Part shown: piece after piece, positions 1-64,000 of the stretch | Layout of the letters: the number at the start of each line of letters is the position of its first letter | Numbering within the stretch: the stretch's first letter is position 1 | Assembly (NCBI GenBank): GCA_009841225.1 | Contig: VXMF01000002.1 | Span: 65,426 to 129,425 of the forward strand | From: Terriglobia bacterium | GTDB taxonomy: Bacteria; Acidobacteriota; Terriglobia; Bryobacterales; UBA6623 | DNA: 64,000 nucleotides | Reading direction: 5' to 3' | Position numbers and translations under genes: made by a program | Notes under the pieces: model-generated | The model's input: the letters and a program-made list of their open reading frames with translations, nothing else | The model's database searches: none | What the model was told of the DNA's origin: nothing

Positions 1-455
1 GCGCTGATGAAGATGTCGTCGTACCCGTCGTTGTCGTAATCCCCGATGGTGACGGCCGAAGCCCAAGTCTCGCGCAGCAGGCCGGCCTCTTCGGTCACGT
101 CGGTGAAGGTCCCATCGCGGTTGTTGTGGTACAGCCGGCTGCTGGTGCCCTCCGGCGCTCCAGCCACCCGCGAACCGCTCAGCACGAGCAGGTCCATCCA
201 TCCATCGTTGTCGTAGTCCAAGAACGCGCAGCCACAACCGACGGTCTCCACGATGTAGTCCTTATGATCCACCGGGCCGTAGATTGTCGGATGCCGCAAC
301 CCAGCCCGCTGGGCCACGTCAGTGAAGCTGGCGTTGAACGGACGGCCAGAGGCCGCACCCGCGCGCTGCGGGCGTACATTTCGGGTAGCTACACCTTGCC
401 CGAGCGCGCACGCGGGCCCGAGCATGGCGAGCAGTTCTCTACGGGACAGATGCAA
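1..455 (-). CDS. CRTAC1 / ASPIC-UnbV family FG-GAP repeat protein (3' end cut by window edge)
   Basis: Manual minus-strand translation; it is absent from the ORF track because it runs off the window. It reads ..HLSRRELLAMLGPACALGQG..FNASFTDVAQRAGL..GCGCAFLDYDNDGWMDLLVLSG..RLYHNNRDGTFTDVTEEAGLL..TIGDYDNDGYDDIFIS. That is a Tat-like leader followed by repeated DxDNDG FG-GAP motifs. An in-frame stop lies at 495-497. The start is TTG 455 or ATG 425, uncertain. Confidence 0.8.
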   Translation of the reverse strand, partial: MHLSRRELLAMLGPACALGQGVATRNVRPQRAGAASGRPFNASFTDVAQRAGLRHPTIYGPVDHKDYIVETVGCGCAFLDYDNDGWMDLLVLSGSRVAGAPEGTSSRLYHNNRDGTFTDVTEEAGLLRETWASAVTIGDYDNDGYDDIFIS

Positions 456-528
456 CTGGCAAGTCCTGTCGGCTTCCGAGCAACGACCCTTCAATCACAG
501 TGCTGCGCACCCGCATTAGGGCTATCCG

Positions 529-3500
529 TCAGAACTGCAGCCGCAATCCGATCTGTGCCGAGCGCGGACCGATCGAGTTAGTAACTCGGCCAAAGAGGCC
601 GCTGGTCATGTTGTTTACGACACGATCCAGATTGGTGCGGTTGATGACATTGAAGATCTCACCGCGCAGCTGGACGATCGTGTCCTCTGAGGCACCCGGG
701 ACCTTGATTTCGCGCGAGATCAATAGGCTCATATTGAACAATCCAGGATGCGAGAAGGTGTTCCGGCCAAGGTTGCCCTGCTGGCCGTCTGTCGGCACGG
801 GAAAGTCGGATGCCTGGAAGATCCCCGAGAGATAGTCACTCTTGGATAAGCCGCTGAGCGAGTTGCCGAAGGACGGAGTGTTCGGCAGGTCGCTGTTCAG
901 GCCGTCCGCATTGAAGTCCCCCGCCGGATAGGGGGCTGAGGTGAGCACCGTAAAGGGCAGGCCGGATTGGACCACCCCGACCGTGCCGAAACGCCAGCCG
1001 TTGATCAAAGCACGCAAGCCTGGGGCGAGTCGGCCCTGAGCGACGCGCACTTCCCACATGGCGTCGAAGGTCAGGCGCTGGCGGACGTCGAAATCGGCGC
1101 GCCCGCGCTGGGCGCGTAGATTCCAGACATCGAATACGGGCGTCGCCGGAACCGAGGCTTGCGGCAGGCCACTCGTGCTGAAGTGGTCCAAGACTTTCGC
1201 GTAGGTGTAGACGCCGCGGAGGGACATGCCGTTCGTATGGCGCTTGTGAAACATCAGAGAAAGCAGGTGCGCGCTTGAATTGGCACCGGTCCAGCGTCTC
1301 TGCACCGCACCGAAGAACGGATTCAAGCGGTCTAGGCGCCCGTCCGAAAGGTCCCCTGCGAACCGATTGATGTCACTGTGGACGGTCAGGTTGTGGTCAG
1401 CCGAGCCGGTGTAGTTCACTTCCGCCATCGAATCGGGCCCAAGCCGTTTCTGGAGGCTAAGCATCCAGCTGTGGGCGGTAGGAATCTTCATCTGCTGATC
1501 GACGCTAAGGATGCTCGAGCGCAACCCTCGCACGCCCCCTCGCTCGTTCAACTCGTACGTAACGTCAGGCTTGGGCCAGATGTCCGGCGCCGCGTCTTGG
1601 GCGAGCGCGTCCAATTCACCCCAGTTGCCGAGGCCGTAGGTCAGCGTGTCGCCTTGCAGCACGCTGAGGCTTGGAGTGGCTGTCGCCGGCGGGCCGAGCA
1701 GATTGAGCGTAGAGAACCAGTTCTGGGCTATCCGGTCGCGGTACATTCCGTACCCACCTCGAATTGAAAGCGAGCCGTTACTAAAGACGTCCCACGCGAA
1801 GCCGATCCTTGGGCTGATCATCCACGGGAGGCGGTCGGTGGCGGTCTGCCGACACTCGGCATAGCCATCAGCGATCCGCTCCATGGCGTTCGACCCTTGT
1901 CCGGGGAACATGTAGCAGCCTTGGTCCGATGCCTCGGTATAGCGGATGCCCTCACCGTAGTTATCAAAGCGAATTCCAAGGTTGAGCGAGAATCCAGGCC
2001 GGACCCGCCAGTTGTCCTGCACGAACATGCCGATGAACGACGTGTGATAGCTGAGGAACGCGCCGCCTACCTCGCCGGTCCCGATGTTGACCGCAGGCCC
2101 GAACTGCGAGGTCGGCATGTCCTGTGCGAAGTCCAGCAGGTTGGCGAAGCTGAAGGTCGGGCGTGTCAGCGTCTTGCGCCAAGGCACAGTGTCGTCGGGG
2201 CGCACGTACTCTCCGCCGAACTGCACTGTGTGCTTGCCCTTGTTCAGTGTGGCCATGTCGCGCCATTCCCAAGTGGGCGTGGTCCAGCCCCCGGGCCCCC
2301 AAGCGCCGAATCCCTGCGTCCCCGAGATACCGATGTTCGGCACATCGACCGCTCCGTCACCGAGTGGTGCTTGCTGCTCTCCGGTCTGGCGCGAATACCG
2401 ATAGCCCATGCTGTTCATGAACGTTGGGGAGAAGACGTGATTCCAGTCGAACTTGGTCCAATTGTTCAGCACCGGCGACCAGCGGGTGTAGGAAGGCCGG
2501 ATGAGATTGGCAAACTGCCTGCGGCCGTCTGATTTGTAGTAGTAGCCGAAGAGGCGGTCCTTGGCGCCAAAGTGATGGTCGACTCGAACTTGGAACTGTT
2601 GGCCCTGGCGGGGCACGGAAGCGTTCGCGGTGGCAGTGCCGACGGCCGAGAGCGAATCCGGAATCATCGAAAGGTCGTCGAATTGGCCCGGATTGCGCTG
2701 CTTCAATTCGCCCACGGTGATGATGTCGCTGGTGGGATCGATAGCGGGGGAGAGCTGGAAGATCCGCGCAGCGATCGATTCAGGGTGATTGCTGGTCACG
2801 TAGTTGCGGAACTCGGGGGTCTCGGCAACCCCGACCCTGGTCGTCGCAGTGCTGGCCCTAAGGAAGTCGAACGCACCGAAGACGAATGTCTTGTTGCGCT
2901 TGATTGGGCCACCGGCCGTTGCCCACAGATTCTTCTGCGCGAAGTCCGTGATTTCGCTCTGAGCGATCGTGCGCGCCGTTAGGCTGTTGTTGGTGTACAG
3001 GTAGCCCACGGTGCCGTGTAGTTCGTTGGTACCGGACTTAGTGACCAGTTCCAAGAACGCACCCGAGGACCGACCTTTAACTGCGGAGAAGTTCTGCGCC
3101 TCCACTCGGAATTCCTGCAGCGAATCGGGGATCGGACTGACCATAAATGTCCCGTCGCGGGACGGGACCTCTGCATAGCTGCCATTGAGCATGACGAGGT
3201 TGGCCCCCTGTCGTTGGCCCGACGCATTGATCCTCAGCCCCATCTCACCTTGGTAGTTGTCGACGAAGGCACCGTTCGTGCCGCTGGTCTCGCCCGTTCC
3301 GGTAACGCCCGGCACCAGAGTCGACAACTGCCAGATGGTGTTGCGCGGCAGCGGCTGGTTCTTCAGCGATTCCTCGTCGATATAGTTCGTGTTGTCGACT
3401 TCGGTGGTGTTGACGGCGCTGGTGTCGGCTTCGATCGTAATCGAGGTCGTCACCTCTCCGACCTCCATCGCTGGGTAGAGTGTTCTGGTTTCGTCACTGC

Positions 3501-3783
3501 GCACGAGAAGACCGGTCGTGGACCAGCTGGTGAAGCCAGGCGAGGATACGCCGACCGCATACGAACCTGCCGGCAGTTCACTGATGCGAAAGAAGCCAGT
3601 CTCGTTCGATGTGATCGCGCGCTCCAAGCCGAGGTTCTCGTCTGTCACCACGACTTCCGCTCCGGGAATGACGGCACCTGTGGCGTCTTTGACGAACCCC
3701 TCGACCGCGCCGCTGAATTGCGCATTCGCGACGGCAGCAGAAAAGATCGCCAAGGCGGCTAGAGTCGTTGAGATGCGAGACAT
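529..3783 (-). CDS. TonB-dependent outer-membrane receptor with N-terminal carboxypeptidase-regulatory-like domain
   Basis: 1084 aa ORF. Signal peptide MSRISTTLAALAIFSAAVANA. The segment GAVEGFVKDATGAVIPGAEVVVTDENLGLERAITSNETGFFRISELPAGSYAV is the typical CarboxypepD_reg fold. A long beta-barrel body ends in an aromatic residue (..IGLRLQF). Confidence 0.9.
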   Translation of the reverse strand: MSRISTTLAALAIFSAAVANAQFSGAVEGFVKDATGAVIPGAEVVVTDENLGLERAITSNETGFFRISELPAGSYAVGVSSPGFTSWSTTGLLVRSDETRTLYPAMEVGEVTTSITIEADTSAVNTTEVDNTNYIDEESLKNQPLPRNTIWQLSTLVPGVTGTGETSGTNGAFVDNYQGEMGLRINASGQRQGANLVMLNGSYAEVPSRDGTFMVSPIPDSLQEFRVEAQNFSAVKGRSSGAFLELVTKSGTNELHGTVGYLYTNNSLTARTIAQSEITDFAQKNLWATAGGPIKRNKTFVFGAFDFLRASTATTRVGVAETPEFRNYVTSNHPESIAARIFQLSPAIDPTSDIITVGELKQRNPGQFDDLSMIPDSLSAVGTATANASVPRQGQQFQVRVDHHFGAKDRLFGYYYKSDGRRQFANLIRPSYTRWSPVLNNWTKFDWNHVFSPTFMNSMGYRYSRQTGEQQAPLGDGAVDVPNIGISGTQGFGAWGPGGWTTPTWEWRDMATLNKGKHTVQFGGEYVRPDDTVPWRKTLTRPTFSFANLLDFAQDMPTSQFGPAVNIGTGEVGGAFLSYHTSFIGMFVQDNWRVRPGFSLNLGIRFDNYGEGIRYTEASDQGCYMFPGQGSNAMERIADGYAECRQTATDRLPWMISPRIGFAWDVFSNGSLSIRGGYGMYRDRIAQNWFSTLNLLGPPATATPSLSVLQGDTLTYGLGNWGELDALAQDAAPDIWPKPDVTYELNERGGVRGLRSSILSVDQQMKIPTAHSWMLSLQKRLGPDSMAEVNYTGSADHNLTVHSDINRFAGDLSDGRLDRLNPFFGAVQRRWTGANSSAHLLSLMFHKRHTNGMSLRGVYTYAKVLDHFSTSGLPQASVPATPVFDVWNLRAQRGRADFDVRQRLTFDAMWEVRVAQGRLAPGLRALINGWRFGTVGVVQSGLPFTVLTSAPYPAGDFNADGLNSDLPNTPSFGNSLSGLSKSDYLSGIFQASDFPVPTDGQQGNLGRNTFSHPGLFNMSLLISREIKVPGASEDTIVQLRGEIFNVINRTNLDRVVNNMTSGLFGRVTNSIGPRSAQIGLRLQF

Positions 3784-4348
3784 TTCCCCCTCCTTGCTCG
3801 ATGCGTCGTGGCCGGAGCGAGCGGCGCGCCCCGATTATAGACGAGCGATTCCAAGATGGGCGGTAGAATTCTCGAAAGCTCGCGAACGCGTGTTGTGCGG
3901 CAGAAATCCGCAGTGACGGTGGTCTGAGACGGTCGCCCGCAAGCGCTCCAGGGTTCAAGCAATCTTCGGAGACCTGATGCGATCTGAAAGCGGACGGGTT
4001 CCGAGCTTTGCGGGGAAAGCTCTCATACCTCAGGCCGCAGATTCCAAGCGTGGCCGTCTTACGACCGTGACCCGAGTGAAGTGGTACGCGAGCGGCTGAT
4101 GCTTCAGATCTTGGAACGACTACTGGGCCTAGGCTTGGTATTCAAAGAGGAAGCGCGCGCCCATTCGCGCGGGGATGAGACTTTCCCTTAACGGTTTCGG
4201 GCTTGCACTTTTTCAGCCGTGAGCGTTTGAAACTGCTGGTCAGGACTAGCGTCGGCTGGCAAGGAGATATCTTGCGGGACTGCTCGAGAACGAACCAGCT
4301 CTGTCACCTATACTTGGCAACAGGTCCTACAGGATTGCAACTCGTGCC

Positions 4349-4579
4349 GTGGAACGCATTGTCAGGCTCCACATTGAAAAGCTGCCTGAGGGCTTCTACC
4401 TCGCAACTTCCGAGCAAGTCCAAGGACTAGTGGCTCAGGGCCGCACCGTGGTGGAGACTCTCGAGATCGCTCGAGACGTAGCACGGAAACTACTCGAAGC
4501 GCGGGCGGAGCGCGAGCAACTCGAAATGCTCGAAAACATTGACGATTCTTTGGACTACCCACTTGTCGTTGGAATCTAG
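4349..4579 (+). CDS. hicB: HicB-like antitoxin (type II toxin-antitoxin)
   Basis: 76 aa: RLHIEKLPEGFYLATSEQVQGLVAQGRTVVETLEIARDVARKLLE resembles the HicB/UPF0150 N-terminal fold. Its TAG stop (4577-4579) overlaps the GTG of the downstream HicA-like frame by 1 nt. Confidence 0.7.
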   Translation: MERIVRLHIEKLPEGFYLATSEQVQGLVAQGRTVVETLEIARDVARKLLEARAEREQLEMLENIDDSLDYPLVVGI

Positions 4580-4803
4580 TGGGACGACTCGCTGGTTTCA
4601 GCTAGCGGAGTGTCACTCGCAAGCTTCGGACCATCGGCTTTCGCTTCGATCGGCAAGCTGCGGGGTCTCATGAAATCTGGGTTCACCCGATAACACAACG
4701 ATATACGACGATTCCGAATCATAGCGGAGCCATTCCTGAGGGAACGCTTAGAGCAATCCTGAGACAAGCTGGAGTGCCGGTTGAGCGTTTCCTCTCAATC
4801 TGA
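4579..4803 (+). pseudogene. hicA: hicA toxin gene interrupted by an in-frame TAG
   Basis: Manual translation from GTG 4579 gives GRLAGFS*RSVTRKLRTIGFRFDRQAAGSHEIWVHPITQRYTTIPNHSGAIPEGTLRAILRQAGVPVERFLSI*. This is full-length HicA/YcfA-like similarity. There is a stop at 4603-4605 (codon 9) and no plausible start downstream of it. Confidence 0.7.
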
Positions 4804-4940
4804 AGCCCCGCGGGAGTCGGTTTGGGCCCGTCATGTCGCGCGGGGGATCGCTGCATCACTGCCTTTGCCTCTGCTATGTCGGCGACACACGCCGTTCTGC
4901 GACGTGCGCGCAAAGCAGAGCTAGGCACAGTTCTGGGTGG

Positions 4941-5519
4941 ATGTATCGTAGAGGGATGCCGCAGTGGATCGGCAGCGTAGCGACGGCGGCGGCCACCCTG
5001 GTCGCGATTGCAGCGCTGATCGTGAGCATCTGGGCGGCCAAGCGTGCTGCCCGGAAGCGGGAGTTCGAAATCCTGTTGGAACGGAGCGATCAGGAGACCA
5101 CCAAGCGCGAAGCCGAGACCCGGGTACTCATGGAACGGATCGACCGCGAGGCCGCCAAGCGCGAAGCCGAGACGCGGGCACTCGAGGAACGGATCGACCG
5201 CGAGGCCGCCAAGCGCGAAGCCGAGACGCGGGCACTCATGGAACGGATTGACCGGGAGGCCGCCAAGCGCGAGCAGAAGTTCGAGAGGGAAGCCGCCAAG
5301 CGCGAGGAAGGAATTCGGGGTCTGATGGACCGCAGCGACAGGAAGTTCGAGGCCCTCCAGAGGCGGAGCGACGAGCTGTACCGGCAGTCGGCGGAGGTAT
5401 CCGCGAAAATGGCGCACAACGAGGCCGTCCTAGGAACAGCTGCGCAGTCGACCACTGAGTCGGGTGAGACCGAGGCGGTAGCCGCGCAGGATGTTTCGAC
5501 CGGTCGGCGTCGCGAGTGA
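4941..5519 (+). CDS. Membrane-anchored coiled-coil protein with 18-aa tandem repeats (hypothetical)
   Basis: The ORF is 4833-5519; the likely start is ATG 4941 or 4956, just before the TM helix WIGSVATAAATLVAIAALIVSIWAA. It then carries 3+ copies of KREAETRAL(M/E)ERIDREAA. GC-rich third positions favour this strand over the antisense ORF 4719-5417. Confidence 0.5.
   Translation: MYRRGMPQWIGSVATAAATLVAIAALIVSIWAAKRAARKREFEILLERSDQETTKREAETRVLMERIDREAAKREAETRALEERIDREAAKREAETRALMERIDREAAKREQKFEREAAKREEGIRGLMDRSDRKFEALQRRSDELYRQSAEVSAKMAHNEAVLGTAAQSTTESGETEAVAAQDVSTGRRRE
5101..5273 (+). repeat. 54-bp tandem repeat, about 3.2 copies (5101-5154, 5155-5208, 5209-5262, partial 4th)
   Basis: Direct reading: the unit ccaagcgcgaagccgagac(c/g)cggg(t/c)actc(at/ga)ggaacggat(c/t)gacc(gc/gg)gaggccg is repeated head to tail, in frame with the CDS. 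Confidence 0.9.
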
Positions 5520-5699
5520 GGGTCGCCGCACAAGACGCGACTGTCGAGCGCGGCAACCGCATGCGAGCCGCGCTGGTCGGATGACTACGGGCATGCTGGC
5601 AGGTTAGCCCGGCCGCAGTGAATTGGGTCTGACCGGGGACTGCGGGCCAGTCGCCCCGCCTAGAGCAGCCTGTGGCCCGGTTCGTATAGCTCTAATCGA

Positions 5700-5840
5700 C
5701 GGACAGCGGAACCAAGTGCGCTGCCATCGCTTTGCGGCCTCGTGGCTCCGACTATAGCGATCCGATAACACGAAATCACGGACTTAGCTGGAACCGTTAG
5801 AGCAATCCGGCATCAAACTCGCAGACATCGTCTTTCATCG
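5700..5840 (+). pseudogene. Degenerate second hicA-like fragment
   Basis: Nucleotide and peptide echoes of 4640-4770: tccgataacac / ccgataacac, and aaccgttagagcaatcc / aacgcttagagcaatcc. Translations give ..PRGSDYSDPITRNHGLS.. and, after a frameshift, ..GTVRAIRHQ.. (compare GSHEIWVHPIT..NHSGA..GTLRAILRQ). There are stops and a deletion. Confidence 0.3.
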
Positions 5841-6037
5841 CCTCGACCGTGTCGGAGCATCGAAAGTGCCCCGTCGATGGACGGAGGCAATTTCGATTTA
5901 GCAGGTCATCGTCGTAGAGACCTGAAGGGCTTGGGAAATCACCGATGGAGAAGTAGCGATCGATCCAATAGCCTGACTACGGAACTCACGTCCTATGTCA
6001 TGCCGTAGCTCGACCGCACGCTCGCACCGAGTGCGGC

Positions 6038-6922
6038 CTAGCGCAGGTTCTTCGCGAAGAAGTCCAGCGAGCGCTGCCACGCCAACTTGGCGGCGTCCTC
6101 ATCGAAACGCGGCGTCGTGTCGTTGTGAAAGCCGTGGTTCGCGCCTGCGTACATGTGCGCTTCGTAGGTCTTGCCGTTGGCCTTCAACGCACTCTCAAAG
6201 TCAGGCCAACCTTGGTTGATCCGGCGGTCGAGCTCGCCGTAGTGCAGCATGAGCGGCGCAGCGATCTTCGAGACAGCATCGGAAGGCGGTTGCCGACCGT
6301 AGAACGACACGCCGGCGGCAAGATTGGGGTTGCGAACGGCGATGGCGTTCACCACGAATCCACCGAAGCAAAAGCCGACGATGCCCACCTTGCCGGTGCA
6401 ATCGGCATGTCCCTGCAAGTGCTCTACAGCTGCGGCGAAATCCTCGACCAACTTGTCGCGGTCCAACTCTGCCTGCAACCTGCGCCCGTCATCGTCATTG
6501 CCCGGGTAGCCACCCTTCGGCGTGAGGCCGTCGGGAGCAAGGGCGAGAAATCCAGCGGCCCCCAAGCGGCGGGCGACATCTTCGATATAGGGATTCAATC
6601 CGCGGTTTTCGTGGACAACCACCACTCCCGGGAGTTTGCCCTGCGCTGTGCTCGGGCGCACCTGGTAGGCCCGGATTGATCCGTGCCCGCGCGGAGAGTC
6701 GTAGTCCACACGGTCCGTCCGGATGCTGGCGTCGTCCTCCGACACTTGCTGCGCCAAGGCGTAGTTCGGACTCAGGCTGGCCAAGACCGCGGCCGCGCTG
6801 GTGCCGGCTGTGAACGGGCCTGCCTTGTCAATAAAGGCGCGGCGACTGATGCCGCCATGCACGTAGGCGTCGAACAGACGCAAGACCTCGGGGTGGAAGT
6901 CGCTTGCTTTTTGTCGCTGCAT
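6038..6922 (-). CDS. Dienelactone hydrolase family protein, Tat-exported
   Basis: 294 aa. Tat motif GISRRAFIDKAG. The DLH-type core is VVVVHENRGLNPYIEDVARRLGAAGFLALAPD and GIVGFCFGG (nucleophile elbow with Cys), with HGF near the C-terminus. Confidence 0.9.
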   Translation of the reverse strand: MQRQKASDFHPEVLRLFDAYVHGGISRRAFIDKAGPFTAGTSAAAVLASLSPNYALAQQVSEDDASIRTDRVDYDSPRGHGSIRAYQVRPSTAQGKLPGVVVVHENRGLNPYIEDVARRLGAAGFLALAPDGLTPKGGYPGNDDDGRRLQAELDRDKLVEDFAAAVEHLQGHADCTGKVGIVGFCFGGFVVNAIAVRNPNLAAGVSFYGRQPPSDAVSKIAAPLMLHYGELDRRINQGWPDFESALKANGKTYEAHMYAGANHGFHNDTTPRFDEDAAKLAWQRSLDFFAKNLR

Positions 6923-6968
6923 GGGTGCTCTCCTTAAGTGAGCTAAGGCGCGGTGCCGGCCGTCGCAG

Positions 6969-8558
6969 TTACGTTCGGCGCCTTGGGTTGAAGTCTTCCT
7001 TGGCGTGGAACTGCCCCTTCGTGATTTCGGTTCCCGACTCGAGGTAGCTGTCGATCTTGGCCCCGAGTTCTGCCACGACGTCGGGGTGTTGATCCGCCAC
7101 GTTGGTCAGCTCGTCCGGATCGTCGGCCCGGTTGTAGAGCTGGGAGTCATAGTCATAGCCGAGCCTGCCGCGGTCGACGACCTTGGAGAACTGCCATTCT
7201 GCTGTACGGATGGCACCGATCCAGCCGTACTCTTGCACCAAGCCGTCGTGCGGGCTTGCCTCGCCGTTGACCAAGCCCCAGAGGTTCTTGCCCGTCGCGC
7301 GCGGCGGCGGATCCAGTTCCAGCAGGCTGAACAGCGTGGGCATCACGTCCGGGTGATGGACGAAGCCGGAGGCGCGCGTTCCAGCCTCCTCCTTGCCGGG
7401 CAGGCGCACCAAGAACGGGTTGTGGGTGACCTGCCTGCGAATGCGCGTCGGGCCCTTGAGGAACTCGCCCTGCTCGCCCAGCAGCGCGCCATGATCGGAG
7501 AAGAACACAACCACCGAGTTATCGAACAGGCCCAACTCCTCCAGGGTGTTCAGGATCTCTCCAATCCAGTAGTCGACGCACATCGATTCGCCGGCATAGT
7601 TGGCCCGCAACCTGTCGATGCCGGATTGAGGCACTTCGATGTTGGAGTACGGAGGTTCCCACCAAGTTGGACCCGTGGCGTCCGGCATGTACTCGTCTAG
7701 GAATCGCTTGGGCGGATCCCACGGCTCGTGCGGGTCGAACGCCTCTAGATGCAGGAAGAACGGGGTCTTGTCGTGATTCCGGCGTAGCCACTCAATGACT
7801 CTCTTGGCGGTGACTTCAATGATGGCCTCGCACTCGGTCTCGTAGCGCTTGCGGTTGGCCAAGAACTGCCGCATGAAGTCCGGACGTCCCGGGTCCAACT
7901 CGAGCCAGCGGTCCCAGTATTCCCTCGGGTAGTGCTCCGGCACGATGTCGTCATCGGACAGCTCCGCCGGGGCCTGCTCGTAGGAGTCGACCTCGTGGCC
8001 CCGAGCCCACTCGTAGTAGCTGTAGCCGCGGTGGAAGTTCTTGCCAGGCCGCTGGAGGTGTGGGATGTCGGCAATGAAGGCCGTGTGGTAGCCGGCCTCA
8101 AGAAGAGTCTCAGAGACTGTTTGGTCCTCGTAGTACAGTTCGTGCCAACCCGGAGTCTGGACCGGCTCGTGCTGATGAAAGTAGTGGTAGGGACAGATCC
8201 GCCGCCCTGTCATCAGCACGCGGCGGATGGGAATCGTCGGCATCCCTTCCGGGTAGCAGTCTTCGAAGACCACACAGTCCTCGGCGAACTTGTCCAAGCG
8301 CGGGCACCTGACCAAGCCGTTGCCCCCGTAGGCCTGGAGGTTGTCCGCGCGGAACGTGTCGGTGTTGAGGAAGATCAGATTCTGGCGGTTGCCCTTGCCC
8401 CGCTGGTCGGGCGGCCGTTCCCAGATGCCACCCGAGAGTCCAGCTTCAGTGGGTGCCGCGCAGCCGCTCAGGCCCGCTGCCGTGCCTGCCGCCGCGGCAG
8501 TGGTTCCTTGGGCCAGGAATCCACGCCGAGAGAGGTTGCCAGTTCTGGATTTCGCCAT
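6969..8558 (-). CDS. Sulfatase-fold (alkaline phosphatase superfamily) protein with a non-canonical active-site motif, Tat-exported
   Basis: 529 aa. Tat leader LSRRGFLAQG. The sulfatase N-domain layout is LIFLNTDTFRADNL..CPRLDKFAEDCVVFEDCYPEGMPTIPIRRVLMTGR. The FGly position reads T-I-P-I-R instead of C/S-x-P-x-R. The later FFSDHG motif is present. Confidence 0.85.
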   Translation of the reverse strand: MAKSRTGNLSRRGFLAQGTTAAAAGTAAGLSGCAAPTEAGLSGGIWERPPDQRGKGNRQNLIFLNTDTFRADNLQAYGGNGLVRCPRLDKFAEDCVVFEDCYPEGMPTIPIRRVLMTGRRICPYHYFHQHEPVQTPGWHELYYEDQTVSETLLEAGYHTAFIADIPHLQRPGKNFHRGYSYYEWARGHEVDSYEQAPAELSDDDIVPEHYPREYWDRWLELDPGRPDFMRQFLANRKRYETECEAIIEVTAKRVIEWLRRNHDKTPFFLHLEAFDPHEPWDPPKRFLDEYMPDATGPTWWEPPYSNIEVPQSGIDRLRANYAGESMCVDYWIGEILNTLEELGLFDNSVVVFFSDHGALLGEQGEFLKGPTRIRRQVTHNPFLVRLPGKEEAGTRASGFVHHPDVMPTLFSLLELDPPPRATGKNLWGLVNGEASPHDGLVQEYGWIGAIRTAEWQFSKVVDRGRLGYDYDSQLYNRADDPDELTNVADQHPDVVAELGAKIDSYLESGTEITKGQFHAKEDFNPRRRT

Positions 8559-8633
8559 TTCTGCGAAAGACTAGCACAACCGCCGATATCGATCAGAAGG
8601 CACCGGACGAACACATGCTGCCGGTCGTCTCGC

Positions 8634-11093
8634 CTAAAGGGCGCCGTCGTGTCCGGGCCAGCGCTCGAGGATACGGAGTCTCCGACTGTTCGGGTCGGTG
8701 AACCAGATCGTTCCGAGCGGATCCACCGCCAAGCCGGACACGGACAAGCTCGCTCCAGCCGCGGGCCCGCCATCGCCAGAGTATCCCCCTATTCCATTCC
8801 CTGCAAGTACGGCGAGAGAGCCGTCGGAGTTGATCAATCGGATTCGGTGACCGCCCCCGACGTAGACATTTCCGGCAGGACCGACCGACAGTGCTTCTGG
8901 TCTGTAGCCCTTCGTCGCCAAGACCTTCTCGACGGATCGAGCCGTCGTGTCGATTCGCAGGATCCGTCCGGCTCGCGCATCGGAGACGTAAACCCTGCCA
9001 GCGGAGTCTACCGCTATGCCAGAGGGGTCTCGGAGTTCGACTTCGAAGTCAGGCCTACCATTCCAACCGGAGATCGCCCAGACTTGGCTCGCAAACAGGC
9101 CGATCTTGCCGGACGTGTCGATTCTGAGTACGTACGGCAAGGTCACGCCGTTCTCTGACTCAAGGAGATACAGGTTTCCGAGACGGTCCAGCGCCAAGCT
9201 CTCGACACAGTTCAGGCGGGCTTCGAGAGCCGGGACCGAACCTTCGAGGATGACGAGGCGACCTTCGCGACCTCGCGTCCCGGCGACGGTTGTGATGATG
9301 CCAGACGTGTCAATCTTTCGAACCCTGCCGCACTCACCTACGTAGACATTGCCCTGAGCGTCCGTTGCGAGGCCACGTACAGCTCGCATGCTGGCGTCGA
9401 TAGCGAGGTCTCCGTCCCCGCTATAGCCCCTTTCCCCGGTGCCCGCAAAGGCAGTGACGGAACCAACTTGCCGATCCAGCTTCCAGACGCGGTTTGAATC
9501 GACGAGGAAGACGTTGCCGGCCCCGTCCACGGCGAGCGATTCGGGACGTGCGAACCTCGCACCCGCAGCAATGCCGCCCTCCCACCCTTCGTTCCACGCA
9601 CCAGTGCCGGCCAGCGTGGTGATTTCCCGAGTCGCCTGATTAACCTTCCGAACCCGGTGATCCCCGCTGTCGACGATGTACAGGTGCCCTTCATCGTCCA
9701 CGGCCACTCCCTTCGGTGATCGGAACGGTTGCTCGACCGCCCAGCCTCCGTCCCTTCCGAAACGCCCCCGGCGGTTAGGATAGAGCCTCGTGATCGCTCC
9801 GGTTGCACCGTCAATCCTGTGGACCGAGGCGCCCAGCGGGTCAGCCACGTAGACGTTACCCTCGGGGTCCACCGCCAGCCCCTGCGGCACCAGAAACCGC
9901 GCCCGGTTCGAAGGACCACCATAGCCTTCGTATCCACGATCCATCGAGCTTGCCAAGATCTCGAGGGATCCCGAGGCGATGTCGAAGCTGCTGACCAACC
10001 TGCGAGTCGGATCTGCTACGTAGAGATGGCCGGATGAGTCCACAGCCACCGCCCAACCGCCAAAGCCAGCTGGCGGGGCGGGGCGTCCATCTCCGGACAA
10101 TGCCCATGGCCGCTTGCCCCTGAGGGTCGCGATCATGCGACTGGCCGGATCAACCATGCGCACCCGGCCATTCCCAAAGTCCGCGATGAACACACGCCCT
10201 GCACCGTCGACGGCCACGCCGGTCGGCCGGGCTAGGCGGGCCGTCGCCGCAGGCCGGCCGTCACCTGCGTATCCAGGGTCTCCCGTTCCGGCATACGTCG
10301 AGATCAGTCCGGTCGATCCGTCGATCCGTCGCACCCGGTGGTTCTCGACGTCCGCGACAAACAAGTTTCCAGCAGCGTCGACCGCTACCCCGCAAGGAAA
10401 GCTGAGTTGGGCTTGGGTCGCAGCGCCTCCGTCCCCGCTATAGCCCCAGTCACCGGTCCCGGCAATGGTGGAGATTATTCCGGAGGAATCCACGACTCGG
10501 ATTCTGTGGTGCCACGTATCCGACACATAGATGCTGCCGGACGGTCCAACTGCAGCGGCGCACGGACCGAAGAGATTGGCCGTGACGGCTGGGATGCCGT
10601 CGACAACGTCGGTCCGTCCAGCGACAGACCGGATTGCGTACCGAGGGACGTGCCCAATCTCGACGGTAGTTTCCGGGCCATGGGCCCTTCCGTCGTAGTA
10701 ATGCACCGGTCCGGGAATCAATTCGACAGTCGGTTCGAGTTCCGGCGCGGCCGAAGAACCTGCAGTCAGAAGGACGGCGAGACACGAGAATCGGCCTACC
10801 CGAATCCCGATGAGAACCAGGTATCTGAACGCCCCCGGCGTCAATTCGGTCCGGGTTGCGAGATGCCATGCTGCATTGCGGACGCCAAGCCTCACCGGTG
10901 TCGTTCCTGGTGAGCTCATCGTAACCCCAATGTGAGGGGCGGCGGACGATCTGGCGGGCGGGACGGTTACCCTGTCGAGCATGCAATCGGAACGAAGCAC
11001 TCGATCGCGCCGAATCCGGATTGGAATTGCCGAATTGGTTAGAGACGGTTGGCGATTGCGGTCGCTTGTGCTTTGTCGAGTACCTGTCGACAA
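8634..11093 (-). CDS. NHL-repeat (six-bladed beta-propeller type) protein, many repeats
   Basis: More than 12 copies of the pattern GxGxxGYSGDGGPAxxAxLxxPxGVAVDxxGNLYVADxxNHRVRRID. The true start is probably internal (ATG 10982 or 10919), ahead of the hydrophobic leader FSCLAVLLTAGSSA. Confidence 0.85.
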   Translation of the reverse strand: MSTGTRQSTSDRNRQPSLTNSAIPIRIRRDRVLRSDCMLDRVTVPPARSSAAPHIGVTMSSPGTTPVRLGVRNAAWHLATRTELTPGAFRYLVLIGIRVGRFSCLAVLLTAGSSAAPELEPTVELIPGPVHYYDGRAHGPETTVEIGHVPRYAIRSVAGRTDVVDGIPAVTANLFGPCAAAVGPSGSIYVSDTWHHRIRVVDSSGIISTIAGTGDWGYSGDGGAATQAQLSFPCGVAVDAAGNLFVADVENHRVRRIDGSTGLISTYAGTGDPGYAGDGRPAATARLARPTGVAVDGAGRVFIADFGNGRVRMVDPASRMIATLRGKRPWALSGDGRPAPPAGFGGWAVAVDSSGHLYVADPTRRLVSSFDIASGSLEILASSMDRGYEGYGGPSNRARFLVPQGLAVDPEGNVYVADPLGASVHRIDGATGAITRLYPNRRGRFGRDGGWAVEQPFRSPKGVAVDDEGHLYIVDSGDHRVRKVNQATREITTLAGTGAWNEGWEGGIAAGARFARPESLAVDGAGNVFLVDSNRVWKLDRQVGSVTAFAGTGERGYSGDGDLAIDASMRAVRGLATDAQGNVYVGECGRVRKIDTSGIITTVAGTRGREGRLVILEGSVPALEARLNCVESLALDRLGNLYLLESENGVTLPYVLRIDTSGKIGLFASQVWAISGWNGRPDFEVELRDPSGIAVDSAGRVYVSDARAGRILRIDTTARSVEKVLATKGYRPEALSVGPAGNVYVGGGHRIRLINSDGSLAVLAGNGIGGYSGDGGPAAGASLSVSGLAVDPLGTIWFTDPNSRRLRILERWPGHDGAL

Positions 11094-11131
11094 TCAGCCC
11101 CGATTCACCGTCACCTCGTACTCCCCCATAG

Positions 11132-11512
11132 TCACTTCATCCATGCCGTCGCTCGGATCTCTATTGTGTTCCTTCCCGCCTGAAGGCGGGAAATCGAGAC
11201 GATCCGTCTCCGCAGATCGCGCATCTCTATGTTGTCGAGCTGGATGCGATGGAGCTCGATGTCGGCTGCGTGAACTGAAAAGGAGGTGCCGTCAGGCGCC
11301 AGGCCGGTCTGACTGAGAGACACCTGGGACTGGCACAGGATCCCACTCTTGACTTCGGTCGCGCGTGCGGGAACGGTTGCCTCGTACGACTGCATGGCCG
11401 AACGGAATCCTGGCCGCAGTATCCCGCCTCCCGTAGGGATTCTCAGTCCGAACGAGTCCGCCGCGCCTTCTGCCAGCGAAAGCTCCCAAAGCCTCGTGTC
11501 CCTGCTGGCCAT
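11132..11512 (-). CDS. Hypothetical protein (126 aa)
   Basis: The ORF fills the gap between the transporter and the NHL gene on the same strand. The sequence looks beta-rich and has no recognisable motif. Confidence 0.35.
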   Translation of the reverse strand: MASRDTRLWELSLAEGAADSFGLRIPTGGGILRPGFRSAMQSYEATVPARATEVKSGILCQSQVSLSQTGLAPDGTSFSVHAADIELHRIQLDNIEMRDLRRRIVSISRLQAGRNTIEIRATAWMK

Positions 11513-11567
11513 AGCCGGACGACCGCCACCGTGTACGCTTGCGAAGGGCGTATGGCGCCCGCGGAAT

Positions 11568-12962
11568 CTAGGCAGGCAGGAACGTGAAGCACAGCGCTCC
11601 GAACCCGACCCAGAGGACCACCCACACGTAGTTGTAGCCGATGTACGTGCGGAAATCCATGCGTGCGATCCCGGCTGCGATGACGGCCCAGAATGGGGAG
11701 ACCAAGTTGCCCACGTGGTCGCCGACGCTGAGCGCCAGCAGGCCGCGCTGGGCGGTGACTCCGACCGCGACTGACGCTTTGGTCGTGATGAATCCCTGAA
11801 TCACCCACTGGCCGCCGCTGGATGGGACGAAGATAGACACTACGGCGGCCGATACCAGCGTCAAGAGCGGAAACGTGTACTCGTTAGAAACCGAAGCGAG
11901 GTAGTTGGCAAAGTCCGTTCCAATCGATGTGTTCTCGAGCAGTCCCGCTACTCCGGCGTACAGGTGGTACAGCACGATCACCGGCCAAGCCGTCGATACG
12001 GCACGCGGCAATGATCGAGCAAAGCTCAACACCGTGCCGTGCAGCAGCAGCCCGAGCGCTAGCAGCGCGGTAATCAGGGAGTTGAGCTGCAATCCGCCAT
12101 CCTTGACCAACACGTGGTAAAGCAGCCAGCCGAACAACGTCGCGGTCAGGATGGAACAGGGCCACTTGCTGGCTTCAAGGCGCTCGGCAAAGCGATCGGA
12201 GCGTGGTTCCTTCTCCGGGGGCTTGGCTGCCGCGTCGAGGGTCACATCGCCGAGCTTGGCGGATTCCGGGAACAGGGAGATCGGTCGAGCCTTCTTTGGC
12301 ATCAGCAAGCGAGCCAAAACGAAGACACAGCTCAGGTAGATCGCTAGGTATATCAGCGTGGCCGGTGCCCAGATCGTGGTCGACAGCGGCATCAGGCCGG
12401 TTTCGTCCTCAAGGAAGTGGCCCGGCGTGTTCATCAACAGAGGCGCGCTTGCCGATAGGCCGAACTGCCAGATCGCACCGGATGCGGCATTGCATGACAG
12501 CAGGAAGGGGAAGTCGACCGGATGGCCTTTCCGCTCGGACTGGCGGGCATAGCTGACCGCTACGAGCGGCGCCAATGCCAAGCTCAGCCCCCAGAAACAG
12601 TACGCCAGACAGCAAGTGGTGATCATCGAAAGCGCGATCGTCTGCCCTTCGCTTCCGGGGAGCTTAGACAGGGTCAGGATCATGCGCCGGAAGAAGCGGG
12701 TCGAAGCTAGCGCCGATCCCAGCACGAGGATCAAAGTCATCTGCATCGTGAACGGCAGCAGCATCCATAGGCCCAAGTAGTAGGCATCCATGACCTTTAG
12801 AAACGGGTCGCCGTTCAGGAGTGCGCCGATGCCGAGGACGACCATCAGCAGGATTGCCATGGTCATCGCATCGGGAATCAGGGCGCCGATGAAGTTCGCC
12901 ATGCGTTGCAGCCGGTCCGGCGGCGGCGCTTGCAGTGTCGTGGGATGTGTGTCGTCTGGCAT
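11568..12962 (-). CDS. Short-chain fatty acid transporter (AtoE/SCFA_trans family)
   Basis: Collinear with E. coli AtoE as I remember it: ..FTMQMTLILVLGSALASTRFFRR.., ..PSSGGQWVIQGFITTKA.., ..GDHVGNLVSPFWAVIAAGIARMDFR... The ORF extends to 13049, but ATG 12962 (MPDDTH..) fits the family length better. Confidence 0.8.
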   Translation of the reverse strand: MPDDTHPTTLQAPPPDRLQRMANFIGALIPDAMTMAILLMVVLGIGALLNGDPFLKVMDAYYLGLWMLLPFTMQMTLILVLGSALASTRFFRRMILTLSKLPGSEGQTIALSMITTCCLAYCFWGLSLALAPLVAVSYARQSERKGHPVDFPFLLSCNAASGAIWQFGLSASAPLLMNTPGHFLEDETGLMPLSTTIWAPATLIYLAIYLSCVFVLARLLMPKKARPISLFPESAKLGDVTLDAAAKPPEKEPRSDRFAERLEASKWPCSILTATLFGWLLYHVLVKDGGLQLNSLITALLALGLLLHGTVLSFARSLPRAVSTAWPVIVLYHLYAGVAGLLENTSIGTDFANYLASVSNEYTFPLLTLVSAAVVSIFVPSSGGQWVIQGFITTKASVAVGVTAQRGLLALSVGDHVGNLVSPFWAVIAAGIARMDFRTYIGYNYVWVVLWVGFGALCFTFLPA

Positions 12963-13337
12963 TCTGTCGCCTAGATCTTGCTGGCGAGAGTATACACAGG
13001 TTGGGCGAGTGCGCCCGGCGATGTCGCCGTGAGCATTGAGGTACTGCACTGCTCGAATGGTGATTCAGCAGTCTTGGCCCCCATCCATCCCCCCCTCGGC
13101 GTCGACTGCCGCGCTGAGTGCGCGAGCGCCTCGCTCCAACGACCTCGGTCGTGGCGCGATTGATCACGTTCCGGGCGTACCAGGGCGTGCTCAAACGAGC
13201 CGGGAAAAGAAGACGCGGGCGCGAAGTGCTGCTACCGCGACAGGGTGCCAGAACGCCGGCGCTTGATACGGTCAAGCCAACACACGCGACGGCATGATCG
13301 ACTATATATGGAATTTATTATATACATATAAATAAAT

Positions 13338-13366
13338 TTGACTACTACAAAACTAGTTTATAGAGT
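13338..13366 (+). promoter_or_regulatory. Putative sigma70-type promoter TTGACT-N17-TAGAGT, only about 7 nt before the ATG (near-leaderless)
   Basis: Read directly inside an AT-rich block of about 75 nt (13296-13372) that contrasts with the GC-rich surroundings. Confidence 0.3.
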
Positions 13367-13372
13367 TAAAAT

Positions 13373-14308
13373 ATGATTCAAGATGCCAGCGCAAAACTCA
13401 TGCTCTCATTCTCAATCGTCTTGAAAGACCTGCTGCGGGGCTTCGTTAACGAGGCCTGGCTCGAGCAGGTCGACCTCTCCAGCGTCGAACCGCTCGACAC
13501 GGAGTACACCAACGACAGATACGTCCGTCGCTTGAACGACATGGTCTGGAAGCTGCGCAAACGCGACGGCAGCCCGCTCTACGTGGTCGTCATGATGGAA
13601 TTCCAGTCCACTGTCGAACACTTCATGGCAGCGCGGATGAACATGTACGTGGGCCTGCTCTTCGACTCCCTTGTTCGCTCGGGCCAGATCAAGGGCCGCA
13701 ACCTGCCCCATGTGGTGCCGCTGGTGCTCTACGGCGGTGAGCGGGTCTGGAACGCGCCGCTGGAGCTGGCAGAACTGATCGATGGCCGCTTGCCCGGGAT
13801 GGAGCGCTATGCCAATCGGTTCAGCTACCGCGTGGTGTCAATTCACCACTGCAGGGAACTCGACCCAGGGCGGCGGAACGTAGCGGACGCATGGTTTAGG
13901 GCGATCCGGGCAAGGGACTATGGCGGTGCCGCAGCCGCCTTGCAACAGCTGATCGTAGTGCTGGAGGGTCCTGAGCATGATAGGCTGAGGGCGACGATCA
14001 CAAAGTGGCTTCTTGAAGTGGTGCTCGTGGCCTACCTGCCCGAGGAGGAACTGAGCCAGTTGCAGGGTGTGCGGGAGCTAGCGGAGGTGAAGGAAAACAT
14101 GGTGAAGTGGTCTGACAAAGCGATGGCCCAGGGTCAACGCAGAATCCTAGTGCAGCAAGCGCGAGCCCGCTTCGGTGCGGACACTGCTGCCGAGCTATCT
14201 GATCAATTGGAGCGAGTCAGTTCGTCCGAGAGGCTCGGTGCCATTGGCGAGTGGCTGCTCACTTGCGCGAGCGGCGAAGCGCTCTTGGCTAAGGTTCGCC
14301 AAGCCTGA
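13373..14308 (+). CDS. Rpn family recombination-promoting nuclease / putative transposase (PD-(D/E)XK, YhgA-like) with DUF4351-like C-terminus
   Basis: LYVVVMMEFQSTVEHFMAARMNMYVGLLFDSL...LPHVVPLVLYGGERVW parallels RpnA YLHVVIEHQSKPDKKMAFRMMRY..LPLVVPILFYQGE. The C-terminal helical module is RRILVQQARARFG..LGAIGEWLLTC. Confidence 0.75.
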   Translation: MIQDASAKLMLSFSIVLKDLLRGFVNEAWLEQVDLSSVEPLDTEYTNDRYVRRLNDMVWKLRKRDGSPLYVVVMMEFQSTVEHFMAARMNMYVGLLFDSLVRSGQIKGRNLPHVVPLVLYGGERVWNAPLELAELIDGRLPGMERYANRFSYRVVSIHHCRELDPGRRNVADAWFRAIRARDYGGAAAALQQLIVVLEGPEHDRLRATITKWLLEVVLVAYLPEEELSQLQGVRELAEVKENMVKWSDKAMAQGQRRILVQQARARFGADTAAELSDQLERVSSSERLGAIGEWLLTCASGEALLAKVRQA

Positions 14309-14417
14309 GCGATCGTCTTCGCTTGCTGTATCGCTACGATGTGCTTGTCCTGTTCGGCTGACTCTTTCAGGGTCCGGGAGTTGGTCCCGTTGACCTAGTC
14401 GAGTTCCCCGATAGACT

Positions 14418-15761
14418 GTGGCCATGAAGTCATGCTTGATGGCCTGCCTTGCCCTTCTGGCATTCTCCAGGTGCTCCTCGGCCCCAGAGCATGTCAAGCC
14501 CAATTTCGTCGTAATTCTGGCCGACGACTTGGGGTATGGGGATATCGCCACGTATGGCAGCGTCCGCAACACCACGCCGCATCTTGACCGCATGGCCCGC
14601 GAAGGCCTGCGCTTCAGTGACTTTCATTCCAACGGCCCGATGTGCACGCCTACGCGGGCATCCCTGTTAACCGGGCTCTATCCGCACCGCTTCGGCCAGC
14701 AGTTCGAAAGCGCGCTGTCGGGCATCGAAGACTATGACATCGGACTTCCACTCGAGGCGGTGACTATACCCGAGACACTTGCTAGCGCGGGCTATGTCTC
14801 AGGCATGTACGGCAAGTGGCACTTGGGCTACCACCCGCCCTACATGCCGATAGATCAAGGTTTCGATGACTTTCGGGGCTTGGCGAGCGGCGATGGCGAT
14901 CACCACTCTCACATCGACAGGTCAGGTCGCCCGGACTGGTGGCACAACCAAGAACTCGCGCCCGAGGAGGGCTATGGCGTCAATCTGATCACGCAACACA
15001 GCGTCGATTTCATCAAGCGCCACCGGGACAAGCCGTTCTTCCTGTATGTGGCGCATCTGGCCATCCATTTCCCTTGGCAGGGACCGGACGACAGTGGCTA
15101 TCGCGTCGAGGGCGGAAACTATCACAATCTGTCGAAACTCGGCGAATTGGACAGCCTCGACGTGTCGTCGAACGTTAACAAGATGATTGAAGCTGTTGAC
15201 AGAAGTGTGGGTTCCATCCTCGAGACGTTGCGGGAGCAGGGTCTCGAGGAAGACACGTTGGTCATATTCACTTCCGACAACGGCGGCTACCTTACATATC
15301 AGGGCGGCTATCACAACATCTCCGAGAACGGTCCCCTACGAGGCCAGAAGACCGATGTCTACGAGGGCGGCCACCGCGTGCCGGCGATCGCTTGGTGGCC
15401 GGGCAAGATCACTCCGGGCGTTTCCCACGACCTAGCCGCGACGTTCGACATCATGCCGACGCTGTTCGAACTCGCCGGCGTTGCAAGCCCTAACGCCTCG
15501 GACGGCACCAGCTTGGCGAGCTTGCTGCTTGACCGAGAGCCGCTTGCGTCCCGCACGCTGTTTTGGCGTATCCGTTCCGAAACGGCAGTTCGCAAGGGGA
15601 AGTGGAAGTTGGTTCAGATCGGCAACGATGGGCCGGAACTCTATGATTTAGATGAAGATCTAGGCGAGAGTCGAGATCTCTCTGATACGCATCCCGATAT
15701 AGTGCTAGCCCTTGAGGAGGAACTCAGCGCCTGGGCAGACTCCCTCCAGCCGGAACGCTGA
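14418..15761 (+). CDS. Arylsulfatase (S1 family, canonical Cys-type)
   Basis: Signal peptide. NFVVILADDLGYGD, CTPTRASLLTG (C-x-P-x-R), GKWHLG, FTSDNGG. Confidence 0.9.
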   Translation: MAMKSCLMACLALLAFSRCSSAPEHVKPNFVVILADDLGYGDIATYGSVRNTTPHLDRMAREGLRFSDFHSNGPMCTPTRASLLTGLYPHRFGQQFESALSGIEDYDIGLPLEAVTIPETLASAGYVSGMYGKWHLGYHPPYMPIDQGFDDFRGLASGDGDHHSHIDRSGRPDWWHNQELAPEEGYGVNLITQHSVDFIKRHRDKPFFLYVAHLAIHFPWQGPDDSGYRVEGGNYHNLSKLGELDSLDVSSNVNKMIEAVDRSVGSILETLREQGLEEDTLVIFTSDNGGYLTYQGGYHNISENGPLRGQKTDVYEGGHRVPAIAWWPGKITPGVSHDLAATFDIMPTLFELAGVASPNASDGTSLASLLLDREPLASRTLFWRIRSETAVRKGKWKLVQIGNDGPELYDLDEDLGESRDLSDTHPDIVLALEEELSAWADSLQPER

Positions 15762-15773
15762 ATGCCGCCTAGA

Positions 15774-16895
15774 CTAGGCAAAGTCGGCCGCGGTGACGAT
15801 CCGTCGCTCGTCAATGCTGATCCACGCTCCATAGGCCAGCTTGCTCGCCTCTATTGCGAAGTCCGCATGCAGTGCTGACCGCGAGCGCTCGCGAACGGCG
15901 CGGAAGAAGTCGCGATACATCTCCTGCTCCAGCTGTCCCCTAGGCATGTCGATGTCGGCGAGCCGCAAGTCCTTGGGATCTTGGCCGAACGATCGAATGG
16001 TCGCCTCTCTGAAGTCGTACTGCAACGACCCTTCGCTCCCAGTCACGGTCAGTTGCCATTTCGCTCCAGGCGCGGAGCCGGAGTAGGTGTGCTGCAAGCG
16101 CGCATCGCCGAACTCTGCGATCACGGAGATGTTGTCCTCTGTAGTGCGCTCCGGCCAGTGCATGGCTCCACCAGTGGCGGCGCAGAACGAGAGAGGCTGG
16201 CCGATCATCTCGTACAGGAACGCATACGAGTGCACCGAAAACTCCAACAGGCTGGATCCGGCCAACTCTCGCAAGTGCCGCCAGGGAGTGGCCTTGCCGC
16301 TCTGCGGGTCCGTCCAGCCCCAAGTGCGGGGGTTCCAGTCGCCGCGGTACTCATTGAGAGCGAATAAGTATGGCTGTCCGATTTCGCCAGACCGGACAGC
16401 CTCTATGATCTTGCGGTAGGCCGGATTGAAGTGACGCTGCATGCCAACGGCCAATATCTGGCCGGTCTCGGCCGCAACCTCGGCCACCCGCAGGGCTTCT
16501 TGGTAGGTGATGCCGATCGGCTTCTCCACGAGCACGTCCTTCCCTGCCCTCAGCGCGGCAATGGCCATCTCGGCGTGCAGGTAGTTCGGAGCGGTGATCA
16601 CGACTGCCTGCACTTGCTTGTCGGCAATTAGCTCACGGTAGTCTGCGTATAGCTCCGCCGCAGCAGCGGGCCCCGATTTGGCCGCCCGCATGCGGTCGCC
16701 TTCGAGGTCGCTGAGTGCTGTGACCTCAACGCCGCCCAGCGCCTCGAATGCGGCTAGGTGCGCCCGGCTGCGGTTGCCCAAGCCTATCAGGCCAATCCGC
16801 GGGGCCCCGGCGACTTGGCCAGTCGCAGTGCTAGCCGTGGCGGCGGCGGCCAGGCCGGCGGTCATCACCGAACGTCTCGATGGATGCTGATTCAT
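15774..16895 (-). CDS. Gfo/Idh/MocA family oxidoreductase, Tat-exported
   Basis: Start taken at MNQHPSRRSVMTAGLAAAA (Tat). The Rossmann motif is IGLIGLGNRSRAHL, followed by EKP (VLVEKPIG). The ORF could extend to 16940. Confidence 0.9.
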   Translation of the reverse strand: MNQHPSRRSVMTAGLAAAATASTATGQVAGAPRIGLIGLGNRSRAHLAAFEALGGVEVTALSDLEGDRMRAAKSGPAAAAELYADYRELIADKQVQAVVITAPNYLHAEMAIAALRAGKDVLVEKPIGITYQEALRVAEVAAETGQILAVGMQRHFNPAYRKIIEAVRSGEIGQPYLFALNEYRGDWNPRTWGWTDPQSGKATPWRHLRELAGSSLLEFSVHSYAFLYEMIGQPLSFCAATGGAMHWPERTTEDNISVIAEFGDARLQHTYSGSAPGAKWQLTVTGSEGSLQYDFREATIRSFGQDPKDLRLADIDMPRGQLEQEMYRDFFRAVRERSRSALHADFAIEASKLAYGAWISIDERRIVTAADFA

Positions 16896-16979
16896 TTCAA
16901 GCGATTGTATCTTGCCGTGGCGTCGAGCAAGAGGGTCCAAGCCGCAGGCCCCCTTGAGCGACGCAGCACGAGAGTGGCT

Positions 16980-17540
16980 TCATTCCGTCGTTGCATCGCC
17001 CCGCAAGATGGCATAGAGGAACTGGTCCTGCACCGTGCCTGCCTTGATGGCGCTCCGGCGCATGCGGCCCTCAAGCCGGTATCCTGCCTTTTGCAACACG
17101 CGGCAGGACGCGGAATTGGAAGCGAAAGGCACGGCATACAGCCGTTCCAGATCGTAGGCGGCAAACGCGAAGCGGGTGAAGCCGGTTAGGGCGCGAGTCG
17201 CGACACCGCGACCCCAGTAAGGCTCGCCGAGCCAGTAACCGACCTCCCCGGAGCAATGCTCCACATCGTCCCGGAGGACTACGCCAATCGAGCCAACCGA
17301 CACGTCGTTGACCGTGACCGCGAACATCGTCTCGGGAGTTTCCCTGAGCGCGAGCGCGATGAACCTCCGTGCGTCGTCGAGCGTGTAAGGATGCGGGAAC
17401 CTGTCCCGCAATTGCAGCCACACTCTCCGATTGTTGGCCAGCCGGGCCAGTTCGGGAGCGTCCGAGTCGCGGAATGACCGCACGCCGCAACAGCCTAGGT
17501 CGAGTTGCATCTCCGGTCCCGATGATCTGCGGTTGCCCAT
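16980..17540 (-). CDS. GNAT family N-acetyltransferase (RimJ/RimL-like)
   Basis: VGYWLGEPYWGRGVATRALTGFTRFAF..LERLYAVPFASNSASCRVLQKAGYRLEG is the typical acetyl-CoA binding core. The start may be the internal ATG at 17510. Confidence 0.85.
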   Translation of the reverse strand: MGNRRSSGPEMQLDLGCCGVRSFRDSDAPELARLANNRRVWLQLRDRFPHPYTLDDARRFIALALRETPETMFAVTVNDVSVGSIGVVLRDDVEHCSGEVGYWLGEPYWGRGVATRALTGFTRFAFAAYDLERLYAVPFASNSASCRVLQKAGYRLEGRMRRSAIKAGTVQDQFLYAILRGDATTE

Positions 17541-18035
17541 TATCCGCTACTTCATTGGGGGCACCCCGCGTTCCTTGATCCCCGGATAAGATACTCAGCC
17601 GCGGGGCCAAACGTCTTGGCAGTTAGATGGTTTGGCGGTGGGTTACAACAGCCAGCGGCAGTATTGGCTGCACTCGGACGGGCATTCGATCCGGGCCGAC
17701 CGAGAACCGCCGGGAGCAGGGCTCAGCGGAGGTGCGCCTAGGCAGGGGATGCGGCGGCGGACCGGGCACGCCGTGCGGGTCGGAAACGACTCCGACTATG
17801 GAGCCAGCGGCTCGAACCCGAGATTTGGCGCACCTGACAAGCCGACGCCCCGTGCCGAGCGGCCGAAATAGCAGAGACTCCTCGCGGCGGCTCGCATAAC
17901 CGGGGATCTGGGAATGGACCGCGGCCTCGGAGCTGTGAGTGATACAGTGGAGTTCTGGGGGATCGCCCGGAGCATCCCCTGGCACCGCTGGGTTTGAGCG
18001 GAGCGCTTGGATCCGTTTGGCCTCTACGGTAGGCG

Positions 18036-18908
18036 ATGCCGACCACCCAACCAGCGCCGGACGAACAGGGCACCGGCTCAGAGGACCAAGCCTTGCGGCC
18101 CCGGCTGGTAGCGGAGGCTCCGTCCCAAGAGACGTTCGTCGTCAGTCTCGATCAGTACGAAGGGCCTCTCGATGCGCTGCTCGATCTGATCAAAGCCCAG
18201 CAGATAGACATTCTGGATATTCCCGTCGCCAGTCTGACCGAGCAGTACTTGGAATCGCTCAAGCGGGCTGAATCGCTCAATGTCGAACTCAACGCGGAAT
18301 TCGTGCTGATGGCAGCCACACTCGTCCACATCAAGTCCAAGATGCTCCTGCCAACTCCGCCAAGAGTGGACGAGGATGCCCCGGAAGACCCGCGCGAGGA
18401 CTTGGTAAAGCTGCTGCTCGAACGAGAGAAGTTCGTGCAGGCTGCACAGATGCTGGGCGAGAAACGCGTGATTGAAGAAAACGTCTGGACGACAGTCGCC
18501 GCGGATGCCCTCGCCGGAGATGACGGCGAGTCGGAGCTGCAAGTCAGCTTGTTTGACCTAGTCCAGACCTTCGGCGAAGTCTTGGAGCGACTCGAGAGCC
18601 AGCCTGTGGTCGAGATGCCTGAAGAATCGGTCTCAGTGGCGAGCCGGATCCTATTCCTGAAGAACCTCCTGCAAAGCGACGACCAGCCGGTCAGGCTGCG
18701 CGATGTTCTGCTGCGCCAGCGGGTGCCGCGGGCGGTCATCGCTACGTTTCTGGCGCTGCTGGAGATGGTCAAGGCCCAAGCGATCGAGGTCCGTCAGAGC
18801 AAACTATTCGGCGAAGTCGTGATTCGGAAGCACGCTAACTTCGACCAAGCATTCCGCAGCGGCGAGCTGCTGCCTGCCTCCGACAGCGAACTGGAGTATT
18901 CGGCATGA
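18036..18908 (+). CDS. scpA: Segregation and condensation protein A (kleisin)
   Basis: FVVSLDQYEGPLDALLDLIKAQQIDILDIPVASLTEQYL..AEFVLMAATLVHIKSKMLLP is a diagnostic ScpA N-terminus. ATGA overlap with scpB. Confidence 0.95.
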   Translation: MPTTQPAPDEQGTGSEDQALRPRLVAEAPSQETFVVSLDQYEGPLDALLDLIKAQQIDILDIPVASLTEQYLESLKRAESLNVELNAEFVLMAATLVHIKSKMLLPTPPRVDEDAPEDPREDLVKLLLEREKFVQAAQMLGEKRVIEENVWTTVAADALAGDDGESELQVSLFDLVQTFGEVLERLESQPVVEMPEESVSVASRILFLKNLLQSDDQPVRLRDVLLRQRVPRAVIATFLALLEMVKAQAIEVRQSKLFGEVVIRKHANFDQAFRSGELLPASDSELEYSA

Positions 18909-19564
18909 CTGAAGCGATCATGACCTTTCCTACTCCCGAGGAGCTTGGCCAAGCCACGCCAGCCGAAGAGGAACTTTCCCTCCAGCAGCGCCTCAGCCTG
19001 TTGGAAGCCGTGATCTTCGCTGCCGAAGATCCGCCTTCGGTGGATCAGCTGGCTGAGGGGTTGGGATTGCCGAAGGAGCAGCTGGAAAGCGACCTGAGCG
19101 CGCTTTGCGAGTCATACCGGTCAGACCTGCGGGGGGTCGAGATCCGCGCAGTGGGCGGCGGCTACCGGATGTCCACCAAAGCCGAGCACCATGAGGCTGT
19201 CAGGGCGTTCGTGAAGACAGTGAGGCCCAAGCTGCGTCTATCTAAGGCTGCGCTTGAGACCTTGGCGGTAGTGGCGTACCGCCAACCCGTGACGCTGCCG
19301 GAGATTCAGGCCATTCGGGGCGTGGTCAATGCTACTGGCGTGGTCCACACGCTGCTGAGCCACAAGCTGATCACGACCGCCGGACGCAAGAAGATCATCG
19401 GCCGGCCAATGCGCTACAAGACCACTCCGGACTTCCTGCTGCAGTTCGGACTCAGCGACTTGAGCGAATTGCCTACCCTGAAGGAAATGGAGGCACTGAG
19501 CCGCGCCGCGCTGGACGAGGACCAACAGGTTGCCGAGGGCGCCGACGGGGAGCAAGAAGCCTGA
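18905..19564 (+). CDS. scpB: Segregation and condensation protein B
   Basis: LLEAVIFAAEDPPSVDQLAEGL.., GGYRMSTK.., ALETLAVVAYRQPVTLPEIQAIRGV.. . This is the typical ScpB double wHTH. Confidence 0.95.
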   Translation: MTEAIMTFPTPEELGQATPAEEELSLQQRLSLLEAVIFAAEDPPSVDQLAEGLGLPKEQLESDLSALCESYRSDLRGVEIRAVGGGYRMSTKAEHHEAVRAFVKTVRPKLRLSKAALETLAVVAYRQPVTLPEIQAIRGVVNATGVVHTLLSHKLITTAGRKKIIGRPMRYKTTPDFLLQFGLSDLSELPTLKEMEALSRAALDEDQQVAEGADGEQEA

Positions 19565-19643
19565 GCTGACGGGGACTGCGATCGCCGCCTATGCGACGGT
19601 GCCCGAAACCAGAAGTTTCCCCATTTAAGGGGAGTTATGTGTC

Positions 19644-20813
19644 ATGTCTGAACGATTGCAGAAGATTATTGCGCGGGCGGGAATCGCGTCGCGCCGGAAG
19701 GCCGAAGAACTAATCCTATCCGGCCGCGTCACGGTCAACGGTGAGGTCATCACCCAACTCGGTTCTAGGGCGGACGCTGCCCATGACACCGTGCGCGTCG
19801 ACGGGAAGGTTCTGCGTGACAGCGGCACGAGACGCTATCTAGCAATGCACAAGCCCAAGGGCTGCGTCACCACAACCGATGATCCCGAAGGGCGGCCTAC
19901 AGTCATGGACTTGCTGGGAGCAGGAGCCGCAAAGGGACTGCACCCGGTCGGACGGCTCGACTACAACACCGAGGGATTGTTGATTCTGACGGACGACGGT
20001 GATTTCTCCAATGAACTTCTCTCGGCAAAGAACAGGATCCCCAAGACTTATGCGGTCAAGGTCAGCGGATTTCCGCCCGAGGAAGCAATCCAGAAGCTGC
20101 GCCAGGGGATCCGATTGGACGGCAGGCTGGCCCGTCCTGAATCCATCCGTCTTGTCCGACAGGCCGAGAACCCGTGGTTTGAGGTTACGTTGACGCAAGG
20201 TCGCAACCGACAGATCCACCGTATGTTCGAACGGATTGGTTTCCTCGTGGAAAAGATTCGGCGCGTCCGTATCGGAAACTTGTCGCTCAAAGGTCTCGAA
20301 CCGCGCCAAGTTCGCGAGTTGCTCCCAAGAGAGGTGGAGCGCCTACGCAACTACGAGCCCAGCGCCGAACGCGACCAGCAGGATTACGAACCAGAGGTAG
20401 AACGGAGACCGCGCGGGACGATCCGGCGAAGCGCCAGTCTGCCGGGAGAAAGGCGATACGGAGGAGGGCGTACAACCCGGTCCAGCGACGGTCGTCGTCC
20501 CCCGCGGAGGACGCCACGCGGATCGGCGTACGGGCGTCCGGCGCAGGCGCGATCCTTCCGGCCGGACGGCAGGCGGTCGCGGCCCGAGCCCGACGACCGG
20601 TCTGGTGGGCGAGAACCTCGCAGAGGCAACTCCCGGACCAATCGACTTAGGCGAGAAGCGCGACCCCAGCAACGACCAGCGCGGCGCCGGCCCAGCGGCG
20701 CAAGCTCACCTGCTCGTGCAAGAACAGGCGGGCGAGCAGGGTCTCCAGGGCGTAGCCCAATGCGGTCGCGGGGACCGCGAAGCTCACGTCCCGGATCGAG
20801 AGCAAGGCCATAA
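19644..20813 (+). CDS. rluB: 23S rRNA pseudouridine synthase RluB-type (S4 domain + RsuA/RluB catalytic domain) with a long Arg/Pro/Gly-rich tail
   Basis: ERLQKIIARAGIASRRKAEELILSGRVTVNG (S4). HPVGRLDYNTEGLLILTDDG (catalytic Asp motif). NRQIHRMFE. The last approximately 150 aa are low complexity, and the final 167 nt overlap a convergent gene. Confidence 0.9.
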   Translation: MSERLQKIIARAGIASRRKAEELILSGRVTVNGEVITQLGSRADAAHDTVRVDGKVLRDSGTRRYLAMHKPKGCVTTTDDPEGRPTVMDLLGAGAAKGLHPVGRLDYNTEGLLILTDDGDFSNELLSAKNRIPKTYAVKVSGFPPEEAIQKLRQGIRLDGRLARPESIRLVRQAENPWFEVTLTQGRNRQIHRMFERIGFLVEKIRRVRIGNLSLKGLEPRQVRELLPREVERLRNYEPSAERDQQDYEPEVERRPRGTIRRSASLPGERRYGGGRTTRSSDGRRPPRRTPRGSAYGRPAQARSFRPDGRRSRPEPDDRSGGREPRRGNSRTNRLRREARPQQRPARRRPSGASSPARARTGGRAGSPGRSPMRSRGPRSSRPGSRARP

Positions 20814-21006
20814 AGCCGAAGAACGAGATCGCATACGCCACCAGGGCTAGCAAGAACCACGCATTGCGGACGGTCGCAATGCCGAATCCGGCTAGTGCTC
20901 TAGGCCCCAGTGTCGCTGGCGCGCCCTGCAGGCGCATTCCGTGTGCCTTGAGCAGGTCTCCGACTACCCCGCCCCCTACAACGAGCGTCAATAGGAAGGC
21001 CGTCAC
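20647..21006 (-). CDS. Half-size EamA/DMT-like membrane protein (second of a coupled pair)
   Basis: GTG 21006 overlaps the TGA of the upstream gene (GTGA). It is 120 aa with TM helices, ending ..HEQVSLRRWAGAALVVAGVALLA, which is the typical EamA repeat end. The ORF-track start at 21249 would overlap the partner gene. Confidence 0.7.
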   Translation of the reverse strand: MTAFLLTLVVGGGVVGDLLKAHGMRLQGAPATLGPRALAGFGIATVRNAWFLLALVAYAISFFGFMALLSIRDVSFAVPATALGYALETLLARLFLHEQVSLRRWAGAALVVAGVALLA

Positions 21007-21419
21007 GGACGTCCCTCGGATGTCGATACAGGGGTTGAGGCGACCAGCGCCACCCCACACGAAACCAGTGCGATTCCACACCACCGGAGCGGAGAGATCG
21101 ACTCGTCGAGGAAGATCGCGCCGAGCGCGGCGACGAGTGCATAGCCACAAGACGTGACAAGCAGCACGTAGCTGAGGTCGGCCCAGGTCAGCAACAGCGT
21201 GTGGGCCGCGAAGAACAGCACAAGCAAGCTCGTGCCGAGCAGCACCCACGGATTCGCAAAGGCCGCTATCGCCGAGGAAAACAGACTGGCCGGCGAGTAC
21301 GAGCTGATGTCACCGACCGCTCGCATGCCGTAACTAAGTACGACGTTGCCGATGGCGTTGGAAACAATGACGATCGCCAGTAGGATTCTTGTCTTTCCAG
21401 CCAATGCCGAGTCTATCAC
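21003..21419 (-). CDS. Half-size EamA/DMT-like membrane protein (first of a coupled pair)
   Basis: 138 aa with 4 hydrophobic helices, ending ..DESISPLRWCGIALVSCGVALVAS, the same repeat end as the partner gene. Confidence 0.75.
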   Translation of the reverse strand: MIDSALAGKTRILLAIVIVSNAIGNVVLSYGMRAVGDISSYSPASLFSSAIAAFANPWVLLGTSLLVLFFAAHTLLLTWADLSYVLLVTSCGYALVAALGAIFLDESISPLRWCGIALVSCGVALVASTPVSTSEGRP

Positions 21420-21561
21420 CGCGTATCTTTACTACGGTCTTCGCTGCGATGCGCATGGCGACCGGTGGGGCGATGCTATTCATCAAGTGGCGACATGCGC
21501 GCAGCGGCTGATCCGCGACCTGCGGAGCGGATAGTGATGACCGTCAAAGCGGTCGCGGAAG

Positions 21562-22170
21562 TCAAGACGCTACAGTCGGCATGATTTCGAGGGTAGCGGC
21601 GGCGAATTGCCGAAAGGCTGTGTCGTCGAACAGCACGAAGGTCACGCGCTCAACTCTCGTCTCACCACCACTTAGCTTGCTCGCGACCGCGGCCACCGCA
21701 ATCTTCGAAGCCAGATCCATCGGGTAGCCGTATACGCCCGTACTTATGGCAGGCAGCGTGAGAGTACGAGTGCCGAGTTCGTCGGAAAGTTCAAGGCAGC
21801 GCTCGTAACATGATCGGAGGGCCGTTGGTTCCCCACTCCGCCCATCCCTGTAGATTGGACCCACTGCGTGGATTACCCATTGAGCTGGCAGCTTGCCTGC
21901 ACTTGTGGCCACAGCATCCCCGGCAGGACACTGCCCGATGCGGGCGCGGATCTCATCCAGGCCTCGCATGATCGCCGGTCCGCCGGCGCGATGAATCGCG
22001 CCATCGACTCCGCCACCACCCGCCAACCTGGAGTTGGCCGCGTTTCCGATGGCATCTGCAGGGATCTTCGTGATGTCGCCGACTACAAGGGAGAACTCCC
22101 GGTCCTTGATGCCAATCTTGAACTCGGCCCGCAACATGACGGCATTGTACTTGGGGTAGACAGAAACCAT
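21562..22170 (-). CDS. Macro domain protein (O-acetyl-ADP-ribose deacetylase / YmdB-like)
   Basis: VVGDITKIPADAIGNAANSRLAGGGGVDGAIHRAGG..., VIHAVGPIY, LTLPAISTGVYGYP. The start is uncertain (22170 or 22137). The ORF-track start at 22263 would run into the tmRNA promoter region. Confidence 0.85.
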   Translation of the reverse strand: MVSVYPKYNAVMLRAEFKIGIKDREFSLVVGDITKIPADAIGNAANSRLAGGGGVDGAIHRAGGPAIMRGLDEIRARIGQCPAGDAVATSAGKLPAQWVIHAVGPIYRDGRSGEPTALRSCYERCLELSDELGTRTLTLPAISTGVYGYPMDLASKIAVAAVASKLSGGETRVERVTFVLFDDTAFRQFAAATLEIMPTVAS

Positions 22171-22283
22171 CGGCTTGGGATGCTGTCGCTGTGATTCCAA
22201 GAAGCAAGACCCAAGCGCGAGCAAATTCGCCCTCTGGCTTGTATACTGCGAATAGCCGCCCACATGTTGAAGGTGGCTAAAGG

Positions 22284-22636
22284 GGGGGCGTACAGGATTC
22301 GACGAGATCGCAGTTGCTGCTTAGAGGCATGCCGGGTTCCGAGCACCCGTTAAACGATCGGAACAAAAGAACTGCCAACGACATGCAGTTTGCACACGCT
22401 GCCTAAGCTTAGGTAGCCGTCTTGGCCGCTGGGCTCGCACATCGGCACAAGACGTCATCTTGCGAGATAGGTTTCGAGGCTTCCGCCTGGAGTCTTGGGG
22501 CTGAGATCAATCAGGCTGGGCCGCAGGTCGCTTGTTCATTCACAGCCTGCAGTTGAGATCTTGGAATGAACTAAGCATGTAGGCTTTTTGCAGTGGCCTT
22601 TTTCGGACGCGGGTTCGATTCCCGCCGCCTCCACCA
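22284..22636 (+). ncRNA. ssrA: tmRNA (transfer-messenger RNA)
   Basis: The 5' end is GGGGGCGUACAGGAUUCGACG. The 3' end is GGACGCGGGUUCGAUUCCCGCCGCCUCCACCA. The acceptor stem GGGGGCG/CGCCUCC includes the G3:U70 alanine identity pair. A T-arm GGGUUCGAUUCCC is present, as is an internal tag ORF ending in ..AA-TAA. Confidence 0.95.
22374..22406 (+). other. tmRNA tag reading frame: (A)NDMQFAHAA-stop
   Basis: GCC AAC GAC ATG CAG TTT GCA CAC GCT GCC TAA. Same architecture as the E. coli ANDENYALAA tag; a second stop (TAG) follows 3 nt after the TAA. Confidence 0.7.
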
Positions 22637-22781
22637 TTTGAGGTTTCATGGGACACCAATCAGCTTCAGTGAGATCATTCAAACCACGGGCAAGCCCAGA
22701 CAACAGACTGCGAGACCACCTAGCTAAGTGCTACTATGACTTCGTCTATAGCCTAAAGCATCAACACTAGGCATATGAGGC

Positions 22782-23264
22782 ATGACCGGGACCGGCGAGC
22801 CGCTCGAATTCCCCGAGATGGAGCCAAGAGAATTCACCCAGCTAGCTGCATGGGCAAAATCAATGGCGGAAGGAAAGGGTGCGAGCTCTTCCGAAAGCCC
22901 CAAGGCGCGCCCAGCATTTGCCGGAACGCGAAGGCAATTGAGCGAGGACGAGCTCAAGTCGTCAGGCGTTCAGAAGCTCTTGCTGGAGGAGATTTACAAA
23001 CTCGACCAGGAGAACTCAGTACTCCAGAATTATCGAGAGAGGTTCCACGAGGCAGACAAGGATGTCGCCGTCCTGCAGTCCGAAAGAAAGAAGAGTGCCA
23101 AGCTGGAAGCACTGTACAGTCTCTCGCTGGCATCTGGCTCGATATTGATAGGACGAGCACTTCCTATGTTTGAGTCAGGAGACTCGTTCGGTGCATACGC
23201 GACAGGAGGACTAGGAATATTGCTATTGGGTGCTGCCATCCTGACAAAGGTGCTCGGAAAATGA
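22782..23264 (+). CDS. Hypothetical coiled-coil protein with two C-terminal TM helices (island gene A)
   Basis: 160 aa, about 50% GC. The central heptad-like region is KLLLEEIYKLDQENSVLQNYRERFHEADKDVAVLQSERKK. Then come the hydrophobic segments LYSLSLASGSILIGRALPMF and AYATGGLGILLLGAAILTKVL. The stop overlaps the next start (ATGA). Confidence 0.6.
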   Translation: MTGTGEPLEFPEMEPREFTQLAAWAKSMAEGKGASSSESPKARPAFAGTRRQLSEDELKSSGVQKLLLEEIYKLDQENSVLQNYRERFHEADKDVAVLQSERKKSAKLEALYSLSLASGSILIGRALPMFESGDSFGAYATGGLGILLLGAAILTKVLGK

Positions 23265-23647
23265 ATATCGAGATCGGAAATACCTACAACGCAGGTGAGC
23301 TGAACCTCGAATGCCTGTCGTTGCGCGTACGCGCGGATATTGATCTTGGCGACTATGTGCTTCTCTGCTCCAATTACCGGGCAGGAACCGTTACCAATGG
23401 TGTCCGTCATGCACTCTGGTTCGCGGATATGAGGATTCTAAAGGGAGATATCATCTTCGTCTTCACACGATCTGGCTCCTATGACCTGAGCACGTCAAAG
23501 GAGGGAACAAGGTTTCACTATATCTACTGGGGGCTCAAGGAACCGATCTGGAATGCAGACAACAGGGCACCAGTGCTGCTTCACGCCCCTATTTGGGAGA
23601 CCAAGCCACCGGATTCACTTCAAGCGAAGCCCTCAAAGGGCCCTTAA
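23261..23647 (+). CDS. Hypothetical small beta-rich protein (island gene B), possibly lamin-tail/Ig-like fold
   Basis: 128 aa, translationally coupled to gene A. The pattern E-x-LSLRVRADIDLGDYVLL...ILKGDIIFVFTRSG...IYWGLKEPIWNADNRAPVLL resembles the strand pattern of LTD domains, by eye only. Confidence 0.6.
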   Translation: MNIEIGNTYNAGELNLECLSLRVRADIDLGDYVLLCSNYRAGTVTNGVRHALWFADMRILKGDIIFVFTRSGSYDLSTSKEGTRFHYIYWGLKEPIWNADNRAPVLLHAPIWETKPPDSLQAKPSKGP

Positions 23648-23740
23648 TCGCCGCCAACTCCCTCGAGTCCAATTTTGTATTCTCGACCACATCCGTTGGT
23701 GCCGAAGACTCGACGGCAGGCACGTCGTCCACCGACTATC

Positions 23741-24691
23741 ATGAAATCGGGAACGGAAATGGCCCGGAGAGTCAGCTTTTCGCAGTTGCGCAGCAAGCTG
23801 CGGCAGGCCCAAGCCAAGCAAAAGCAGGCAATCGACAGATACAACCGTGAGGCACGGGCTCACAATCAGAAGGTCAAGTCGGCCGTTGCCAAGTACAACC
23901 AAGCAGTCAATCAATATAACTCACAGGTCCGCACGCATAACAGTCGCGTCCGCGCCAACCGGAACCGTCTGCGTCATGAGATCGAAAAGCTGGTGCGGGC
24001 GTCGTCAAAACCGGTCTACACGACGTTGAGAACATCCGCCGAGAACGTCCATCGCACGTACGTTCAACTCGAGTCCGACGCCGAGACTTCGCAGTACGAC
24101 AGCCGGTTCAACAAAGTCCTCGACCTCTCGGAGCGCGAGGCGGCCAACAACGCCAGCGTCATGAACGCGATGCTAGGGAATCCCGAGAGCGTAGACGGTC
24201 ACGAAAGCATCCAGTCGACTGCCCTCGATCCCATCCTCCAGCTAATCGGCACCGACTTATCTGAGCGATGGCATGGCGCTCTGTTCTCATTGAATCCCCG
24301 CAACCCGGATGCTGCACGGCACTTCTGTACGAGCGCACGAGAGCTCCTCTCGAGTATCCTAGACTCCCGAGCGCCAGATCTACTTGTCCTTGCCGAGATG
24401 CCTGCCTGCGAGAAGATGCCGAACGGCTCTCCCACGCGCCGGTCGAAGATCCGTTTCTTCCTCCAGCGGAGCAACATGGCCGAAAGAGCCCTAGAAGACT
24501 TCGTCGAAGAGGACATGAAGAACGTCCTGCAACTCTTTCGCGAGTTCAACGACGGCACTCATGGATCAGCGGGTCGCTTTTCCCTTGACCAACTGTTGGC
24601 AATCAAGAGAAGGGTCGAGCACGCCATAGAGTTTCTCTGGAGCATCATCCCGGACGACCTGCGGAACCCCCGCAGGCCAATCGCGCACTAG
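23741..24691 (+). CDS. Hypothetical protein (island gene C): Asn-rich coiled coil + C-terminal HEPN-like helical domain
   Basis: The ORF is 23675-24691 (TTG); ATG 23741 or 23759 is more plausible. The N-terminus is QAIDRYNREARAHNQKVKSAVAKYNQAVNQYNSQVRTHNSRVRANRNRL. The C-terminus is NPDAARHFCTSARELLSSILD ... LFREFNDGTHGS, an R-x6-H motif at 24539-24562, then ... IKRRVEHAIEFL. Confidence 0.6.
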   Translation: MKSGTEMARRVSFSQLRSKLRQAQAKQKQAIDRYNREARAHNQKVKSAVAKYNQAVNQYNSQVRTHNSRVRANRNRLRHEIEKLVRASSKPVYTTLRTSAENVHRTYVQLESDAETSQYDSRFNKVLDLSEREAANNASVMNAMLGNPESVDGHESIQSTALDPILQLIGTDLSERWHGALFSLNPRNPDAARHFCTSARELLSSILDSRAPDLLVLAEMPACEKMPNGSPTRRSKIRFFLQRSNMAERALEDFVEEDMKNVLQLFREFNDGTHGSAGRFSLDQLLAIKRRVEHAIEFLWSIIPDDLRNPRRPIAH

Positions 24692-25183
24692 CCTGGCACC
24701 AAACCTGCGTACTTCTCAGTTCCGCCGCAGACTACGAACCCACTTGAGCGGATCGGCCAGAAGCCGTCTCCAACCTGCTGCCCGGCGAAAGCTTGGCTCT
24801 AGAGGCTAGCCCAACTTGTTCTGGGGCATTCAGTTCAGAAATCCGTAGCGAACAGACTTCCGCAAATTCCCAATCCGCAAGTCCGGATACGAGGCTCACA
24901 GCCTAGAATTCATCCACGTCGACACCCTTGTTGTTGAGTGTGTGGGGTTGTGCGGCCCGCACACCCCTCGCCCGGCAGTTCCCAAGACCGCCAGCGCACC
25001 GAGTTGTGAGGCCTTGTCAAGGCAGCGTTCCACTTCGAGCGACTGCTCAAGGTGGATGTCCCACTCAACTTCCGCAGGGAGCAGTCGTTCAAACAGCTAG
25101 TGACCTGCGGCATGGACGCCGTGAAGGCGGTGGCAGGGTGGCACTAACCGGGTTGCTAGCATCCGAGTAGAATCGAAATTCTG

Positions 25184-25480
25184 ATGGACGTTAAGCGAAC
25201 TGAAGAGAAGCTACTGGCTGCGGAGCACAATTTGCGCGGCGCTGAAGCGCATGTTCACCGGACAGGGAAAGACTGGCGGGACGCAGAGGCGGCGTCGTAC
25301 AGTAACGAACGTCACCACAGATTGCGCAGAACGCACGGCGACAACTATCGGCAAGAGCTAAGAGACGCTTGGGACTCGGCGAGGAAATCATTCGACGATG
25401 CATGGGCGCGTCTTGAGAAGGCTAGAAGAGAACACGACGAAGCTATGGCCGCTAGCTGTGACCGACCAGAGTCAGGTTGA
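25184..25480 (+). CDS. Hypothetical all-helical charged protein (98 aa)
   Basis: ATG ORF with coiled-coil-like composition (EKLLAAEHNLRGAEAH.. ..DAWARLEKARREHDEAMA). It ends 50 nt before the IS left end. No family recognised. Confidence 0.35.
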   Translation: MDVKRTEEKLLAAEHNLRGAEAHVHRTGKDWRDAEAASYSNERHHRLRRTHGDNYRQELRDAWDSARKSFDDAWARLEKARREHDEAMAASCDRPESG

Positions 25481-25529
25481 CAAATCGAGCAGGGATGCGG
25501 GAGGCACGGTAAAGGTGCGATTCCTTAGA

Positions 25530-25574
25530 AGGGGAATTATATACGAACGTCCCGAAATTCCCGCTGAAATCGCT
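25530..25574. repeat. Left terminal inverted repeat of the IS1595-like element
   Basis: 42 identical positions, 1 mismatch and a 2-nt indel versus the right IR (see the mobile_element entry). Confidence 0.85.
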
Positions 25575-25762
25575 CACCGCCGGTCCCTCGGGCGCTTGAT
25601 CCGGCGGATGTTGACGGGGCGCAGCACCGCCTGAGCGACCTCCTCCATCGACGGCCGGGAGCCGTCGCGCTTGCGCAGCGCGAACTCCTCCCGCTTCTCC
25701 GCCATCGTCGGCTGGTACGCGCTGTCCACTAGCTCCACCGTCTTGCGCTTCGGCTTGCTCAT
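25574..25762 (-). CDS. Hypothetical small basic protein (62 aa), last gene of the IS cargo
   Basis: The ATGA start overlaps the upstream ORF. The stop codon (25574-25576) abuts the left IR. KRK/RRIKRPRDRR-rich ends; no recognised family. Confidence 0.45.
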   Translation of the reverse strand: MSKPKRKTVELVDSAYQPTMAEKREEFALRKRDGSRPSMEEVAQAVLRPVNIRRIKRPRDRR

Positions 25763-25980
25763 GGCCCCGAATTATACCGCTTGGGACGCCCGCCGGCCAG
25801 TTCCTCGCAACGCTCCAGGAACGCCTTGTACTCCTCGCCGTCCCGCATCTCTACCCGCCTGTCGTCCGGCAGGATGCAGACCGTCGGCTTGCCGGGGCAG
25901 GACTCGATGATCAGGCCGCTCAGCTTGTAGATGCGGAACGCCCTGTCCGTGTCGTGGAAGCGCTCGGGCGTCTTGGTCAT
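25759..25980 (-). CDS. Hypothetical protein (73 aa), IS cargo
   Basis: Starts 5 nt after the MTase stop and is coupled to the 62-aa ORF. No recognised family. Confidence 0.45.
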   Translation of the reverse strand: MTKTPERFHDTDRAFRIYKLSGLIIESCPGKPTVCILPDDRRVEMRDGEEYKAFLERCEELAGGRPKRYNSGP

Positions 25981-25984
25981 GCAA

Positions 25985-27469
25985 TCACGCGTCCAGCCCG
26001 CTCGCTCTAAGCTTCGCCATGAACGCTGCTTGGTCCATCGTGCCCTTTACTGAGTTGCAGTGGTTGCAGAGTAGCTGGAGGTTCTCCAAGTGGTCAGTGC
26101 CGCCTTTCGACTTGGCGACGACGTGATCGACCGTGAAGTTCTGGAACGGGAAGTGGTGGCCGCACCCGGCACACTTGCCCTCCTGCTTGCCGTAAAGAGT
26201 GTGCTTGTGCGTCTTGTACGGCGGGAGCTTGCCCACGTCTGTACGCCGCGGGATGTCCGTGCGGTGGATGACCTTCACAGCCTGCGTCGTGAAGTCCGTC
26301 TGCTGGCCCACGCGGTCCTGCTTCAAGCGGTGGACCATCAACTCGGCGGCCTTGGGGCTGATATCGATACCCGTCCACGACCGACCTAGGGCGTGCGCAG
26401 CGACGCAGGCCGTGGCGCAGCCGCAGAACGGGTCCAGCACCACATCGCCTTTTTCGGTGCTGGCTTCGATAATGCGGTTCAGGAGGGCGAGCGGCTTCTG
26501 TGTCGGGTAGCCGATTCGTTCCTTGTGGGCTCCCGAGAGCGAGCGGATGTCATTCCAGATATCCTGCACTGGAACTCCGCGCGACTCGTCAAGGTAGAGT
26601 TTCTTTCTGGCGTAGCCGGTCTTGGAGTAGTAGAGCCGTCCTTGGTCGTGCAACTTTTGCATGGTCTCCCGACTGTACCGCCACGATCTCGTGTGTCCGT
26701 TCCACTCATACTCGGGGTTGCCCTTGGCCGCTCCCCCGGGGCCGGTCATTGGAGTCGTTGCAAACTGCCTTCCTGTTTCCGGCTCTACATACCGATAGGT
26801 AGATTCCACGTACTGTCGATCTAGCGGAGCAAATACCTGGTTCCACGTCGGCTCCGGCCCTTTGGCGTAGAAAAGCAGTTTGTCGTGCACCCTGCCGAAA
26901 TGGCGAGACCCTTGGCCCACGTCGTTGTGCGCGCCGTATCGCCTCCATTGAATCTCGTTGCGGAAGTTCCCCGCGCCGAACACGCAGTCCATGACCAGCT
27001 TGAGATAGTGCGACGCCGTGGGGTCGCAATGTAGGTAGACGCTCCCGGCCGGCTTGAGCAGCCGCCGCATCTCCAATAGCCGCACGGCCATCATCACAAG
27101 GTACGATTTCATACCCTTGCCGTGGGCGATCCCGGCCGTGTCGATGACGTGGGGCAGGCAAGGCTCCTTCTCGGCTATTAGCCCGATCCAAGCGATATCT
27201 ACGTCATCCAGCGTCCACGTATCCTTGAAGGCGGCTCCCGCCGCTTCCGACCCGATGGGGGCACTGTACGTCCGGTTTGAGTTGAACGGCGGATCTAGGT
27301 AGATCAAGTCTACGGACTCCGAGTTCATGCCCCGCATAATGTCGAGGTTGTCCCCGGTCCAGATAGTCTGGTTCTTCCAGTTCGCTATCGCCATCAGATG
27401 GCCGTCAGTGTAGCGAAGCGGGGGAGGCCGAACGGGCGGAGGTTCTGGCGGGGCCAGCCCGAGGCTCAC
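25985..27469 (-). CDS. DNA methyltransferase (N6_N4_Mtase, beta-class, DPPF) fused to a C-terminal HNH endonuclease domain
   Basis: Motif IV is VDLIYLDPPFNSN near the N-terminus. Motif I is VVLDPFCGCATACVAAHALGRSWTGIDIS late in the sequence, which gives beta-class order. The C-terminal HNH is CAGCGHHF..FTVDHVVAKSKGGTDHLENLQLLCNHCNSVKG. GTG 27469 overlaps the transposase TGA (GTGA); ATG 27394 is the alternative start. Confidence 0.9.
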   Translation of the reverse strand: MSLGLAPPEPPPVRPPPLRYTDGHLMAIANWKNQTIWTGDNLDIMRGMNSESVDLIYLDPPFNSNRTYSAPIGSEAAGAAFKDTWTLDDVDIAWIGLIAEKEPCLPHVIDTAGIAHGKGMKSYLVMMAVRLLEMRRLLKPAGSVYLHCDPTASHYLKLVMDCVFGAGNFRNEIQWRRYGAHNDVGQGSRHFGRVHDKLLFYAKGPEPTWNQVFAPLDRQYVESTYRYVEPETGRQFATTPMTGPGGAAKGNPEYEWNGHTRSWRYSRETMQKLHDQGRLYYSKTGYARKKLYLDESRGVPVQDIWNDIRSLSGAHKERIGYPTQKPLALLNRIIEASTEKGDVVLDPFCGCATACVAAHALGRSWTGIDISPKAAELMVHRLKQDRVGQQTDFTTQAVKVIHRTDIPRRTDVGKLPPYKTHKHTLYGKQEGKCAGCGHHFPFQNFTVDHVVAKSKGGTDHLENLQLLCNHCNSVKGTMDQAAFMAKLRASGLDA

Positions 27470-28413
27470 ACCGTCAGCCTCGCACCCGAATCAAGCCCGT
27501 TAGGGGCGGTCAGATCCTTGTAGCGGAGCTGTCCGCCCTCCATCGCCCGAGCCATCGACCGCATCTGCTCGATGGTGTCCAGATCGCGGATGTTGTGGCG
27601 GCCCGCGAACTCGTCAACGTACCGCTGCAGGTGCTTCGGGCTCAGCTTGTGGAACGTGCCCTTATGCGCCCTCTTCAGGACCGCCCAGAATGACTCAATG
27701 CCGTTCGTGTGGGCCTGTCCCTTGACGTACTCGCCGACGGTGTGATTCACCGCTTCGTGGTCCATCCCCGGCATTCCCGCGTAGGACGGGTTGCCGTCCG
27801 TGTAGGCCGTCGCTCCGGGCTTCGCGCTGTCCTGTACGAAGCTCTGAAGCGTCGGCTTGTCCGCGGTATCGACCGTCTTCGCTGCGACCTTGTTGCTGGC
27901 CTGATCCTTCGCTCCGACCACCACCGCCTTGCCCACGGGACCGCGACCGCCCTTGAGCTTCTTGGACTCGTGCTTGTTCTTCTCCTGCCCTCCGAAGTAG
28001 GTCTCGCCGACCTCTACCGGACCATCGAACGGGGCCGCTTCGGGATCGGCCTTCCACGCCCTGCGGACGCGGTGGGCTAGGAACCAAGCGGTCTTCTGGG
28101 TGATGCCCAGATCGCGGTGGAGCTTCATGCTGGAGACGGACTTGAGATTGGTGGAGGCGAGGTACATGGCGTAGACCCAATCGCGGTACTTGACCTTCGC
28201 GCCCTCCATGAACGTGCCCGTCCCGACGTTGAACTGCTTGCCGCAGACCTTCTCGCGGCAGCGGAACGCGGCGCGCTTGCGCTTCGCGCCCGTCTGTACG
28301 TTGACGGAGCCGCACTCCGGGCAGCAAATCCCGTCTGGCCAGCGCTGCTTGACCAGCCACTTCTCGGCGGCATCATGGTCCGGGAACATCTGGAAGAACT
28401 CGGCAACGCTCAT
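27466..28413 (-). CDS. IS1595 family (ISXO2-like) transposase, first catalytic Asp replaced by Gly
   Basis: N-terminal Zn-ribbon: CPECGS..FRCREKVCGKQF. The DDE_Tnp_IS1595 core is VEVGETYFGG (family consensus VE[IV]DETY), AYTDGNPSY, HTNGIESFWAVLKR. Confidence 0.9.
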   Translation of the reverse strand: MSVAEFFQMFPDHDAAEKWLVKQRWPDGICCPECGSVNVQTGAKRKRAAFRCREKVCGKQFNVGTGTFMEGAKVKYRDWVYAMYLASTNLKSVSSMKLHRDLGITQKTAWFLAHRVRRAWKADPEAAPFDGPVEVGETYFGGQEKNKHESKKLKGGRGPVGKAVVVGAKDQASNKVAAKTVDTADKPTLQSFVQDSAKPGATAYTDGNPSYAGMPGMDHEAVNHTVGEYVKGQAHTNGIESFWAVLKRAHKGTFHKLSPKHLQRYVDEFAGRHNIRDLDTIEQMRSMARAMEGGQLRYKDLTAPNGLDSGARLTV

Positions 28414-28477
28414 GCCCTTGCGGAACGCCTTTCCCGGTCCCTTCTTAGTAATCGTTATATCAACCTCTTACGCTCTA

Positions 28478-28507
28478 ATTATACAACAGTGTCCCGAAGC
28501 CCGTCAA
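28478..28507 (-). promoter_or_regulatory. Putative transposase promoter TTGACG-N18-TATAAT
   Basis: The minus strand reads cgcTTGACGggcttcgggacactgttgTATAATtagag. The -35 box is at 28502-28507, adjoining the right IR. The -10 box is at 28478-28483. The ATG lies about 65 nt downstream. Confidence 0.5.
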
Positions 28508-28549
28508 GCGATTTCAACGGGAATTTCGGGACGTTCGTATAATTCCCCT
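28507..28549. repeat. Right terminal inverted repeat of the IS1595-like element
   Basis: Reverse complement matches 25530-25574. Its inner edge overlaps the -35 box of the transposase promoter by 1 nt (position 28507). Confidence 0.85.
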
Positions 28550-28719
28550 CAGAAGCCCCTCCACCTCGGCAATCTTGGCATACTCGCAACTTCATCCAGA
28601 TTCTGTGGGCAATCATCGGAAGCTCCGGTCGAGACGGGCCCGAGTAATCACTGTGGTCGTGCAATTGATTCCGAGATTGGCGTTTCTTTCCCTCAGGCAG
28701 GTTGTCCAACTACGTCGGA

Positions 28720-29718
28720 CTACACACCAACGTCCTTGAGGCTTGCGAGCCGAGAGAACACGTCGTTGAAGACCAAGTCGCGATTGCAGTTGTTCGCGAC
28801 TCGGATGTCGTGCCGGCCGGATGCGGTTTCCCAACGCATGTCGTCGGTCAACATGGGGCTTGAGACGATCTCCGAGGGGACCCAGGCAGGGTTGTTCAGC
28901 CATGCGATCGCGGAAATATCCCAGATGACCTTGGAATACGGAAATCCGGTGTTGCGTCCCTTGGTCCTTACAGCCTGGTACTGGAGAAACTGGCCATACA
29001 GGTAATCTCCTATCCGCGAGCGCCCGCGTAGGAATTGCTGCAGCTCGGAGGCCGTAGTCTTCAGATGCTCGGAGACGTTCTTGGTCGGGATCTGGACCAA
29101 GGGAACTCCGCTGTCGAACAACACTTGTGAGGCGATCACGTCTTGCTGCAGATTGAACTCCCTCGCAGAAGGCCAATAGTGCGTCGTACCTCCGAGCCAG
29201 ACGACAACAATCTTCTCCTTGATCTTCGGCTCCATCAGAATGGCTGAAGATACGTTCACAGGGCAGCCGATGGTCAGAACATAGAGCGGTTCGTCGCTGG
29301 ATTTCAGCGCCTTCTCGATCAGGTCGCGCGCGGCATCACTCTCGACCGGCCGCCCCTTCCCTTCCATGAATTGGCTTGAGCCACGGAACACGTTGCCTGG
29401 GTCGGCTTCGGCGAAGAAGCCCAGCAGCCGCAGGATTTCCTCGTAGCTCTTCTCCATTCCGACAGCAGCGGATGGCGAGCGATCGTTGACGAACGGCGCG
29501 GCGTAGATCGCCTCAATCGACAATCGCTCCGGCGACAGCAAGCTGTAGGCAACCGCATATTGGTCGTCAATCTCGTTGTACGTGTCCGTATCCAGTACAG
29601 CTCTCACTCGACCCGGGCCAGGAATGGCTAGCAGACGGTCGAGACCGCCGGTCTGAGCTTGGGCGGAAGCGGCCAATGTGCCGGCGGCGGCCTGCATGAA
29701 CGTACGTCGAGAAGTCAT
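28720..29718 (-). CDS. Nucleoside hydrolase (inosine-uridine preferring, IUNH family), Tat-exported
   Basis: Tat leader TSRRTFMQAAAG. The N-terminal Asp cluster is VLDTDTYNEIDDQYAVAY (DxDxxxDD signature). Confidence 0.85.
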   Translation of the reverse strand: MTSRRTFMQAAAGTLAASAQAQTGGLDRLLAIPGPGRVRAVLDTDTYNEIDDQYAVAYSLLSPERLSIEAIYAAPFVNDRSPSAAVGMEKSYEEILRLLGFFAEADPGNVFRGSSQFMEGKGRPVESDAARDLIEKALKSSDEPLYVLTIGCPVNVSSAILMEPKIKEKIVVVWLGGTTHYWPSAREFNLQQDVIASQVLFDSGVPLVQIPTKNVSEHLKTTASELQQFLRGRSRIGDYLYGQFLQYQAVRTKGRNTGFPYSKVIWDISAIAWLNNPAWVPSEIVSSPMLTDDMRWETASGRHDIRVANNCNRDLVFNDVFSRLASLKDVGV

Positions 29719-29934
29719 ATCGATCGCAGCGATAGTATCACGGAAGCGGAAGATTCATCGGCCGCGTCTCGTCTCGTTCGGATTCCGCGCCAAGGAGCTA
29801 GAACGCGTGACTTTCAATGCCCCATACAGTGCCATTTCCTTGCACCGCGAGCGAGTAGTCGGGATAGCTTGCAGAGCATCTGCAAGCAAGGCTACGTTTC
29901 GCCGGAGCACACTTGGCAGCGGGTTAAGCCTGAT

Positions 29935-32202
29935 CTACGACCTCGGCAAGGATACAGCGATACGGATTATCGTGACCGAATGCTCTGGGAACTCGTACTC
30001 GAATCGAGGGCCGGGAATCGGAAATTCCGACCTGCGACTTGAGACGAGGTTCGGTTCCGAAAATGTGTTCGCTGTCTCGAGCGTCGCCGCCGTCACTGTC
30101 GTCGCTGTCCCCTTGTTTCCCAGCTGTCCCTCGATCCCCTCCAGTTCGACCCTCGCACGAATGGGATCCTCGGCCGATGTGTTCACGACCTTGAGAAACA
30201 ATTCAGTGCCCTCGTCATTTGCAGTGACGGATACATCAAGCGCCGGTACTGCAGTGCCCAGCGAAGGGTCGCCGGGATCGTATTCAACACCGCATTCAAC
30301 ATCAGACTTCAGGCGCCAATCGCCGCGATGGCCGTTGTACGCCTCGATGACCGAATATGTCGCAGTCGTGAACACATCGTGCCGGCTGGCTTGAATCACA
30401 CCGCCCGGCCAGCCGTTCACCAAGTCGGACACGGCGCTCATGCGGATCAGGTCACCCTGCCGTTCGAAGACGTTCATCAAGCGGGCTCCGTACAGCGCTG
30501 ATTCCATCGTGTGCTGGCGCGGAATGCCGAATGTGGTGTTCCACTCGTTCAGCGCCACGCCGATTTCCCTGCCCGGCACGATCTCACGAATCATGTCTCG
30601 GATCTGTCCGTAGAGGCGTTCGTACCAAAGAGGCCTGGCCATGAGAGCCGCGTATCCGGGCGGATCGCCTTTCTTCGGTCGGTAGTGGTGAATCGCGAGC
30701 AGATCGATTTCGCTCCCGATCTCCGTCAGTACAGTGCGGTTCCAGCTCGGGTCTTCGTCTCCGACCGCGATGATCTTGATCGACGGATCGACGGCATTCA
30801 TCGCCCGGATGTAGCGCCGCGCGTTCGCAGCGTAGGTGGCGGCATCCGAGTGTCCACGTACCCAGTCTCCCCAGATCTCATTGCCGATCTCCCAGTAGAC
30901 GACGCCAAAGGGCTCTGGATGCCCGTGCTTCGCCCTCATCGCCCCGTAAGGCGTGGAAGCGTCTCCATTCACGTATTCGACCCAGTTGGCAGCCTCTTGG
31001 GCAGTCGCAGGACGCGAGTCAATGCGGATGTCCTTGCCCGCGGCCCGCAGTTCCGCTGCCTCAGGCACCGTCACGCCGCGTCCCTCGGCATTCACGACTA
31101 TGTTCGGCTCAGCACCGATGCTCGCGCAAAATTCCAGATACTCAATGGTGCCGAAGTCTGCTGGCTCAGGATCGTTGTCCCATGACATGTTGACCCAGAT
31201 CGGACGTTCGTCCCGAGGGCCTATGCCCCATTCCCAGTGGTAGTCCTGTGCCACGTTTCCGCCTGGCCATCGCACGAATGCTGGCTGTAGCGCTCGCACC
31301 TTCTCGAGTACGTCCGCTCGGATCTCGTTGACAGCGTCACTGGGCGTTAATGAGACTTGGTCAATCCAGATTGCACCGACCCCATACATCCGAAAGACAA
31401 ACCTCGCCAGCGGATCGGACTCAGAGGCTGGCAACTCGAACTCGAAGCGTGCCCATTCGCTCGGAATGTCACTCAGCTCATGGACTGCGTAGATCTTTCC
31501 GCCGGAACGGTCCTCCTCCAAGGAAACACGCACCGAACCCTCGAAGGCATCGGACACAGAGAGTCCGTCCGCAGTCCGCTCGACACCTCCGGCACGCAGC
31601 CAAACGGATCCGCTGTAGGTCAGGCCGGAGCGTACAGGAATTGCCGACTGGTAGATGCCATGACCCATCTGTTCTGGCAGCGAGTTGACCAGGACCTGGG
31701 CACGGTTCTCGAAGGAAGTCGGGTAACCTTGCTCGGAGGCTCCGATGGACTTGCCTCCCATCAGGAATCCATTGGCGTGATTGCGTGTGTCCGGATAGCG
31801 CTCCCAGTAGTGGGCCGCTGCTGGCGGTGGGGCGACATCCTCGAATCCGCGGTTCACGATCAATTCCGCCCAGAGGCCACCCTTGATGTCTTCGAACATG
31901 AACTCGGCGAACTGCCCGTAGAGCAGGTCGCTGATGGGGTTTAGGCGTTGAGAAGCGTCGATTCGGATCGTAGCCTCAACCATCCCCTCATCAACATTGG
32001 GCGGCCCTCCACCACAGGAACAGAGGACGGAGGCGGCAAGAACTGACGCCAGCGGGCCGACAAGCCGACATCCGCTCGACGGGCGGCTAGACCACAAGGG
32101 GAAGATCTCTTCAAGAACCGGAATGAGCATTACGTTTGAGCCAGACAGCTGCACCGCCACCTTACCGCATGCCTCGCGAGCTACGGGCTGGATGTACTTC
32201 AA
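29935..32202 (-). CDS. Alpha-L-arabinofuranosidase (GH51) with an N-terminal carbohydrate-binding-like region
   Basis: AELIVNRGFED, FVRWPGGNVAQDYHWEWGIGPRDERP, YWEIGNEIWGDW (acid/base GNE), LNEWN (nucleophile region), and an Alpha-L-AF_C-like C-terminal beta-sandwich. The start may be the internal ATG 32130. Confidence 0.85.
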   Translation of the reverse strand: MKYIQPVAREACGKVAVQLSGSNVMLIPVLEEIFPLWSSRPSSGCRLVGPLASVLAASVLCSCGGGPPNVDEGMVEATIRIDASQRLNPISDLLYGQFAEFMFEDIKGGLWAELIVNRGFEDVAPPPAAAHYWERYPDTRNHANGFLMGGKSIGASEQGYPTSFENRAQVLVNSLPEQMGHGIYQSAIPVRSGLTYSGSVWLRAGGVERTADGLSVSDAFEGSVRVSLEEDRSGGKIYAVHELSDIPSEWARFEFELPASESDPLARFVFRMYGVGAIWIDQVSLTPSDAVNEIRADVLEKVRALQPAFVRWPGGNVAQDYHWEWGIGPRDERPIWVNMSWDNDPEPADFGTIEYLEFCASIGAEPNIVVNAEGRGVTVPEAAELRAAGKDIRIDSRPATAQEAANWVEYVNGDASTPYGAMRAKHGHPEPFGVVYWEIGNEIWGDWVRGHSDAATYAANARRYIRAMNAVDPSIKIIAVGDEDPSWNRTVLTEIGSEIDLLAIHHYRPKKGDPPGYAALMARPLWYERLYGQIRDMIREIVPGREIGVALNEWNTTFGIPRQHTMESALYGARLMNVFERQGDLIRMSAVSDLVNGWPGGVIQASRHDVFTTATYSVIEAYNGHRGDWRLKSDVECGVEYDPGDPSLGTAVPALDVSVTANDEGTELFLKVVNTSAEDPIRARVELEGIEGQLGNKGTATTVTAATLETANTFSEPNLVSSRRSEFPIPGPRFEYEFPEHSVTIIRIAVSLPRS

Positions 32203-32363
32203 TTCCTAGTCGGCAGGGCGATTCAACGAGGGAACGAATTGCGTCTGACGCTATAGCCATCGCACACCCTCCCAGTCGTACCTGCTTCATCGCACCGCAA
32301 AACTAGCAGTCTTTGGTTCGAGCTCCCCTGCCGAAGATGCAAGATATCCAAATTTCAACTGAC

Positions 32364-32392
32364 TTGAAATCAGTTATTATTTGATGTAAAAT
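32364..32392 (+). promoter_or_regulatory. Putative sigma70 promoter TTGAAA-N17-TAAAAT upstream of fic; the -35 box sits inside a 7-bp-arm inverted repeat
   Basis: Read directly in an AT-rich block. atttcaaCTGACttgaaat (32352-32370) overlaps the -35 box. The ATG lies 22 nt after the -10 box. Confidence 0.45.
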
Positions 32393-32413
32393 CGATTACA
32401 AATTGACGTCGCT

Positions 32414-33541
32414 ATGCTGTTCACCTATCACTCTCTGGATGATCAAGAGAAACGAGTGGAGCAGGCTACCGCCCGTATCCGATCCGATCTGCGTCTGCTC
32501 GTAGCTGCAGAGCCGCGGCGATGGACAGGTTGGCTCGCGCGCATGACGAGGGCTCGCGCCCTTGCCGCATCGAACAGCGTGGAAGGTATCAACGTATCTC
32601 ACGACGACGCGATCGCTGCGATCGACGGTGAAGATCCCGCGAACACGGATCGTGACACGTGGCGAGCGGTCATCGGCTACCGCGAGGCCATGCACTATAT
32701 CCTGCAGCGCCGTCAGAGCCCATCATTCAGGATTACGGAAGACGTGCTCTTGGCCGTTCATTTCATGATCTGCCAATCCGATCTAGCGGCGCATCCTGGC
32801 CAGTACCGTCCCGGATGGGTTGGAGTTAGAAACGCTCAAACCGGGAACCTATTACACGAAGGTGTAGATAGGGGCGAACTAGAGCCCCGCATCCAAGAAC
32901 TTCTCCAGTATGTGAATGAAGGAGATGTTGAGTCGCTCTTTCTGCGAGCGGCTATGACGCACCTAAACCTGGTGATGCTGCATCCATTCACCGATGGGAA
33001 CGGGAGAACGGCCAGATGCATCCATACCGCAGTATTGGCAACTGACGGAATCGTCGCTCCGGAATTCTCTTCCATCGAAGAGTACGTTGGCTACAACCAA
33101 CAGGAGTACTACGACGTGCTTTCAGAAGTCGGGGGTGGCGGGTGGAATCCAACGCGCAACGCAAAGCCGTGGGTGCGCTTCTGCTTGAGTGGCCACTACA
33201 GACAGTCGCAGACAATCCTTCGTAGGACGAGAGAGATCGAAAGGATCTATGCGGAGTTGCTAAACCTAGTTCAACACAACGGTTTCCCCGAGCGCACTGT
33301 GATGGCGCTGCTCCAAGCTGCGTTCGGGAGAGTACGGAACTCGTCCTACCGTGTTAGTGCAGATGTCTCCAACAATCTCGCCAGCCGAGACTTGAAGATG
33401 CTCGTTGATGCCGGATTACTGATCTCGGACGGCGAGAAGCGAGGACGCTATTACGTCGCCGGACCCAGAGTCGGAGAGATTCGCCGTAGATTCCGTCTAC
33501 CTAGAGGCGTCGACGATCCCTTCGCGACAGGTTGGCCGTGA
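32414..33541 (+). CDS. Fic/DOC family protein (class II, N-terminal inhibitory motif) with a C-terminal wHTH-like region
   Basis: The active site HPFTDGNGRTARC matches HxFx(D/E)GNGRxxR. The N-terminal SNSVEG matches the (S/T)xxxE(G/N) auto-inhibition motif. Confidence 0.9.
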   Translation: MLFTYHSLDDQEKRVEQATARIRSDLRLLVAAEPRRWTGWLARMTRARALAASNSVEGINVSHDDAIAAIDGEDPANTDRDTWRAVIGYREAMHYILQRRQSPSFRITEDVLLAVHFMICQSDLAAHPGQYRPGWVGVRNAQTGNLLHEGVDRGELEPRIQELLQYVNEGDVESLFLRAAMTHLNLVMLHPFTDGNGRTARCIHTAVLATDGIVAPEFSSIEEYVGYNQQEYYDVLSEVGGGGWNPTRNAKPWVRFCLSGHYRQSQTILRRTREIERIYAELLNLVQHNGFPERTVMALLQAAFGRVRNSSYRVSADVSNNLASRDLKMLVDAGLLISDGEKRGRYYVAGPRVGEIRRRFRLPRGVDDPFATGWP

Positions 33542-33590
33542 TCGCCGGGGCCGGAAGGCGCGGCAAGTTCACCTAGCGCTGGCTCGCCCT

Positions 33591-34328
33591 TCAGTTTGAT
33601 TTGAGCTTCCGGCGAATCAGCTGTGCGGTGTTCGCGGCCAGCAGTGCCGATGAGTCCTTGGAGAAATGTACGTTGTCAGGCCGCACGTGCGGGACGTTGT
33701 GATCCCTAATAAATAAGTTCATGTCGTCGACTTCAATACCGTGCCGCTGGATCACTTTCCTCGCCGCCGCGTTGTACTTCGCCAAGTCTGCTGGCACCCG
33801 CCCTTGGGCTCCCTCAGGCACCGGTGTGGTGGGACGCCAAATCAGCGTTGCGCCGGTCTGATTCAGCCGCTGGAGCAGTTTCTCCAAATTCGCCGCATAC
33901 TCGCCCACCGTGCTGACCTGCTTGCCCTTGGGCGGGAGTGCGAGCTTGCCCTCTTCATCTACATACTTGAGGTCATGCAGGCCCCAGTTGAAGTGGATTA
34001 GGTCCCACTTCCCGTCCCCTAGCCACTGGTCGATGGACTCGAGACCCTTCCACGTGTGCGCGCAGTTCGTCGGCGGGCGGTGCACGTTGGCGATTCCGTC
34101 AAGCGCCGCACGCAATGGCAGAGTGTAGCCGATCGAAATGGAATCCCCGATGATCAGCACCCTAGGAAGTGCGGGGTCATCTACGACCGGGGCGAATTCG
34201 GCTCTTGGTGTGTTTTGGCCGACCGCGGCTGTGACGAACAGAGCGGTCGCTAGCGCGATACGGAAGATGCACGATCCTTGCCTCGGGCCAAACCGCTTGT
34301 ATCCAGCGATTTGAAAGAAGATGCTCAT
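33591..34328 (-). CDS. SGNH/GDSL-type hydrolase (secreted)
   Basis: VLIIGDSISIGY (block I Ser), NWGLHD, plus a signal-like leader IALATALFVTAAVG. ATG 34328 was chosen because the longer ORF (to 34442) would overlap the upstream sulfatase 3' end. Confidence 0.8.
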   Translation of the reverse strand: MSIFFQIAGYKRFGPRQGSCIFRIALATALFVTAAVGQNTPRAEFAPVVDDPALPRVLIIGDSISIGYTLPLRAALDGIANVHRPPTNCAHTWKGLESIDQWLGDGKWDLIHFNWGLHDLKYVDEEGKLALPPKGKQVSTVGEYAANLEKLLQRLNQTGATLIWRPTTPVPEGAQGRVPADLAKYNAAARKVIQRHGIEVDDMNLFIRDHNVPHVRPDNVHFSKDSSALLAANTAQLIRRKLKSN

Positions 34329-34344
34329 CTCTTTTGTCACCGTT

Positions 34345-35895
34345 TCACTCGGCCTGGTCACCGGCCGCGGAGTACAGATCCCCGCTACCTTCGGTAACGC
34401 CGGGTAGCGCAGCTTTCCACCCGTTCCGCAGGACGGCGGCAAGGCGGTCCATGGTGGGCTGGTGCTCTGGATCGCCAGCTAGGTTGTCGTACTCCCTGGG
34501 ATCATTTTCCAGATCGTATAACTCGAATTGCGGGTCATCATCGCCCTCGAGCGGCGTCCACTCGGTAAAGCGATACCGGGCAGTGCGCACTGACCGCCCA
34601 TGTGCGCCGCGCCGCTGCGCTTCCGAGAAAATCGCGCTCTTCCAAGGAACGTCCGGGTCTTCGAGCACGGGCCGGAAGCTGATGCCCTCCATGCCCTCGG
34701 GAGACGGCAGTCCACAGAGGTCGGCCAAGGTCGGGTAAAGGTCAACAAGCTCAACCAACGCGCTGGTGCTCCGGCCGGACACTCCGCCAGGTATCCGCAC
34801 GATCAATGGAACTCTCGTCGATTCCTCGAACTGCGTGTGCTTGCGCCATAGCCCGCCGTGCTCTCCGAGATGGAAGCCGTGGTCGCTCACGAAGACCACA
34901 ATGGTGGAGCTCTCTAGTTCAAGTTCAGCCAACGCCTCCATCAGCAAGCCGACTTGGACATCCATCAGAGTGATCGTCGCGTGATAGGCGGCAATCGCTT
35001 GGCGCACCTGCTCCTCGCTGTGGTCCTTGTCTTCCGGGTAGTTGCCTAGCGCCGGGGCCGGAATGTCGGCAGTGTCGTCTGCCGGCTCGTCCGGCAGGGC
35101 GACTTCCGAGATGGGGTGCTGTTGGAAGAACTCTTTGGGCGCGACCCACGGCTGGTGCGGTTTGTGGAAGCCTGCCGCGATAAAGAACGGCCCGTCCCGG
35201 TTCTCCCGCAGCAGTTCAATGACACGCCGCGTGGTTTGGCCGTCGGGGGTCTCGGCTTCGGTCTCGTCGGTGGCCCGCCAACTCAACGGCATCCCGGTAG
35301 GACGGTCTAGGTACCCCAAGATGTCTGCCCGCGAGAGGCCATCGTTTGAACCCTCGATCCACGTGTTGTCACGGACCTCGGAATGGTCCACTCCTGGAAG
35401 GTAGTGCTCCCGCCGGGTGGCATTCTCGGAGACGTCCCATTTGACGGCTGCTTCGTACCTGCCATGGGCTACCTTCCCTACCCTTGCGGTGAAGTATCCG
35501 TGTTCGTCGAAGTATTCGGGCAGCATCACGACGTCGCCTAGGTGACTGCGCGGCTCTACGAAGTTTCCGTAGACATTCGTGGTCGCAGGTCGGCGGCCGC
35601 TGAGGAAGGATGTCCGAGACGGGTTGCAAACGGGATCTTGTGCGTAGGCCCTGTCGAATTGCACTCCCTGAGATGCAAACCGGTCGAGGTTGGGGGTCTT
35701 GGCTGTCGGATAGTCGTGATACGTGCCCAGCGCAACGTTCAGGTCGTCGACGACGATGAACAGCACATTGGGTTGTTCCGGCAGTGCGGCAGTCTCGGGC
35801 GCAGAGCATGCCCCAAACAGGAGGCACAGGCAGGCCGCAGCCAGCACCGTCACCTGCAATTGTGAGAATAGGTGGGAGATTCGGCGTTGATGCAT
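34345..35895 (-). CDS. Sulfatase (S1 family, Cys-type; iduronate-2-sulfatase-like)
   Basis: NVLFIVVDDLN, CNPSRTSFLSGRRP (C-x-P-x-R), VFVSDHGFHLGEHG. Confidence 0.9.
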   Translation of the reverse strand: MHQRRISHLFSQLQVTVLAAACLCLLFGACSAPETAALPEQPNVLFIVVDDLNVALGTYHDYPTAKTPNLDRFASQGVQFDRAYAQDPVCNPSRTSFLSGRRPATTNVYGNFVEPRSHLGDVVMLPEYFDEHGYFTARVGKVAHGRYEAAVKWDVSENATRREHYLPGVDHSEVRDNTWIEGSNDGLSRADILGYLDRPTGMPLSWRATDETEAETPDGQTTRRVIELLRENRDGPFFIAAGFHKPHQPWVAPKEFFQQHPISEVALPDEPADDTADIPAPALGNYPEDKDHSEEQVRQAIAAYHATITLMDVQVGLLMEALAELELESSTIVVFVSDHGFHLGEHGGLWRKHTQFEESTRVPLIVRIPGGVSGRSTSALVELVDLYPTLADLCGLPSPEGMEGISFRPVLEDPDVPWKSAIFSEAQRRGAHGRSVRTARYRFTEWTPLEGDDDPQFELYDLENDPREYDNLAGDPEHQPTMDRLAAVLRNGWKAALPGVTEGSGDLYSAAGDQAE

Positions 35896-36023
35896 GGTTG
35901 ATTGAGGGCTACCCGGTGCTCTCCGATCCGGAGCACGGCCCGAACCTATGATAGATGCGCCAACCGTCCCCGATCTCTGTGAATTCCGTTTCCGTGGAAT
36001 TTGTGCCCCCGAATCCGTAAGTC

Positions 36024-36656
36024 ATGGCGCGCAAGCTGCAATCCATCTTTCTCATAGGCCCGGCGGGACGGCTTGAGGCACTTCTCGAAGAACCCGAGCC
36101 TCCCGATCGAATCGATCGTGCCTTCGTCGTCTGCCACCCCCATCCCCAGTACGGCGGGACGATGCACAACAAGGTCGTCTTCCGCATTGCCAAAGCCGGT
36201 CGCAGCATGGGGGCGGCCGTGCTGCGATTCAACTTCCGCGGCGTCGGAGCAAGTTCGGGCACTTACGATGCCGGCCGGGGCGAACAGGACGACCTCAGAG
36301 CGGCGATGCAGTACATGCAAGAACGCTATGCGGGCATCCCCCTGACTGTTGGCGGGTTCTCGTTCGGGTCGAGAGTCAGCTTGCCCGTCTGCTGTGGTCA
36401 CCCGACCGTCGAGCGGATCATCGCCGTTGGAACTCCCGTCAATCGGGGCGACGACATGAGCTTTCTGGAGAGATGCGGCTGCCCCAAGCACTTCGTACAC
36501 AGCACGCAGGACGAGTTCGGTTCGCGTAGCAACATGGAGCGCGTCTTCGACATGGCGGGCGAGCCCAAGCAGCTGACCTGGGTTGAGGCCAGCGATCACT
36601 TCTTCTCCGATGCCCTAGACGCACTGGAGGATGCCGTGCGCAAGGCGCTCGGCTAG
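36024..36656 (+). CDS. Alpha/beta hydrolase (COG2945-like)
   Basis: VVCHPHPQYGGTMHNKVV..RFNFRGVGASSG..GGFSFGS (nucleophile elbow). Confidence 0.8.
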   Translation: MARKLQSIFLIGPAGRLEALLEEPEPPDRIDRAFVVCHPHPQYGGTMHNKVVFRIAKAGRSMGAAVLRFNFRGVGASSGTYDAGRGEQDDLRAAMQYMQERYAGIPLTVGGFSFGSRVSLPVCCGHPTVERIIAVGTPVNRGDDMSFLERCGCPKHFVHSTQDEFGSRSNMERVFDMAGEPKQLTWVEASDHFFSDALDALEDAVRKALG

Positions 36657-36666
36657 GCTCCTCACC

Positions 36667-37644
36667 GTGAAGTTCGCGATCTACGGTGCTGGCGCTGTCG
36701 GTGGCTTCTTGGGTGCCCGATTGCTAGAAGGCGGGCACGACGTCCACTTCATCGCACGAGGAGCGAACTTGGATGCCCAGCGGGAGAAGGGCCTGTTGAT
36801 TCGCAGCGATGTGTTTGGCGAAAAGCGTTACCCCGTTCAAGCAACCTCATCCGCGGCCGAGGTCGGCCCCTCGGACTTTGTCGTCTTGGCTGTCAAGGCC
36901 AGCGCGCTGACGCACATCGCACCGCTCGTCGAGCCCCTGAAGGGTGCCGACACGACCTTCGTCTCGACGCAAAACGGCCTACCGTGGTGGTACTTCCACG
37001 GTGTGCCCGGTCACGACGCACCCATTGAGTGCGTCGATCCAGGAGGCGTAGTCGCGAAGCATATCCCTGGGCCGCTCGTCTTGGGAGCGATCGTCTACAT
37101 GTCGTGCTCCATGGCCGGCCCCGGCATCGTTACCCACAGCTCCGGTATGCGCTTGCCCCTAGGAGAGCCGTCCGGGGAGCGGAGTGAGCGCATACGCCTG
37201 CTCTCGTCGGCGTTACGGGACGTCGGCGTCAAGGCACCGGTGCGCAACAACATCCGCCATGAGCTCTGGGTCAAGCTCATGGGGAACGCTGCGTTCAATC
37301 CTCTCAGCGCCTTGACGCGCAACACACTGGCCGAACTGACTGATTCCCCCCAAGGCTTGCGCCTGGTAGAGGCAATCATGGATGAAGTGCGACAGGTTGC
37401 TTCCGCCGTCGGCGTGCAGATCGCGCTCTCCAACGAACGCCGCATCGCCGGTGCGCGCGCGGCAGGCAACCATAAACCGTCCATGCTCCAAGACTTAGAG
37501 CAGGGGCGTGTTGCCGAATTGGATGCGCTACTGGGTGCTGTGCTGGAGCTCGCCGACAGATACCACGTTTCCGCGCCGACACTGAGAGTGATCGATGCGG
37601 CCTCCAGGCTGCTCTTCCAACGGGCATCCGAGCAGGTGGCCTAA
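36667..37644 (+). CDS. panE: 2-dehydropantoate 2-reductase (ApbA/PanE family)
   Basis: The Rossmann motif KFAIYGAGAVGGFLGARL lies directly after GTG 36667. The ApbA_C-like end includes KPSMLQDLEQGR. The ORF-track start at 36631 overlaps the upstream gene. Confidence 0.8.
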   Translation: MKFAIYGAGAVGGFLGARLLEGGHDVHFIARGANLDAQREKGLLIRSDVFGEKRYPVQATSSAAEVGPSDFVVLAVKASALTHIAPLVEPLKGADTTFVSTQNGLPWWYFHGVPGHDAPIECVDPGGVVAKHIPGPLVLGAIVYMSCSMAGPGIVTHSSGMRLPLGEPSGERSERIRLLSSALRDVGVKAPVRNNIRHELWVKLMGNAAFNPLSALTRNTLAELTDSPQGLRLVEAIMDEVRQVASAVGVQIALSNERRIAGARAAGNHKPSMLQDLEQGRVAELDALLGAVLELADRYHVSAPTLRVIDAASRLLFQRASEQVA

Positions 37645-37692
37645 ACCTCAAGGACGTCCCGGATGCGCCAAAGCTAATCAGAGCCGCAGACC

Positions 37693-38511
37693 ATGCTTCA
37701 TTGGGATCATCCACAGGTTCGCGAACTCATCCGGCTGGCGGTGGCCGAGGATGTTGGCCCCGGCGACGTGACGACCGAGGCCTGTGTGCCCCAGGACTCG
37801 CAGAGCGTGGGTTATTTCTTGCCTAAACAAGACTTAACGTTGGCTGGCACTGAACTCCTTGGGATCATCTTTCACGAGGAGAAGATTGAAGTTCTGGAGA
37901 GCGACGGCACGCATCTGCCGACGGGCAAGGTCTTCGCCCGGGTCAGTGGTTCAACCCGACGACTGCTGACACTGGAGAGGACCGCATTGAACTTCCTGCA
38001 AAGGACTTGCGGCATCGCGACCTTGACGAGCCGATTCGTCAAGGCAATTGAGGGAACGCGTTGCACGGTCTTAGACACGCGGAAGACCAGTCCTGGCATG
38101 CGCATCCTTAATAAGCTGTCCGTCCGGGCAGGCGGAGGAACAAATCACAGGCTAGGGCTGTTCGACGCTGTGCTGATCAAGAACAACCACATCGACGCCG
38201 CGGGCGGAATCACACAAGCGGTTGAGAACTGTCGGCCCTCGGGTCGGACTATTGAGGTAGAGGTTCGCGACTTGGGGGAGTTGGAAGAGGCCCTCAGCTG
38301 TGGAATCCGCCATATCCTGCTTGACAACTTCTCCCCCGATCAAGTCACCGTGGCCGTGGGGCGGGTCGCGGGTCGGGCGAAGCTGGAGGTCTCCGGCAAC
38401 GTCCGGCTAGAGACGATCCGAAATTACGCAGAGGCCGGAGCCGACTATATTTCCGTTGGAGCGCTAACCCACTCAGCGCCGGCGGCGGACATCAGTTTCA
38501 GGCTGGAGTGA
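37693..38511 (+). CDS. nadC: Nicotinate-nucleotide pyrophosphorylase (carboxylating) / quinolinate phosphoribosyltransferase
   Basis: AEDVGPGDVTTEA, ERTALNFLQRTCGIAT, LDTRKTSPGMRILNKLSVRAGGGTNHRLGLFDAVLIKNNH, GADYISVGALTHSA. Confidence 0.95.
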   Translation: MLHWDHPQVRELIRLAVAEDVGPGDVTTEACVPQDSQSVGYFLPKQDLTLAGTELLGIIFHEEKIEVLESDGTHLPTGKVFARVSGSTRRLLTLERTALNFLQRTCGIATLTSRFVKAIEGTRCTVLDTRKTSPGMRILNKLSVRAGGGTNHRLGLFDAVLIKNNHIDAAGGITQAVENCRPSGRTIEVEVRDLGELEEALSCGIRHILLDNFSPDQVTVAVGRVAGRAKLEVSGNVRLETIRNYAEAGADYISVGALTHSAPAADISFRLE

Positions 38512-38811
38512 ACCGGAGCCTGCGACGTACGCCTTGTGACTGCGCCCGCGCCTCAACCCCAACTCGGTCAACACGGGCGGAATTTTCTCTGACATTGGCC
38601 AGCGCCACAACTGGGCAACCACTGCGCCCCACCACACCGTAGCTCGCAGCCAAGGATATGCCGAAAATCCTGACTCAATCCCCTGGTGCCATCGGATAGT
38701 CAACCACACGGCGATCGCGAAAGATAGGACAAGAGAGATCTTGTCACCCAAGTTCCCCCGGCGCCAATGAGTCAGCCAAGCCGATCTCTCGGGTTCAATC
38801 CTAGGCTGCAT
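38473..38811 (-). CDS. Small membrane protein (paralog 1)
   Basis: From ATG 38811: MQPRIEPERSAWLTHWRRG..DKISLVLSFAIAVWLTIRW.. This aligns with the N-terminus of the 39130-39408 product. The 3' end overlaps nadC by 39 nt. Confidence 0.5.
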   Translation of the reverse strand: MQPRIEPERSAWLTHWRRGNLGDKISLVLSFAIAVWLTIRWHQGIESGFSAYPWLRATVWWGAVVAQLWRWPMSEKIPPVLTELGLRRGRSHKAYVAGSGSLQPETDVRRRR

Positions 38812-38912
38812 GTCGGAGGCCATGCGCCCATTATGGCACCAGCTCCGAGTAGCGATACCGGGGCCGATGACATCCCCCATGGAGCACGTATACAGGGTCA
38901 AGGCTGGACCCG

Positions 38913-39058
38913 ATTCGGGCCGGGCAAAGTTGGAGGTCTACGGCAACGTCCGGCAAGAAACCATCTGAGCTTACGCCGGGACTGGAATCGAGTGAATTTC
39001 TGTTGGGGTGCTGACGCACTCCGCACCGGCAGCCGACATCAGCTTCAGGCTCGAGTGA
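38913..39058 (+). pseudogene. Duplicated nadC 3' fragment with two in-frame stops
   Basis: The in-frame reading AKLEVYGNVRQETI*AYAGTGIE*ISVGVLTHSAPAADISFRLE* compares with genuine NadC AKLEVSGNVRLETIRNYAEAGADYISVGALTHSAPAADISFRLE*. Roughly 75% nucleotide identity by eye to 38371-38511. Confidence 0.8.
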
Positions 39059-39129
39059 AATCGATCGACGGCTCCAATGCATCCCGAGCACGGGTGAACT
39101 GCGGGTGGTGTTGATCACTTGGGTGCCGG

Positions 39130-39408
39130 CTAGCGGCTCTCGGCCTGAACCGAGCGTGAGTCATTCAACTTCAACTCCGTAATGACAATGACCTCGCGCG
39201 ACTGCGACCGCGAGAAGTAGGCCCAGCCCAGCACAAGCCAGTAACCCGATATCCAGAACCAAGCGAGTGGATGGCCCGTTTCATACAATTCAACGGTTTG
39301 CCACGCGGAGAAAACAATCCCCAAAATGATCGCAACCTTTTCAGACGTTTTCTTGCGGCTCCATGGAGCCAGCCACCAAGATTCTTCGGGCGCAATCCTA
39401 CGCTCCAT
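39130..39408 (-). CDS. Small membrane protein (paralog 2)
   Basis: MERRIAPEESWWLAPWSRKKTSEKVAIILGIVFSAWQTV.. with two TM helices. It is a paralog of the 38473-38811 product. Confidence 0.55.
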   Translation of the reverse strand: MERRIAPEESWWLAPWSRKKTSEKVAIILGIVFSAWQTVELYETGHPLAWFWISGYWLVLGWAYFSRSQSREVIVITELKLNDSRSVQAESR

Positions 39409-39464
39409 AGTGGAATGCTACCACTGGATCAGCTGAACGCCTTGTAACGGCGCCGGTATATGCC

Positions 39465-41996
39465 TCACCCCTCGTGGAGTACTTCGACAGGGTCAAGGCG
39501 AGAGCCGATCCGGGCCGGATACAGCCCCGCGATGACGCTCGCGCCAAGGATCAGAGCGGTAGCCCCCAACAACAGGCCTGCCGGCCAGTGAAACTGGATC
39601 GTCCAGCCGAACGATTGCTTGTTGATTACCTTGATCAAGATCACTGAGAGCGCGCCGCCCAATACGAGACCGATCATGTTCGAAAGCAGTCCCAGTAGAC
39701 CCGCTTGGGCCAGCACGAGCTGGCGGACCTGCTTCTTCGTGGCGCCTAGAATCCGCAATACGCCCAGGTCCGTCTTGCGGTCTATGACCAAGGTCAGCAA
39801 CGCGCCTGCCATGCCCAGAATCGCCACTAGGATCGCCACCGCCTCCAGGGCATAGGTGATGGCAAACGTTCTGTCAAACACTTCGTTCGCCCTTTCGCGC
39901 AGCTCGCGGTTGCGCGCGACCCGTACACGGCGGCCGGCTATAGCTTCAATGATCTTGGACCTAGCTGCTTCGAGATCGGAGCCATCGGCCAGATACACAG
40001 CCGCGCTAGTCAGCTGTCGGTCAGGCAAGTACTCCATCAGCACCCCTCGATGCCCGATGACGTAGCCTTGCTCCGCGGAATAGTCGTAGTAGATCGCCAC
40101 GACTTCGAATTCTTCAGCGCCCTCGCCGATCGGTAGAGCCAAAGTGCTGCCGACCTTGAGGCCGTGCTTGTTGCTGAACGGCTCGCTGATGATCACGCTC
40201 TTGCTAGAGACCAGCTGCCTGCACATCGTTGGAATGTCCGGTCCGTGCAAAATTTGCATCTGGGATCGGCCGGGATGTACGCGGAAGTCTGCGAGTGCCA
40301 GATTTGCAGGTAGCCCGCCATAGCTGATCGAGTACCGACGGAAGCGGTCCACCGCGTCGACTTCCGGCAACGCTTCGACTAGGCCCGCAACCTCCTCCGA
40401 GAACGTGGCGGAATCCTCGGTACCGAGAGATTCTCCAGACCGAATGTACAAGTCGGCTTGCAGCTGGTTGCCCATCCACACAGACAAAGTGTCACGTAAG
40501 CTGCCAACCATGATCCCGACGCTCGCCATCATCGCTGTCGCGACTGCCATCGCTGCGACGATGACCGAGGTGCGTTTGAGAGATTGCGACAGGATCTGTA
40601 CTCCCAGCATCGGCGCCACCCCGAACAATCGCAGCACCGGGCCTGTCACGCGCCAAAGGCAGAAGCGAGCGACGAACGGGACGAGCATCGCAGCCGCTCC
40701 TATCAGGCAGACAGCTGCTGCGAATCCCCCATAGGGGAGCCGGTCCCAAGCCGGCACGAAGCACAGTGCCCCAGCTAGACCGGCAAGCACTGCCGCTCGG
40801 AGCGCCCACACGGTTCGCGTGACCGCGACCGCATACTCTTCCCTACCCTTCGCCATCGCTTCGACAGGTGCCACATATGAGGCTTCCCGTGCAGGACGCC
40901 ATGCCGCGAGCATTGACACCCCGATGCCTGCTAGGCCGGCAACTACGAGAGCCCACGGACGGAATGCAATCTCTCCCGGCTGGCTGCCGACATAGAGCGT
41001 CGCCACGGTGCGCCCCATCAACTCCACCGCTCCCACCGCCAGCGCACGTCCTAAGACCAGCCCAGCCAGAGTGCCCACGAGGCCGAAGAGTCCGGCCTCG
41101 ACGAGAAATCCCCACTGGATCGTTCGAGCCGACATGCCAAGTGCCCGCGCCGTCCCGATCTGGCTTCTCCGCCGCACGACCGATACTGAGATCGTGTTGT
41201 AGATCAGGAACGCGCCCACGATTAGCGCGATATAACTCAATACTCGAAGATTCCACCGGAACGAGTTGAGAAGCTTGCGGTTCTGTCGTGTCCTAGTGCC
41301 TGATGCACTTACTGCTGCCGCAGCCGGGACATGGTCTTTGAGCAGTGCCTCCCAGTCCGTCTCGTCTTCGCGCGGAACATGGACATAAATTCGGTCCAGG
41401 AATCCGACCCGGTCCAGTAGCCGCTGCGCCAAGGCGATATCGAGCACAACCATGCTGGCGATAGCCTTTCCGCCTTGATCCCGGTCTCCAAGCAGGTCCA
41501 GCACGGTAAAGGATTCGACCCGGTCGTTGATGGCTAGGTTGATTCGCTCCCCTACTTGTGCCCCGACTGACTCAGAGATCCAGACCACTCGCTCGTCATC
41601 GAAGGCGCTGACGCTAGGATTGGACAGGTCAATGCTGCCCAACATGGGCTGGTCGCCTATCAGGTCCACTCCAAACAGCGGCAGGCGCTCGCCTGTTGAC
41701 TCCACCGCGGCGTAGCCTTCGATGCGGGGTGAGAACTGCTGCTGCCCTGGCAGCCGGACCAGTCCGCCAAAGACGGATTCGGGGATCCCCCCCACTTGGG
41801 AGATCTCGTAGTCAGCGGTGCCTTGGAGCGATTCCAGCGAGGACTCGAAGGAACCAACAGATGCCTCGCCGGCCAAGTCGATGGCTACGACTACCGCTAC
41901 CCCCAACGCCACGCACGCGGCCGTTAACGCGGTGCGGAACGGCTCCCGAATCAAGGGCCTGCAAATCAACCGATAGAGCAGCCGCAGTCGATTCAT
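39465..41996 (-). CDS. ABC-transporter-type permease with duplicated FtsX domains (MacB/YbbP-like)
   Basis: It has two FtsX-like 4-TM modules, each preceded by a large extracytoplasmic loop, and a C-terminal ..YPARIGSRLDPVEVL motif. ATG 41996 (MNRLRLLYRL..) is preferred over the ORF start at 42134. No ATPase gene is adjacent. Confidence 0.8.
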   Translation of the reverse strand: MNRLRLLYRLICRPLIREPFRTALTAACVALGVAVVVAIDLAGEASVGSFESSLESLQGTADYEISQVGGIPESVFGGLVRLPGQQQFSPRIEGYAAVESTGERLPLFGVDLIGDQPMLGSIDLSNPSVSAFDDERVVWISESVGAQVGERINLAINDRVESFTVLDLLGDRDQGGKAIASMVVLDIALAQRLLDRVGFLDRIYVHVPREDETDWEALLKDHVPAAAAVSASGTRTRQNRKLLNSFRWNLRVLSYIALIVGAFLIYNTISVSVVRRRSQIGTARALGMSARTIQWGFLVEAGLFGLVGTLAGLVLGRALAVGAVELMGRTVATLYVGSQPGEIAFRPWALVVAGLAGIGVSMLAAWRPAREASYVAPVEAMAKGREEYAVAVTRTVWALRAAVLAGLAGALCFVPAWDRLPYGGFAAAVCLIGAAAMLVPFVARFCLWRVTGPVLRLFGVAPMLGVQILSQSLKRTSVIVAAMAVATAMMASVGIMVGSLRDTLSVWMGNQLQADLYIRSGESLGTEDSATFSEEVAGLVEALPEVDAVDRFRRYSISYGGLPANLALADFRVHPGRSQMQILHGPDIPTMCRQLVSSKSVIISEPFSNKHGLKVGSTLALPIGEGAEEFEVVAIYYDYSAEQGYVIGHRGVLMEYLPDRQLTSAAVYLADGSDLEAARSKIIEAIAGRRVRVARNRELRERANEVFDRTFAITYALEAVAILVAILGMAGALLTLVIDRKTDLGVLRILGATKKQVRQLVLAQAGLLGLLSNMIGLVLGGALSVILIKVINKQSFGWTIQFHWPAGLLLGATALILGASVIAGLYPARIGSRLDPVEVLHEG

Positions 41997-42261
41997 GGAG
42001 CTTAGGCAGCCTTTGCGAACACCGAGAGTGCCGCGCCCATCCCCTCGGAAGATGTCTGCCCCTCGCTGGGAGGAATCGGCTTTGGGTTGGGTCGCGTGGA
42101 GCGGTCGGCGAAGTGGCGTGGGCGATGGACACACACTATGTCATACGCCCCTAGCTGCCGTGGCCGACCTGTGCCCAGACTAACATTGGCCTATATTGGA
42201 GCGAGACTTGCCCCGCTTCGCGGCAGGACCGCCATCCGATGCCGGGCACCTCTCCACACGA

Positions 42262-44259
42262 ATGCTTCGCGCTGCCCGTTTGGCTGGACCCGCACACTGC
42301 ATCGCCGGCGTGCTGGCGCTCGCAGCGTCGCTGGCGATGCCCGCGCCCTGTGCTGAGGTCCCGGTCGACTTCGCGGTCGATCTATACCCCCGCCTCGAGG
42401 CGAAGAACTGCCGTGCCTGCCACAGCACTTCTGGAGTGGCATCGGGTACGAGGCTCCAGTTTCCGGAACTCGGAGCACCGCCCGGAGTCATACAAGCGTT
42501 TGGATTGGGTCTGAAGCGCCTCGTAAACCAAGAGGAAATCAGCCAGTCTGCGCTTCTGCTCAAGCCCACCAACAGGATCCCGCACACGGGTGGCCCGCTC
42601 ATCGCTGCCGATAGTGAGGACGAACGGTTGCTGCGCGGCTGGGTGGAGTATCTGGCTTCTCTGAACCTCAACGATCAGTCCATCCAAACCGCGCCCCGCG
42701 AGAATCGCTCCGAACCTATCCGCAGGCTCACACACTTGCAATACGACAACACCCTCCTGGATCTACTCGGCGACGGTAGCGGCCCATCTCGCAGTCTCCC
42801 GGAGGAAGACTACGTCAACGGATACACGAATCAGGCCTCCGCCCAGGTGATCACACCGGCTTTGGCCGAGTTGTACGGCCAGATTGCCGAACGCTTGGGA
42901 CGGAACGCCTTTCGGTTCGGTGACGAGCACGGACTGCTTCCGTGCGAGCCCGACGGCCCCACCGACCGTGACTGTGCGCAATCGTTCGTCGGTGAATTCG
43001 GTGCCAAGGCGTTTCGCCGCCCGCTGACCGAAGCCGAGCGCGAGGCCCATGTAGACCTGCTTCTCCAGTGGGCCGGCCACGGCGAGAGTTTCCTGTCCGG
43101 CGCGTCCACCGTTATCGAGGCCATGCTGCAGTCGCCGCATTTCCTGTTCTTGGTGCCCAGCGCGAGCGATAGTCACGTCAAGCATTTCGAGATCGCCTCG
43201 CGGCTCGCTTACGCGCTGTGGAACGCGCCCCCCGACCGAGTGTTGCTTGCCACCGCGGCCGCCGGCGAGCTCGGTGCCCGCTCCTCAGTCGAGGCGCATG
43301 CCAAGCGGATGCTGGCAAGCGACCGCGCTCGGGAGACCTTCGATCACTTTCTCGCGGAATGGATGCGCTTCGACCGCCTGCGCAACTCGGTCAAGGATCG
43401 CAACCGGTTCCGTGACTTCGGCCCGGAAGTCGCCGAGAGCATGACCGAGGAGACCCGGCGGCTATTCCGGCATCTGGTTTGGGGCGACCTCGATTTTCGG
43501 GAGTTCTACACCGCTGACTACACGTTTGTCGATGACTTCCTAACGAACGTCTACGGCATGCCCGATCCAAGCGCTCCGTTCGGCAAGACCGCTTACCCGG
43601 TGGAATCGACGCGCAGCGGCATTCTCGGACACGGCACGTTTCTGGCGCAGACTGGCAAGCCGATCCACACGTCGCCGACCGAGCGCGGACTCTTCGTCCG
43701 CGAGCACTTCCTCTGCCAGACCATCCCCCCTCCCCCGCCCGGGGTCGATACCTCCCTTCCACCGCTAACGCTGGGAGGACGCCCCATGACGGTCCGCGAG
43801 ACGATGGAGGAATTGCACGCATCCGAGCCGGTCTGCGCGTCCTGTCACAAGCTAGTGGACCCGATTGGCTATGGATTCGAGCATTTCGACACGGTAGGGG
43901 CGTATCGCGATTCCGAGCCGGTACGGATCGAACCGACGCCCCAACAAGAGCGCGAGGGCGCCAAAGCGACCGACCATTTGCTACCGATCGATTCGACGGG
44001 ATTCATCGCAGGCATTGAGGATTCGGAGTTCCAGACGCCCCAAGATGTCGGTCGCATACTCGCGCAGTCGCCAATTTGCCAGAAATGCGTAGTCAGACAG
44101 CTCTTCCGCTACTTGTTCGGCCGATCTGAAACAGCCCGTGATGCGCTCGTCATCGAGCGTGCCTATAATCGATTTGTGCAATCCGGTTTCGTCTTTCGGG
44201 AACTGGTCTTGGGACTGGTGGTCACGGAAGAGTTCCTCGCAACCGACTGGAGCGATTGA
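42262..44259 (+). CDS. DUF1587/DUF1592/DUF1595/DUF1588/DUF1585 multi-domain protein with a CxxCH heme motif (planctomycete-cytochrome-type)
   Basis: CRACHS (heme c site), [89 protein letters not shown]. The signal-peptide start is at ATG 42262. Confidence 0.85.
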
Positions 44260-44261
44260 TC

Positions 44262-45575
44262 ATGCCTAGACGCGCCCTCCCACGCCGCGCGTTCCTGAAG
44301 GGGCTGGCCGCGAGCGGAACCGCCGTCCGAGTCGGCCTGCCGCCACTGGCCTGCATGTTCAACTCCTCCGGCACGGCCTACGCCGCCCGGAGTGGACCGG
44401 GCAGTGACGGCAAGCCCGAGACACGCTTTGTCTTGTGGTTCAACGGTAACGGTATCCCGGAGCGCTACTGGATTCCCCGTGACCAAGGGCCCGACTATTC
44501 GCTCACTCCGTGCTTGTCCCCCTTGGCGCGTTTGCAGAACGACGTTCAGATCCTGTCGGGCCTGGATAACCCCAATGGGCAGACAAGCGGAGTCGGCAAC
44601 GGCCACCAGCGGTCGATGAGCGCATTGGTTTCGGGCTCGAAATACACCGGAATGGGTGCGGGTTCGGCTTCGATCGACCAAGTCATCGCCGGAAAGATCG
44701 GCACGGAATCGCGCTTCCCGTCTCTCCAGATCGGTGTCTGTCGAGAGTCGTTCGGCTCCAGCATGCAGCGAAACATGAGCTGGAGCGCCAAAAACCGGGC
44801 GCTGGCACCGGAGCTGGTGCCCCAGAAGCTCTTCGATCGCCTATTCGGCAGGCTCGACGAGGGTTGGGTGCGCCGCAAGCGCAGCGTGTTGGACGTAGTG
44901 CGCGGCCAAGCGCAGAGCCTCAGCAGCCGCCTCGGACAGGAGGACTCGCGGCGCGTCGACGAGTACCTCACCTCGATATTCGACATGGAGCGCGCTATCG
45001 CGGAGTTTCCCGAGGAGTACGCCGGGCAGGTAGATGAGCCGGAAGCCGGCGGCGATCCCCGCGACTACCCGCGCATCGCCAAGCTACAGAGCGACCTGCT
45101 GGTACATGCATTTGCGTCGGGCCAGACACGCGTAGCGTCGTACATGCTGACGAAGTGCCAGAGCCTGGCGCGATTCCCGTGGCTGGGACTGTCGTTTGCG
45201 CGCCATCACGAGTATTCGCACCTGGGCGGTTCGCATCGCCAGCGCCAACAGGAAGTGATGCGCGACATCTGCCGCTGGCACGTCGAGGAATTTGCCTACC
45301 TTGTGGCGCGTCTCAAGAGCGTGCCGGAGGGATCCGGCACGTTACTGGACAGCAGCGCCCTGCTCTTCGTCCACGAGCACGCCGAGGCGAACTCTCACAA
45401 GAACAGTGGCGGCGCGGTGATCTTGGCCGGACGTGCCGGCCGACTTAATCCCGGCCATCACACGCGCGTCACCGGCACGTTCGGCGATCTCTATCGCACT
45501 GTCGCGAATGAAGTCGGAGCGCCTCTCGACCACTTCCCGACTTCGTACGGCACCGTGCCGGCTGCCACGGCTTAG
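44262..45575 (+). CDS. DUF1552 domain protein (usual partner of DUF1592-type proteins), Tat leader
   Basis: [37 protein letters not shown]. It follows the upstream gene with essentially no gap. Confidence 0.85.
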
Positions 45576-45594
45576 CCTGCGATCCGCGCAGCGA

Positions 45595-46707
45595 CTAGCG
45601 GATCACATCACGCGACGGGTTTGCCGCTGTGAATTCCGCGGCGGCCGCCTCGGTCACGGCCGAGCCGACCGCAATCAATCTCTGTAAGCTGGGGTGCTCC
45701 CGCAAGGCTGCTGTGCCGCTGTCTCCGAACGAGGTGAAGGAAACGTCAACGACCTGCAGTGACGGCAAGGATGCCAGGGCTCTTCCGGCCGAGTCGTCCA
45801 GCGAACTTACGTGGGACAACACTAGCTCTTCAAGATTCTCCAGGCTCCCCAGGCTCTGAATGCCCTCGGCCGTCAGCATTGACCGCGACAGGTTGAGCTT
45901 GCGCAGCTTACTGAGAGCTGCCAGTTGCTTGGCTCCGAAGTCGGTGATCCGGATCGCACCGCGCAGCCGCGGGACCCCGGTACTGATTGCCTGGACGTAC
46001 TCGGGGCTGGGCGCGGCTAGGTTGAGCGATTCGAGCCTCCGCAGCCCTGCGATCTCATCGAGGTTCAAATCCGTCACCGTCACCGCCCAGATTCCGCTGT
46101 CGGTGACCTGTGCTCCGCTAAGGTCGAGATGTTCCAGCTGCCTCAGCGACCTGAGACTCGCTATGCCGGACTCGCCGATCTTGTTGCCTCCAATCGCCAG
46201 CCTCTTGAGGTTGGGCAAGGCTTCCAGCAGGCCGACAGACGCATCGCTGACCTCGGTGATCCCAATGTCCAAGACTTCCAAGGTCTTGATCTCGGTCAAG
46301 AACTTCACGCCAGAGTCGCTGATCTTTGTGCCGCGAAGATTGAGCCGCTCCAAGCGCGATGCTCGGCGCAAGAGCGAAGCGCCGGCGTCGGTGATGTCCT
46401 CGCAGAAGAACATGTCCAACTCCCGCAAGGATGGCAGCGATGCGACGATCTCCAAGACCCTGTCGCTGACATCCGTTTGTGCCAGCTTCAAGCTGGCCAG
46501 GCTCGCCGCCCCTTCGAGCTTTCGCAGATCCGCGTCGGTAACCCAGCTCCGGCCAAGGTCGATGGCGTGCAGCTCGCTTGCTGAGTTCCGATCCACGGCA
46601 CCGCCCATGCCGAGCACCCAAGCTTCGATATCTGCCCGGGGCAGGGCTTCTGCAGACAGAACGCAAGCCGGCAAGGCGGCTGCAAGGATGCACAAGCGGA
46701 GACACAT
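45595..46707 (-). CDS. Leucine-rich repeat protein (RNI-like LRR), secreted
   Basis: Signal peptide MCLRLCILAAALPACVLSAEA. Then about 24-residue LRRs (L..L..L.L..T.VTD.GL..L). Confidence 0.8.
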   Translation of the reverse strand: MCLRLCILAAALPACVLSAEALPRADIEAWVLGMGGAVDRNSASELHAIDLGRSWVTDADLRKLEGAASLASLKLAQTDVSDRVLEIVASLPSLRELDMFFCEDITDAGASLLRRASRLERLNLRGTKISDSGVKFLTEIKTLEVLDIGITEVSDASVGLLEALPNLKRLAIGGNKIGESGIASLRSLRQLEHLDLSGAQVTDSGIWAVTVTDLNLDEIAGLRRLESLNLAAPSPEYVQAISTGVPRLRGAIRITDFGAKQLAALSKLRKLNLSRSMLTAEGIQSLGSLENLEELVLSHVSSLDDSAGRALASLPSLQVVDVSFTSFGDSGTAALREHPSLQRLIAVGSAVTEAAAAEFTAANPSRDVIR

Positions 46708-46712
46708 GGGTC

Positions 46713-48725
46713 TTACCTGCGGCGGGTGGGCTGGGCCGAGTCGCGTTCCCACGCGATCTTGCAGTCGGGCAGTGCGCTTCGCAGAGACTGTACGCCGCTC
46801 TCGCTCACCAGCGTGTGATAGAGATTGAGCGCCGTGAGGTCCGCAAAGCCGCTCAAGGTTTCGATTGCCTCGTCGTCGACATCTGTGTTGTCGAGACTCA
46901 GCACTTGTAGGTTGGCGTTCGACGCCAGCGATGCGATGCCGTCGGAAGATACCTTGGCGTAGTCGAGGCTAAGCCTCTGGAGCGTCCGCAACGGCGCCAA
47001 CGCTTCGGCACCGGCGTCGTCGACGCGAGTGTTCGCGAGATCGAGCTCCGTCAGCGCCTCCAGCTCTGCCAATTGCCCGACTCCCTCGCTGGTGACGTTT
47101 GTGAAGGCGAGCGAGAGCCGTCGCAGTTGCGGTAGGGATACGATTGAGCGCAAGCCCTCGTCCCCTACCCGCGTGCCTGTCAGCCTGAGCTCAGTCAGGC
47201 TCTTCAAAGACGCAAGACTCGCGGCCCCGGGATCGCTCACCTGGGTGTAGTCCAGGTTCAACGATTCGAGTCGAGACAATCCCGCGATTGATTCGAGGTC
47301 GGAGTCGCCGATCGCTGTTCCAGCAAGTGAGAGCCTGAGCAAGTTATTCGAGGAGGCCAAGCTCGAAAGCCCGCTGCCTTCGACAAGAGATTGATCTAGG
47401 ACGAGTTCGCGGAGGGAATCCAGCTTTTCGAGATGGACTAGACCAGAATCTGTAATACGTGTATTTGCAAGCTTTAGAGCACGTAAGGTCGGAAGTGAGG
47501 CCAAGGCTTGCAAGCCGAGGTCGCTTACCTCGGTCGCACTCAGGTCTAGATACGTCACTGCTGGGAATCTGGTGATGGGCTCCAGCATTCCGTCTGTGGC
47601 AGCAGTCGCCTTGAGGGAGATCGAGACCCGCCCATCGGACAGGACCTCGGCAACCCCGCCGATCGAGCGGGCCCACTCCAGCAAGCCGTCCAGATCGCCA
47701 ATCGATGGCGCCCTCGATGTGACAGGCACGATGGATGGCGTGTTGTCGATGAACCGAATCTCCAAATTCGGCCGAGCGGAGCGCAGGTCAGCGATTCCTG
47801 CCGCAGTGGCCCGGGAATATCGCAGGTCGACGCTTCTCAACTCAGGCAGGGCTGCCAGCTGCGGCACGCCGGCGTTCGTGATCGGCGTGCGATAGAGGTT
47901 CAAGTCAACCAGCTCGTGCATTCCGCTGAGGTGCCCAAGACCCGCATCGGAGATCTTGGCTCCGCGCAGGTTCAGCATTCTCAGCGCAGTCAGCCCGGCA
48001 AGGTGGGCGACGCCTTCGTCGGAGAGCTCCAGATCGGCAAGGTCCAACTCGACCAAGCCGGAAAGGTCCGCAAGAGCCGCGAGGCCGCTATCGGTGACGT
48101 ACGTGCTCCGCAAGCGCAGGGTCTTGAGGCGGGGCAAGCGGGCAATATTGGCCAAGCCTTCATCGTTCACATCGGTCTGCGTCAGATCCAACCGCTCGAG
48201 GTTCTTGAACGCATCGAGGTGCGCGCCGGTCACCCGGGTCGACCTCAGCTGCAAGAAACGGAGCCGCTCGAGACTCGTGATTTTCTCGATCGCATGGTCA
48301 AACACTCTGATTCCCTTGAAGACGCTCATGAAGTGATGGCTGAGGTGCAGCGACTCCAAAGACTCCATCCCAGCGAGCGCGGCGATCAGATCGCTGTCGT
48401 CGACGTTGCCCAGAGTTCCGCAGCAGACGGGGTTCCACATCGTGCCGGGCAGAGTCAGGCTGCGGAGTCCCTTCAATGCGCTGATGCGTTCCAGATCCCG
48501 CGGATGCACTAGCGTACCGGTGAGGACGGCTTCGCGAACGGACAGCGGTCCTCGTGGCAGATCGATCGCGGACCGGATCTCCTCTCGGCTGCCTTCAAGT
48601 CTGATCGTTCCGCCTTGGGACAGTATCCAGACCGCGGCCTGCCTTTCGTCCAAGCGCTGCTGAGCGGCGGACGGCTGACCGATCAGCAGGCAGCCTGCCA
48701 AGAGAACGAGGAACGGACCCGTCAT
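46713..48725 (-). CDS. Leucine-rich repeat protein (RNI-like LRR), secreted, larger paralog
   Basis: The start is taken at MTGPFLVLLAGCLLIGQPSAA. It has more than 20 LRR units of the same type as the neighbouring gene. The ORF could extend to 48839. Confidence 0.8.
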   Translation of the reverse strand: MTGPFLVLLAGCLLIGQPSAAQQRLDERQAAVWILSQGGTIRLEGSREEIRSAIDLPRGPLSVREAVLTGTLVHPRDLERISALKGLRSLTLPGTMWNPVCCGTLGNVDDSDLIAALAGMESLESLHLSHHFMSVFKGIRVFDHAIEKITSLERLRFLQLRSTRVTGAHLDAFKNLERLDLTQTDVNDEGLANIARLPRLKTLRLRSTYVTDSGLAALADLSGLVELDLADLELSDEGVAHLAGLTALRMLNLRGAKISDAGLGHLSGMHELVDLNLYRTPITNAGVPQLAALPELRSVDLRYSRATAAGIADLRSARPNLEIRFIDNTPSIVPVTSRAPSIGDLDGLLEWARSIGGVAEVLSDGRVSISLKATAATDGMLEPITRFPAVTYLDLSATEVSDLGLQALASLPTLRALKLANTRITDSGLVHLEKLDSLRELVLDQSLVEGSGLSSLASSNNLLRLSLAGTAIGDSDLESIAGLSRLESLNLDYTQVSDPGAASLASLKSLTELRLTGTRVGDEGLRSIVSLPQLRRLSLAFTNVTSEGVGQLAELEALTELDLANTRVDDAGAEALAPLRTLQRLSLDYAKVSSDGIASLASNANLQVLSLDNTDVDDEAIETLSGFADLTALNLYHTLVSESGVQSLRSALPDCKIAWERDSAQPTRRR

Positions 48726-48887
48726 TCCATGTCGGCGGCGGCGCAGATCGAGCGCCAAACCCTCGGCCTCCTGCGCCCCGTCCAGCGCTATTGTAGCGGG
48801 CACATCAGGATCATCGGGACGGGATCCGCTCTGCGGCACGATGTCGCAGCCCTACGAGCTTGACTCCAATCGGTCCGGCCTGTCAGA

Positions 48888-50498
48888 TCAGACGAGCTCG
48901 TGGCCGGTTCCGCAAACGAACACTTCGATGCCCAAGCTGCGGAACGCCGCGATCTTAGCGCTCAGAGCCAGGCGGGCTGCCGACATGTCTGGCGCATAGG
49001 CCACCTGGATGTGGTTGGACTTGTGCCTGCCCATCATCCTGTCGCGGCTCACACCCCTTGTGATGGCGTGCATGATGGGCCACTGTGGTGTGGTGATATT
49101 CCAGCGCCGCTCGGTCTCTTCCTGCGGCAACTCGACCACTTCAGCCAAGCCCACGTCGGCCTTCAAGCGGTTGTCTTCGACGAATATGCGGCTCCAGACC
49201 ACTTCGCCGGGCTTGCTGATGCCCTTGATCGTGCCACCGCCCAGCGGGAAGTACATCGGCGGCTGGCGCTCGCTGACGGTACCGGCGTACCCCCCGATCA
49301 GGTGATTCGGCGGGACCGAGCCCGAGATCTCGAACACCCAGACAAACTCTTCCCGGCCGCGCACGGCGTAGGGCTCGCCATAGCGCAGATCGTGCAACGT
49401 GGTTTCGGGATCGTAGCCAAGCTTGGTCCAGACGCGGTTCGTAACCAAGGCATCTAGTCCGGCGCACTCGTCGACCTCGTTGAAGTGCGGCATGGCGTGG
49501 CCCTCGAACAGCACCCGACCGTCCGCGCTCTTGGCGGGAGGGCGATCTACGTTGTTGAGCAGGCCCTCGACCAAGTCAGAGGCCGGGCAAATATCCTTCA
49601 GCCCCTGTTGGTACTGGATGCCGATGGTGTCGCAGCCAAACTCGTCGGCAATGCGCAACGCCGCGATGTACATCTTGCACTGCAACAGGATCTGGGCATC
49701 CGTCAGGTCCGTCTCCTCGTCGGGGCCGGTGTCGAACCGCATGCCCTTCGCATCAAGCCACTCCCGCACCTGCTGGGCTTCGTCGTCGCTAACCTGCCGC
49801 ATAGCGGCCCACAGCGCGGACTGGCTGAGGCGTTCCTTGAACACGCCCGTGGGGTTGAGCAGGTGGTCGGGAATGATGGCGTTGTACATTCCCATGCAAC
49901 CCTCGTCGAAGACGCCCAAGATCGCGCGCTCGGACTTCAGCTCGTCGGCAACCTCGGTCCCGGCAAGCATGGCCTTGTGGGGCAAGATCACATCCTCTGC
50001 CGCATGCACGTGCGGTGACCGATGCACCACCGGATCGCCTCGAATCCAACCACTCAGGCAGCCCATGAAGAAGTCGTCGCTGAAGTCCTCGCTCCACAGC
50101 GTCGAATAGTCCACACCCGCCTTCGTCAAGCTGCCATTGAGGTTGAGCATCCCGACCAGACCAGGCCACTGGCCGCTCCAGTTCGCCACCGTCAGGATCG
50201 GCCCCTGATGGTTCATGAGGCCGGCCAGAATGTGCTGCGAATACTGCCAGACCGCCTCGGCGACAACCAGTGGCGCCTTGCGGTTGATCGAGCGGAACAC
50301 TTCCAGGCCGCGCTTCTGGCTGTCGATGAATCCGTGCTGCTTGGTGGCGTCGTACTCGTGTGCCCGGCGGACGCTCCCGCCAGCACTCTCGATTGCCGCC
50401 GTCAACTTGGCTTCCATCTCCTGCTGTGCGGGCCAGCACATGCGGTTCGCGGACAGGCGGAGGTCGCCATTCGCAACCAACAGAATCTCGTTTGCCAT
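48888..50498 (-). CDS. L-fucose isomerase-like sugar isomerase family protein
   Basis: 536 aa. The overall layout and the C-terminal ..[25 protein letters not shown] resemble the FucI/AraA-like superfamily (compare FucI ..WGANHGVLTIGH..LRIPVCMH). The assignment is by eye only. Confidence 0.55.
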
Positions 50499-50747
50499 AG
50501 CCTACGATTGTCTCAAAGTCCTTCAAGATCGTTCCCGCGTGGCAAGTGGGGATGCTCCAGCAGGTCGCTGCTACTGGAACACCGCCGCGGCCTCCTCCTC
50601 CGTCAAGACCCGAGGTCCGCCGGCACTCCCTCCTGCAGTAGCGAATCTAGTTGAAGATCCTTAGCCTCAACTGCAGAAACAATGTGAGATTTCCCTAGTG
50701 ACGGAATGTGGGATACAGCCCGCGCGGTCGGCTGGCTCGTGATTCCC

Positions 50748-51959
50748 TCACTGAGTGACGATCTGGACCAAGCCAGCGGACTTTGCCGCTGTCATCCGCG
50801 AGCCAGCGGCGGCCGTGCGACGCGCTAGCTCGTCAATCTCCACCTCCTCAGCGCCTTTCACGTCAGAGCGAAGGATGTTCGCGATGGGCTCGGTCCACTT
50901 CTCGGCGATCGCCCCCGCCCCGAGGATGACTCCCATCACGGGCCCGACATCGCCCGCATTCGTGTCCGTGTCCCAGGCTGACATGACAGCGATTCCGATC
51001 GTCTTGTCGAAGTCGCCCTCGCCATAGAGCAGCGCCAAGGCGATCACCGCGTTGTTCGGAAACACCCGGCGGTTCTTGTCACCTTCGGGCGCCCATTTGA
51101 GATCGATCTGCTCATGAGCCTTTTCCCAGTCGTCCGGCCACTGCTCGTGCCACTGCATCACGTCCCGGATGCAACGGGCGTAGTCGCTGTCCGCGGGGAC
51201 TACCGCGAGTCCTGCCTCCAAGAGCTTGGTGGGATCGGACTCAAAGAAAGCTTCGGCTGTCAGGGCCGCCACGAACATCTCGCCGTAAACGCCGGCGGTA
51301 TGAAAGGCAACCTCGGCGTCCATCCGCCCGTACTCGGCGGCTACTTCCGGATTCCCGGGCAGCAAGAAGCCCCAGAATTCCCCCTTCATCTGGCCCCCCA
51401 TGAACTCGCCCGCTTCATGCTGGCCCGATTCCGGAGGCCTCACTCCCTCCTTCAAGAGTCTCTCCGCCACCCTCACGGCGCGGCCGCAGTTCTGGGCCTC
51501 GAACACCGAAAAAGTAGCGAGCCACTGGTCAGCGATGTCCTGGCTGGTGATCTCGGGCCCCTTTTCCTCGATCAACAGGAGATTCGCGACTTGGAAGAGC
51601 GTGTCGTCGTCGGGACCGAACCCGGCCGGACCCCAATGATCCACCGTGTACCATTGCTCGCGGTCTGGATCCAGGCTAGGCCGCAGTGTCTTGATGTAGT
51701 CGGTAAGCGGCCACTGCCCCAAATCGGTGAGGAACGGCTTAAGGTCCTGCTTGTGCATCCTCTGAACGCTCATCCCCAGAGCGCTTCCGACCGCCGAGCC
51801 GAGCCAGCCGCCGTGAATCTTCTCAAGGTAGTCGGCAGCGCTCAGCGAGCGGATCGACAGGCTGTCCTCGTCGGCCTGAGGCGCCGGTGCCCCGCCTTCG
51901 CATGCGGCGAGCATGGCGACTGTGAGGCACGTGACTGGAATTGCGTTCGCTAACTTCAT
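50748..51959 (-). CDS. ADP-ribosylglycohydrolase family protein (lipoprotein leader)
   Basis: Lipobox LAAC. IHGGWLGSAVGSALG N-terminal motif. C-terminal WDTDTNAGDVGPVMGVILG, which contains the typical DTD(T/S)N metal site. Confidence 0.8.
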   Translation of the reverse strand: MKLANAIPVTCLTVAMLAACEGGAPAPQADEDSLSIRSLSAADYLEKIHGGWLGSAVGSALGMSVQRMHKQDLKPFLTDLGQWPLTDYIKTLRPSLDPDREQWYTVDHWGPAGFGPDDDTLFQVANLLLIEEKGPEITSQDIADQWLATFSVFEAQNCGRAVRVAERLLKEGVRPPESGQHEAGEFMGGQMKGEFWGFLLPGNPEVAAEYGRMDAEVAFHTAGVYGEMFVAALTAEAFFESDPTKLLEAGLAVVPADSDYARCIRDVMQWHEQWPDDWEKAHEQIDLKWAPEGDKNRRVFPNNAVIALALLYGEGDFDKTIGIAVMSAWDTDTNAGDVGPVMGVILGAGAIAEKWTEPIANILRSDVKGAEEVEIDELARRTAAAGSRMTAAKSAGLVQIVTQ

Positions 51960-52180
51960 GGTTTGCTCCTGCTCGCAGCTACAGCCGCTCGTAGTCTCGG
52001 CATCGTACTACGGTTGGAGACGGTGGTCGATAAATCCGGCACCGACAATGCTCTTGTGCGGAGAGACTTTTCCGAGATGTTGGTGCCTATCGGCAGGGGC
52101 TATCGATAGAGCTAGACTCACACGGAGGCGGGGTGAGACCGCTGACCTCCAGGAACCGACCGGCTCGGGCGGAAATAACG

Positions 52181-52405
52181 ATGAGTGACCAACTCATAGA
52201 GAGGAACCCGAACATCCTGAGCGGGACTCCCGTGTTCTCGGGCACGAGGGTTCCGGTCCGGATATTGATGGAACATCTCGAAGCGGGCGACCGCCTCGAC
52301 GACTTTCTCGATGACTACCCGACGGTTTCGAGAGAGCAAGCCATTGAACTGCTCGAGCGCGCACGGATGATATTGGTGGGCGATGTCAACACGGGCGCTG
52401 CTTGA
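52181..52405 (+). CDS. DUF433 domain protein (antitoxin-like)
   Basis: NPNILSGTPVFSGTRVPVRILMEHLEAGDRLDDFLDDYPTVSREQAIELLE matches the DUF433 consensus (P.i..G.PV..GTR.PV..il..l..G.s...i..dyP.l....i). Confidence 0.75.
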   Translation: MSDQLIERNPNILSGTPVFSGTRVPVRILMEHLEAGDRLDDFLDDYPTVSREQAIELLERARMILVGDVNTGAA

Positions 52406-52668
52406 TGAATCCACCCAAGGGGGCTGGTGGATTCTTCCAGGAATTGTGACCCCTCGTCGCGGAGGTGATCGCTATTCTCTCGAGCGCCCCTGAGCACCGC
52501 ATCTACCACGTCCGAGCCTGAACGCGCTGCGACGGATTTCCCGGAGCGGTTCGCCGCGCTTCTGAGACAAGATCGCCAGAGCGAGCGCTCGGAGGGGTGC
52601 TCTCGACCAGTACTGATTCAGCGAGCCTTAGTCTCGGGTTGCGTGCCTGCGTGAAGGGCGTCGAAAGG

Positions 52669-53880
52669 TCAGCCGCACTTGTTGTTGTCGCATGGTCGCG
52701 TGCATACGACCTTGTAATCGGGCGTAAGCCCGCAACCGACTGCATTGGGATCGCTGGTCCCGCAGCGGAACCGGCACGGTGGCTCTTCGCCCCCAGCCGA
52801 TGGCCGGGCGGGCGGAGGTCCCCCCGGGCCGCGTCGGCGCGCCGGCAGGTCTAGGGCCTCTCGCAACGCGCCGAGCTCGACCCCTAGCGCCCGCGCCGAA
52901 GCGGCAAAGTTCATCGGATCGACTCGTCCATCGGTTAGGCGCAGTGCCTTTGCCAGAGACTCGGTGTCAATGCCAAGGCGCTCGGCTGCTAAGGCGACTT
53001 GTTCGGCGTTCGGCGGCTGGTCGGGCGGCGGAGGTCCCCTGCGTGGCCCGCCTTGAGAGACATCAGGTGCTGCTTCACGACCGGCGTCGGGCGAGGGTGT
53101 GCCCGAGAAGCAGCCCAAGATATATGGCCAACTCTCGGTGACGTGATAGTGATATTCCCCGCCATGGTGGTGCCCATCGTGGTCGTGTCCGCCGTGCCCG
53201 TTGCAGCGATCCAAGTACTCCGGCCCCTCCTGGGGCTCGTAGCGAAACGCATCCCACGCGTCGATTTCCGGATCCCGCAGCTTCTTCCAACTGCTCTTCG
53301 CCTTCACAACGCTTGTGCAATCTTCGTCAACACAGCCGTACGGACCGTATACCGGGAACCCGTCAGCGGCGTAGGCGAGAATCGGCGATGGCTCGCCGGG
53401 CTTGATGTCGGCCGCCAAGCAGGCTTGGACGAGTGCGTGGTAGTGGTACTCCCGCGCCGTGTGGCCCATGCAGGCATCCATGATGGAGTTGTAGACCGGA
53501 TCCCCGAAGCCCGGATAGGGCACGCCACCCTCGTTCGGGCCGAAGAACGGGATGCCATTGATCGCGACCCCAACCGTGCCGAGCAGCGGGATCGGCGTCG
53601 GCTCCTCTGCTAGTTCCGGCCTCAGCGGGAAGCGGTATTCGCGATCGGTCTCAAGGAGCGGGTTGGGGGTTATCTGGATGAACTCGTAATGCGGGATCCC
53701 GTTGCTCCGGACGACCAGCGTATCCTCCTCGCATTCGACTTCGATGCGGGGCTTGGGGAAGTCGTCCCCGGCCCCGGGGAACCGCCCGACGTCCAAGAAG
53801 ACATCTGTCGGGCACGGGGATTCCTGAGCGGCAAGCGGGGCCGCCGCAACTGCGAATAGGAGTATCCAGACTGGCTTCAT
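52669..53880 (-). CDS. YHYH domain protein with a His-rich insert and a Pro/Cys-rich C-terminal extension, secreted
   Basis: Signal peptide MKPVWILLFAVAAAPLAAQ. Two YHYH motifs (AREYHYHA, GGEYHYHV). HGGHDHDGHHHGG. The tail is CRFRCG..GCG..VVCTRPCDNNKCG. Confidence 0.8.
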   Translation of the reverse strand: MKPVWILLFAVAAAPLAAQESPCPTDVFLDVGRFPGAGDDFPKPRIEVECEEDTLVVRSNGIPHYEFIQITPNPLLETDREYRFPLRPELAEEPTPIPLLGTVGVAINGIPFFGPNEGGVPYPGFGDPVYNSIMDACMGHTAREYHYHALVQACLAADIKPGEPSPILAYAADGFPVYGPYGCVDEDCTSVVKAKSSWKKLRDPEIDAWDAFRYEPQEGPEYLDRCNGHGGHDHDGHHHGGEYHYHVTESWPYILGCFSGTPSPDAGREAAPDVSQGGPRRGPPPPDQPPNAEQVALAAERLGIDTESLAKALRLTDGRVDPMNFAASARALGVELGALREALDLPARRRGPGGPPPARPSAGGEEPPCRFRCGTSDPNAVGCGLTPDYKVVCTRPCDNNKCG

Positions 53881-53929
53881 TGCTCGTGCTCCTGCTGTGT
53901 GACCCGTGCACCGGTCTCAACGGGCGGCA

Positions 53930-54784
53930 TCACCTCGACTCCAAGTGTTTCCCAAAGAACGCTAGAGTGGCCGACCATGCTGATTCGGCGGCCTTCAAAT
54001 TGGCGCCTTCCCTGCCCAACTGCTGGCGCAGGAAGCCGTGTCCGGCACCCTCGTAGATGTGCTTCTCGAACTGCAAGCCGAGCCGCTGCATCTCCGCTTC
54101 GGCCGCGGGAATCGTGGAGTTCACGCGCATGTCTTCCGAGCCGTAGAATCCCGCCACCGGCGCCGTGATGCGCGCGATTGCGCGCTCGTCCGGAGATGTG
54201 CCGTAGTAGACCGCTGCGGCTGCAAGGTTCGGCTCGTAGCCCGCGTACGCGAAGGCCGTGCCGCCGCCCCAGCAAAACCCTATCACTCCGAACTTCCCGT
54301 TCGACGCCGGCAGCGCCGCTCCGAACCGCCCAACCGCGGTCAGGCGGCGCGCGACATCTTCGATCCTCAATCCCCGAATCAGCCGGACCGCTTCCTGCCG
54401 CTCACTGGGCGTCCGTCCATCGGGCCCTAAGCCGGTGAGCAGATCTGGCGCGATTGCGATATAGCCCGCCCCAGCGAGCTGGTCGGCGACTCCGCGCACC
54501 CAGTCAGTCAGGCCGAATATCTCGTGAATCACGACCACGACCGGGGCTCGCGTGGCCCGTTCCGGGTAGGAGATCCACGCCCGCACCTTGTCGTACCACC
54601 CGCCACTGGCACCCTGACCCTCGCTGATCTCGACCCATTCGCCGTGGCGAGGGGTGGCTGCCAGCCGATCCACCGCACCCTCTGCATCCGCAGGGAGCGG
54701 CGCTTCTTCGCGGATCGGGGCTGGCCAAGCCAGGGCAAGGGCCAGAGTCAGGCCACTGACCAGCTTGCGGACCACCAGCACCAC
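53930..54784 (-). CDS. Dienelactone hydrolase family protein (second copy)
   Basis: VVVIHEIFGLTDWVRGVADQLAGAGYIAIAPDL, GVIGFCWGG, GAGHGF. The GTG 54784 start (VVLVVRKLVSGLTLALALA leader) avoids overlap with the upstream sulfatase. The ORF extends to 54955. Confidence 0.85.
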   Translation of the reverse strand: MVLVVRKLVSGLTLALALAWPAPIREEAPLPADAEGAVDRLAATPRHGEWVEISEGQGASGGWYDKVRAWISYPERATRAPVVVVIHEIFGLTDWVRGVADQLAGAGYIAIAPDLLTGLGPDGRTPSERQEAVRLIRGLRIEDVARRLTAVGRFGAALPASNGKFGVIGFCWGGGTAFAYAGYEPNLAAAAVYYGTSPDERAIARITAPVAGFYGSEDMRVNSTIPAAEAEMQRLGLQFEKHIYEGAGHGFLRQQLGREGANLKAAESAWSATLAFFGKHLESR

Positions 54785-54803
54785 TCCAGAGTTCTGACTT
54801 GCC

Positions 54804-56216
54804 TCAATCGCGCAGAGCAGTGTCGATCCACGGCTCACGCGTCTCGTCGGGCCATCCGGCCTGCGGGTCTCGCGCTCCGCGCCCGCCGCGGCCCTTCTTC
54901 GCCTTGGGCGCCCCTTTCGTTGGCGCGCCGGGCCGCGGGCCGGGGGCCTGGACATCCTGGCTCACAGACGGCGGTCGTGGTATCGAGCGCATTCGTGCCA
55001 GCAACTCGGCTGCAAGATCGGGTTTGACCTCGATCAGATCGTGCTCCTCGCTGGGGTCGTCCTCGATCCGGTAAAGATGCATCGTCGTTTGATTTGAATT
55101 GCGGGGGGTAAATTCGACTAGTTTCCAGCCGTCGCGAAAGATCGCGTAGTTGCCATCCACGCCGATTACCGTCTCACCGCGGGCAACCTCCGTTCCGTCC
55201 TTTAGCGCTGGCCACATGTCCACTCCATCGAACGGCTTGACGTTCTGGGGCTCGACCCCGACTGCCGACGTGAGCGTCTGGAACCAATCGTGCGCGCTGA
55301 ACTGCTGCTTGAGCTTGCTTCCGGAGGTCAGGACGCCATTCCACCGAACCACTCCCGGCACTCGGATGCCACCCTCGAACGTGCTGCCCTTGCCGCCCCG
55401 GAACGGTTCATTGCTCGCTCCGGCACGGATCCCGCCGCCGTTGTCGCTGACCCAGACCACCAGCGTGTCGTCGGCGATGCCCTCCGTCTCCAAAGCCGCC
55501 AGAACCTCTCCCACGCCATCGTCCATGGCGCTCACCATCGCTGCGAACAGCTTCCTGTTGCCGTCAACGTTGGGATAGCGCTTCAAGTAGGTTTCTGTGG
55601 CCTGCAGCGGAGTGTGAGGGGCGTTGAAGGCCACGTACAGGAACATCGGCTTGGACTTGTCTCGGGTCCTGAGCTGGTCAAGCGCCTCAGACGTGATCAG
55701 TTCCGTTGAGTACCCCTCTTCGCGCAGCACATCCCCGTTGCGGTGCCAGTCCAGACCGCCAAGCCAGCGGTGATTGAAGTAGTCAACGGCGGCCCCAAGG
55801 TGCCCATAGGACCGGTCGAATCCTCGACGATACGGGTGGGACGCGATCCTTTCGATCCCCAAGTGCCATTTGCCGGCCATGAATGTCTGGTACCCGGAGG
55901 CGCGCAATGTCTGCGGCAACAGGTGCTCGTCCAGGGGCAAGCCGCCATTTGGGCCGATCGGACTGTCGATGCCCTGCCGGATGGGGGAACGCCCTGTCAT
56001 CAGCGCCACCCTGGTCGGGCTGCAGAGAGGGAACGCATAGTAGCGATCCAACTCGACGCCTTGCTCGACCAGCGCATCGATGTTCGGCGTCTTGATCTCG
56101 CTGCCGTGATAGCCGACATCGTTCCAGCCGAGGTCGTCCGCCATCATGAAGACGATATTCGGTGTCGCGCTGGCCACAGCAGGCAGCAACAGGAAGAAAA
56201 CAGTTCGGACCAACAT
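54804..56216 (-). CDS. Arylsulfatase (S1 family, Cys-type)
   Basis: MLVRTVFFLLLPAVASA leader. NIVFMMADDLGWNDVGYHG, CSPTRVALMTGRSP, GKWHLG, VSDNGG. Confidence 0.9.
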   Translation of the reverse strand: MLVRTVFFLLLPAVASATPNIVFMMADDLGWNDVGYHGSEIKTPNIDALVEQGVELDRYYAFPLCSPTRVALMTGRSPIRQGIDSPIGPNGGLPLDEHLLPQTLRASGYQTFMAGKWHLGIERIASHPYRRGFDRSYGHLGAAVDYFNHRWLGGLDWHRNGDVLREEGYSTELITSEALDQLRTRDKSKPMFLYVAFNAPHTPLQATETYLKRYPNVDGNRKLFAAMVSAMDDGVGEVLAALETEGIADDTLVVWVSDNGGGIRAGASNEPFRGGKGSTFEGGIRVPGVVRWNGVLTSGSKLKQQFSAHDWFQTLTSAVGVEPQNVKPFDGVDMWPALKDGTEVARGETVIGVDGNYAIFRDGWKLVEFTPRNSNQTTMHLYRIEDDPSEEHDLIEVKPDLAAELLARMRSIPRPPSVSQDVQAPGPRPGAPTKGAPKAKKGRGGRGARDPQAGWPDETREPWIDTALRD

Positions 56217-56461
56217 GGGCGTCTCGCGGGACTGGAATGTAAGACCGCCCAGCCGCCGGGCGGAATGCCTATCCAGCATAGAACGTCAACGAACCGCGGC
56301 AGTCGGAAATCACGGTCGATGCTGATCCGACCACGCCGAAGCGTGAATCAGACACCGACTGTCCGTCGCCAGGCCGACATGGCCATGCTGGAGCCGCTCG
56401 CGCCTGTCGGCGTGGCATGAGCGGGGAGGAGCTTCCGGTCCACCTCAGACGGCTCGACGGA

Positions 56462-57868
56462 TCAGTCTCGTGACGCTCGTTCCGCAAACGGCGGCCGGCT
56501 CTCGGGTCGCTGCGCTGGGTGCGGGTTTCCGGGCAGGCCGTTTCCGGGAGGCGGCCTGCGCCTGCCATTGGGCAACCGCTCGTCCCCCGGAGCCGGACCG
56601 CTGATGTTCTCGCCAAGCGAGAAGCTGTCCAGATGCCCGGCGAGGCGCTCGAACGCTGCCGGCTCGCTCGGCGCGAGGTCGCGGCTTTCTCCTGGATCAT
56701 CGAGAATCCGATACAGCGTCCGCTCGCTGCGGCCCTCCGGGAGCGGGCGGTGGACAAGCTTCCACGGTCCGTTGAAGACCGCGAACCATCCGGTGGCGCC
56801 GATCACCACTGTGCGGTCACCAAGCGGCTCGCGGTCCCGGATCGTCGACCACACACTCTGCCCATAGAAAGGCTTCTGGTTCATCCCTGTGACGCCTGTG
56901 GCTTCCAACAGTGTTGGAAACCAGTCATGCACCGTGATCAGGTCGTCGATCACTGCCCCGCCTTCCACTTCGCCAGGCCAGTGAACGGCCGCGGGAGTCC
57001 GAATGCCACCCTCCCAAGTCTGGGTCTTTTCGCCCTTGAGCGGACTGTTGTCGGCCCCGCCATCCGTTGCGAGCAGACCGCCGTTGTCACTGATGAAGAC
57101 TACGATCGTGTCCCGCGCGATACCTTCGGACTCGAGCGTGCCGAGGATTCGGCCGATTGCCGTGTCCATGCAGTCAACCATCGCCGCGAACACCCTGCGA
57201 CTCTCCTTATCGATGTGCGCGTACTTGTCGACATACTCCTGCGGTGCTTGTAGCGGTGTGTGCGGGGCGTTGAACGCCACCCAGAGCAAGAACGGCCGCT
57301 CAGGATCGCGGGCGAGGATTGCCCGGATTGCTTCATTGCCGATGAGCGAAGTCGAGTAGCCTTCGTCCCGAGCGGATCTTCCGTTCCGCTGCCAGTCATA
57401 TGAGCCAGCGATGGTGTGCTGGAAATAGTCGAGCCCGGGTCCGGTGTGGCCGTAGAACGTGTCGAAGCCGCGATTGTGCGCGAAGTACTTTACGTGCGCA
57501 TTGCCGAGGTGCCACTTGCCTGTAGCGAACGTTTGGTAGCCGGCGGCGGCGAACGATTGGGGAAGAATATGCTCGTCTGTCGGCAGTCCGCGGGGGTGAT
57601 TCGGATTGAAGGGGCCGTGAACCCCGATCTCCAGCGGTGAACGGCCTGTCATGAGCGCGGCGCGCGTCGGAGAACACCACGGATACGCGTAGTGGCGCTC
57701 CAAGCGCACTCCCGACTCCGCGATGGCGTCAATGTTCGGCGTCTGGATTTCGCTGCCGTGGTAGCCCACGTCATTCCAGCCGAGGTCGTCGGCTACGAGG
57801 AAGACGACGTTGGGACTGGCGCTGGCCAAGACTGGAAGCGCCAACAAGAGAACGATTCGAATTGACAT
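56462..57868 (-). CDS. Arylsulfatase (S1 family, Cys-type), tandem paralog of the preceding gene
   Basis: NVVFLVADDLGWNDVGYHG, CSPTRAALMTGRSP, GKWHLG, ISDNGG. Confidence 0.9.
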   Translation of the reverse strand: MSIRIVLLLALPVLASASPNVVFLVADDLGWNDVGYHGSEIQTPNIDAIAESGVRLERHYAYPWCSPTRAALMTGRSPLEIGVHGPFNPNHPRGLPTDEHILPQSFAAAGYQTFATGKWHLGNAHVKYFAHNRGFDTFYGHTGPGLDYFQHTIAGSYDWQRNGRSARDEGYSTSLIGNEAIRAILARDPERPFLLWVAFNAPHTPLQAPQEYVDKYAHIDKESRRVFAAMVDCMDTAIGRILGTLESEGIARDTIVVFISDNGGLLATDGGADNSPLKGEKTQTWEGGIRTPAAVHWPGEVEGGAVIDDLITVHDWFPTLLEATGVTGMNQKPFYGQSVWSTIRDREPLGDRTVVIGATGWFAVFNGPWKLVHRPLPEGRSERTLYRILDDPGESRDLAPSEPAAFERLAGHLDSFSLGENISGPAPGDERLPNGRRRPPPGNGLPGNPHPAQRPESRPPFAERASRD

Positions 57869-58061
57869 TGAGAGGCCGTGGTCGGGGTGCTAACCGCCGA
57901 AAGATCGGGCTCTGAACAGCATAGGATACTGTGCAGCGCCCAAAGATCGGCGACAGCCGCGAGCGGATGGTGGGCCAGCAACTTTTCCGGCATCCAAGCG
58001 CGGTCTCTAGAAACCGGCGCACGTACCAACTCGCGATCCGACCATTGGGCCGGGCAGCCCC

Positions 58062-59006
58062 TTGCGGAACTTCTTTAGGTTGCCTGCCGCTAACTCTTGT
58101 TCTCGCGATTCAGCTGTTCGCTCGCGGCTCTCCGAAAGATTGGCGGGACAGCAGCATCGGTTGCATACACTAGGCGAAGTGGACCCCATTGCTGACAGAC
58201 CTCGGACACGAGGACTTCGGTCTAAACTGCACCGCATCATCTACGGCGTGGGCACGCCCGCAGGGAAGGCCTTTGACGTCGGGCTCTTGGTGGCGATCCT
58301 CCTCAGCGTCACCTGCGTCCTGCTCGAGAGTGTCCCGGAGATCAACGCAGAGTACGGCCTGCCTCTTCGGATAGCCGAATGGTGCTTCACGGTCATCTTC
58401 ACGATCGAATATGTGCTGAGGCTATGGACGGTCGCTCATGCGCGCTCATATGCCTTCAGCTTTCTCGGCATCGTCGACCTGCTCGCGATCCTTCCTACCT
58501 ACCTGAGTGCGTTCTTCTCCGGCCCCCAGTCCTTGGCGGTCGTGCGCGGAATCCGCCTCTTGCGGGTGTTCCGCGTGTTCAAGCTGGTGCGGTTTGTTCG
58601 AGAGGGATCGCAGCTTGCCGACGCGCTCTACGCCAGCCGCCGGAAGATCGCAGTCTTTGTTGCCGGCGTGGTTTGCATCGCCGTGCTCTTCGGCACTGTG
58701 ATGTATCTGATCGAAGACGACGAGTCGGGCTTTACGAGTATTCCGACCAGCATCTATTGGGCCATCGTGACCATGACTACGGTCGGCTACGGTGACGTGG
58801 CACCCAGCACCACCTTGGGGCGTCTGGTGTCCGGAATTCTCATGATTCTTGGGTATTCGATGATCGTGGTCCCTACAGGGATCGTGTCTGCCGAAATGGC
58901 CCGTGCGGACATCACCGCTAAGCGCGGGCGAGTCTGCGGCAGCTGTGGCGCCACCGGGCACGCCGAGGATGCAATGTACTGCCGGGTCTGCGGCGACAAA
59001 CTCTAG
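58062..59006 (+). CDS. Voltage-gated-type potassium channel (6TM, Ion_trans) with a C-terminal zinc-ribbon
   Basis: The S4 helix is VVRGIRLLRVFRVFKLVRFVR. The selectivity filter is TMTTVGYGD. The C-terminus is CGSCG..x12..CRVCG. The exact start is uncertain. Confidence 0.85.
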   Translation: MRNFFRLPAANSCSRDSAVRSRLSERLAGQQHRLHTLGEVDPIADRPRTRGLRSKLHRIIYGVGTPAGKAFDVGLLVAILLSVTCVLLESVPEINAEYGLPLRIAEWCFTVIFTIEYVLRLWTVAHARSYAFSFLGIVDLLAILPTYLSAFFSGPQSLAVVRGIRLLRVFRVFKLVRFVREGSQLADALYASRRKIAVFVAGVVCIAVLFGTVMYLIEDDESGFTSIPTSIYWAIVTMTTVGYGDVAPSTTLGRLVSGILMILGYSMIVVPTGIVSAEMARADITAKRGRVCGSCGATGHAEDAMYCRVCGDKL

Positions 59007-59167
59007 CTGCGAGATGGCGACCTCCGCGATCTATCGCTCAGGTGTCGCAGAATTGTGGCCAACCAGCCCGAGTGCCGGCAGGTGCCGTCCACGAAGCCTT
59101 CGTTCGACAGGGCAGCGCCGTCGCCTCAGCGCATGGCACGGGGGAATGCTACGTGCCACGATCGCAA

Positions 59168-60325
59168 TCAGCCATTCTTGACGACCTCTTGGAGTGGAAC
59201 GGCGTGCACGTCCTCGGCCAACGGGTAGGTTTCCTTGCCTGCGTGGATGACGTCAATGCGGCGAAGCCCCAAGTCTCGCAATGCTGTCTTCATGGACGGG
59301 CTCAGCCGGGGAGCCGAAGAGAGCTTGATTTCGAAGCCGCGCAAAGAGTCCCCCTCGTCGACCACCAAATCGATTTCAGCTCCCGTGTGTGTCCGCCAGT
59401 AGTAGCATTGGCGGTCCTGGAGGCTCAGCGCCCGGATCACGTTCTCAAGGACAAAGCCCTCCCATGACGCACCTACCTTGGGATGGCGGTCAAGCGCGTC
59501 TCGGTTGCGCAAGCCGAGAAAGCGATGCATGACGCCAGAATCCCGCAAATAGACCTTGGGTGCCTTCACTTGGCGCTTCTTGATGTTCGCGGTCCATGGT
59601 TTCAAACTCCTGACCATGAACGTAGACACCAGAACGTCGAGGTAGCTACGTACCGTGTGGCCGGAGACTCCGAACGCTCGCGCGATTTCCGAACCGTTCC
59701 AGACTTGACCGTGGTAATGGGCGAGCATTGACCAAAACCTGTCCAGGGTCGCGCTCGGCAAATTGATCCCGAGCTGGGGAATATCACGCTCCAAGAACGT
59801 CCGAACGAAGTCCCCTCGCCATTCGAAGCTCTCCTCGTCTCCTTGCGCTGTAAACGACCGCGGGAACCCGCCTCGAAGCCATAGCATGTCTGTCTCTTGC
59901 GGCGAGACTTCGCTCAATGAGATTCCAGGCAATTCATGAAACGCCACCCGCCCGGCCAAGCTCTCCGAACTCTGCCGAAGCAAGCGTGGGGACGCGCTGC
60001 CAAGAACTAAGAACTGGGCCGGACGCGGCAAGCGATCAGCCAACACGCGCAAGACCGGAAAGATCTCCGGAAGTCTCTGGACTTCGTCGAGCACGACCAA
60101 ACCCTTCAGCGGCTCCAAGGCGAGCATCGCATCCGCCAGTCGGGTGCGGTCGATCGGTGACTCTAGGTCGAAGAAGTGGACTGGTCCTTCCCGTCGCCTC
60201 GCGAGAATCCGAGCCAGAGTCGTCTTGCCAACTTGTCGCGCCCCGATCATGGTGACAACCGGATTGCGGCTCAGCAGCGACTCAACCCTGTGCAAATGGC
60301 GAGCGCGCTCGATCATGAGTCGCAT
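59168..60325 (-). CDS. AAA+ ATPase (AAA_14) with DUF4143 C-terminal domain
   Basis: Walker A is MIGARQVGKTTL. Walker B is LVVLDEVQ. The DUF4143-like portion is ..SYLDVLVSTFMVRSLKPW..KAPKVYLRDSG... The start is at ATG 60325 or 60316. The ORF extends to 60469. Confidence 0.85.
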   Translation of the reverse strand: MRLMIERARHLHRVESLLSRNPVVTMIGARQVGKTTLARILARRREGPVHFFDLESPIDRTRLADAMLALEPLKGLVVLDEVQRLPEIFPVLRVLADRLPRPAQFLVLGSASPRLLRQSSESLAGRVAFHELPGISLSEVSPQETDMLWLRGGFPRSFTAQGDEESFEWRGDFVRTFLERDIPQLGINLPSATLDRFWSMLAHYHGQVWNGSEIARAFGVSGHTVRSYLDVLVSTFMVRSLKPWTANIKKRQVKAPKVYLRDSGVMHRFLGLRNRDALDRHPKVGASWEGFVLENVIRALSLQDRQCYYWRTHTGAEIDLVVDEGDSLRGFEIKLSSAPRLSPSMKTALRDLGLRRIDVIHAGKETYPLAEDVHAVPLQEVVKNG

Positions 60326-60769
60326 TTTACTACGAAAATTCGAAGTCTGGGTTCGAGATTTCTTAGTCCAAGCCGCAAATCTTATTGAGCTAGGCGATTT
60401 CGAGGCGACCGCGACACCGGCGGGCGCAGCACCAGGCTGCGTTGGCAGTGACGCCCTGCGAGCAATCACGGCCGCCTACCGATCCGTTCCGACACTTACG
60501 GGCCGCTCGCGTGCCGCTATCGCGGGTTCCTTCACCTCCTCGATCGCAATCCAATCCCGAGGACCAATCGCTTTGCGAGGATCGCCCCTCCTCCAGGCGC
60601 GCGTTTCCGCGAAGCGCCGAGCAGCGCGGACCACGCGACGTCAGGCCGGTCGGAGACTCCAGCGCCGTTCCTGTACGATTCAGTGCTGGGCAACCAGATG
60701 TGCTGCAGACACTCCTGCGGCTATCATGGCGTAGGTGCCCGCGCTGACAGGGCCGAGTGCCGACGACGA

Positions 60770-62587
60770 ATGCTGGTGCGCTACCTCAAGACCATGAGCC
60801 CTCGGGCGAGTTTCGTATGGGCCGCAACGTTGGCACTGTCGACAAGCGGATTCGGCGCTGACCACAAGTTCCCGCAGTCTTCCCCGCCACGCAATGACAT
60901 TCGTGTTGAGAACCGCGTCCCGATCCCGATGCGTGATGGGGTCGTCCTCTACGCCGACATATACCGACCCGTGGGCGAAGCCAAGCACCCGGTGATCGTC
61001 TCGCGAACTCCCTACTCAACCGAACGGGCGCCTTCCGCCTATGCGGCCGCGGTCTACTTTTCTCGGCGCGGGTATGCCTACGTGTTTCAAGATGTGCGCG
61101 GCAGGCACGAGTCCGAGGGTCGCTGGGAGCCGTTCCGAGACGACTTCAACGATGGCTACGACACCATCGAGTGGGCCGGGGTCCAGCCGTGGTCGAACGG
61201 CAAGGTGGGCATGGAGGGCGGATCCTATCTCGGCCACGTGCAGTGGCGGGCGGCCCAAGCGAGACCGCCGCACCTGGTGACGATCTTCCCGCGGGTTGCT
61301 TCCACGAGCATCTACCACGACTGGATCACGGTCAACGGCGGCTGGCGGCTGGCATTCAACTTCGGCTGGGGGCCAGTCCGTCAAGAATCCCGGATCATGC
61401 AGAATCCCGGCCCGCATACCATGGCAGGCGGCCCCGACGCGATTTCGTACAACGACGTCGTCTGGCACCTGCCGCTGAACGAGATGCAGGGACTGGTGGG
61501 TCGCAACGCCCAGTTCTACAAGGACTGGTTAGCCCACCCAGACTACGACGACTACTGGCGGAGCCTGAACGTCGAGGAACACTTCGACCAGATCGAGGTG
61601 CCAGTCCACACCATGGGCGGGTTCTTCGACATCTTCGCGCAAGGCACGTTGCGCGGGTACGCGGGCGTCAGCGCCGGGGGCGCTACCGCGGAGGCGCGCA
61701 CCGGGAGCAACATGGTCATCGGACCTTGGGAGCACGGAGTCTCCCAAACGGTGGGCGGGATGGACTGGGGCGAGGCGGCCGTGGTCGACACCAATGCCCT
61801 GGCCCTGCGCTGGTTCGACTACTGGCTCAAGGGGGTGGACAACGGTCTGGCAGACGAACCGCCCGTCAAGGTCTTCGTGATGGGGCGCAACCAGTGGCGC
61901 TACGAGTCCGAATACCCGCTGAAGCGGACCAGGTACACGCCGCTCTACCTCGATAGCGATGGCAATGCCAACGGCTCCCACGGCGACGGCATCCTGTCTT
62001 GGAGCAAGCCCGCAGGAGAGTCATCGGCGGACAGCTATCGCTACGATCCGGCGAATCCCGTGCCCAGCTTGGGGGGCGCGAATTGCTGCGGCGTAGCCAC
62101 GACGTCGGGGGCGCAAGACCAGCGTCCGATCGAACACCGTTCAGACGTGCTGGTCTACACCTCAGAGGTCCTAGCAAGCCCGGTAGAGGTGTTGGGTCCC
62201 TTGAAATTGGTTCTCTACGCTTCCTCCAGCGCCGTGGACACGGACTTCGTGGCCAAGCTGGTGGACGTGTACCCAGACGGTCGATCGATCAACGTGGCGG
62301 AGGGAATCCTGCGCACCCGCCACCGAGATGGTCTGACCAAGCAGGTCCTGATGAAACCCGGGGAGATTTACCCGCTCGAGCTGGACATGGTCGGGACGGC
62401 AAACCTCTTCCAACCAGGGCACCGCATCCGAGTCCACGTCACGAGCAGCCACTTCCCGCAATTCGCTCGGAATTTGAACAACGGCGAGCCTTACGGCACC
62501 AGCGCTGAAGCGGTTGTGGCAGAGCAGACGATCTACCACTCCAGCAGCCGGGCGTCACACATCTTGCTCCCAGTAATCGAAGACTAG
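60770..62587 (+). CDS. CocE/NonD family hydrolase (S15 X-Pro dipeptidyl-peptidase-like)
   Basis: IPMRDGVVLYADIYRP.., RTPY.., YVFQDVRGRHESEG.., GGSYLG (nucleophile), and a C-terminal PepX_C-like beta-sandwich ..HRIRVHVTSSHFPQF... Alternative starts are 60683 and 60794. Confidence 0.9.
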   Translation: MLVRYLKTMSPRASFVWAATLALSTSGFGADHKFPQSSPPRNDIRVENRVPIPMRDGVVLYADIYRPVGEAKHPVIVSRTPYSTERAPSAYAAAVYFSRRGYAYVFQDVRGRHESEGRWEPFRDDFNDGYDTIEWAGVQPWSNGKVGMEGGSYLGHVQWRAAQARPPHLVTIFPRVASTSIYHDWITVNGGWRLAFNFGWGPVRQESRIMQNPGPHTMAGGPDAISYNDVVWHLPLNEMQGLVGRNAQFYKDWLAHPDYDDYWRSLNVEEHFDQIEVPVHTMGGFFDIFAQGTLRGYAGVSAGGATAEARTGSNMVIGPWEHGVSQTVGGMDWGEAAVVDTNALALRWFDYWLKGVDNGLADEPPVKVFVMGRNQWRYESEYPLKRTRYTPLYLDSDGNANGSHGDGILSWSKPAGESSADSYRYDPANPVPSLGGANCCGVATTSGAQDQRPIEHRSDVLVYTSEVLASPVEVLGPLKLVLYASSSAVDTDFVAKLVDVYPDGRSINVAEGILRTRHRDGLTKQVLMKPGEIYPLELDMVGTANLFQPGHRIRVHVTSSHFPQFARNLNNGEPYGTSAEAVVAEQTIYHSSSRASHILLPVIED

Positions 62588-62780
62588 GGCACTCGGGTTC
62601 CTGCTCTGCGCGCCCAGCCCCCGACACCGGATCGCCACTCTGGCGCATTGCTGCGACTGCTTGCCGAATGCACTAGCGCATCAGGGAGTATCAACGGATC
62701 CGTGCGCTCCGCCCGCTTGGACCGGAACAACGGAGCGACACGAACCAACTGCCGGGAGAGGTCGCTCCCCGAGCACCCGA

Positions 62781-64000
62781 TTAAGAAAGGATCTTGTGCA
62801 AGACCTCGCCCTCCACGTCGGTGAGCCGATAGCTCCGACCATTGTAGGTATACGTGAGGCGCTCGTGGTCCAACCCGAGCAAGTGGAGAATCGTGGCGTG
62901 GAAATCGTGCGCGGAAACCGGATCGACCGCCGCCTTGAATCCGATCTCGTCGGACTCGCCGTAAGACGTTCCTCCCCTGATGCCGCCACCCGCCATCCAA
63001 GCCGTAAAGCAGTGCGGATTGTGATCGCGTCCGGGCTTAGCGGTGCCGATCTGGGCGACCGGAAGTCGGCCGAACTCCCCGCCCCAAATCACCAAGGTGT
63101 CGTCCAGCATGCCGCGCTGCTCGAGGTCAGTGATCAGGGCCGCGAACGGCTGATCGGTTTCGCCAGCAAACTGCGAGTGGTTTCCGAGGATGTCGATGTG
63201 GCCGTCCCAGGCGAGCTGGTTTTGCATCCCGCCGGAGTAAATCTGGACGAATCTCACGTCCCGCTCCAGAAGCCGCCGGGCCATGATGCATTGGCGGGCC
63301 ATATGCCCGCAACGCTCGCTATGCAGGCCGTAGAGTTCCTGGATATGCGCGGGTTCGCTGTCCACGTCGAGGGCCTCCGGTGCCGCCGACTGCATCCGAT
63401 AGGCGAGTTCGAAGCTCTCGATTCGGGCTGCAAGTTCCTGGTCGAGCGGATTGCTTTCCAAGTCCCGGGAGTTGAGGCTTGCGATCAAGTCCAACTGCGA
63501 CCGCTGGTGGACGTCCGCCATCTCGGACGGGGGCGTCAGGTTCTGGATTGGAGCGCCCTTCGGGCGCAGCCACGTGCCTTGATATGCCCCAGGCAGGAAG
63601 CCCGCGCTCCAGTTGGAGGCGCTGCCCTTCGGCAGGCCGCGGTCCTTGGGATCCGACATCACCACGAACCCCGGCAGATCGCGGCTTTCGCTTCCCAGTC
63701 CATAGGTCACCCAGGACCCCAGGCTCGGAAAGCCCATCCGAGTCTGGCCACTGTTGATCATGAAGAGAGCCGGGGAATGGTTGTTCGAGCCCGGCAGGCC
63801 CGAATGGATGAATGCCATCCGGTCGACATGCTTCCCCAGGTGGGGGAAGATCTCGGACACAAGCTTGCCGCTCTGCCCCCGCGGCGTGAACTCGAACGGG
63901 GACTTTAGCAGCGCACCGACTTCCTTCGTGAAGAAGCCGGTGGACTTGTCGAAGCCCTCGAGTTCCTGGCCGTGGCGCTTTGTGAGTTCTGGCTTGTAGT
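62781..64000 (-). CDS. DUF1501 domain protein (sulfatase-fold), 5' end beyond window
   Basis: ..SEIFPHLGKHVDRMAFIHS.., GSWVTYGLGSE, LVIWGGEFGR, GRDHNP. The frame stays open upstream of the track's GTG 63860 (YKPELTKRHGQELEGFDKSTGFF..SPFEFTPRGQSGKL) up to the window edge. Confidence 0.85.
   Translation of the reverse strand, partial: YKPELTKRHGQELEGFDKSTGFFTKEVGALLKSPFEFTPRGQSGKLVSEIFPHLGKHVDRMAFIHSGLPGSNNHSPALFMINSGQTRMGFPSLGSWVTYGLGSESRDLPGFVVMSDPKDRGLPKGSASNWSAGFLPGAYQGTWLRPKGAPIQNLTPPSEMADVHQRSQLDLIASLNSRDLESNPLDQELAARIESFELAYRMQSAAPEALDVDSEPAHIQELYGLHSERCGHMARQCIMARRLLERDVRFVQIYSGGMQNQLAWDGHIDILGNHSQFAGETDQPFAALITDLEQRGMLDDTLVIWGGEFGRLPVAQIGTAKPGRDHNPHCFTAWMAGGGIRGGTSYGESDEIGFKAAVDPVSAHDFHATILHLLGLDHERLTYTYNGRSYRLTDVEGEVLHKILS

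Follow-up and report, generated by a model that had tools for sequence, protein, structure and literature searches.

Three consecutive genes, here called A, B and C, lie on the forward strand directly downstream of the tmRNA gene (ssrA) in a 64,000-nucleotide stretch of the genome of a Terriglobia bacterium (contig VXMF01000002.1; the window in the following). From the sequence they had been predicted to form one abortive-infection or defence operon, in which A would sense or act at the membrane, B would be a small adaptor and C a HEPN RNase, which raises the question whether the three genes belong together. Comparison with related loci indicates that the locus is probably composed of two accessory cassettes, A-B and C, which are independent of each other and adjoin in mosaic fashion at a tmRNA-adjacent hotspot. 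The attractive three-component model is thereby corrected, and A-B and C become two separately testable things.

Arrangement of the locus downstream of ssrA

The features of the region are as follows (positions of the window).

22284..22636, + strand: tmRNA gene (ssrA), found by ARAGORN; the variable region has its left edge at the 3' end of this gene
22637..23667, + strand: A-B cassette, 1,031 nt; 131 unrelated nt stand in its place in the syntenic locus L009 (blastn, junction alignment)
22782..23264, + strand: gene A, 160 aa; ORF with homologues directly upstream of B
23261..23647, + strand: gene B, 128 aa; modelled as soluble beta-sandwich of LTD-type fold (AF2, Foldseek)
23668..24947, + strand: C cassette, ~1.28 kb; gene C with its leader and ~250 nt of 3' flank (blastn)
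23759..24691, + strand: gene C, 310 aa; long Asn-rich helix and helical domain, then pP_pnuc_1
24239..24637, + strand: pP_pnuc_1 (PF18165) domain of C; Pfam E 2.7e-43
24948..28413, no strand assigned: further variable cargo of the hotspot; small ORFs, methyltransferase-HNH and IS1595 (Pfam, PADLOC scans)
25985-27469, minus strand: N6/N4 methyltransferase-HNH fusion (Pfam/PADLOC scans)
27466-28413, minus strand: IS1595 transposase (Pfam/PADLOC scans)

The position of the locus 3' of the tmRNA gene was confirmed by ARAGORN, with a gap of 145 nt between ssrA and A. The ORF list likewise bore out the three same-strand ORFs (A with 160 aa, B with 128 aa, C ending at 24691), and the stop codon of A indeed overlaps the start codon of B in an ATGA. 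A, B and C are real genes; conserved homologues were found for each of them, and A and C are annotated in the source MAG (F4X12_00760 and F4X12_00770). C starts with the ATG at 23759, as do a 100%-identical annotated protein (P0001) and all homologues, and the spacer between B and C therefore amounts to 111 nt and does not vary between 27 and 110 nt with the choice of start, as had been assumed. A scan of this interval for promoters and terminators found neither, and read-through of C from the A-B transcript is possible in the source genome. The GC content was determined to be 54.2% for A, 51.7% for B and 58.0% for C; the overall value of 55.7% is lower than the 61.3% of the window, as predicted, but not as low as the ~50% given before.

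Gene content diverges from the 3' end of ssrA onwards, which identifies the site as a tmRNA-adjacent variable hotspot and the locus as accessory, in line with the original prediction. In the syntenic locus L009 the genes are arranged as ScpA-ScpB-RluB-EamA-Macro-ssrA-C, so that ssrA is followed directly by C. Homology between L009 and the window ends exactly at 22636, the ssrA 3' end, and the cargo beyond C is different as well (HATPase_c_3, helicase, methyltransferase); among the hotspot relatives the cargo thus differs on both flanks of C. The C block itself was found by blastn with 86% identity over 23668-24921 in L009 and with 88% over 23667-24947 in L008, a type I R-M locus which has only this block in common with the window. 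Its left edge is the same in L008 and L009 despite their unrelated contexts, and the block is also present in L010; an alignment of the leader of C was uninformative. A classical island integrated into ssrA was rejected, since no att repeat was detected, the last 26 nt of ssrA not recurring at up to 3 mismatches, and the ORF scan, which extended to 38.5 kb, revealed no integrase.

Distribution of A-B and C in other genomes

A and B had been described as a coupled pair, and this was corroborated by their relatives. Loci of B were sampled with a hand-made WFP...HFFYW pattern, which takes in only members keeping both motifs, and in 60 of these 69 loci A is located directly upstream of B. The overlap between the two genes is 4 nt in 46 of the 60, and A-B is translationally coupled via the ATGA.

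This co-occurrence does not extend to the third gene. A profile of C gave no match in 80 B loci, C is absent from all 69 loci counted above, and tblastn found neither A nor B in 7 C loci. Profiles of A and B matched a single one (L129) of 89 other C loci, the remaining 88 being without A-B. In L129, A-B and C are convergent and, therefore, do not share a transcript. Furthermore, no neighbour family recurs in more than 8 of the 89 C loci or in more than 5 of the B loci. A conserved three-gene unit is not what these loci contain; A-B and C are independent cassettes, and the locus has a modular architecture.

An operon of three components, in which A is the membrane sensor or effector, B the adaptor and C a HEPN RNase, could nevertheless be argued for from the window: the three genes share a strand, no terminator is predicted in the 111-nt spacer, GC is lowered, and A-B adjoins C a second time in L129. 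By the comparative sequence data this model is largely refuted. Apart from the counts given above and the convergent order in L129, which makes a shared transcript impossible, the syntenic relative L009 has C without A-B, C moves with its own leader, and the Arg of the R-x6-H motif on which the HEPN assignment was based is kept by only 27 of 41 sequences of C. We consider a three-component operon very improbable. Since A-B adjoins C not only in the window but also in the independent lineage of L129, there may be a loose functional link between them.

Families, folds and genomic settings

The N-terminus of A is disordered; it is followed by a conserved cytoplasmic helix with Leu in heptad spacing (67/74/81) and then H89-x-x-D92-K93, and by a C-terminal hydrophobic hairpin. 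Of the two TM helices that had been proposed for its end, a simple hydropathy scan of A of the window showed one clear segment (residues 135-155), preceded by a weaker one; 39 of 60 homologues show two. No family for A was found in Pfam, PADLOC, NCBIfam or PHROGs, and A-B as a pair is uncatalogued in the same four libraries. In a scan with PADLOC-DB 2.0, A and B of the window gave no match to a defence model, and neither did 9 diverse relatives, except for one weak chance-level match to CorA.

The description of B as a beta-rich soluble protein of 128 aa was upheld by an all-beta AF2 model with a pLDDT of 96.8. In a Foldseek search of the PDB the top 5 matches of this model were lamin-B1 tail domains (prob 1.0, TM 0.51-0.58), and B is thus modelled with a lamin-tail-type beta-sandwich fold. 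B of the window had no Pfam match at E<=1 and did not reach the gathering score of PF00932; 9 of 50 B relatives matched the Pfam LTD family weakly, with a best E of 9.4e-5. A literature search for LTD in defence yielded nothing.

A word-indexed homology search returned 2-3 matches each for A and B, whereas exhaustive profile search revealed hundreds of relatives, which ruled out that A and B are near-orphans: their apparent isolation was an artefact of the word index. As a point of method, word-indexed search can make families look orphan that exhaustive profile search shows to be widespread. The B family comprises 923 clusters in the exhaustive search (~900 at 50% identity) from many phyla, and A-B is spread over more than 12 phyla, including Bacteroidota and Acidobacteriota, at ~30% identity (range 29-36%). 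Only rounds 1-2 of the iterated A profile were used; later rounds were contaminated with B because of a fused ORF. Fusions of A and B (P0132 and a 281-aa ORF in L069) were rejected as Rosetta-stone evidence, the hairpin being replaced by unrelated sequence in a frameshift-like manner.

A-B is a mobile module. It was detected on 9 IMG/VR contigs, and on the contig L186, which is similar to Bacteroides phages, it replaces the unrelated gp63 of Bacteroides phage BS-TP2 in a cargo slot between an HTH regulator and HigBA. This slot lies between portal and head genes and outside any lysis cassette. Searches of cultured phages found neither B nor C, and B was not found among PLSDB plasmids. The chromosomal neighbours of A-B are heterogeneous (120 families among 150 neighbours), and many are housekeeping genes; in Qipengyuania, for example, A-B is located between engB and a glyoxalase gene. 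A solo B was found upstream of a Wadjet operon (JetC, E 6.8e-59); no PDB relative was found for the 1,227-aa neighbour of the solo B in L051.

C had been regarded as impossible to place in any family. It matches Pfam PF18165 (pP_pnuc_1, "predicted pPIWI-associating nuclease") with E 2.7e-43 and 147.2 bits, compared with a cut-off of 26.3, over profile positions 2-133 of 133, and the match takes up the C-terminal 133 residues. The anticipated nuclease domain is therefore present as a Pfam-annotated one, and C is a predicted nuclease. The Pfam entry probably goes back to Burroughs et al. 2015; our literature search found no paper naming PF18165. More than 1,800 homologues of C were found. The AF2 model (pLDDT 84.8) shows a 74-residue Asn-rich helix at the N-terminus followed by a helical domain, much as originally described; this N-terminal part carries an invariant LDLSEREAAN motif, and the pP_pnuc_1 domain is all-alpha. 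Residues D166, R170, W171, N182, D184, H188, C190, S192, R194, R228, R285 and E287 are invariant, and H268 is nearly so (40 of 41 sequences). An HEPN-like R-x6-H motif does exist in the window (R261-x6-H268), but R261 is found in only 27 of 41 sequences, with Q, N, S or E in the others, and Phe occupies the position 5 before H268 in 37 of 41. With the motif Arg not conserved and no structural match of the full-length model to HEPN in Foldseek, C was rejected as a canonical HEPN protein. Searches with the full-length C model gave nothing below E 0.27 (PDB) or 0.57 (BFVD), and sequence searches of the PDB gave no significant match.

C is a solo gene in the 89 other loci and has no conserved partner. 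It usually resides among R-M, TA, Abi, RT and T4SS genes; its neighbours include DndB, AbiE, a Bil-like E1, type I R-M, a gasdermin protease, HigBA, SLATT, RT, VapC and T4SS genes. The annotated C neighbourhoods thus agree with the expectation of a defence-related and mobile setting for the relatives of C.

Possible roles and comparison with known systems

We propose that A, a small protein, resides in the inner membrane, with a helical region in the cytoplasm besides its hydrophobic hairpin, and that B is cytosolic. B would bind or sense a ligand, which could be a phage or foreign protein or a nucleic acid, and control A, which would then act on the membrane in the manner of abortive infection or superinfection exclusion. 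In C, the long N-terminal coiled coil and the helical domain probably drive oligomerisation and hold the protein inactive, and the PF18165 domain with its invariant His, Arg, Asp and Glu would be the effector that cleaves nucleic acid. For both A-B and C, a role in defence or exclusion is plausible. The most far-reaching reading, to which we give a rather low probability, is that A-B would be an undescribed, widespread two-gene conflict system for abortive infection or superinfection exclusion, carried by phages as well, in which a cytosolic LTD-fold protein senses an invader and gates a small membrane effector, and that C would be an Argonaute-independent, single-gene PF18165 defence nuclease.

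For A-B, a toxin-antitoxin-like action is nearly as likely as abortive infection or exclusion. A more specific proposal appears rather unlikely to us, namely that A-B serves toxin-antitoxin addiction or the timing of phage lysis and stabilises mobile elements instead of defending against phage, with A as small membrane toxin or holin-like protein, B as its neutraliser and C unrelated. It would account for the tight two-gene cassette with its 4-nt overlap, the two-segment hydrophobic hairpin at the end of A, the adjoining HigBA in the phage cargo slot and a patchy distribution with integrases and transposases close by; the long conserved cytoplasmic domain of A, however, would be unusual for holins or Hok-type toxins, and the site between portal and head genes is not a lysis cassette. 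A cellular role apart from conflict, as a membrane-associated structural or stress module whose position next to C and ssrA is incidental, seems less probable again. In its favour, many loci are flanked by housekeeping genes (MreB, CysRS, RNase E/G, yidC-engB), and there was no match to a defence model. Against it speak the presence of A-B in one close relative and its absence from another, the cassette swaps in phage, the occurrence on viral contigs and the spread over >12 phyla at only ~30% identity without conserved neighbours.

C, on the other hand, could act as nuclease together with a prokaryotic Argonaute whose gene lies at another place in the genome, as suggested by the family name "pPIWI-associating" and by a weak match to PADLOC Aga_Nuclease (E 1e-7, on the N-terminal half of the model). 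We give this hardly any credence: no Argonaute or PIWI protein was found in 9 annotated C neighbourhoods and no pAgo among the window ORFs tested, the 89 loci lack a large conserved partner, C moves as a single-gene block, and it has no relationship to EcbAgaN, a pAgo nuclease that has been characterised. Because the PADLOC match fell on the N-terminal half of Aga_Nuclease, the C domain was also considered as the regulatory N-terminal domain of EcbAgaN; this was rejected, as EcbAgaN belongs to another PADLOC class, is without PF18165 and gave an hhalign probability of 0.3% against C. In the loci compared here PF18165 is mostly encoded by a solo gene without a neighbouring Argonaute, and the name and the presumed role of the family therefore need revisiting.

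To return to the conflict-system reading, A-B is the more novel part compared with C: a cassette of about 0.9-1.0 kb that is uncatalogued in the searched libraries yet conserved, and swapped in phage and chromosomal cargo slots. If A-B were a defence or exclusion system, LTD would be a sensor fold new to bacterial immunity.

Among known systems, C resembles PF18165 and PADLOC Aga_Nuclease by a full match to the Pfam profile, a weak match to the PADLOC model, an all-alpha domain and invariant charged and His residues. It differs in that C and its >1,800 relatives carry an extra coiled-coil domain at the N-terminus and are encoded by solo genes, those examined being without an adjoining Argonaute. 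Single-protein HEPN effectors include Abi proteins of the AbiD/F, AbiJ and ApeA types. C has a similar layout, in which a regulatory domain at the N-terminus precedes an all-alpha one at the C-terminus, and shares with them a conserved His in the loop before the last helix and a residence in defence islands. Unlike these, C has no conserved R-x4-6-H, the substitutions at R261 and the Phe at -5 being described above, nor did Foldseek match it to HEPN; in Agap-HEPN, a pAgo-associated RNase, the motif is canonical (R262/H267; PMC11162769). EcbAgaN (bAgaN) is the nuclease partner of a long-B pAgo in the BPAN system (PMC10620215, PMC13535254). The label of an Argonaute-associated nuclease has been given to both it and C, and each has a helical domain, but EcbAgaN matches only PADLOC Aga_Helical-REase and DpnII-MboI, the latter a PD-(D/E)XK domain.

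The model of B superposes on lamin-B1 tail structures and is in this respect similar to LTD (PF00932). B of the window differs in reaching no Pfam threshold and in being a stand-alone cytosolic protein of 120 aa paired with a membrane protein; it does not form part of a secreted enzyme or of an intermediate filament. A two-gene exclusion module of a prophage, with cytosolic sensor and membrane effector, is RexA/RexB of lambda, in which RexB has four TM helices. In A-B the membrane protein comes first, and A has a two-segment hairpin instead of four TM helices. Kinship in sequence or fold is not expected; the likeness is one of layout alone, namely a compact two-gene cassette in a phage or hotspot cargo slot which encodes one soluble and one small membrane protein.

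Genes downstream of ssrA

Three ORFs on the same strand, A, B and C, lie 3' of the tmRNA gene (ssrA), as the original prediction had stated; the tmRNA gene was called by ARAGORN and ends 145 nt upstream of A. The genes and other features of the window are:

21562-22263, opposite strand to ssrA and immediately upstream of it: Macro-domain protein gene, labelled after the syntenic gene in the related locus L009
22284-22636, + strand: tmRNA gene (ssrA)
22782-23264, + strand: A, 160 aa
23261-23647, + strand: B, 128 aa
23759-24691, + strand: C, 310 aa from the ATG at 23759
25759-25980 and 25574-25762, - strand: two small overlapping ORFs after the methyltransferase-HNH gene
25985-27469, - strand: fusion of an N6/N4 DNA methyltransferase with an HNH nuclease at its C-terminus, part of the cluster 25574-28413
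27466-28413, - strand: IS1595-family transposase, overlapping the start of the methyltransferase-HNH gene
32414-33541: Fic-domain protein, PADLOC SoFic match (E 5e-47), ~8 kb from C
38369-39518: imperfect direct repeats of 144 nt and of 53 nt, one pair of each (79% identity), ~550-600 nt apart
46713-48839, - strand: leucine-rich-repeat protein, 708 aa, best PDB match a GALA-type LRR protein (E 6e-23)

The TGA of A and the ATG of B overlap in ATGA, again as predicted. C starts at the ATG at 23759, a start shared with a 100%-identical annotated protein of an Acidobacteriia MAG and with all homologues, and therefore the spacer between B and C is 111 nt, not 27-110 nt as proposed. The GC contents of A, B and C (54.2, 51.7 and 58.0%) are indeed below that of the whole window (61.3%) but do not come down to the ~50% given before. 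Beyond C, the hotspot contains the methyltransferase-HNH fusion and then the IS1595 transposase, with the SoFic-like gene farther along; a search at the locus for the marks of a classical island, an att repeat or an integrase, found none. The Macro-domain gene is conserved in L009 and, therefore, belongs to the core genome and not to island cargo. At the place of the methyltransferase-HNH cluster L009 carries a different cluster (HATPase_c_3, helicase, methyltransferase). The SoFic-like gene sits among glycoside-hydrolase and sulfatase genes, the direct repeats are found downstream of a quinolinate phosphoribosyltransferase gene, and the GALA-type match is unusual for a bacterial chromosome region.

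C, a predicted nuclease

C, which could not be placed in the original prediction, matched the Pfam family PF18165 (pP_pnuc_1, "predicted pPIWI-associating nuclease") with an E-value of 2.7e-43 and 147 bits (cut-off 26.3); the match spans residues 189-321 of the 338-aa C ORF (24239-24637) and covers the entire profile. PADLOC, named beforehand as a check, gave a weak Aga_Nuclease match for C (E 1e-7) and nothing for A and B. The family yielded 1,848 matches at E ≤ 1e-3, typically ~300 aa long and aligning end to end, from Acidobacteriota, Gamma- and Alphaproteobacteria. The AlphaFold model, built on an alignment of 41 sequences, is confident (pLDDT 84.8, pTM 0.77) and all-helical: a 74-residue helix (7-80) is followed by two others that reach residue 138, after which comes a compact helical domain. 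The N-terminal part contains the predicted Asn-rich repeats and the motif LDLSEREAAN, which is invariant. Within the C-terminal domain, D166, R170, W171, N182, D184, H188, C190, S192, R194, R228, R285 and E287 are invariant (41/41), and H268 lies in a near-invariant N-x-G-T-H-G loop; the His, Arg, Asp and Glu among these invariant positions would suit a nuclease. The HEPN-like R-x6-H motif postulated earlier is not a conserved dyad, since R261 is present in 27 of 41 sequences (Q, N, S or E in the remainder) and the canonical position of the catalytic HEPN arginine, five residues before H268, is occupied by Phe in 37. Foldseek found no structural relative of the model in the PDB (best E 0.27) or in BFVD (best E 0.57), profile searches of PDB sequences with the full-length protein and the domain only found no relative of known structure, and a literature search found no paper mentioning PF18165. 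In sum, C is a solo member of a known, uncharacterised predicted-nuclease family.

Nine neighbourhoods of C were read, six from independent metagenomic or genomic homologues and three from plasmid homologues:

L001: PD-(D/E)XK and UvrD genes, DndB
L004: HigB/HTH pair directly upstream, gasdermin-protease gene downstream
L007: Bil-like E1, AbiEi/AbiEii
L008: type I R-M, AAA_15/DUF4276
L009: HATPase/helicase/methyltransferase cluster
L011: SLATT protein
Plasmids: T4SS genes; reverse transcriptase with DNA polymerase; Eco57I/PaeR7I R-M pair; AAA ATPase; VapC

In these nine neighbourhoods the company of C is consistently defence, toxin-antitoxin or conjugation genes. An Argonaute was found neither there nor among the window ORFs tested, and tblastn at seven C loci detected neither A nor B nearby. 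In Ruegeria (L004, 5338-6885; also L005 and L006) C lies 37 nt downstream of the HigB-like toxin/HTH antitoxin genes on the same strand and is followed by the gasdermin-protease gene. After addition of 80 metagenomic loci, giving 89 C loci, the commonest neighbour family, which by eye resembles a tyrosine recombinase, occurred in at most 8. Neither 2.9 million IMG/VR contigs nor the genomes of cultured phages contained C.

A and B, a two-gene cassette

The 128-aa protein B, predicted to be beta-rich, was modelled with very high confidence as an eight-strand beta-sandwich (pLDDT 96.8). Its five best PDB matches are lamin-B1 tail domains (probability 1.00, TM 0.51-0.58) and 9 of 50 relatives match the Pfam lamin tail domain (LTD) weakly. 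B therefore has the LTD fold, but B of the window itself stays below the Pfam LTD threshold. A homologues have a variable, charged N-terminus followed by a conserved R-x-L-S-x-E-E-L segment, heptad leucines (67, 74 and 81), the motif H89-x-x-D92-K93 and a Gly-rich hydrophobic hairpin, of which both segments were detected in 39 of 60. Of the two C-terminal transmembrane helices predicted for A, one is clear in the window protein (residues 135-155) but the preceding one is weaker. Two apparent A-B fusions, the protein P0132 and a 281-aa ORF in L069, have the hairpin replaced by unrelated sequence; they resemble frameshifted calls and, therefore, were not counted as evidence.

A word-indexed homology search returned only 3 and 2 matches for A and B, whereas HMMER, run exhaustively with a profile of B, recovered 923 representative clusters (500 at E ≤ 1e-10), mostly of ~120 aa; an "orphan" verdict from the index alone would have been wrong. 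In Qipengyuania a 142-aa gene precedes the B homologue, and an A homologue on a second contig has a 118-aa gene behind it; both pairs overlap by 4 nt, and these partners align as A and B homologues with 29-36% identity; C is absent at both places. B loci were then sampled with a DNA pattern, built by hand on two motifs of B, which gave at least 80 genome loci in Bacteroidota, Spirochaetia, Alpha-, Beta- and Gammaproteobacteria, Desulfobacterota, Acidobacteriota, Planctomycetota, Fibrobacterota, Latescibacterota, Gemmatimonadota and others. A true B gene was present in 69 of the loci listed, and in 60 of these A, sought with an HMM from just three sequences, immediately precedes it on the same strand; the locus edge truncates two of the nine exceptions. 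The exact 4-nt overlap of A stop and B start recurs in 46 of the 60. There is no third recurrent family at the 69 loci, the next-largest neighbour cluster being found in only five. Neither A nor B has a match in Pfam, PADLOC, NCBIfam or PHROGs, and every member examined in public records is labelled "hypothetical protein". The more novel part of the locus is A-B, a mobile two-gene cassette that is widespread and uncatalogued.

The company of A-B is mixed: the 150 nearest neighbours fall into 120 Pfam families, most commonly Phage_integrase (4), rve (3), N6_N4_Mtase, GmrSD_N, RAMA and HSDR_N (2 each), and include MreB, CysRS, RNase E/G and ribonucleotide reductase. B without A occurs in Bacteroidota, for example in Chryseobacterium populi (L025, 450-7485) directly upstream of a four-gene Wadjet-like operon (474, 189, 1134 and 388 aa), the 1134-aa protein of which matches JetC (E 6.8e-59).

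Separate mobility, possible function and known systems

The proposed A-B-C operon is not supported. The close relative L009, whose C is 86% identical, is syntenic with the window in ScpA, ScpB, RluB, EamA, the Macro-domain gene and ssrA; nucleotide homology ends exactly at the tmRNA 3' end (22636) and restarts at 23668, 20 nt past the B stop, so that 131 unrelated nt stand in place of the 1,031-nt A-B segment. L008, with a C of 89% identity within a type I R-M locus, has only 23667-24947 in common with the window, and the left edge of this stretch is the same. C therefore moves as a unit of ~1.28 kb with its own 91-nt leader. A-B, in turn, was found on nine IMG/VR viral contigs, with A upstream of B in eight. 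L186, an A-B locus akin to the cultured Bacteroides phage BS-TP2, matches it across the terminase, the portal and a small HTH regulator; homology picks up again, with 92% identity, at a HigB/XRE pair and continues from there. The interval, a typical accessory cargo slot, holds an A-B segment of 929 nt in L186 and the unrelated gp63 in BS-TP2. Gp63 (L189, 6001-6525) is a 174-aa protein with an N-terminal hydrophobic segment, and this position may accommodate various small membrane-associated genes as alternative cargo.

Of the co-occurrence foreseen by the original prediction, the synteny of A with B and the location of C among defence genes were borne out, but a C profile found no C at the 69 B loci and A and B profiles matched at one of the 89 C loci only. 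There (L129, 1029-2759), a divergent A-B pair (35% and 32% identity to that of the window) sits on the opposite strand from a C homologue (53%), 50 nt beyond its stop; the two units are convergent and therefore cannot share a transcript. A random position in the genome would not give as many as two independent adjacencies; they are expected if hotspots of one kind receive both cassettes, and a loose functional link may also exist.

In A-B, the cytosolic LTD-fold protein and its membrane-anchored partner would be produced at a constant ratio. Most plausibly B binds a ligand and governs the action of its partner on the membrane, which would make A-B an exclusion or abortive-infection module; that it is a toxin-antitoxin pair is nearly as likely. 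As for C, its long coiled coil probably serves to oligomerise the PF18165 domain and to keep it autoinhibited.

Among Argonaute-associated nucleases, the RNase Agap-HEPN carries the canonical motif as R262/H267 (PMC11162769). The characterised long-B pAgo nuclease EcbAgaN (PMC10620215, PMC13535254) was considered as well, but identity of the C domain with its regulatory N-terminal domain was rejected (hhalign probability 0.3%). EcbAgaN belongs to PADLOC Aga_Helical-REase and has a DpnII-MboI domain without PF18165, whereas C carries PF18165.

Follow-up and report, generated by a model that had tools for sequence, protein, structure and literature searches.

An IS1595-family element of 3 kb that probably mobilises a methyltransferase-HNH gene as its passenger

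We describe a 3-kb element that is very probably a genuine IS1595-family transporter IS (tIS), moved as a unit with a methylase-HNH gene as its cargo. It lies in a window of 64 kb (the whole stretch of DNA that was analysed), in the intergenic space that separates two convergent genes; the bacterium, a member of the Acidobacteriia, is itself presumably sponge-associated. The apparent novelty lies in the pattern seen in the relatives of the element, in which one transposon backbone moves methylase-nuclease genes among marine-sponge-associated bacteria. The features of the element are listed below, with coordinates in the window.

25524..25531: target-site duplication, left copy CTTAGAAG, 7/8 match to the right copy
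25532-28547: the element, 3016 bp, with four ORFs between its inverted repeats (IRs), all on the minus strand
25532..25574 (+): distal (transposase-distal) terminal IR, 43 nt, tip GGGAATTATATAC
25574..25762 (-): orf62, small conserved backbone protein, 62 aa; its stop abuts the distal IR
25759..25980 (-): orf73, rare small ORF and extra passenger, 73 aa; ATGA overlap with orf62
25985..27394 (-): MTase-HNH, beta-class DNA methyltransferase with C-terminal HNH, 469 aa from ATG 27394; MTase domain ~26339-27313, variable target-recognition region ~26570-26953, HNH ~26021-26173
27466..28413 (-): tnp, IS1595-family DDE transposase, 315 aa from ATG 28413
28478..28507 (-): sigma-70-like promoter, TTGACG, 18-nt spacer, TATAAT, 11/12 consensus matches
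28491..28532 (-): 8-bp dyad, GTCCCGAA (28525-28532) and TTCGGGAC (28491-28498), flanking the -35 box
28507..28547 (-): proximal terminal IR (transposase side), 41 nt
28548..28555: target-site duplication, right copy CTCAGAAG, 7/8 match to the left copy

The initial annotation had described long terminal IRs bracketing exactly four co-oriented ORFs, and both statements were borne out. The arms of 43 nt and 41 nt are identical at 40 of 41 aligned positions and differ further by one 2-nt TA indel, and the four ORFs between them, with no others, are read from the minus strand. Both arms begin with GG, as IS1595 terminal IRs do, and carry the tip GGGAATTAT..., which is also seen in relatives. The 64-kb window contains a 21-nt core of the IR at two places and no more, with no occurrence expected (100 shuffles). 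The flanking hexamers TTAGAA and TCAGAA had been proposed, tentatively, as an imperfect target duplication. The duplication is real, but the hexamers are just the core of a canonical 8-bp duplication, CTTAGAAG / CTCAGAAG, for which a 7/8 match has a chance of ~4e-4 per register by our own arithmetic. Placing the IR tip at GGGAATTAT, where relatives have it, makes this clear; the bases that seemed to extend the IR are explained by a duplication that begins with CT and finishes with AG. Perfect 8-bp duplications flank many relatives (L033, L043, L049, L064, L075, L098, L100, L105, L107 and L116), and they are perfect in relatives that have the same tip as the window element, a tip found in L095-L110 and L116.

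Assignment to the IS1595 family was upheld by profile matches. The transposase matches Pfam PF12762 DDE_Tnp_IS1595 (9.5e-38; 130 bits, cut-off 27) and NCBIfam NF033547 transpos_IS1595 (2.5e-53), and its N-terminus matches Pfam PF12760 Zn_ribbon_IS1595 (1.1e-07; 32.1 bits, cut-off 25.4). An N-terminal zinc ribbon is present in all groups of this family but IS1016, the family makes an 8-bp target-site duplication, and a classical member consists of a single transposase gene without passengers (PMC8101967). The earlier view that typical IS1595 elements carry the transposase only is therefore accurate for the classical IS, but passenger-carrying derivatives have already been described: in PMC3129680 and bioRxiv 10.1101/2021.05.26.445724 these tIS are an established category. 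ISNha5, an IS1595 tIS with a transcription-regulator passenger, goes back to 2009 work cited by the same two sources and by PMC11891212. Methylase passengers are cited in these papers (PMC3129680, PMC11891212, bioRxiv 10.1101/2021.05.26.445724) for IS1380-family elements only.

In the window element three further ORFs lie within the IRs, and it is therefore classed as a tIS derivative, not as a simple IS; MTase-HNH and orf73 are transposition-unrelated passengers inside an otherwise IS-like structure. The tIS category reportedly stems from Siguier, Gagnevin and Chandler in 2009. With IS1595 tIS such as ISNha5 the element shares the IRs, a single zinc-ribbon/DDE transposase, the 8-bp duplication and passengers placed downstream of the transposase within the IRs. 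It differs in that the passenger is a methylase-HNH fusion, and in that its lineage has a conserved small distal ORF (the orf62 family), of which we found no description in the tIS literature. Within the family, the ISNwi1 subgroup is recognised by the IR tip ggnnatTAT, a DDEK+ER4 motif and passenger-carrying variants of 1.75-4.75 kb. The window element is a candidate member: by eye, its GGGAATTAT tip and 3.0-kb size fit this subgroup, and the transposase contains NGIESFWAVLK, where K stands seven residues after the E, and DEFAGR, where R stands four after the E. Compared with plasmids of cultured bacteria, the transposase finds matches of no more than 38-42% identity.

A near-consensus promoter had been noted beside the right IR, and this was confirmed: it is on the minus strand with its -35 box at the inner edge of the IR, and TTGAC and TA-rich boxes are kept at the same place in L098, L106, L115 and L116. 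The four genes would probably be read from it as one operon. The start of the transposase is altered in the window copy, in which the ATG used by the relatives is ATA; the NCBI annotation of the identical protein, of 330 aa, corresponds to this ATA at 28458, and an in-frame ATG lies 15 codons downstream. Having lost the canonical start, the copy may not be autonomous. Since its duplication has a mismatch, its site is the same in every assembly holding the element and its transposase ATG is lost, it is probably old and fixed. It could even be an immobile relic with cargo domesticated by the host, which is compatible with our account of its origin and competes only with present mobilisation; we regard this as a real possibility, somewhat short of an even chance. 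The indel and mismatch between the IRs and the finding of a sole copy within the window are in keeping with a relic, as are the invariant insertion site, the mismatched duplication and the ATA codon. Against it stand four intact ORFs, IRs that are still 40/41 identical and the near-consensus promoter, and either the downstream ATG or the ATA start annotated by NCBI could still yield an active protein.

The main passenger matches Pfam N6_N4_Mtase (1e-39) and HNH (1.3e-12). An alternative GTG start at 27469 would give 494 aa and produces the GTGA overlap with the transposase stop that had been proposed as a tight junction. The overlap exists in the sequence, but it is probably not the real start, because nearly all of the 120 homologues listed are 457-470 aa long and align from ATG 27394, probably the family-wide start. 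DPPF, DPFxGCAT (here DPFCGCAT) and CxxC...DH...N...CxxC motifs are invariant across 26 homologues (61-94% identical), as are D448, H449, N463, N472 and both CxxC pairs of the HNH. The protein thus has two of the features of a single-chain restriction-modification (R-M) enzyme, namely intact methyltransferase catalytic and SAM-binding motifs and an intact nuclease active site on the same polypeptide; cutting of unmodified DNA at or close to the site that its own methylation protects would be the third. A copy of the gene at another locus, L090, differs by 147 synonymous and 31 nonsynonymous changes; strong purifying selection on the gene is indicated. The middle domain is mosaic: in P0007, identity falls from 97% over the N-terminal part to 37% across the middle domain and returns to 88% over the HNH.

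The best sequence and fold matches of the protein are Type III Mod (EcoP15I, Mbo45V, H. pylori Mod) and the beta-class N6-adenine methylases CcrM, M.RsrI and M.BceJIV, with fold resemblance to Type III Mod, CcrM and M.RsrI. With these it shares the motif order, DPPF before FxGxG, and a central target-recognition insert; unlike them it has no Res partner and a fused HNH instead, and identity is only 15-20%. A Type III R-M identity was rejected for lack of the Res subunit: no Res (helicase-nuclease) gene is present in the element, and none recurs beside 80 homologues. Single-chain R-M enzymes known to us pair a PD-(D/E)XK nuclease with a gamma-class methylase. The comparison with mobile and single-chain (Type IIC/IIG-like) R-M systems extends to the presence of methylase and nuclease on one mobile element, an exchangeable specificity domain, a patchy phylum distribution and multiple paralogues in some genomes, whereas here the methylase is beta-class and Mod-like with a C-terminal HNH, and R-M activity is putative. 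No characterised methylase-HNH fusion was found in PDB sequence and fold searches or in a literature search.

We consider it an even proposition that the protein acts as a self-contained R-M-like enzyme: its exchangeable middle domain would specify a short motif for methylation, and DNA without the mark would be cut. R-M units are known to behave as selfish mobile elements; cargo of this kind would protect the host from foreign DNA and selfishly bind that host to the element. Sponge metagenomes reportedly show an enrichment of type II/III R-M components (PMC9531527). The main competing function, which we judge improbable, is that of an orphan methylase for epigenetic regulation, in which the HNH would be a DNA-binding or degenerate module and the element merely a vehicle. 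It would account for the fact that no partner nuclease gene recurs beside MTase-HNH at the 80 loci sampled, for the 'orphan methyltransferase' model among the PADLOC matches and for the presence of the cell-cycle regulator CcrM among the closest solved folds. The HNH, however, keeps its catalytic and zinc-binding residues across all 26 homologues, and the shuffling of the middle domain between near-identical proteins, together with several paralogues in some genomes (L021, L046 and L067), fits diversifying R-M specificity better than a housekeeping regulator.

The tight junctions downstream of the methylase gene stood up, with a 4-nt gap from its stop to the orf73 start and the ATGA overlap of orf73 with orf62. 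The claim of about 2 kb of cargo including both small ORFs stands for MTase-HNH and orf73, but not for orf62, which is a constant distal gene across related elements and is best assigned to the backbone of this IS lineage. No other gene separates it from the distal IR in any related element examined, and it holds the same position in L093, L094, L095-L102, L103-L110, L113/114, L115 and L116. A profile search returned 2,273 homologues, all of which lack Pfam domains; members of the family are 60-68 aa, unannotated, and sometimes not called as genes at all. Its AlphaFold model has a beta-alpha-alpha-beta fold (pLDDT 78) for which Foldseek finds no match, and neither small ORF has a Pfam, NCBIfam or PADLOC match. 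Tentatively, orf62 may be a transposition accessory or regulatory factor of the lineage. Relatives of orf73 comprise only 8 cluster representatives among 1.84 billion proteins, and outside the window it accompanies the methylase in L090/L091 alone. L113/L114 and L093 lack it, and there orf62 directly follows the MTase-HNH gene or a remnant of it. It is fast-evolving, with 29 nonsynonymous and 11 synonymous codon changes relative to L090. A toxin-antitoxin pair was considered and rejected, as neither ORF has a toxin or antitoxin domain and orf62 occurs without orf73 in all other lineages.

Movement as one unit, as initially proposed, is supported by the L090 copy, by IR-bracketed relatives with duplications and by multi-copy sister elements. 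L090 holds MTase, orf73, orf62 and the distal IR in another context at 84% nucleotide identity, without the transposase; its solo copy of the distal IR remains next to orf62. A second full copy of the exact element or its empty site was searched for and neither was found, and exact-protein look-ups returned the same locus. The exact element is therefore known at one site only, whereas sister elements with cargo occupy at least 8 sites, with perfect duplications. In 80 genome loci chosen for MTase-HNH alone, the IS1595 transposase directly adjoins the fusion gene at ~15 and is the only recurrent neighbouring family; IR pairs bracket transposase and MTase-HNH in 10 loci, which are more distant relatives, and 5 of these have perfect 8-bp duplications (L033, L043, L049, L064 and L075). 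Some 80% of the genes (~65/80 loci) are solitary, without transposase or IRs, so the gene also spreads or persists without this vehicle. Members of the fusion family, which is very large, come from sponge-associated genomes in at least 12 phyla.

The multi-copy sister elements have IR tips nearly identical to those of the window element. Where transposases are 57-88% identical and the tip is GGGAATTATATAC, the element always ends in an orf62 homologue, and at least 7 lineages show the same gene order with orf62 and the distal IR at its end. The same slot is filled in sister elements by an unrelated D12-class methylase with HNH (Pfam) at no fewer than 8 sites, and elsewhere by unknown ORFs or ~4.7 kb of mixed cargo; several of these elements carry perfect 8-bp duplications. 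No correlation was seen between the phylogenies of transposase and methylase (Mantel r=0.18, p=0.13). The two thus have not diverged together, a sign that cargo has been exchanged repeatedly.

The methylase-HNH might instead serve the transposon, with the HNH cutting DNA that lacks the element or the mark so that recombinational repair restores or spreads the element, or with methylation of the ends timing transposition. TnpB and IscB nucleases play an analogous role in IS200/IS605, and Dam methylation times IS10 transposition. Such a role, which we think quite improbable, would explain why two unrelated methylase classes, each with an HNH fused or following, fill the same slot by the same transposase lineage, why several relatives show close coupling of cargo ORFs with the transposase (4-nt overlaps in L029, L031 and L095) and why the HNH has profile similarity to IscB/Cas9 HNH domains. 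The same backbone, however, transposes with quite different cargo and no methylase, so the fusion is unnecessary for movement; most MTase-HNH genes have no transposase, and a homing nuclease would find no shared recognition sequence among the target duplications of the relatives. The parallel with IS200/IS605-IS607 is one of analogy and extends to a transposon-borne nuclease (HNH in IscB) distinct from the transposase, but those elements use another transposase chemistry, and in the window element there is no guide RNA and the methylase would supply recognition; an Rfam search of the element gave no match. It is very unlikely that a plain IS1595 simply landed beside a resident methylase-HNH operon, with the distal repeat either an isolated IR or one end of a different copy and the four genes not one mobile unit: the many methylase genes without an adjacent transposase, the L090 cargo lacking one and the uncorrelated phylogenies would agree with this, but the 8-bp duplication (7/8) encloses all 3 kb rather than just the transposase, the order ending in orf62 and the distal IR recurs across lineages with perfect duplications around whole units, and the distal IR is still attached to the cargo in L090.

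As a transporter IS, the element starts with the proximal IR, whose inner edge bears a promoter, and continues with zinc-ribbon/DDE transposase, cargo slot, 62-aa protein and distal IR, the slot here holding the beta-class (Mod-like) methyltransferase-HNH, with a nuclease intact by sequence, and the rare 73-aa ORF. The transposase would act on both IRs, so that everything between them moves and an 8-bp duplication is made. Such a platform with a clear backbone would be a useful case, as passenger-carrying IS1595 elements are known but little studied, and a concrete route for methylase-nuclease genes between unrelated bacteria sharing a host. In the cargo a Mod-like or Dam-like methylase is joined to an HNH, an architecture that seems not to have been characterised, and if this enzyme proves to be a single-protein R-M system with swappable specificity domains it would be of interest to defence-system biology and enzyme discovery. 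A bolder reading, which we hold to be unlikely, is that the IS1595 lineage with the GGGAATTATATAC tip and an orf62-family distal gene is a cargo-slot platform that preferentially spreads methylase and HNH genes of at least two unrelated classes across phyla in sponge microbiomes, that the methylase-HNH is both a new single-protein R-M type (a beta-class or D12 methylase guiding an HNH) and a transposon addiction or retention module, and that orf62 is a new type of transposition accessory. 

The dyad around the -35 box of the promoter is maintained in L098 and L106 through changes on both arms (CTTCCGAA / TCGGAAG).

The anatomy of the element and the domain content of its genes are as follows:

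25524-25531: target duplication, left copy, CTTAGAAG
25532-25574: left inverted repeat (IR), distal to the transposase, identical to the right IR at 40/41 aligned positions
25762..25574, minus strand: orf62
25980..25759, minus strand: orf73
27394..25985, minus strand: methylase-HNH, with its probable start at ATG 27394
28413..27466, minus strand: transposase, ORF from ATG 28413
28507..28478, minus strand: promoter (TTGACG, 18-nt spacer, TATAAT; 11/12 consensus positions)
28507-28547: right IR, transposase-proximal, pairing with the left IR
28548-28555: target duplication, right copy, CTCAGAAG
Predicted empty-site junction: ...GGTGCGATTCCTTAGAAG + CCCCTCCACCTCGGCAATC

The inverted repeats that the initial annotation placed around the element were recovered as two arms that differ, beyond the single mismatch, by one 2-nt TA indel, and the 21-nt IR core occurs exactly twice in the window (0 occurrences expected by chance). 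In relatives with near-identical ends, the IR tip GGGAATTATATAC lies directly against perfect 8-bp duplications. Applied here, this tip delimits an element of 3016 bp (25532-28547) flanked by octamers that match at 7/8 positions (chance ~4e-4 for one register, by our own arithmetic). The weak hexamer duplication proposed earlier is thus a real target duplication, but its proper form is 8 bp; the IRs had seemed 1-2 nt longer because the duplication opens with CT and closes with AG. Two genes converge on the insertion, which lies between their stop codons: a 98-aa ORF (end 25480) and a nucleoside hydrolase (stop 28720). The location is a harmless one. A search of the window with the IR and all four proteins gave no further copies, and exact look-ups with the transposase, methylase and adjoining nucleoside hydrolase sequences returned the same locus only; they showed no empty site and no other intact copy of precisely this element.

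The transposase was assigned to the IS1595 family in agreement with the initial annotation, based upon matches to DDE_Tnp_IS1595 (1e-37), Zn_ribbon_IS1595 and NCBIfam transpos_IS1595 (2.5e-53). Its closest matches on plasmids of cultured bacteria are 38-42% identical. The IR tip and a DDEK/ER4 signature presumably fit the ISNwi1 subgroup of the ISfinder table. IS1595-family members are defined by a DDE domain, an N-terminal zinc finger and 8-bp duplications, and usually carry just one gene (PMC8101967). The element shows the DDE domain, the zinc finger and the duplication but carries four genes. Passenger-carrying derivatives, termed transporter IS (tIS), were first described for the IS1595 family (PMC3129680), and the passengers named in a review include a transcription regulator in ISNha5 (IS1595 family) and methyltransferases in IS1380-family elements (PMC11891212). 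The element is a tIS of the IS1595 family and, as such, of a kind already known. In the accessible literature, we came across neither an IS1595 element with a methylase-HNH fusion nor the orf62 family, nor an association between IS1595 and methylase-HNH genes in sponge microbiomes. Added interest comes from the conserved backbone gene orf62, from a methylase-plus-HNH cargo that recurs from two unrelated methylase classes, and from a distribution that crosses phyla inside a single habitat.

All four ORFs between the IRs are co-oriented, as first described. The ATGA overlap of orf73 and orf62 was confirmed, orf73 does start soon after the methylase stop (4-nt gap), and the near-consensus promoter adjoining the right IR was found again. 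The GTGA overlap of the transposase and methylase ORFs is present in the sequence but is probably not the methylase start, because almost all of the 120 homologues listed have lengths of 457-470 aa and align from ATG 27394; in some relatives the two ORFs overlap by 4 nt. No terminator-like site was seen inside the element, and an Rfam scan of it gave no RNA family. We infer that the DDE transposase would bind both IRs and move the whole 3-kb segment, and that the promoter at the IR edge would drive all four genes. An 8-bp dyad (GTCCCGAA / TTCGGGAC, at 28491-28498 and 28525-28532, minus strand) brackets the -35 box at the transposase end. Its pairing is kept in relatives despite changes on both arms (e.g. 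CTTCCGAA / TCGGAAG), and it could be a transposase-binding site or a regulatory hairpin.

The methyltransferase-HNH fusion noted earlier holds, with both Pfam domains, N6_N4_Mtase (1e-39) and HNH (1e-12), matched in one ORF. Across 26 homologues, the DPPF and DPFCGCAT motifs, the HNH residues and the two CxxC pairs do not vary, and the methylase and HNH catalytic motifs are both intact. The methylase-HNH gene is under purifying selection, with 147 synonymous and 31 nonsynonymous codon changes relative to the 84%-identical copy at locus L090. Sequence and fold searches group the methylase with beta-class enzymes and Type III Mod subunits; the structure model has a mean pLDDT of 68 with low confidence in the HNH part, and a fold search with it returned generic methylase matches only. 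On plasmids of cultured bacteria, most methylase matches end before the HNH domain.

The methylase-HNH family is very large: all of the at least 8,000 scored candidates passed E <= 1e-5, and the 120th match was still 62% identical. A locus scan with one genome per species confirmed 592 loci, and the best 80 of these span at least 12 phyla by record titles. Many of the titles name Poribacteria, Poriferihabitaceae or Porisulfidus, which we take to be sponge-specific lineages, and the sponge association of the family rests on these names. An IS1595 transposase lies directly beside the methylase in ~15 of the best 80 loci and is the sole recurrent immediate-neighbor family among them, the other neighbors being assorted housekeeping genes; no recurrent partner nuclease was found beside the methylase-HNH in these 80 loci. 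IR pairs enclose the transposase and methylase together in L009, L026, L029, L033, L041, L043, L049, L064, L065 and L075, with perfect 8-bp duplications in L033, L043, L049, L064 and L075 and a 7/8 match in L029, and flanking IRs are mostly absent from loci that have no transposase. Cargo-bearing relatives thus occur at many sites with 8-bp duplications, which supports the original proposal that transposase and cargo move as one unit. In L009 (5257-5313 / 8984-9041), the inverted repeat detected by BLAST runs ~33 nt past the expected IS tip GGGGATTAC; the insertion may have gone into a further palindromic repeat, or the element may in fact end elsewhere.

Across 14 linked pairs, pairwise transposase identity does not correlate with that of the methylase (Mantel r=0.18, p=0.13), and gene orientation varies between elements, which points to repeated exchange or capture of the cargo; on the Mantel result, a single ancient capture with strict co-inheritance was rejected in favor of repeated exchange. 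At least two methylase-HNH paralogues lie close together in some genomes (L067, L021 and L046). In L067 (Flammeovirgaceae), the region 6001-10650 holds two full-length tblastn matches (6001-7305 and 8940-10280), and further tandem copies are suggested by a 129-nt segment that blastn found four times in the locus.

A close relative, L090, comes from another Acidobacteriia genome; its methylase, orf73 (81 aa), orf62 and distal IR form a segment that is 84% identical at the nucleotide level. This copy lacks a transposase and is flanked upstream by an Mrr-type restriction nuclease gene (4814-5650, minus strand) and downstream by a phage-type integrase gene (7701-8855, minus strand). Mrr-type nucleases belong to a family acting on modified DNA, and the setting looks like a small defense or mobility island. 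In L093 and L094, a decayed transposase is followed by a methylase-HNH that is 85-97% identical to the window protein in its N-terminal and HNH parts and 34-37% identical in the target-recognition middle, a pattern that looks like a specificity-domain swap. The methylase-HNH has perhaps an even chance of being a self-contained restriction-modification (R-M)-like enzyme with its specificity in the exchangeable middle domain, a reading based upon the middle-domain mosaicism, the several paralogues per genome, the lack of partner genes and the report that sponge metagenomes are enriched in R-M components (PMC9531527). In L115, the transposase and orf62 are 88% and 86% identical to those of the window, with ~4.7 kb of other cargo between them, among it a remnant of an HNH and a methylase-HNH in reverse orientation; in L113 and L114, only the HNH end is present and orf62 follows directly.

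A profile built from six orf62-like ORFs retrieved 2,273 proteins of ~60-68 aa, none with a Pfam domain, which share the motif KPK..TVELV.S.YQP.KAE.EE...R.I.KPR.RR. One member, at 8 or more sites, has in succession an IS1595 transposase (57% identical to that of the window), a D12-class methylase with HNH and an orf62 homologue. Its methylase/HNH is either fused (524 aa) or split (282+246 aa), Pfam assigns MethyltransfD12 (1.8e-32) and HNH to the protein, and BLASTP gave no similarity between it and the window methylase-HNH. The fused form is a single 524-aa ORF in L095 (2443-4017), and two overlapping ORFs are seen in L096-L102 (2442-3290 and 3277-4017); the two layouts of this multi-copy element could reflect a frameshift, decay or faulty assembly. 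For a second member (8 sites), the succession is a transposase, unknown opposite-strand genes and an orf62 homologue. A third lineage, L116, is 2504 bp long, is flanked by a perfect TTGGTGAG duplication and contains three unknown ORFs, with an orf62 homologue at the distal IR. The tip GGGAATTATATAC is common to all of these orf62-bearing elements, several of which have perfect 8-bp duplications. The initial annotation had counted orf62 as cargo, but its homologues sit at the element end with differing cargo across lineages; orf62 is a backbone gene. Its constant position and orientation are our one basis for suggesting that it may be an accessory or regulatory factor of transposition. The AlphaFold model is a small beta-alpha-alpha-beta unit (pLDDT 78), for which Foldseek gave no match of E below 8. 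Genes of this family are easily missed in annotation, and the L116 copy (6574-6822, plus strand; profile E=8e-26), beside the distal IR, is uncalled in the source annotation. A scan of JGI metagenomes with the orf62 profile yielded two loci, apparently the same truncated remnant.

Neither orf73 nor orf62 has matches in Pfam, NCBIfam or PADLOC. The orf73 family comprises 8 cluster representatives among 1.84 billion proteins, and the window and L090/L091 are the only places where orf73 accompanies the methylase, the contigs of its homologues being too short for context. It is changing fast by codon comparison and is best treated as an extra passenger.

In relatives, the transposase starts ~13-15 codons upstream of ATG 28413. 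The start reads ATG GAA ACT ACT AAG in L115 versus ATA ACG ATT ACT AAG in the window (28444-28458, minus strand), where the next ATG is at 28413. The canonical transposase start has therefore been lost in this copy. That ATA is where NCBI starts its 330-aa record of the identical protein ('IS1595 family transposase [Acidobacteriia bacterium]'). This copy is probably old: all assemblies have it at the same site, one position of its duplication is mismatched, and its transposase has lost the ATG.

A tmRNA gene lies ~2.9 kb from the element (22284-22636, plus strand). The stretch between them (22637-25500) has a GC content of 0.51-0.58 versus about 0.60 and contains small unknown ORFs, and it therefore resembles a small variable islet beside ssrA; an integration island at the tmRNA was rejected after a search for att-like repeats of the tmRNA 3' end gave none. 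A 310-aa protein encoded there (23759-24691, plus strand) has a pP_pnuc_1 domain ('predicted pPIWI-associating nuclease', 2.2e-43), and no Argonaute/pPIWI gene is evident among its called neighbors. On the other side of the element, the region 29700-35000, read from the L001/L087 neighbors, encodes a Fic-domain protein, sulfatases, a GDSL lipase and an alpha-L-arabinofuranosidase, a content that we take to be typical of sponge-associated heterotrophs.
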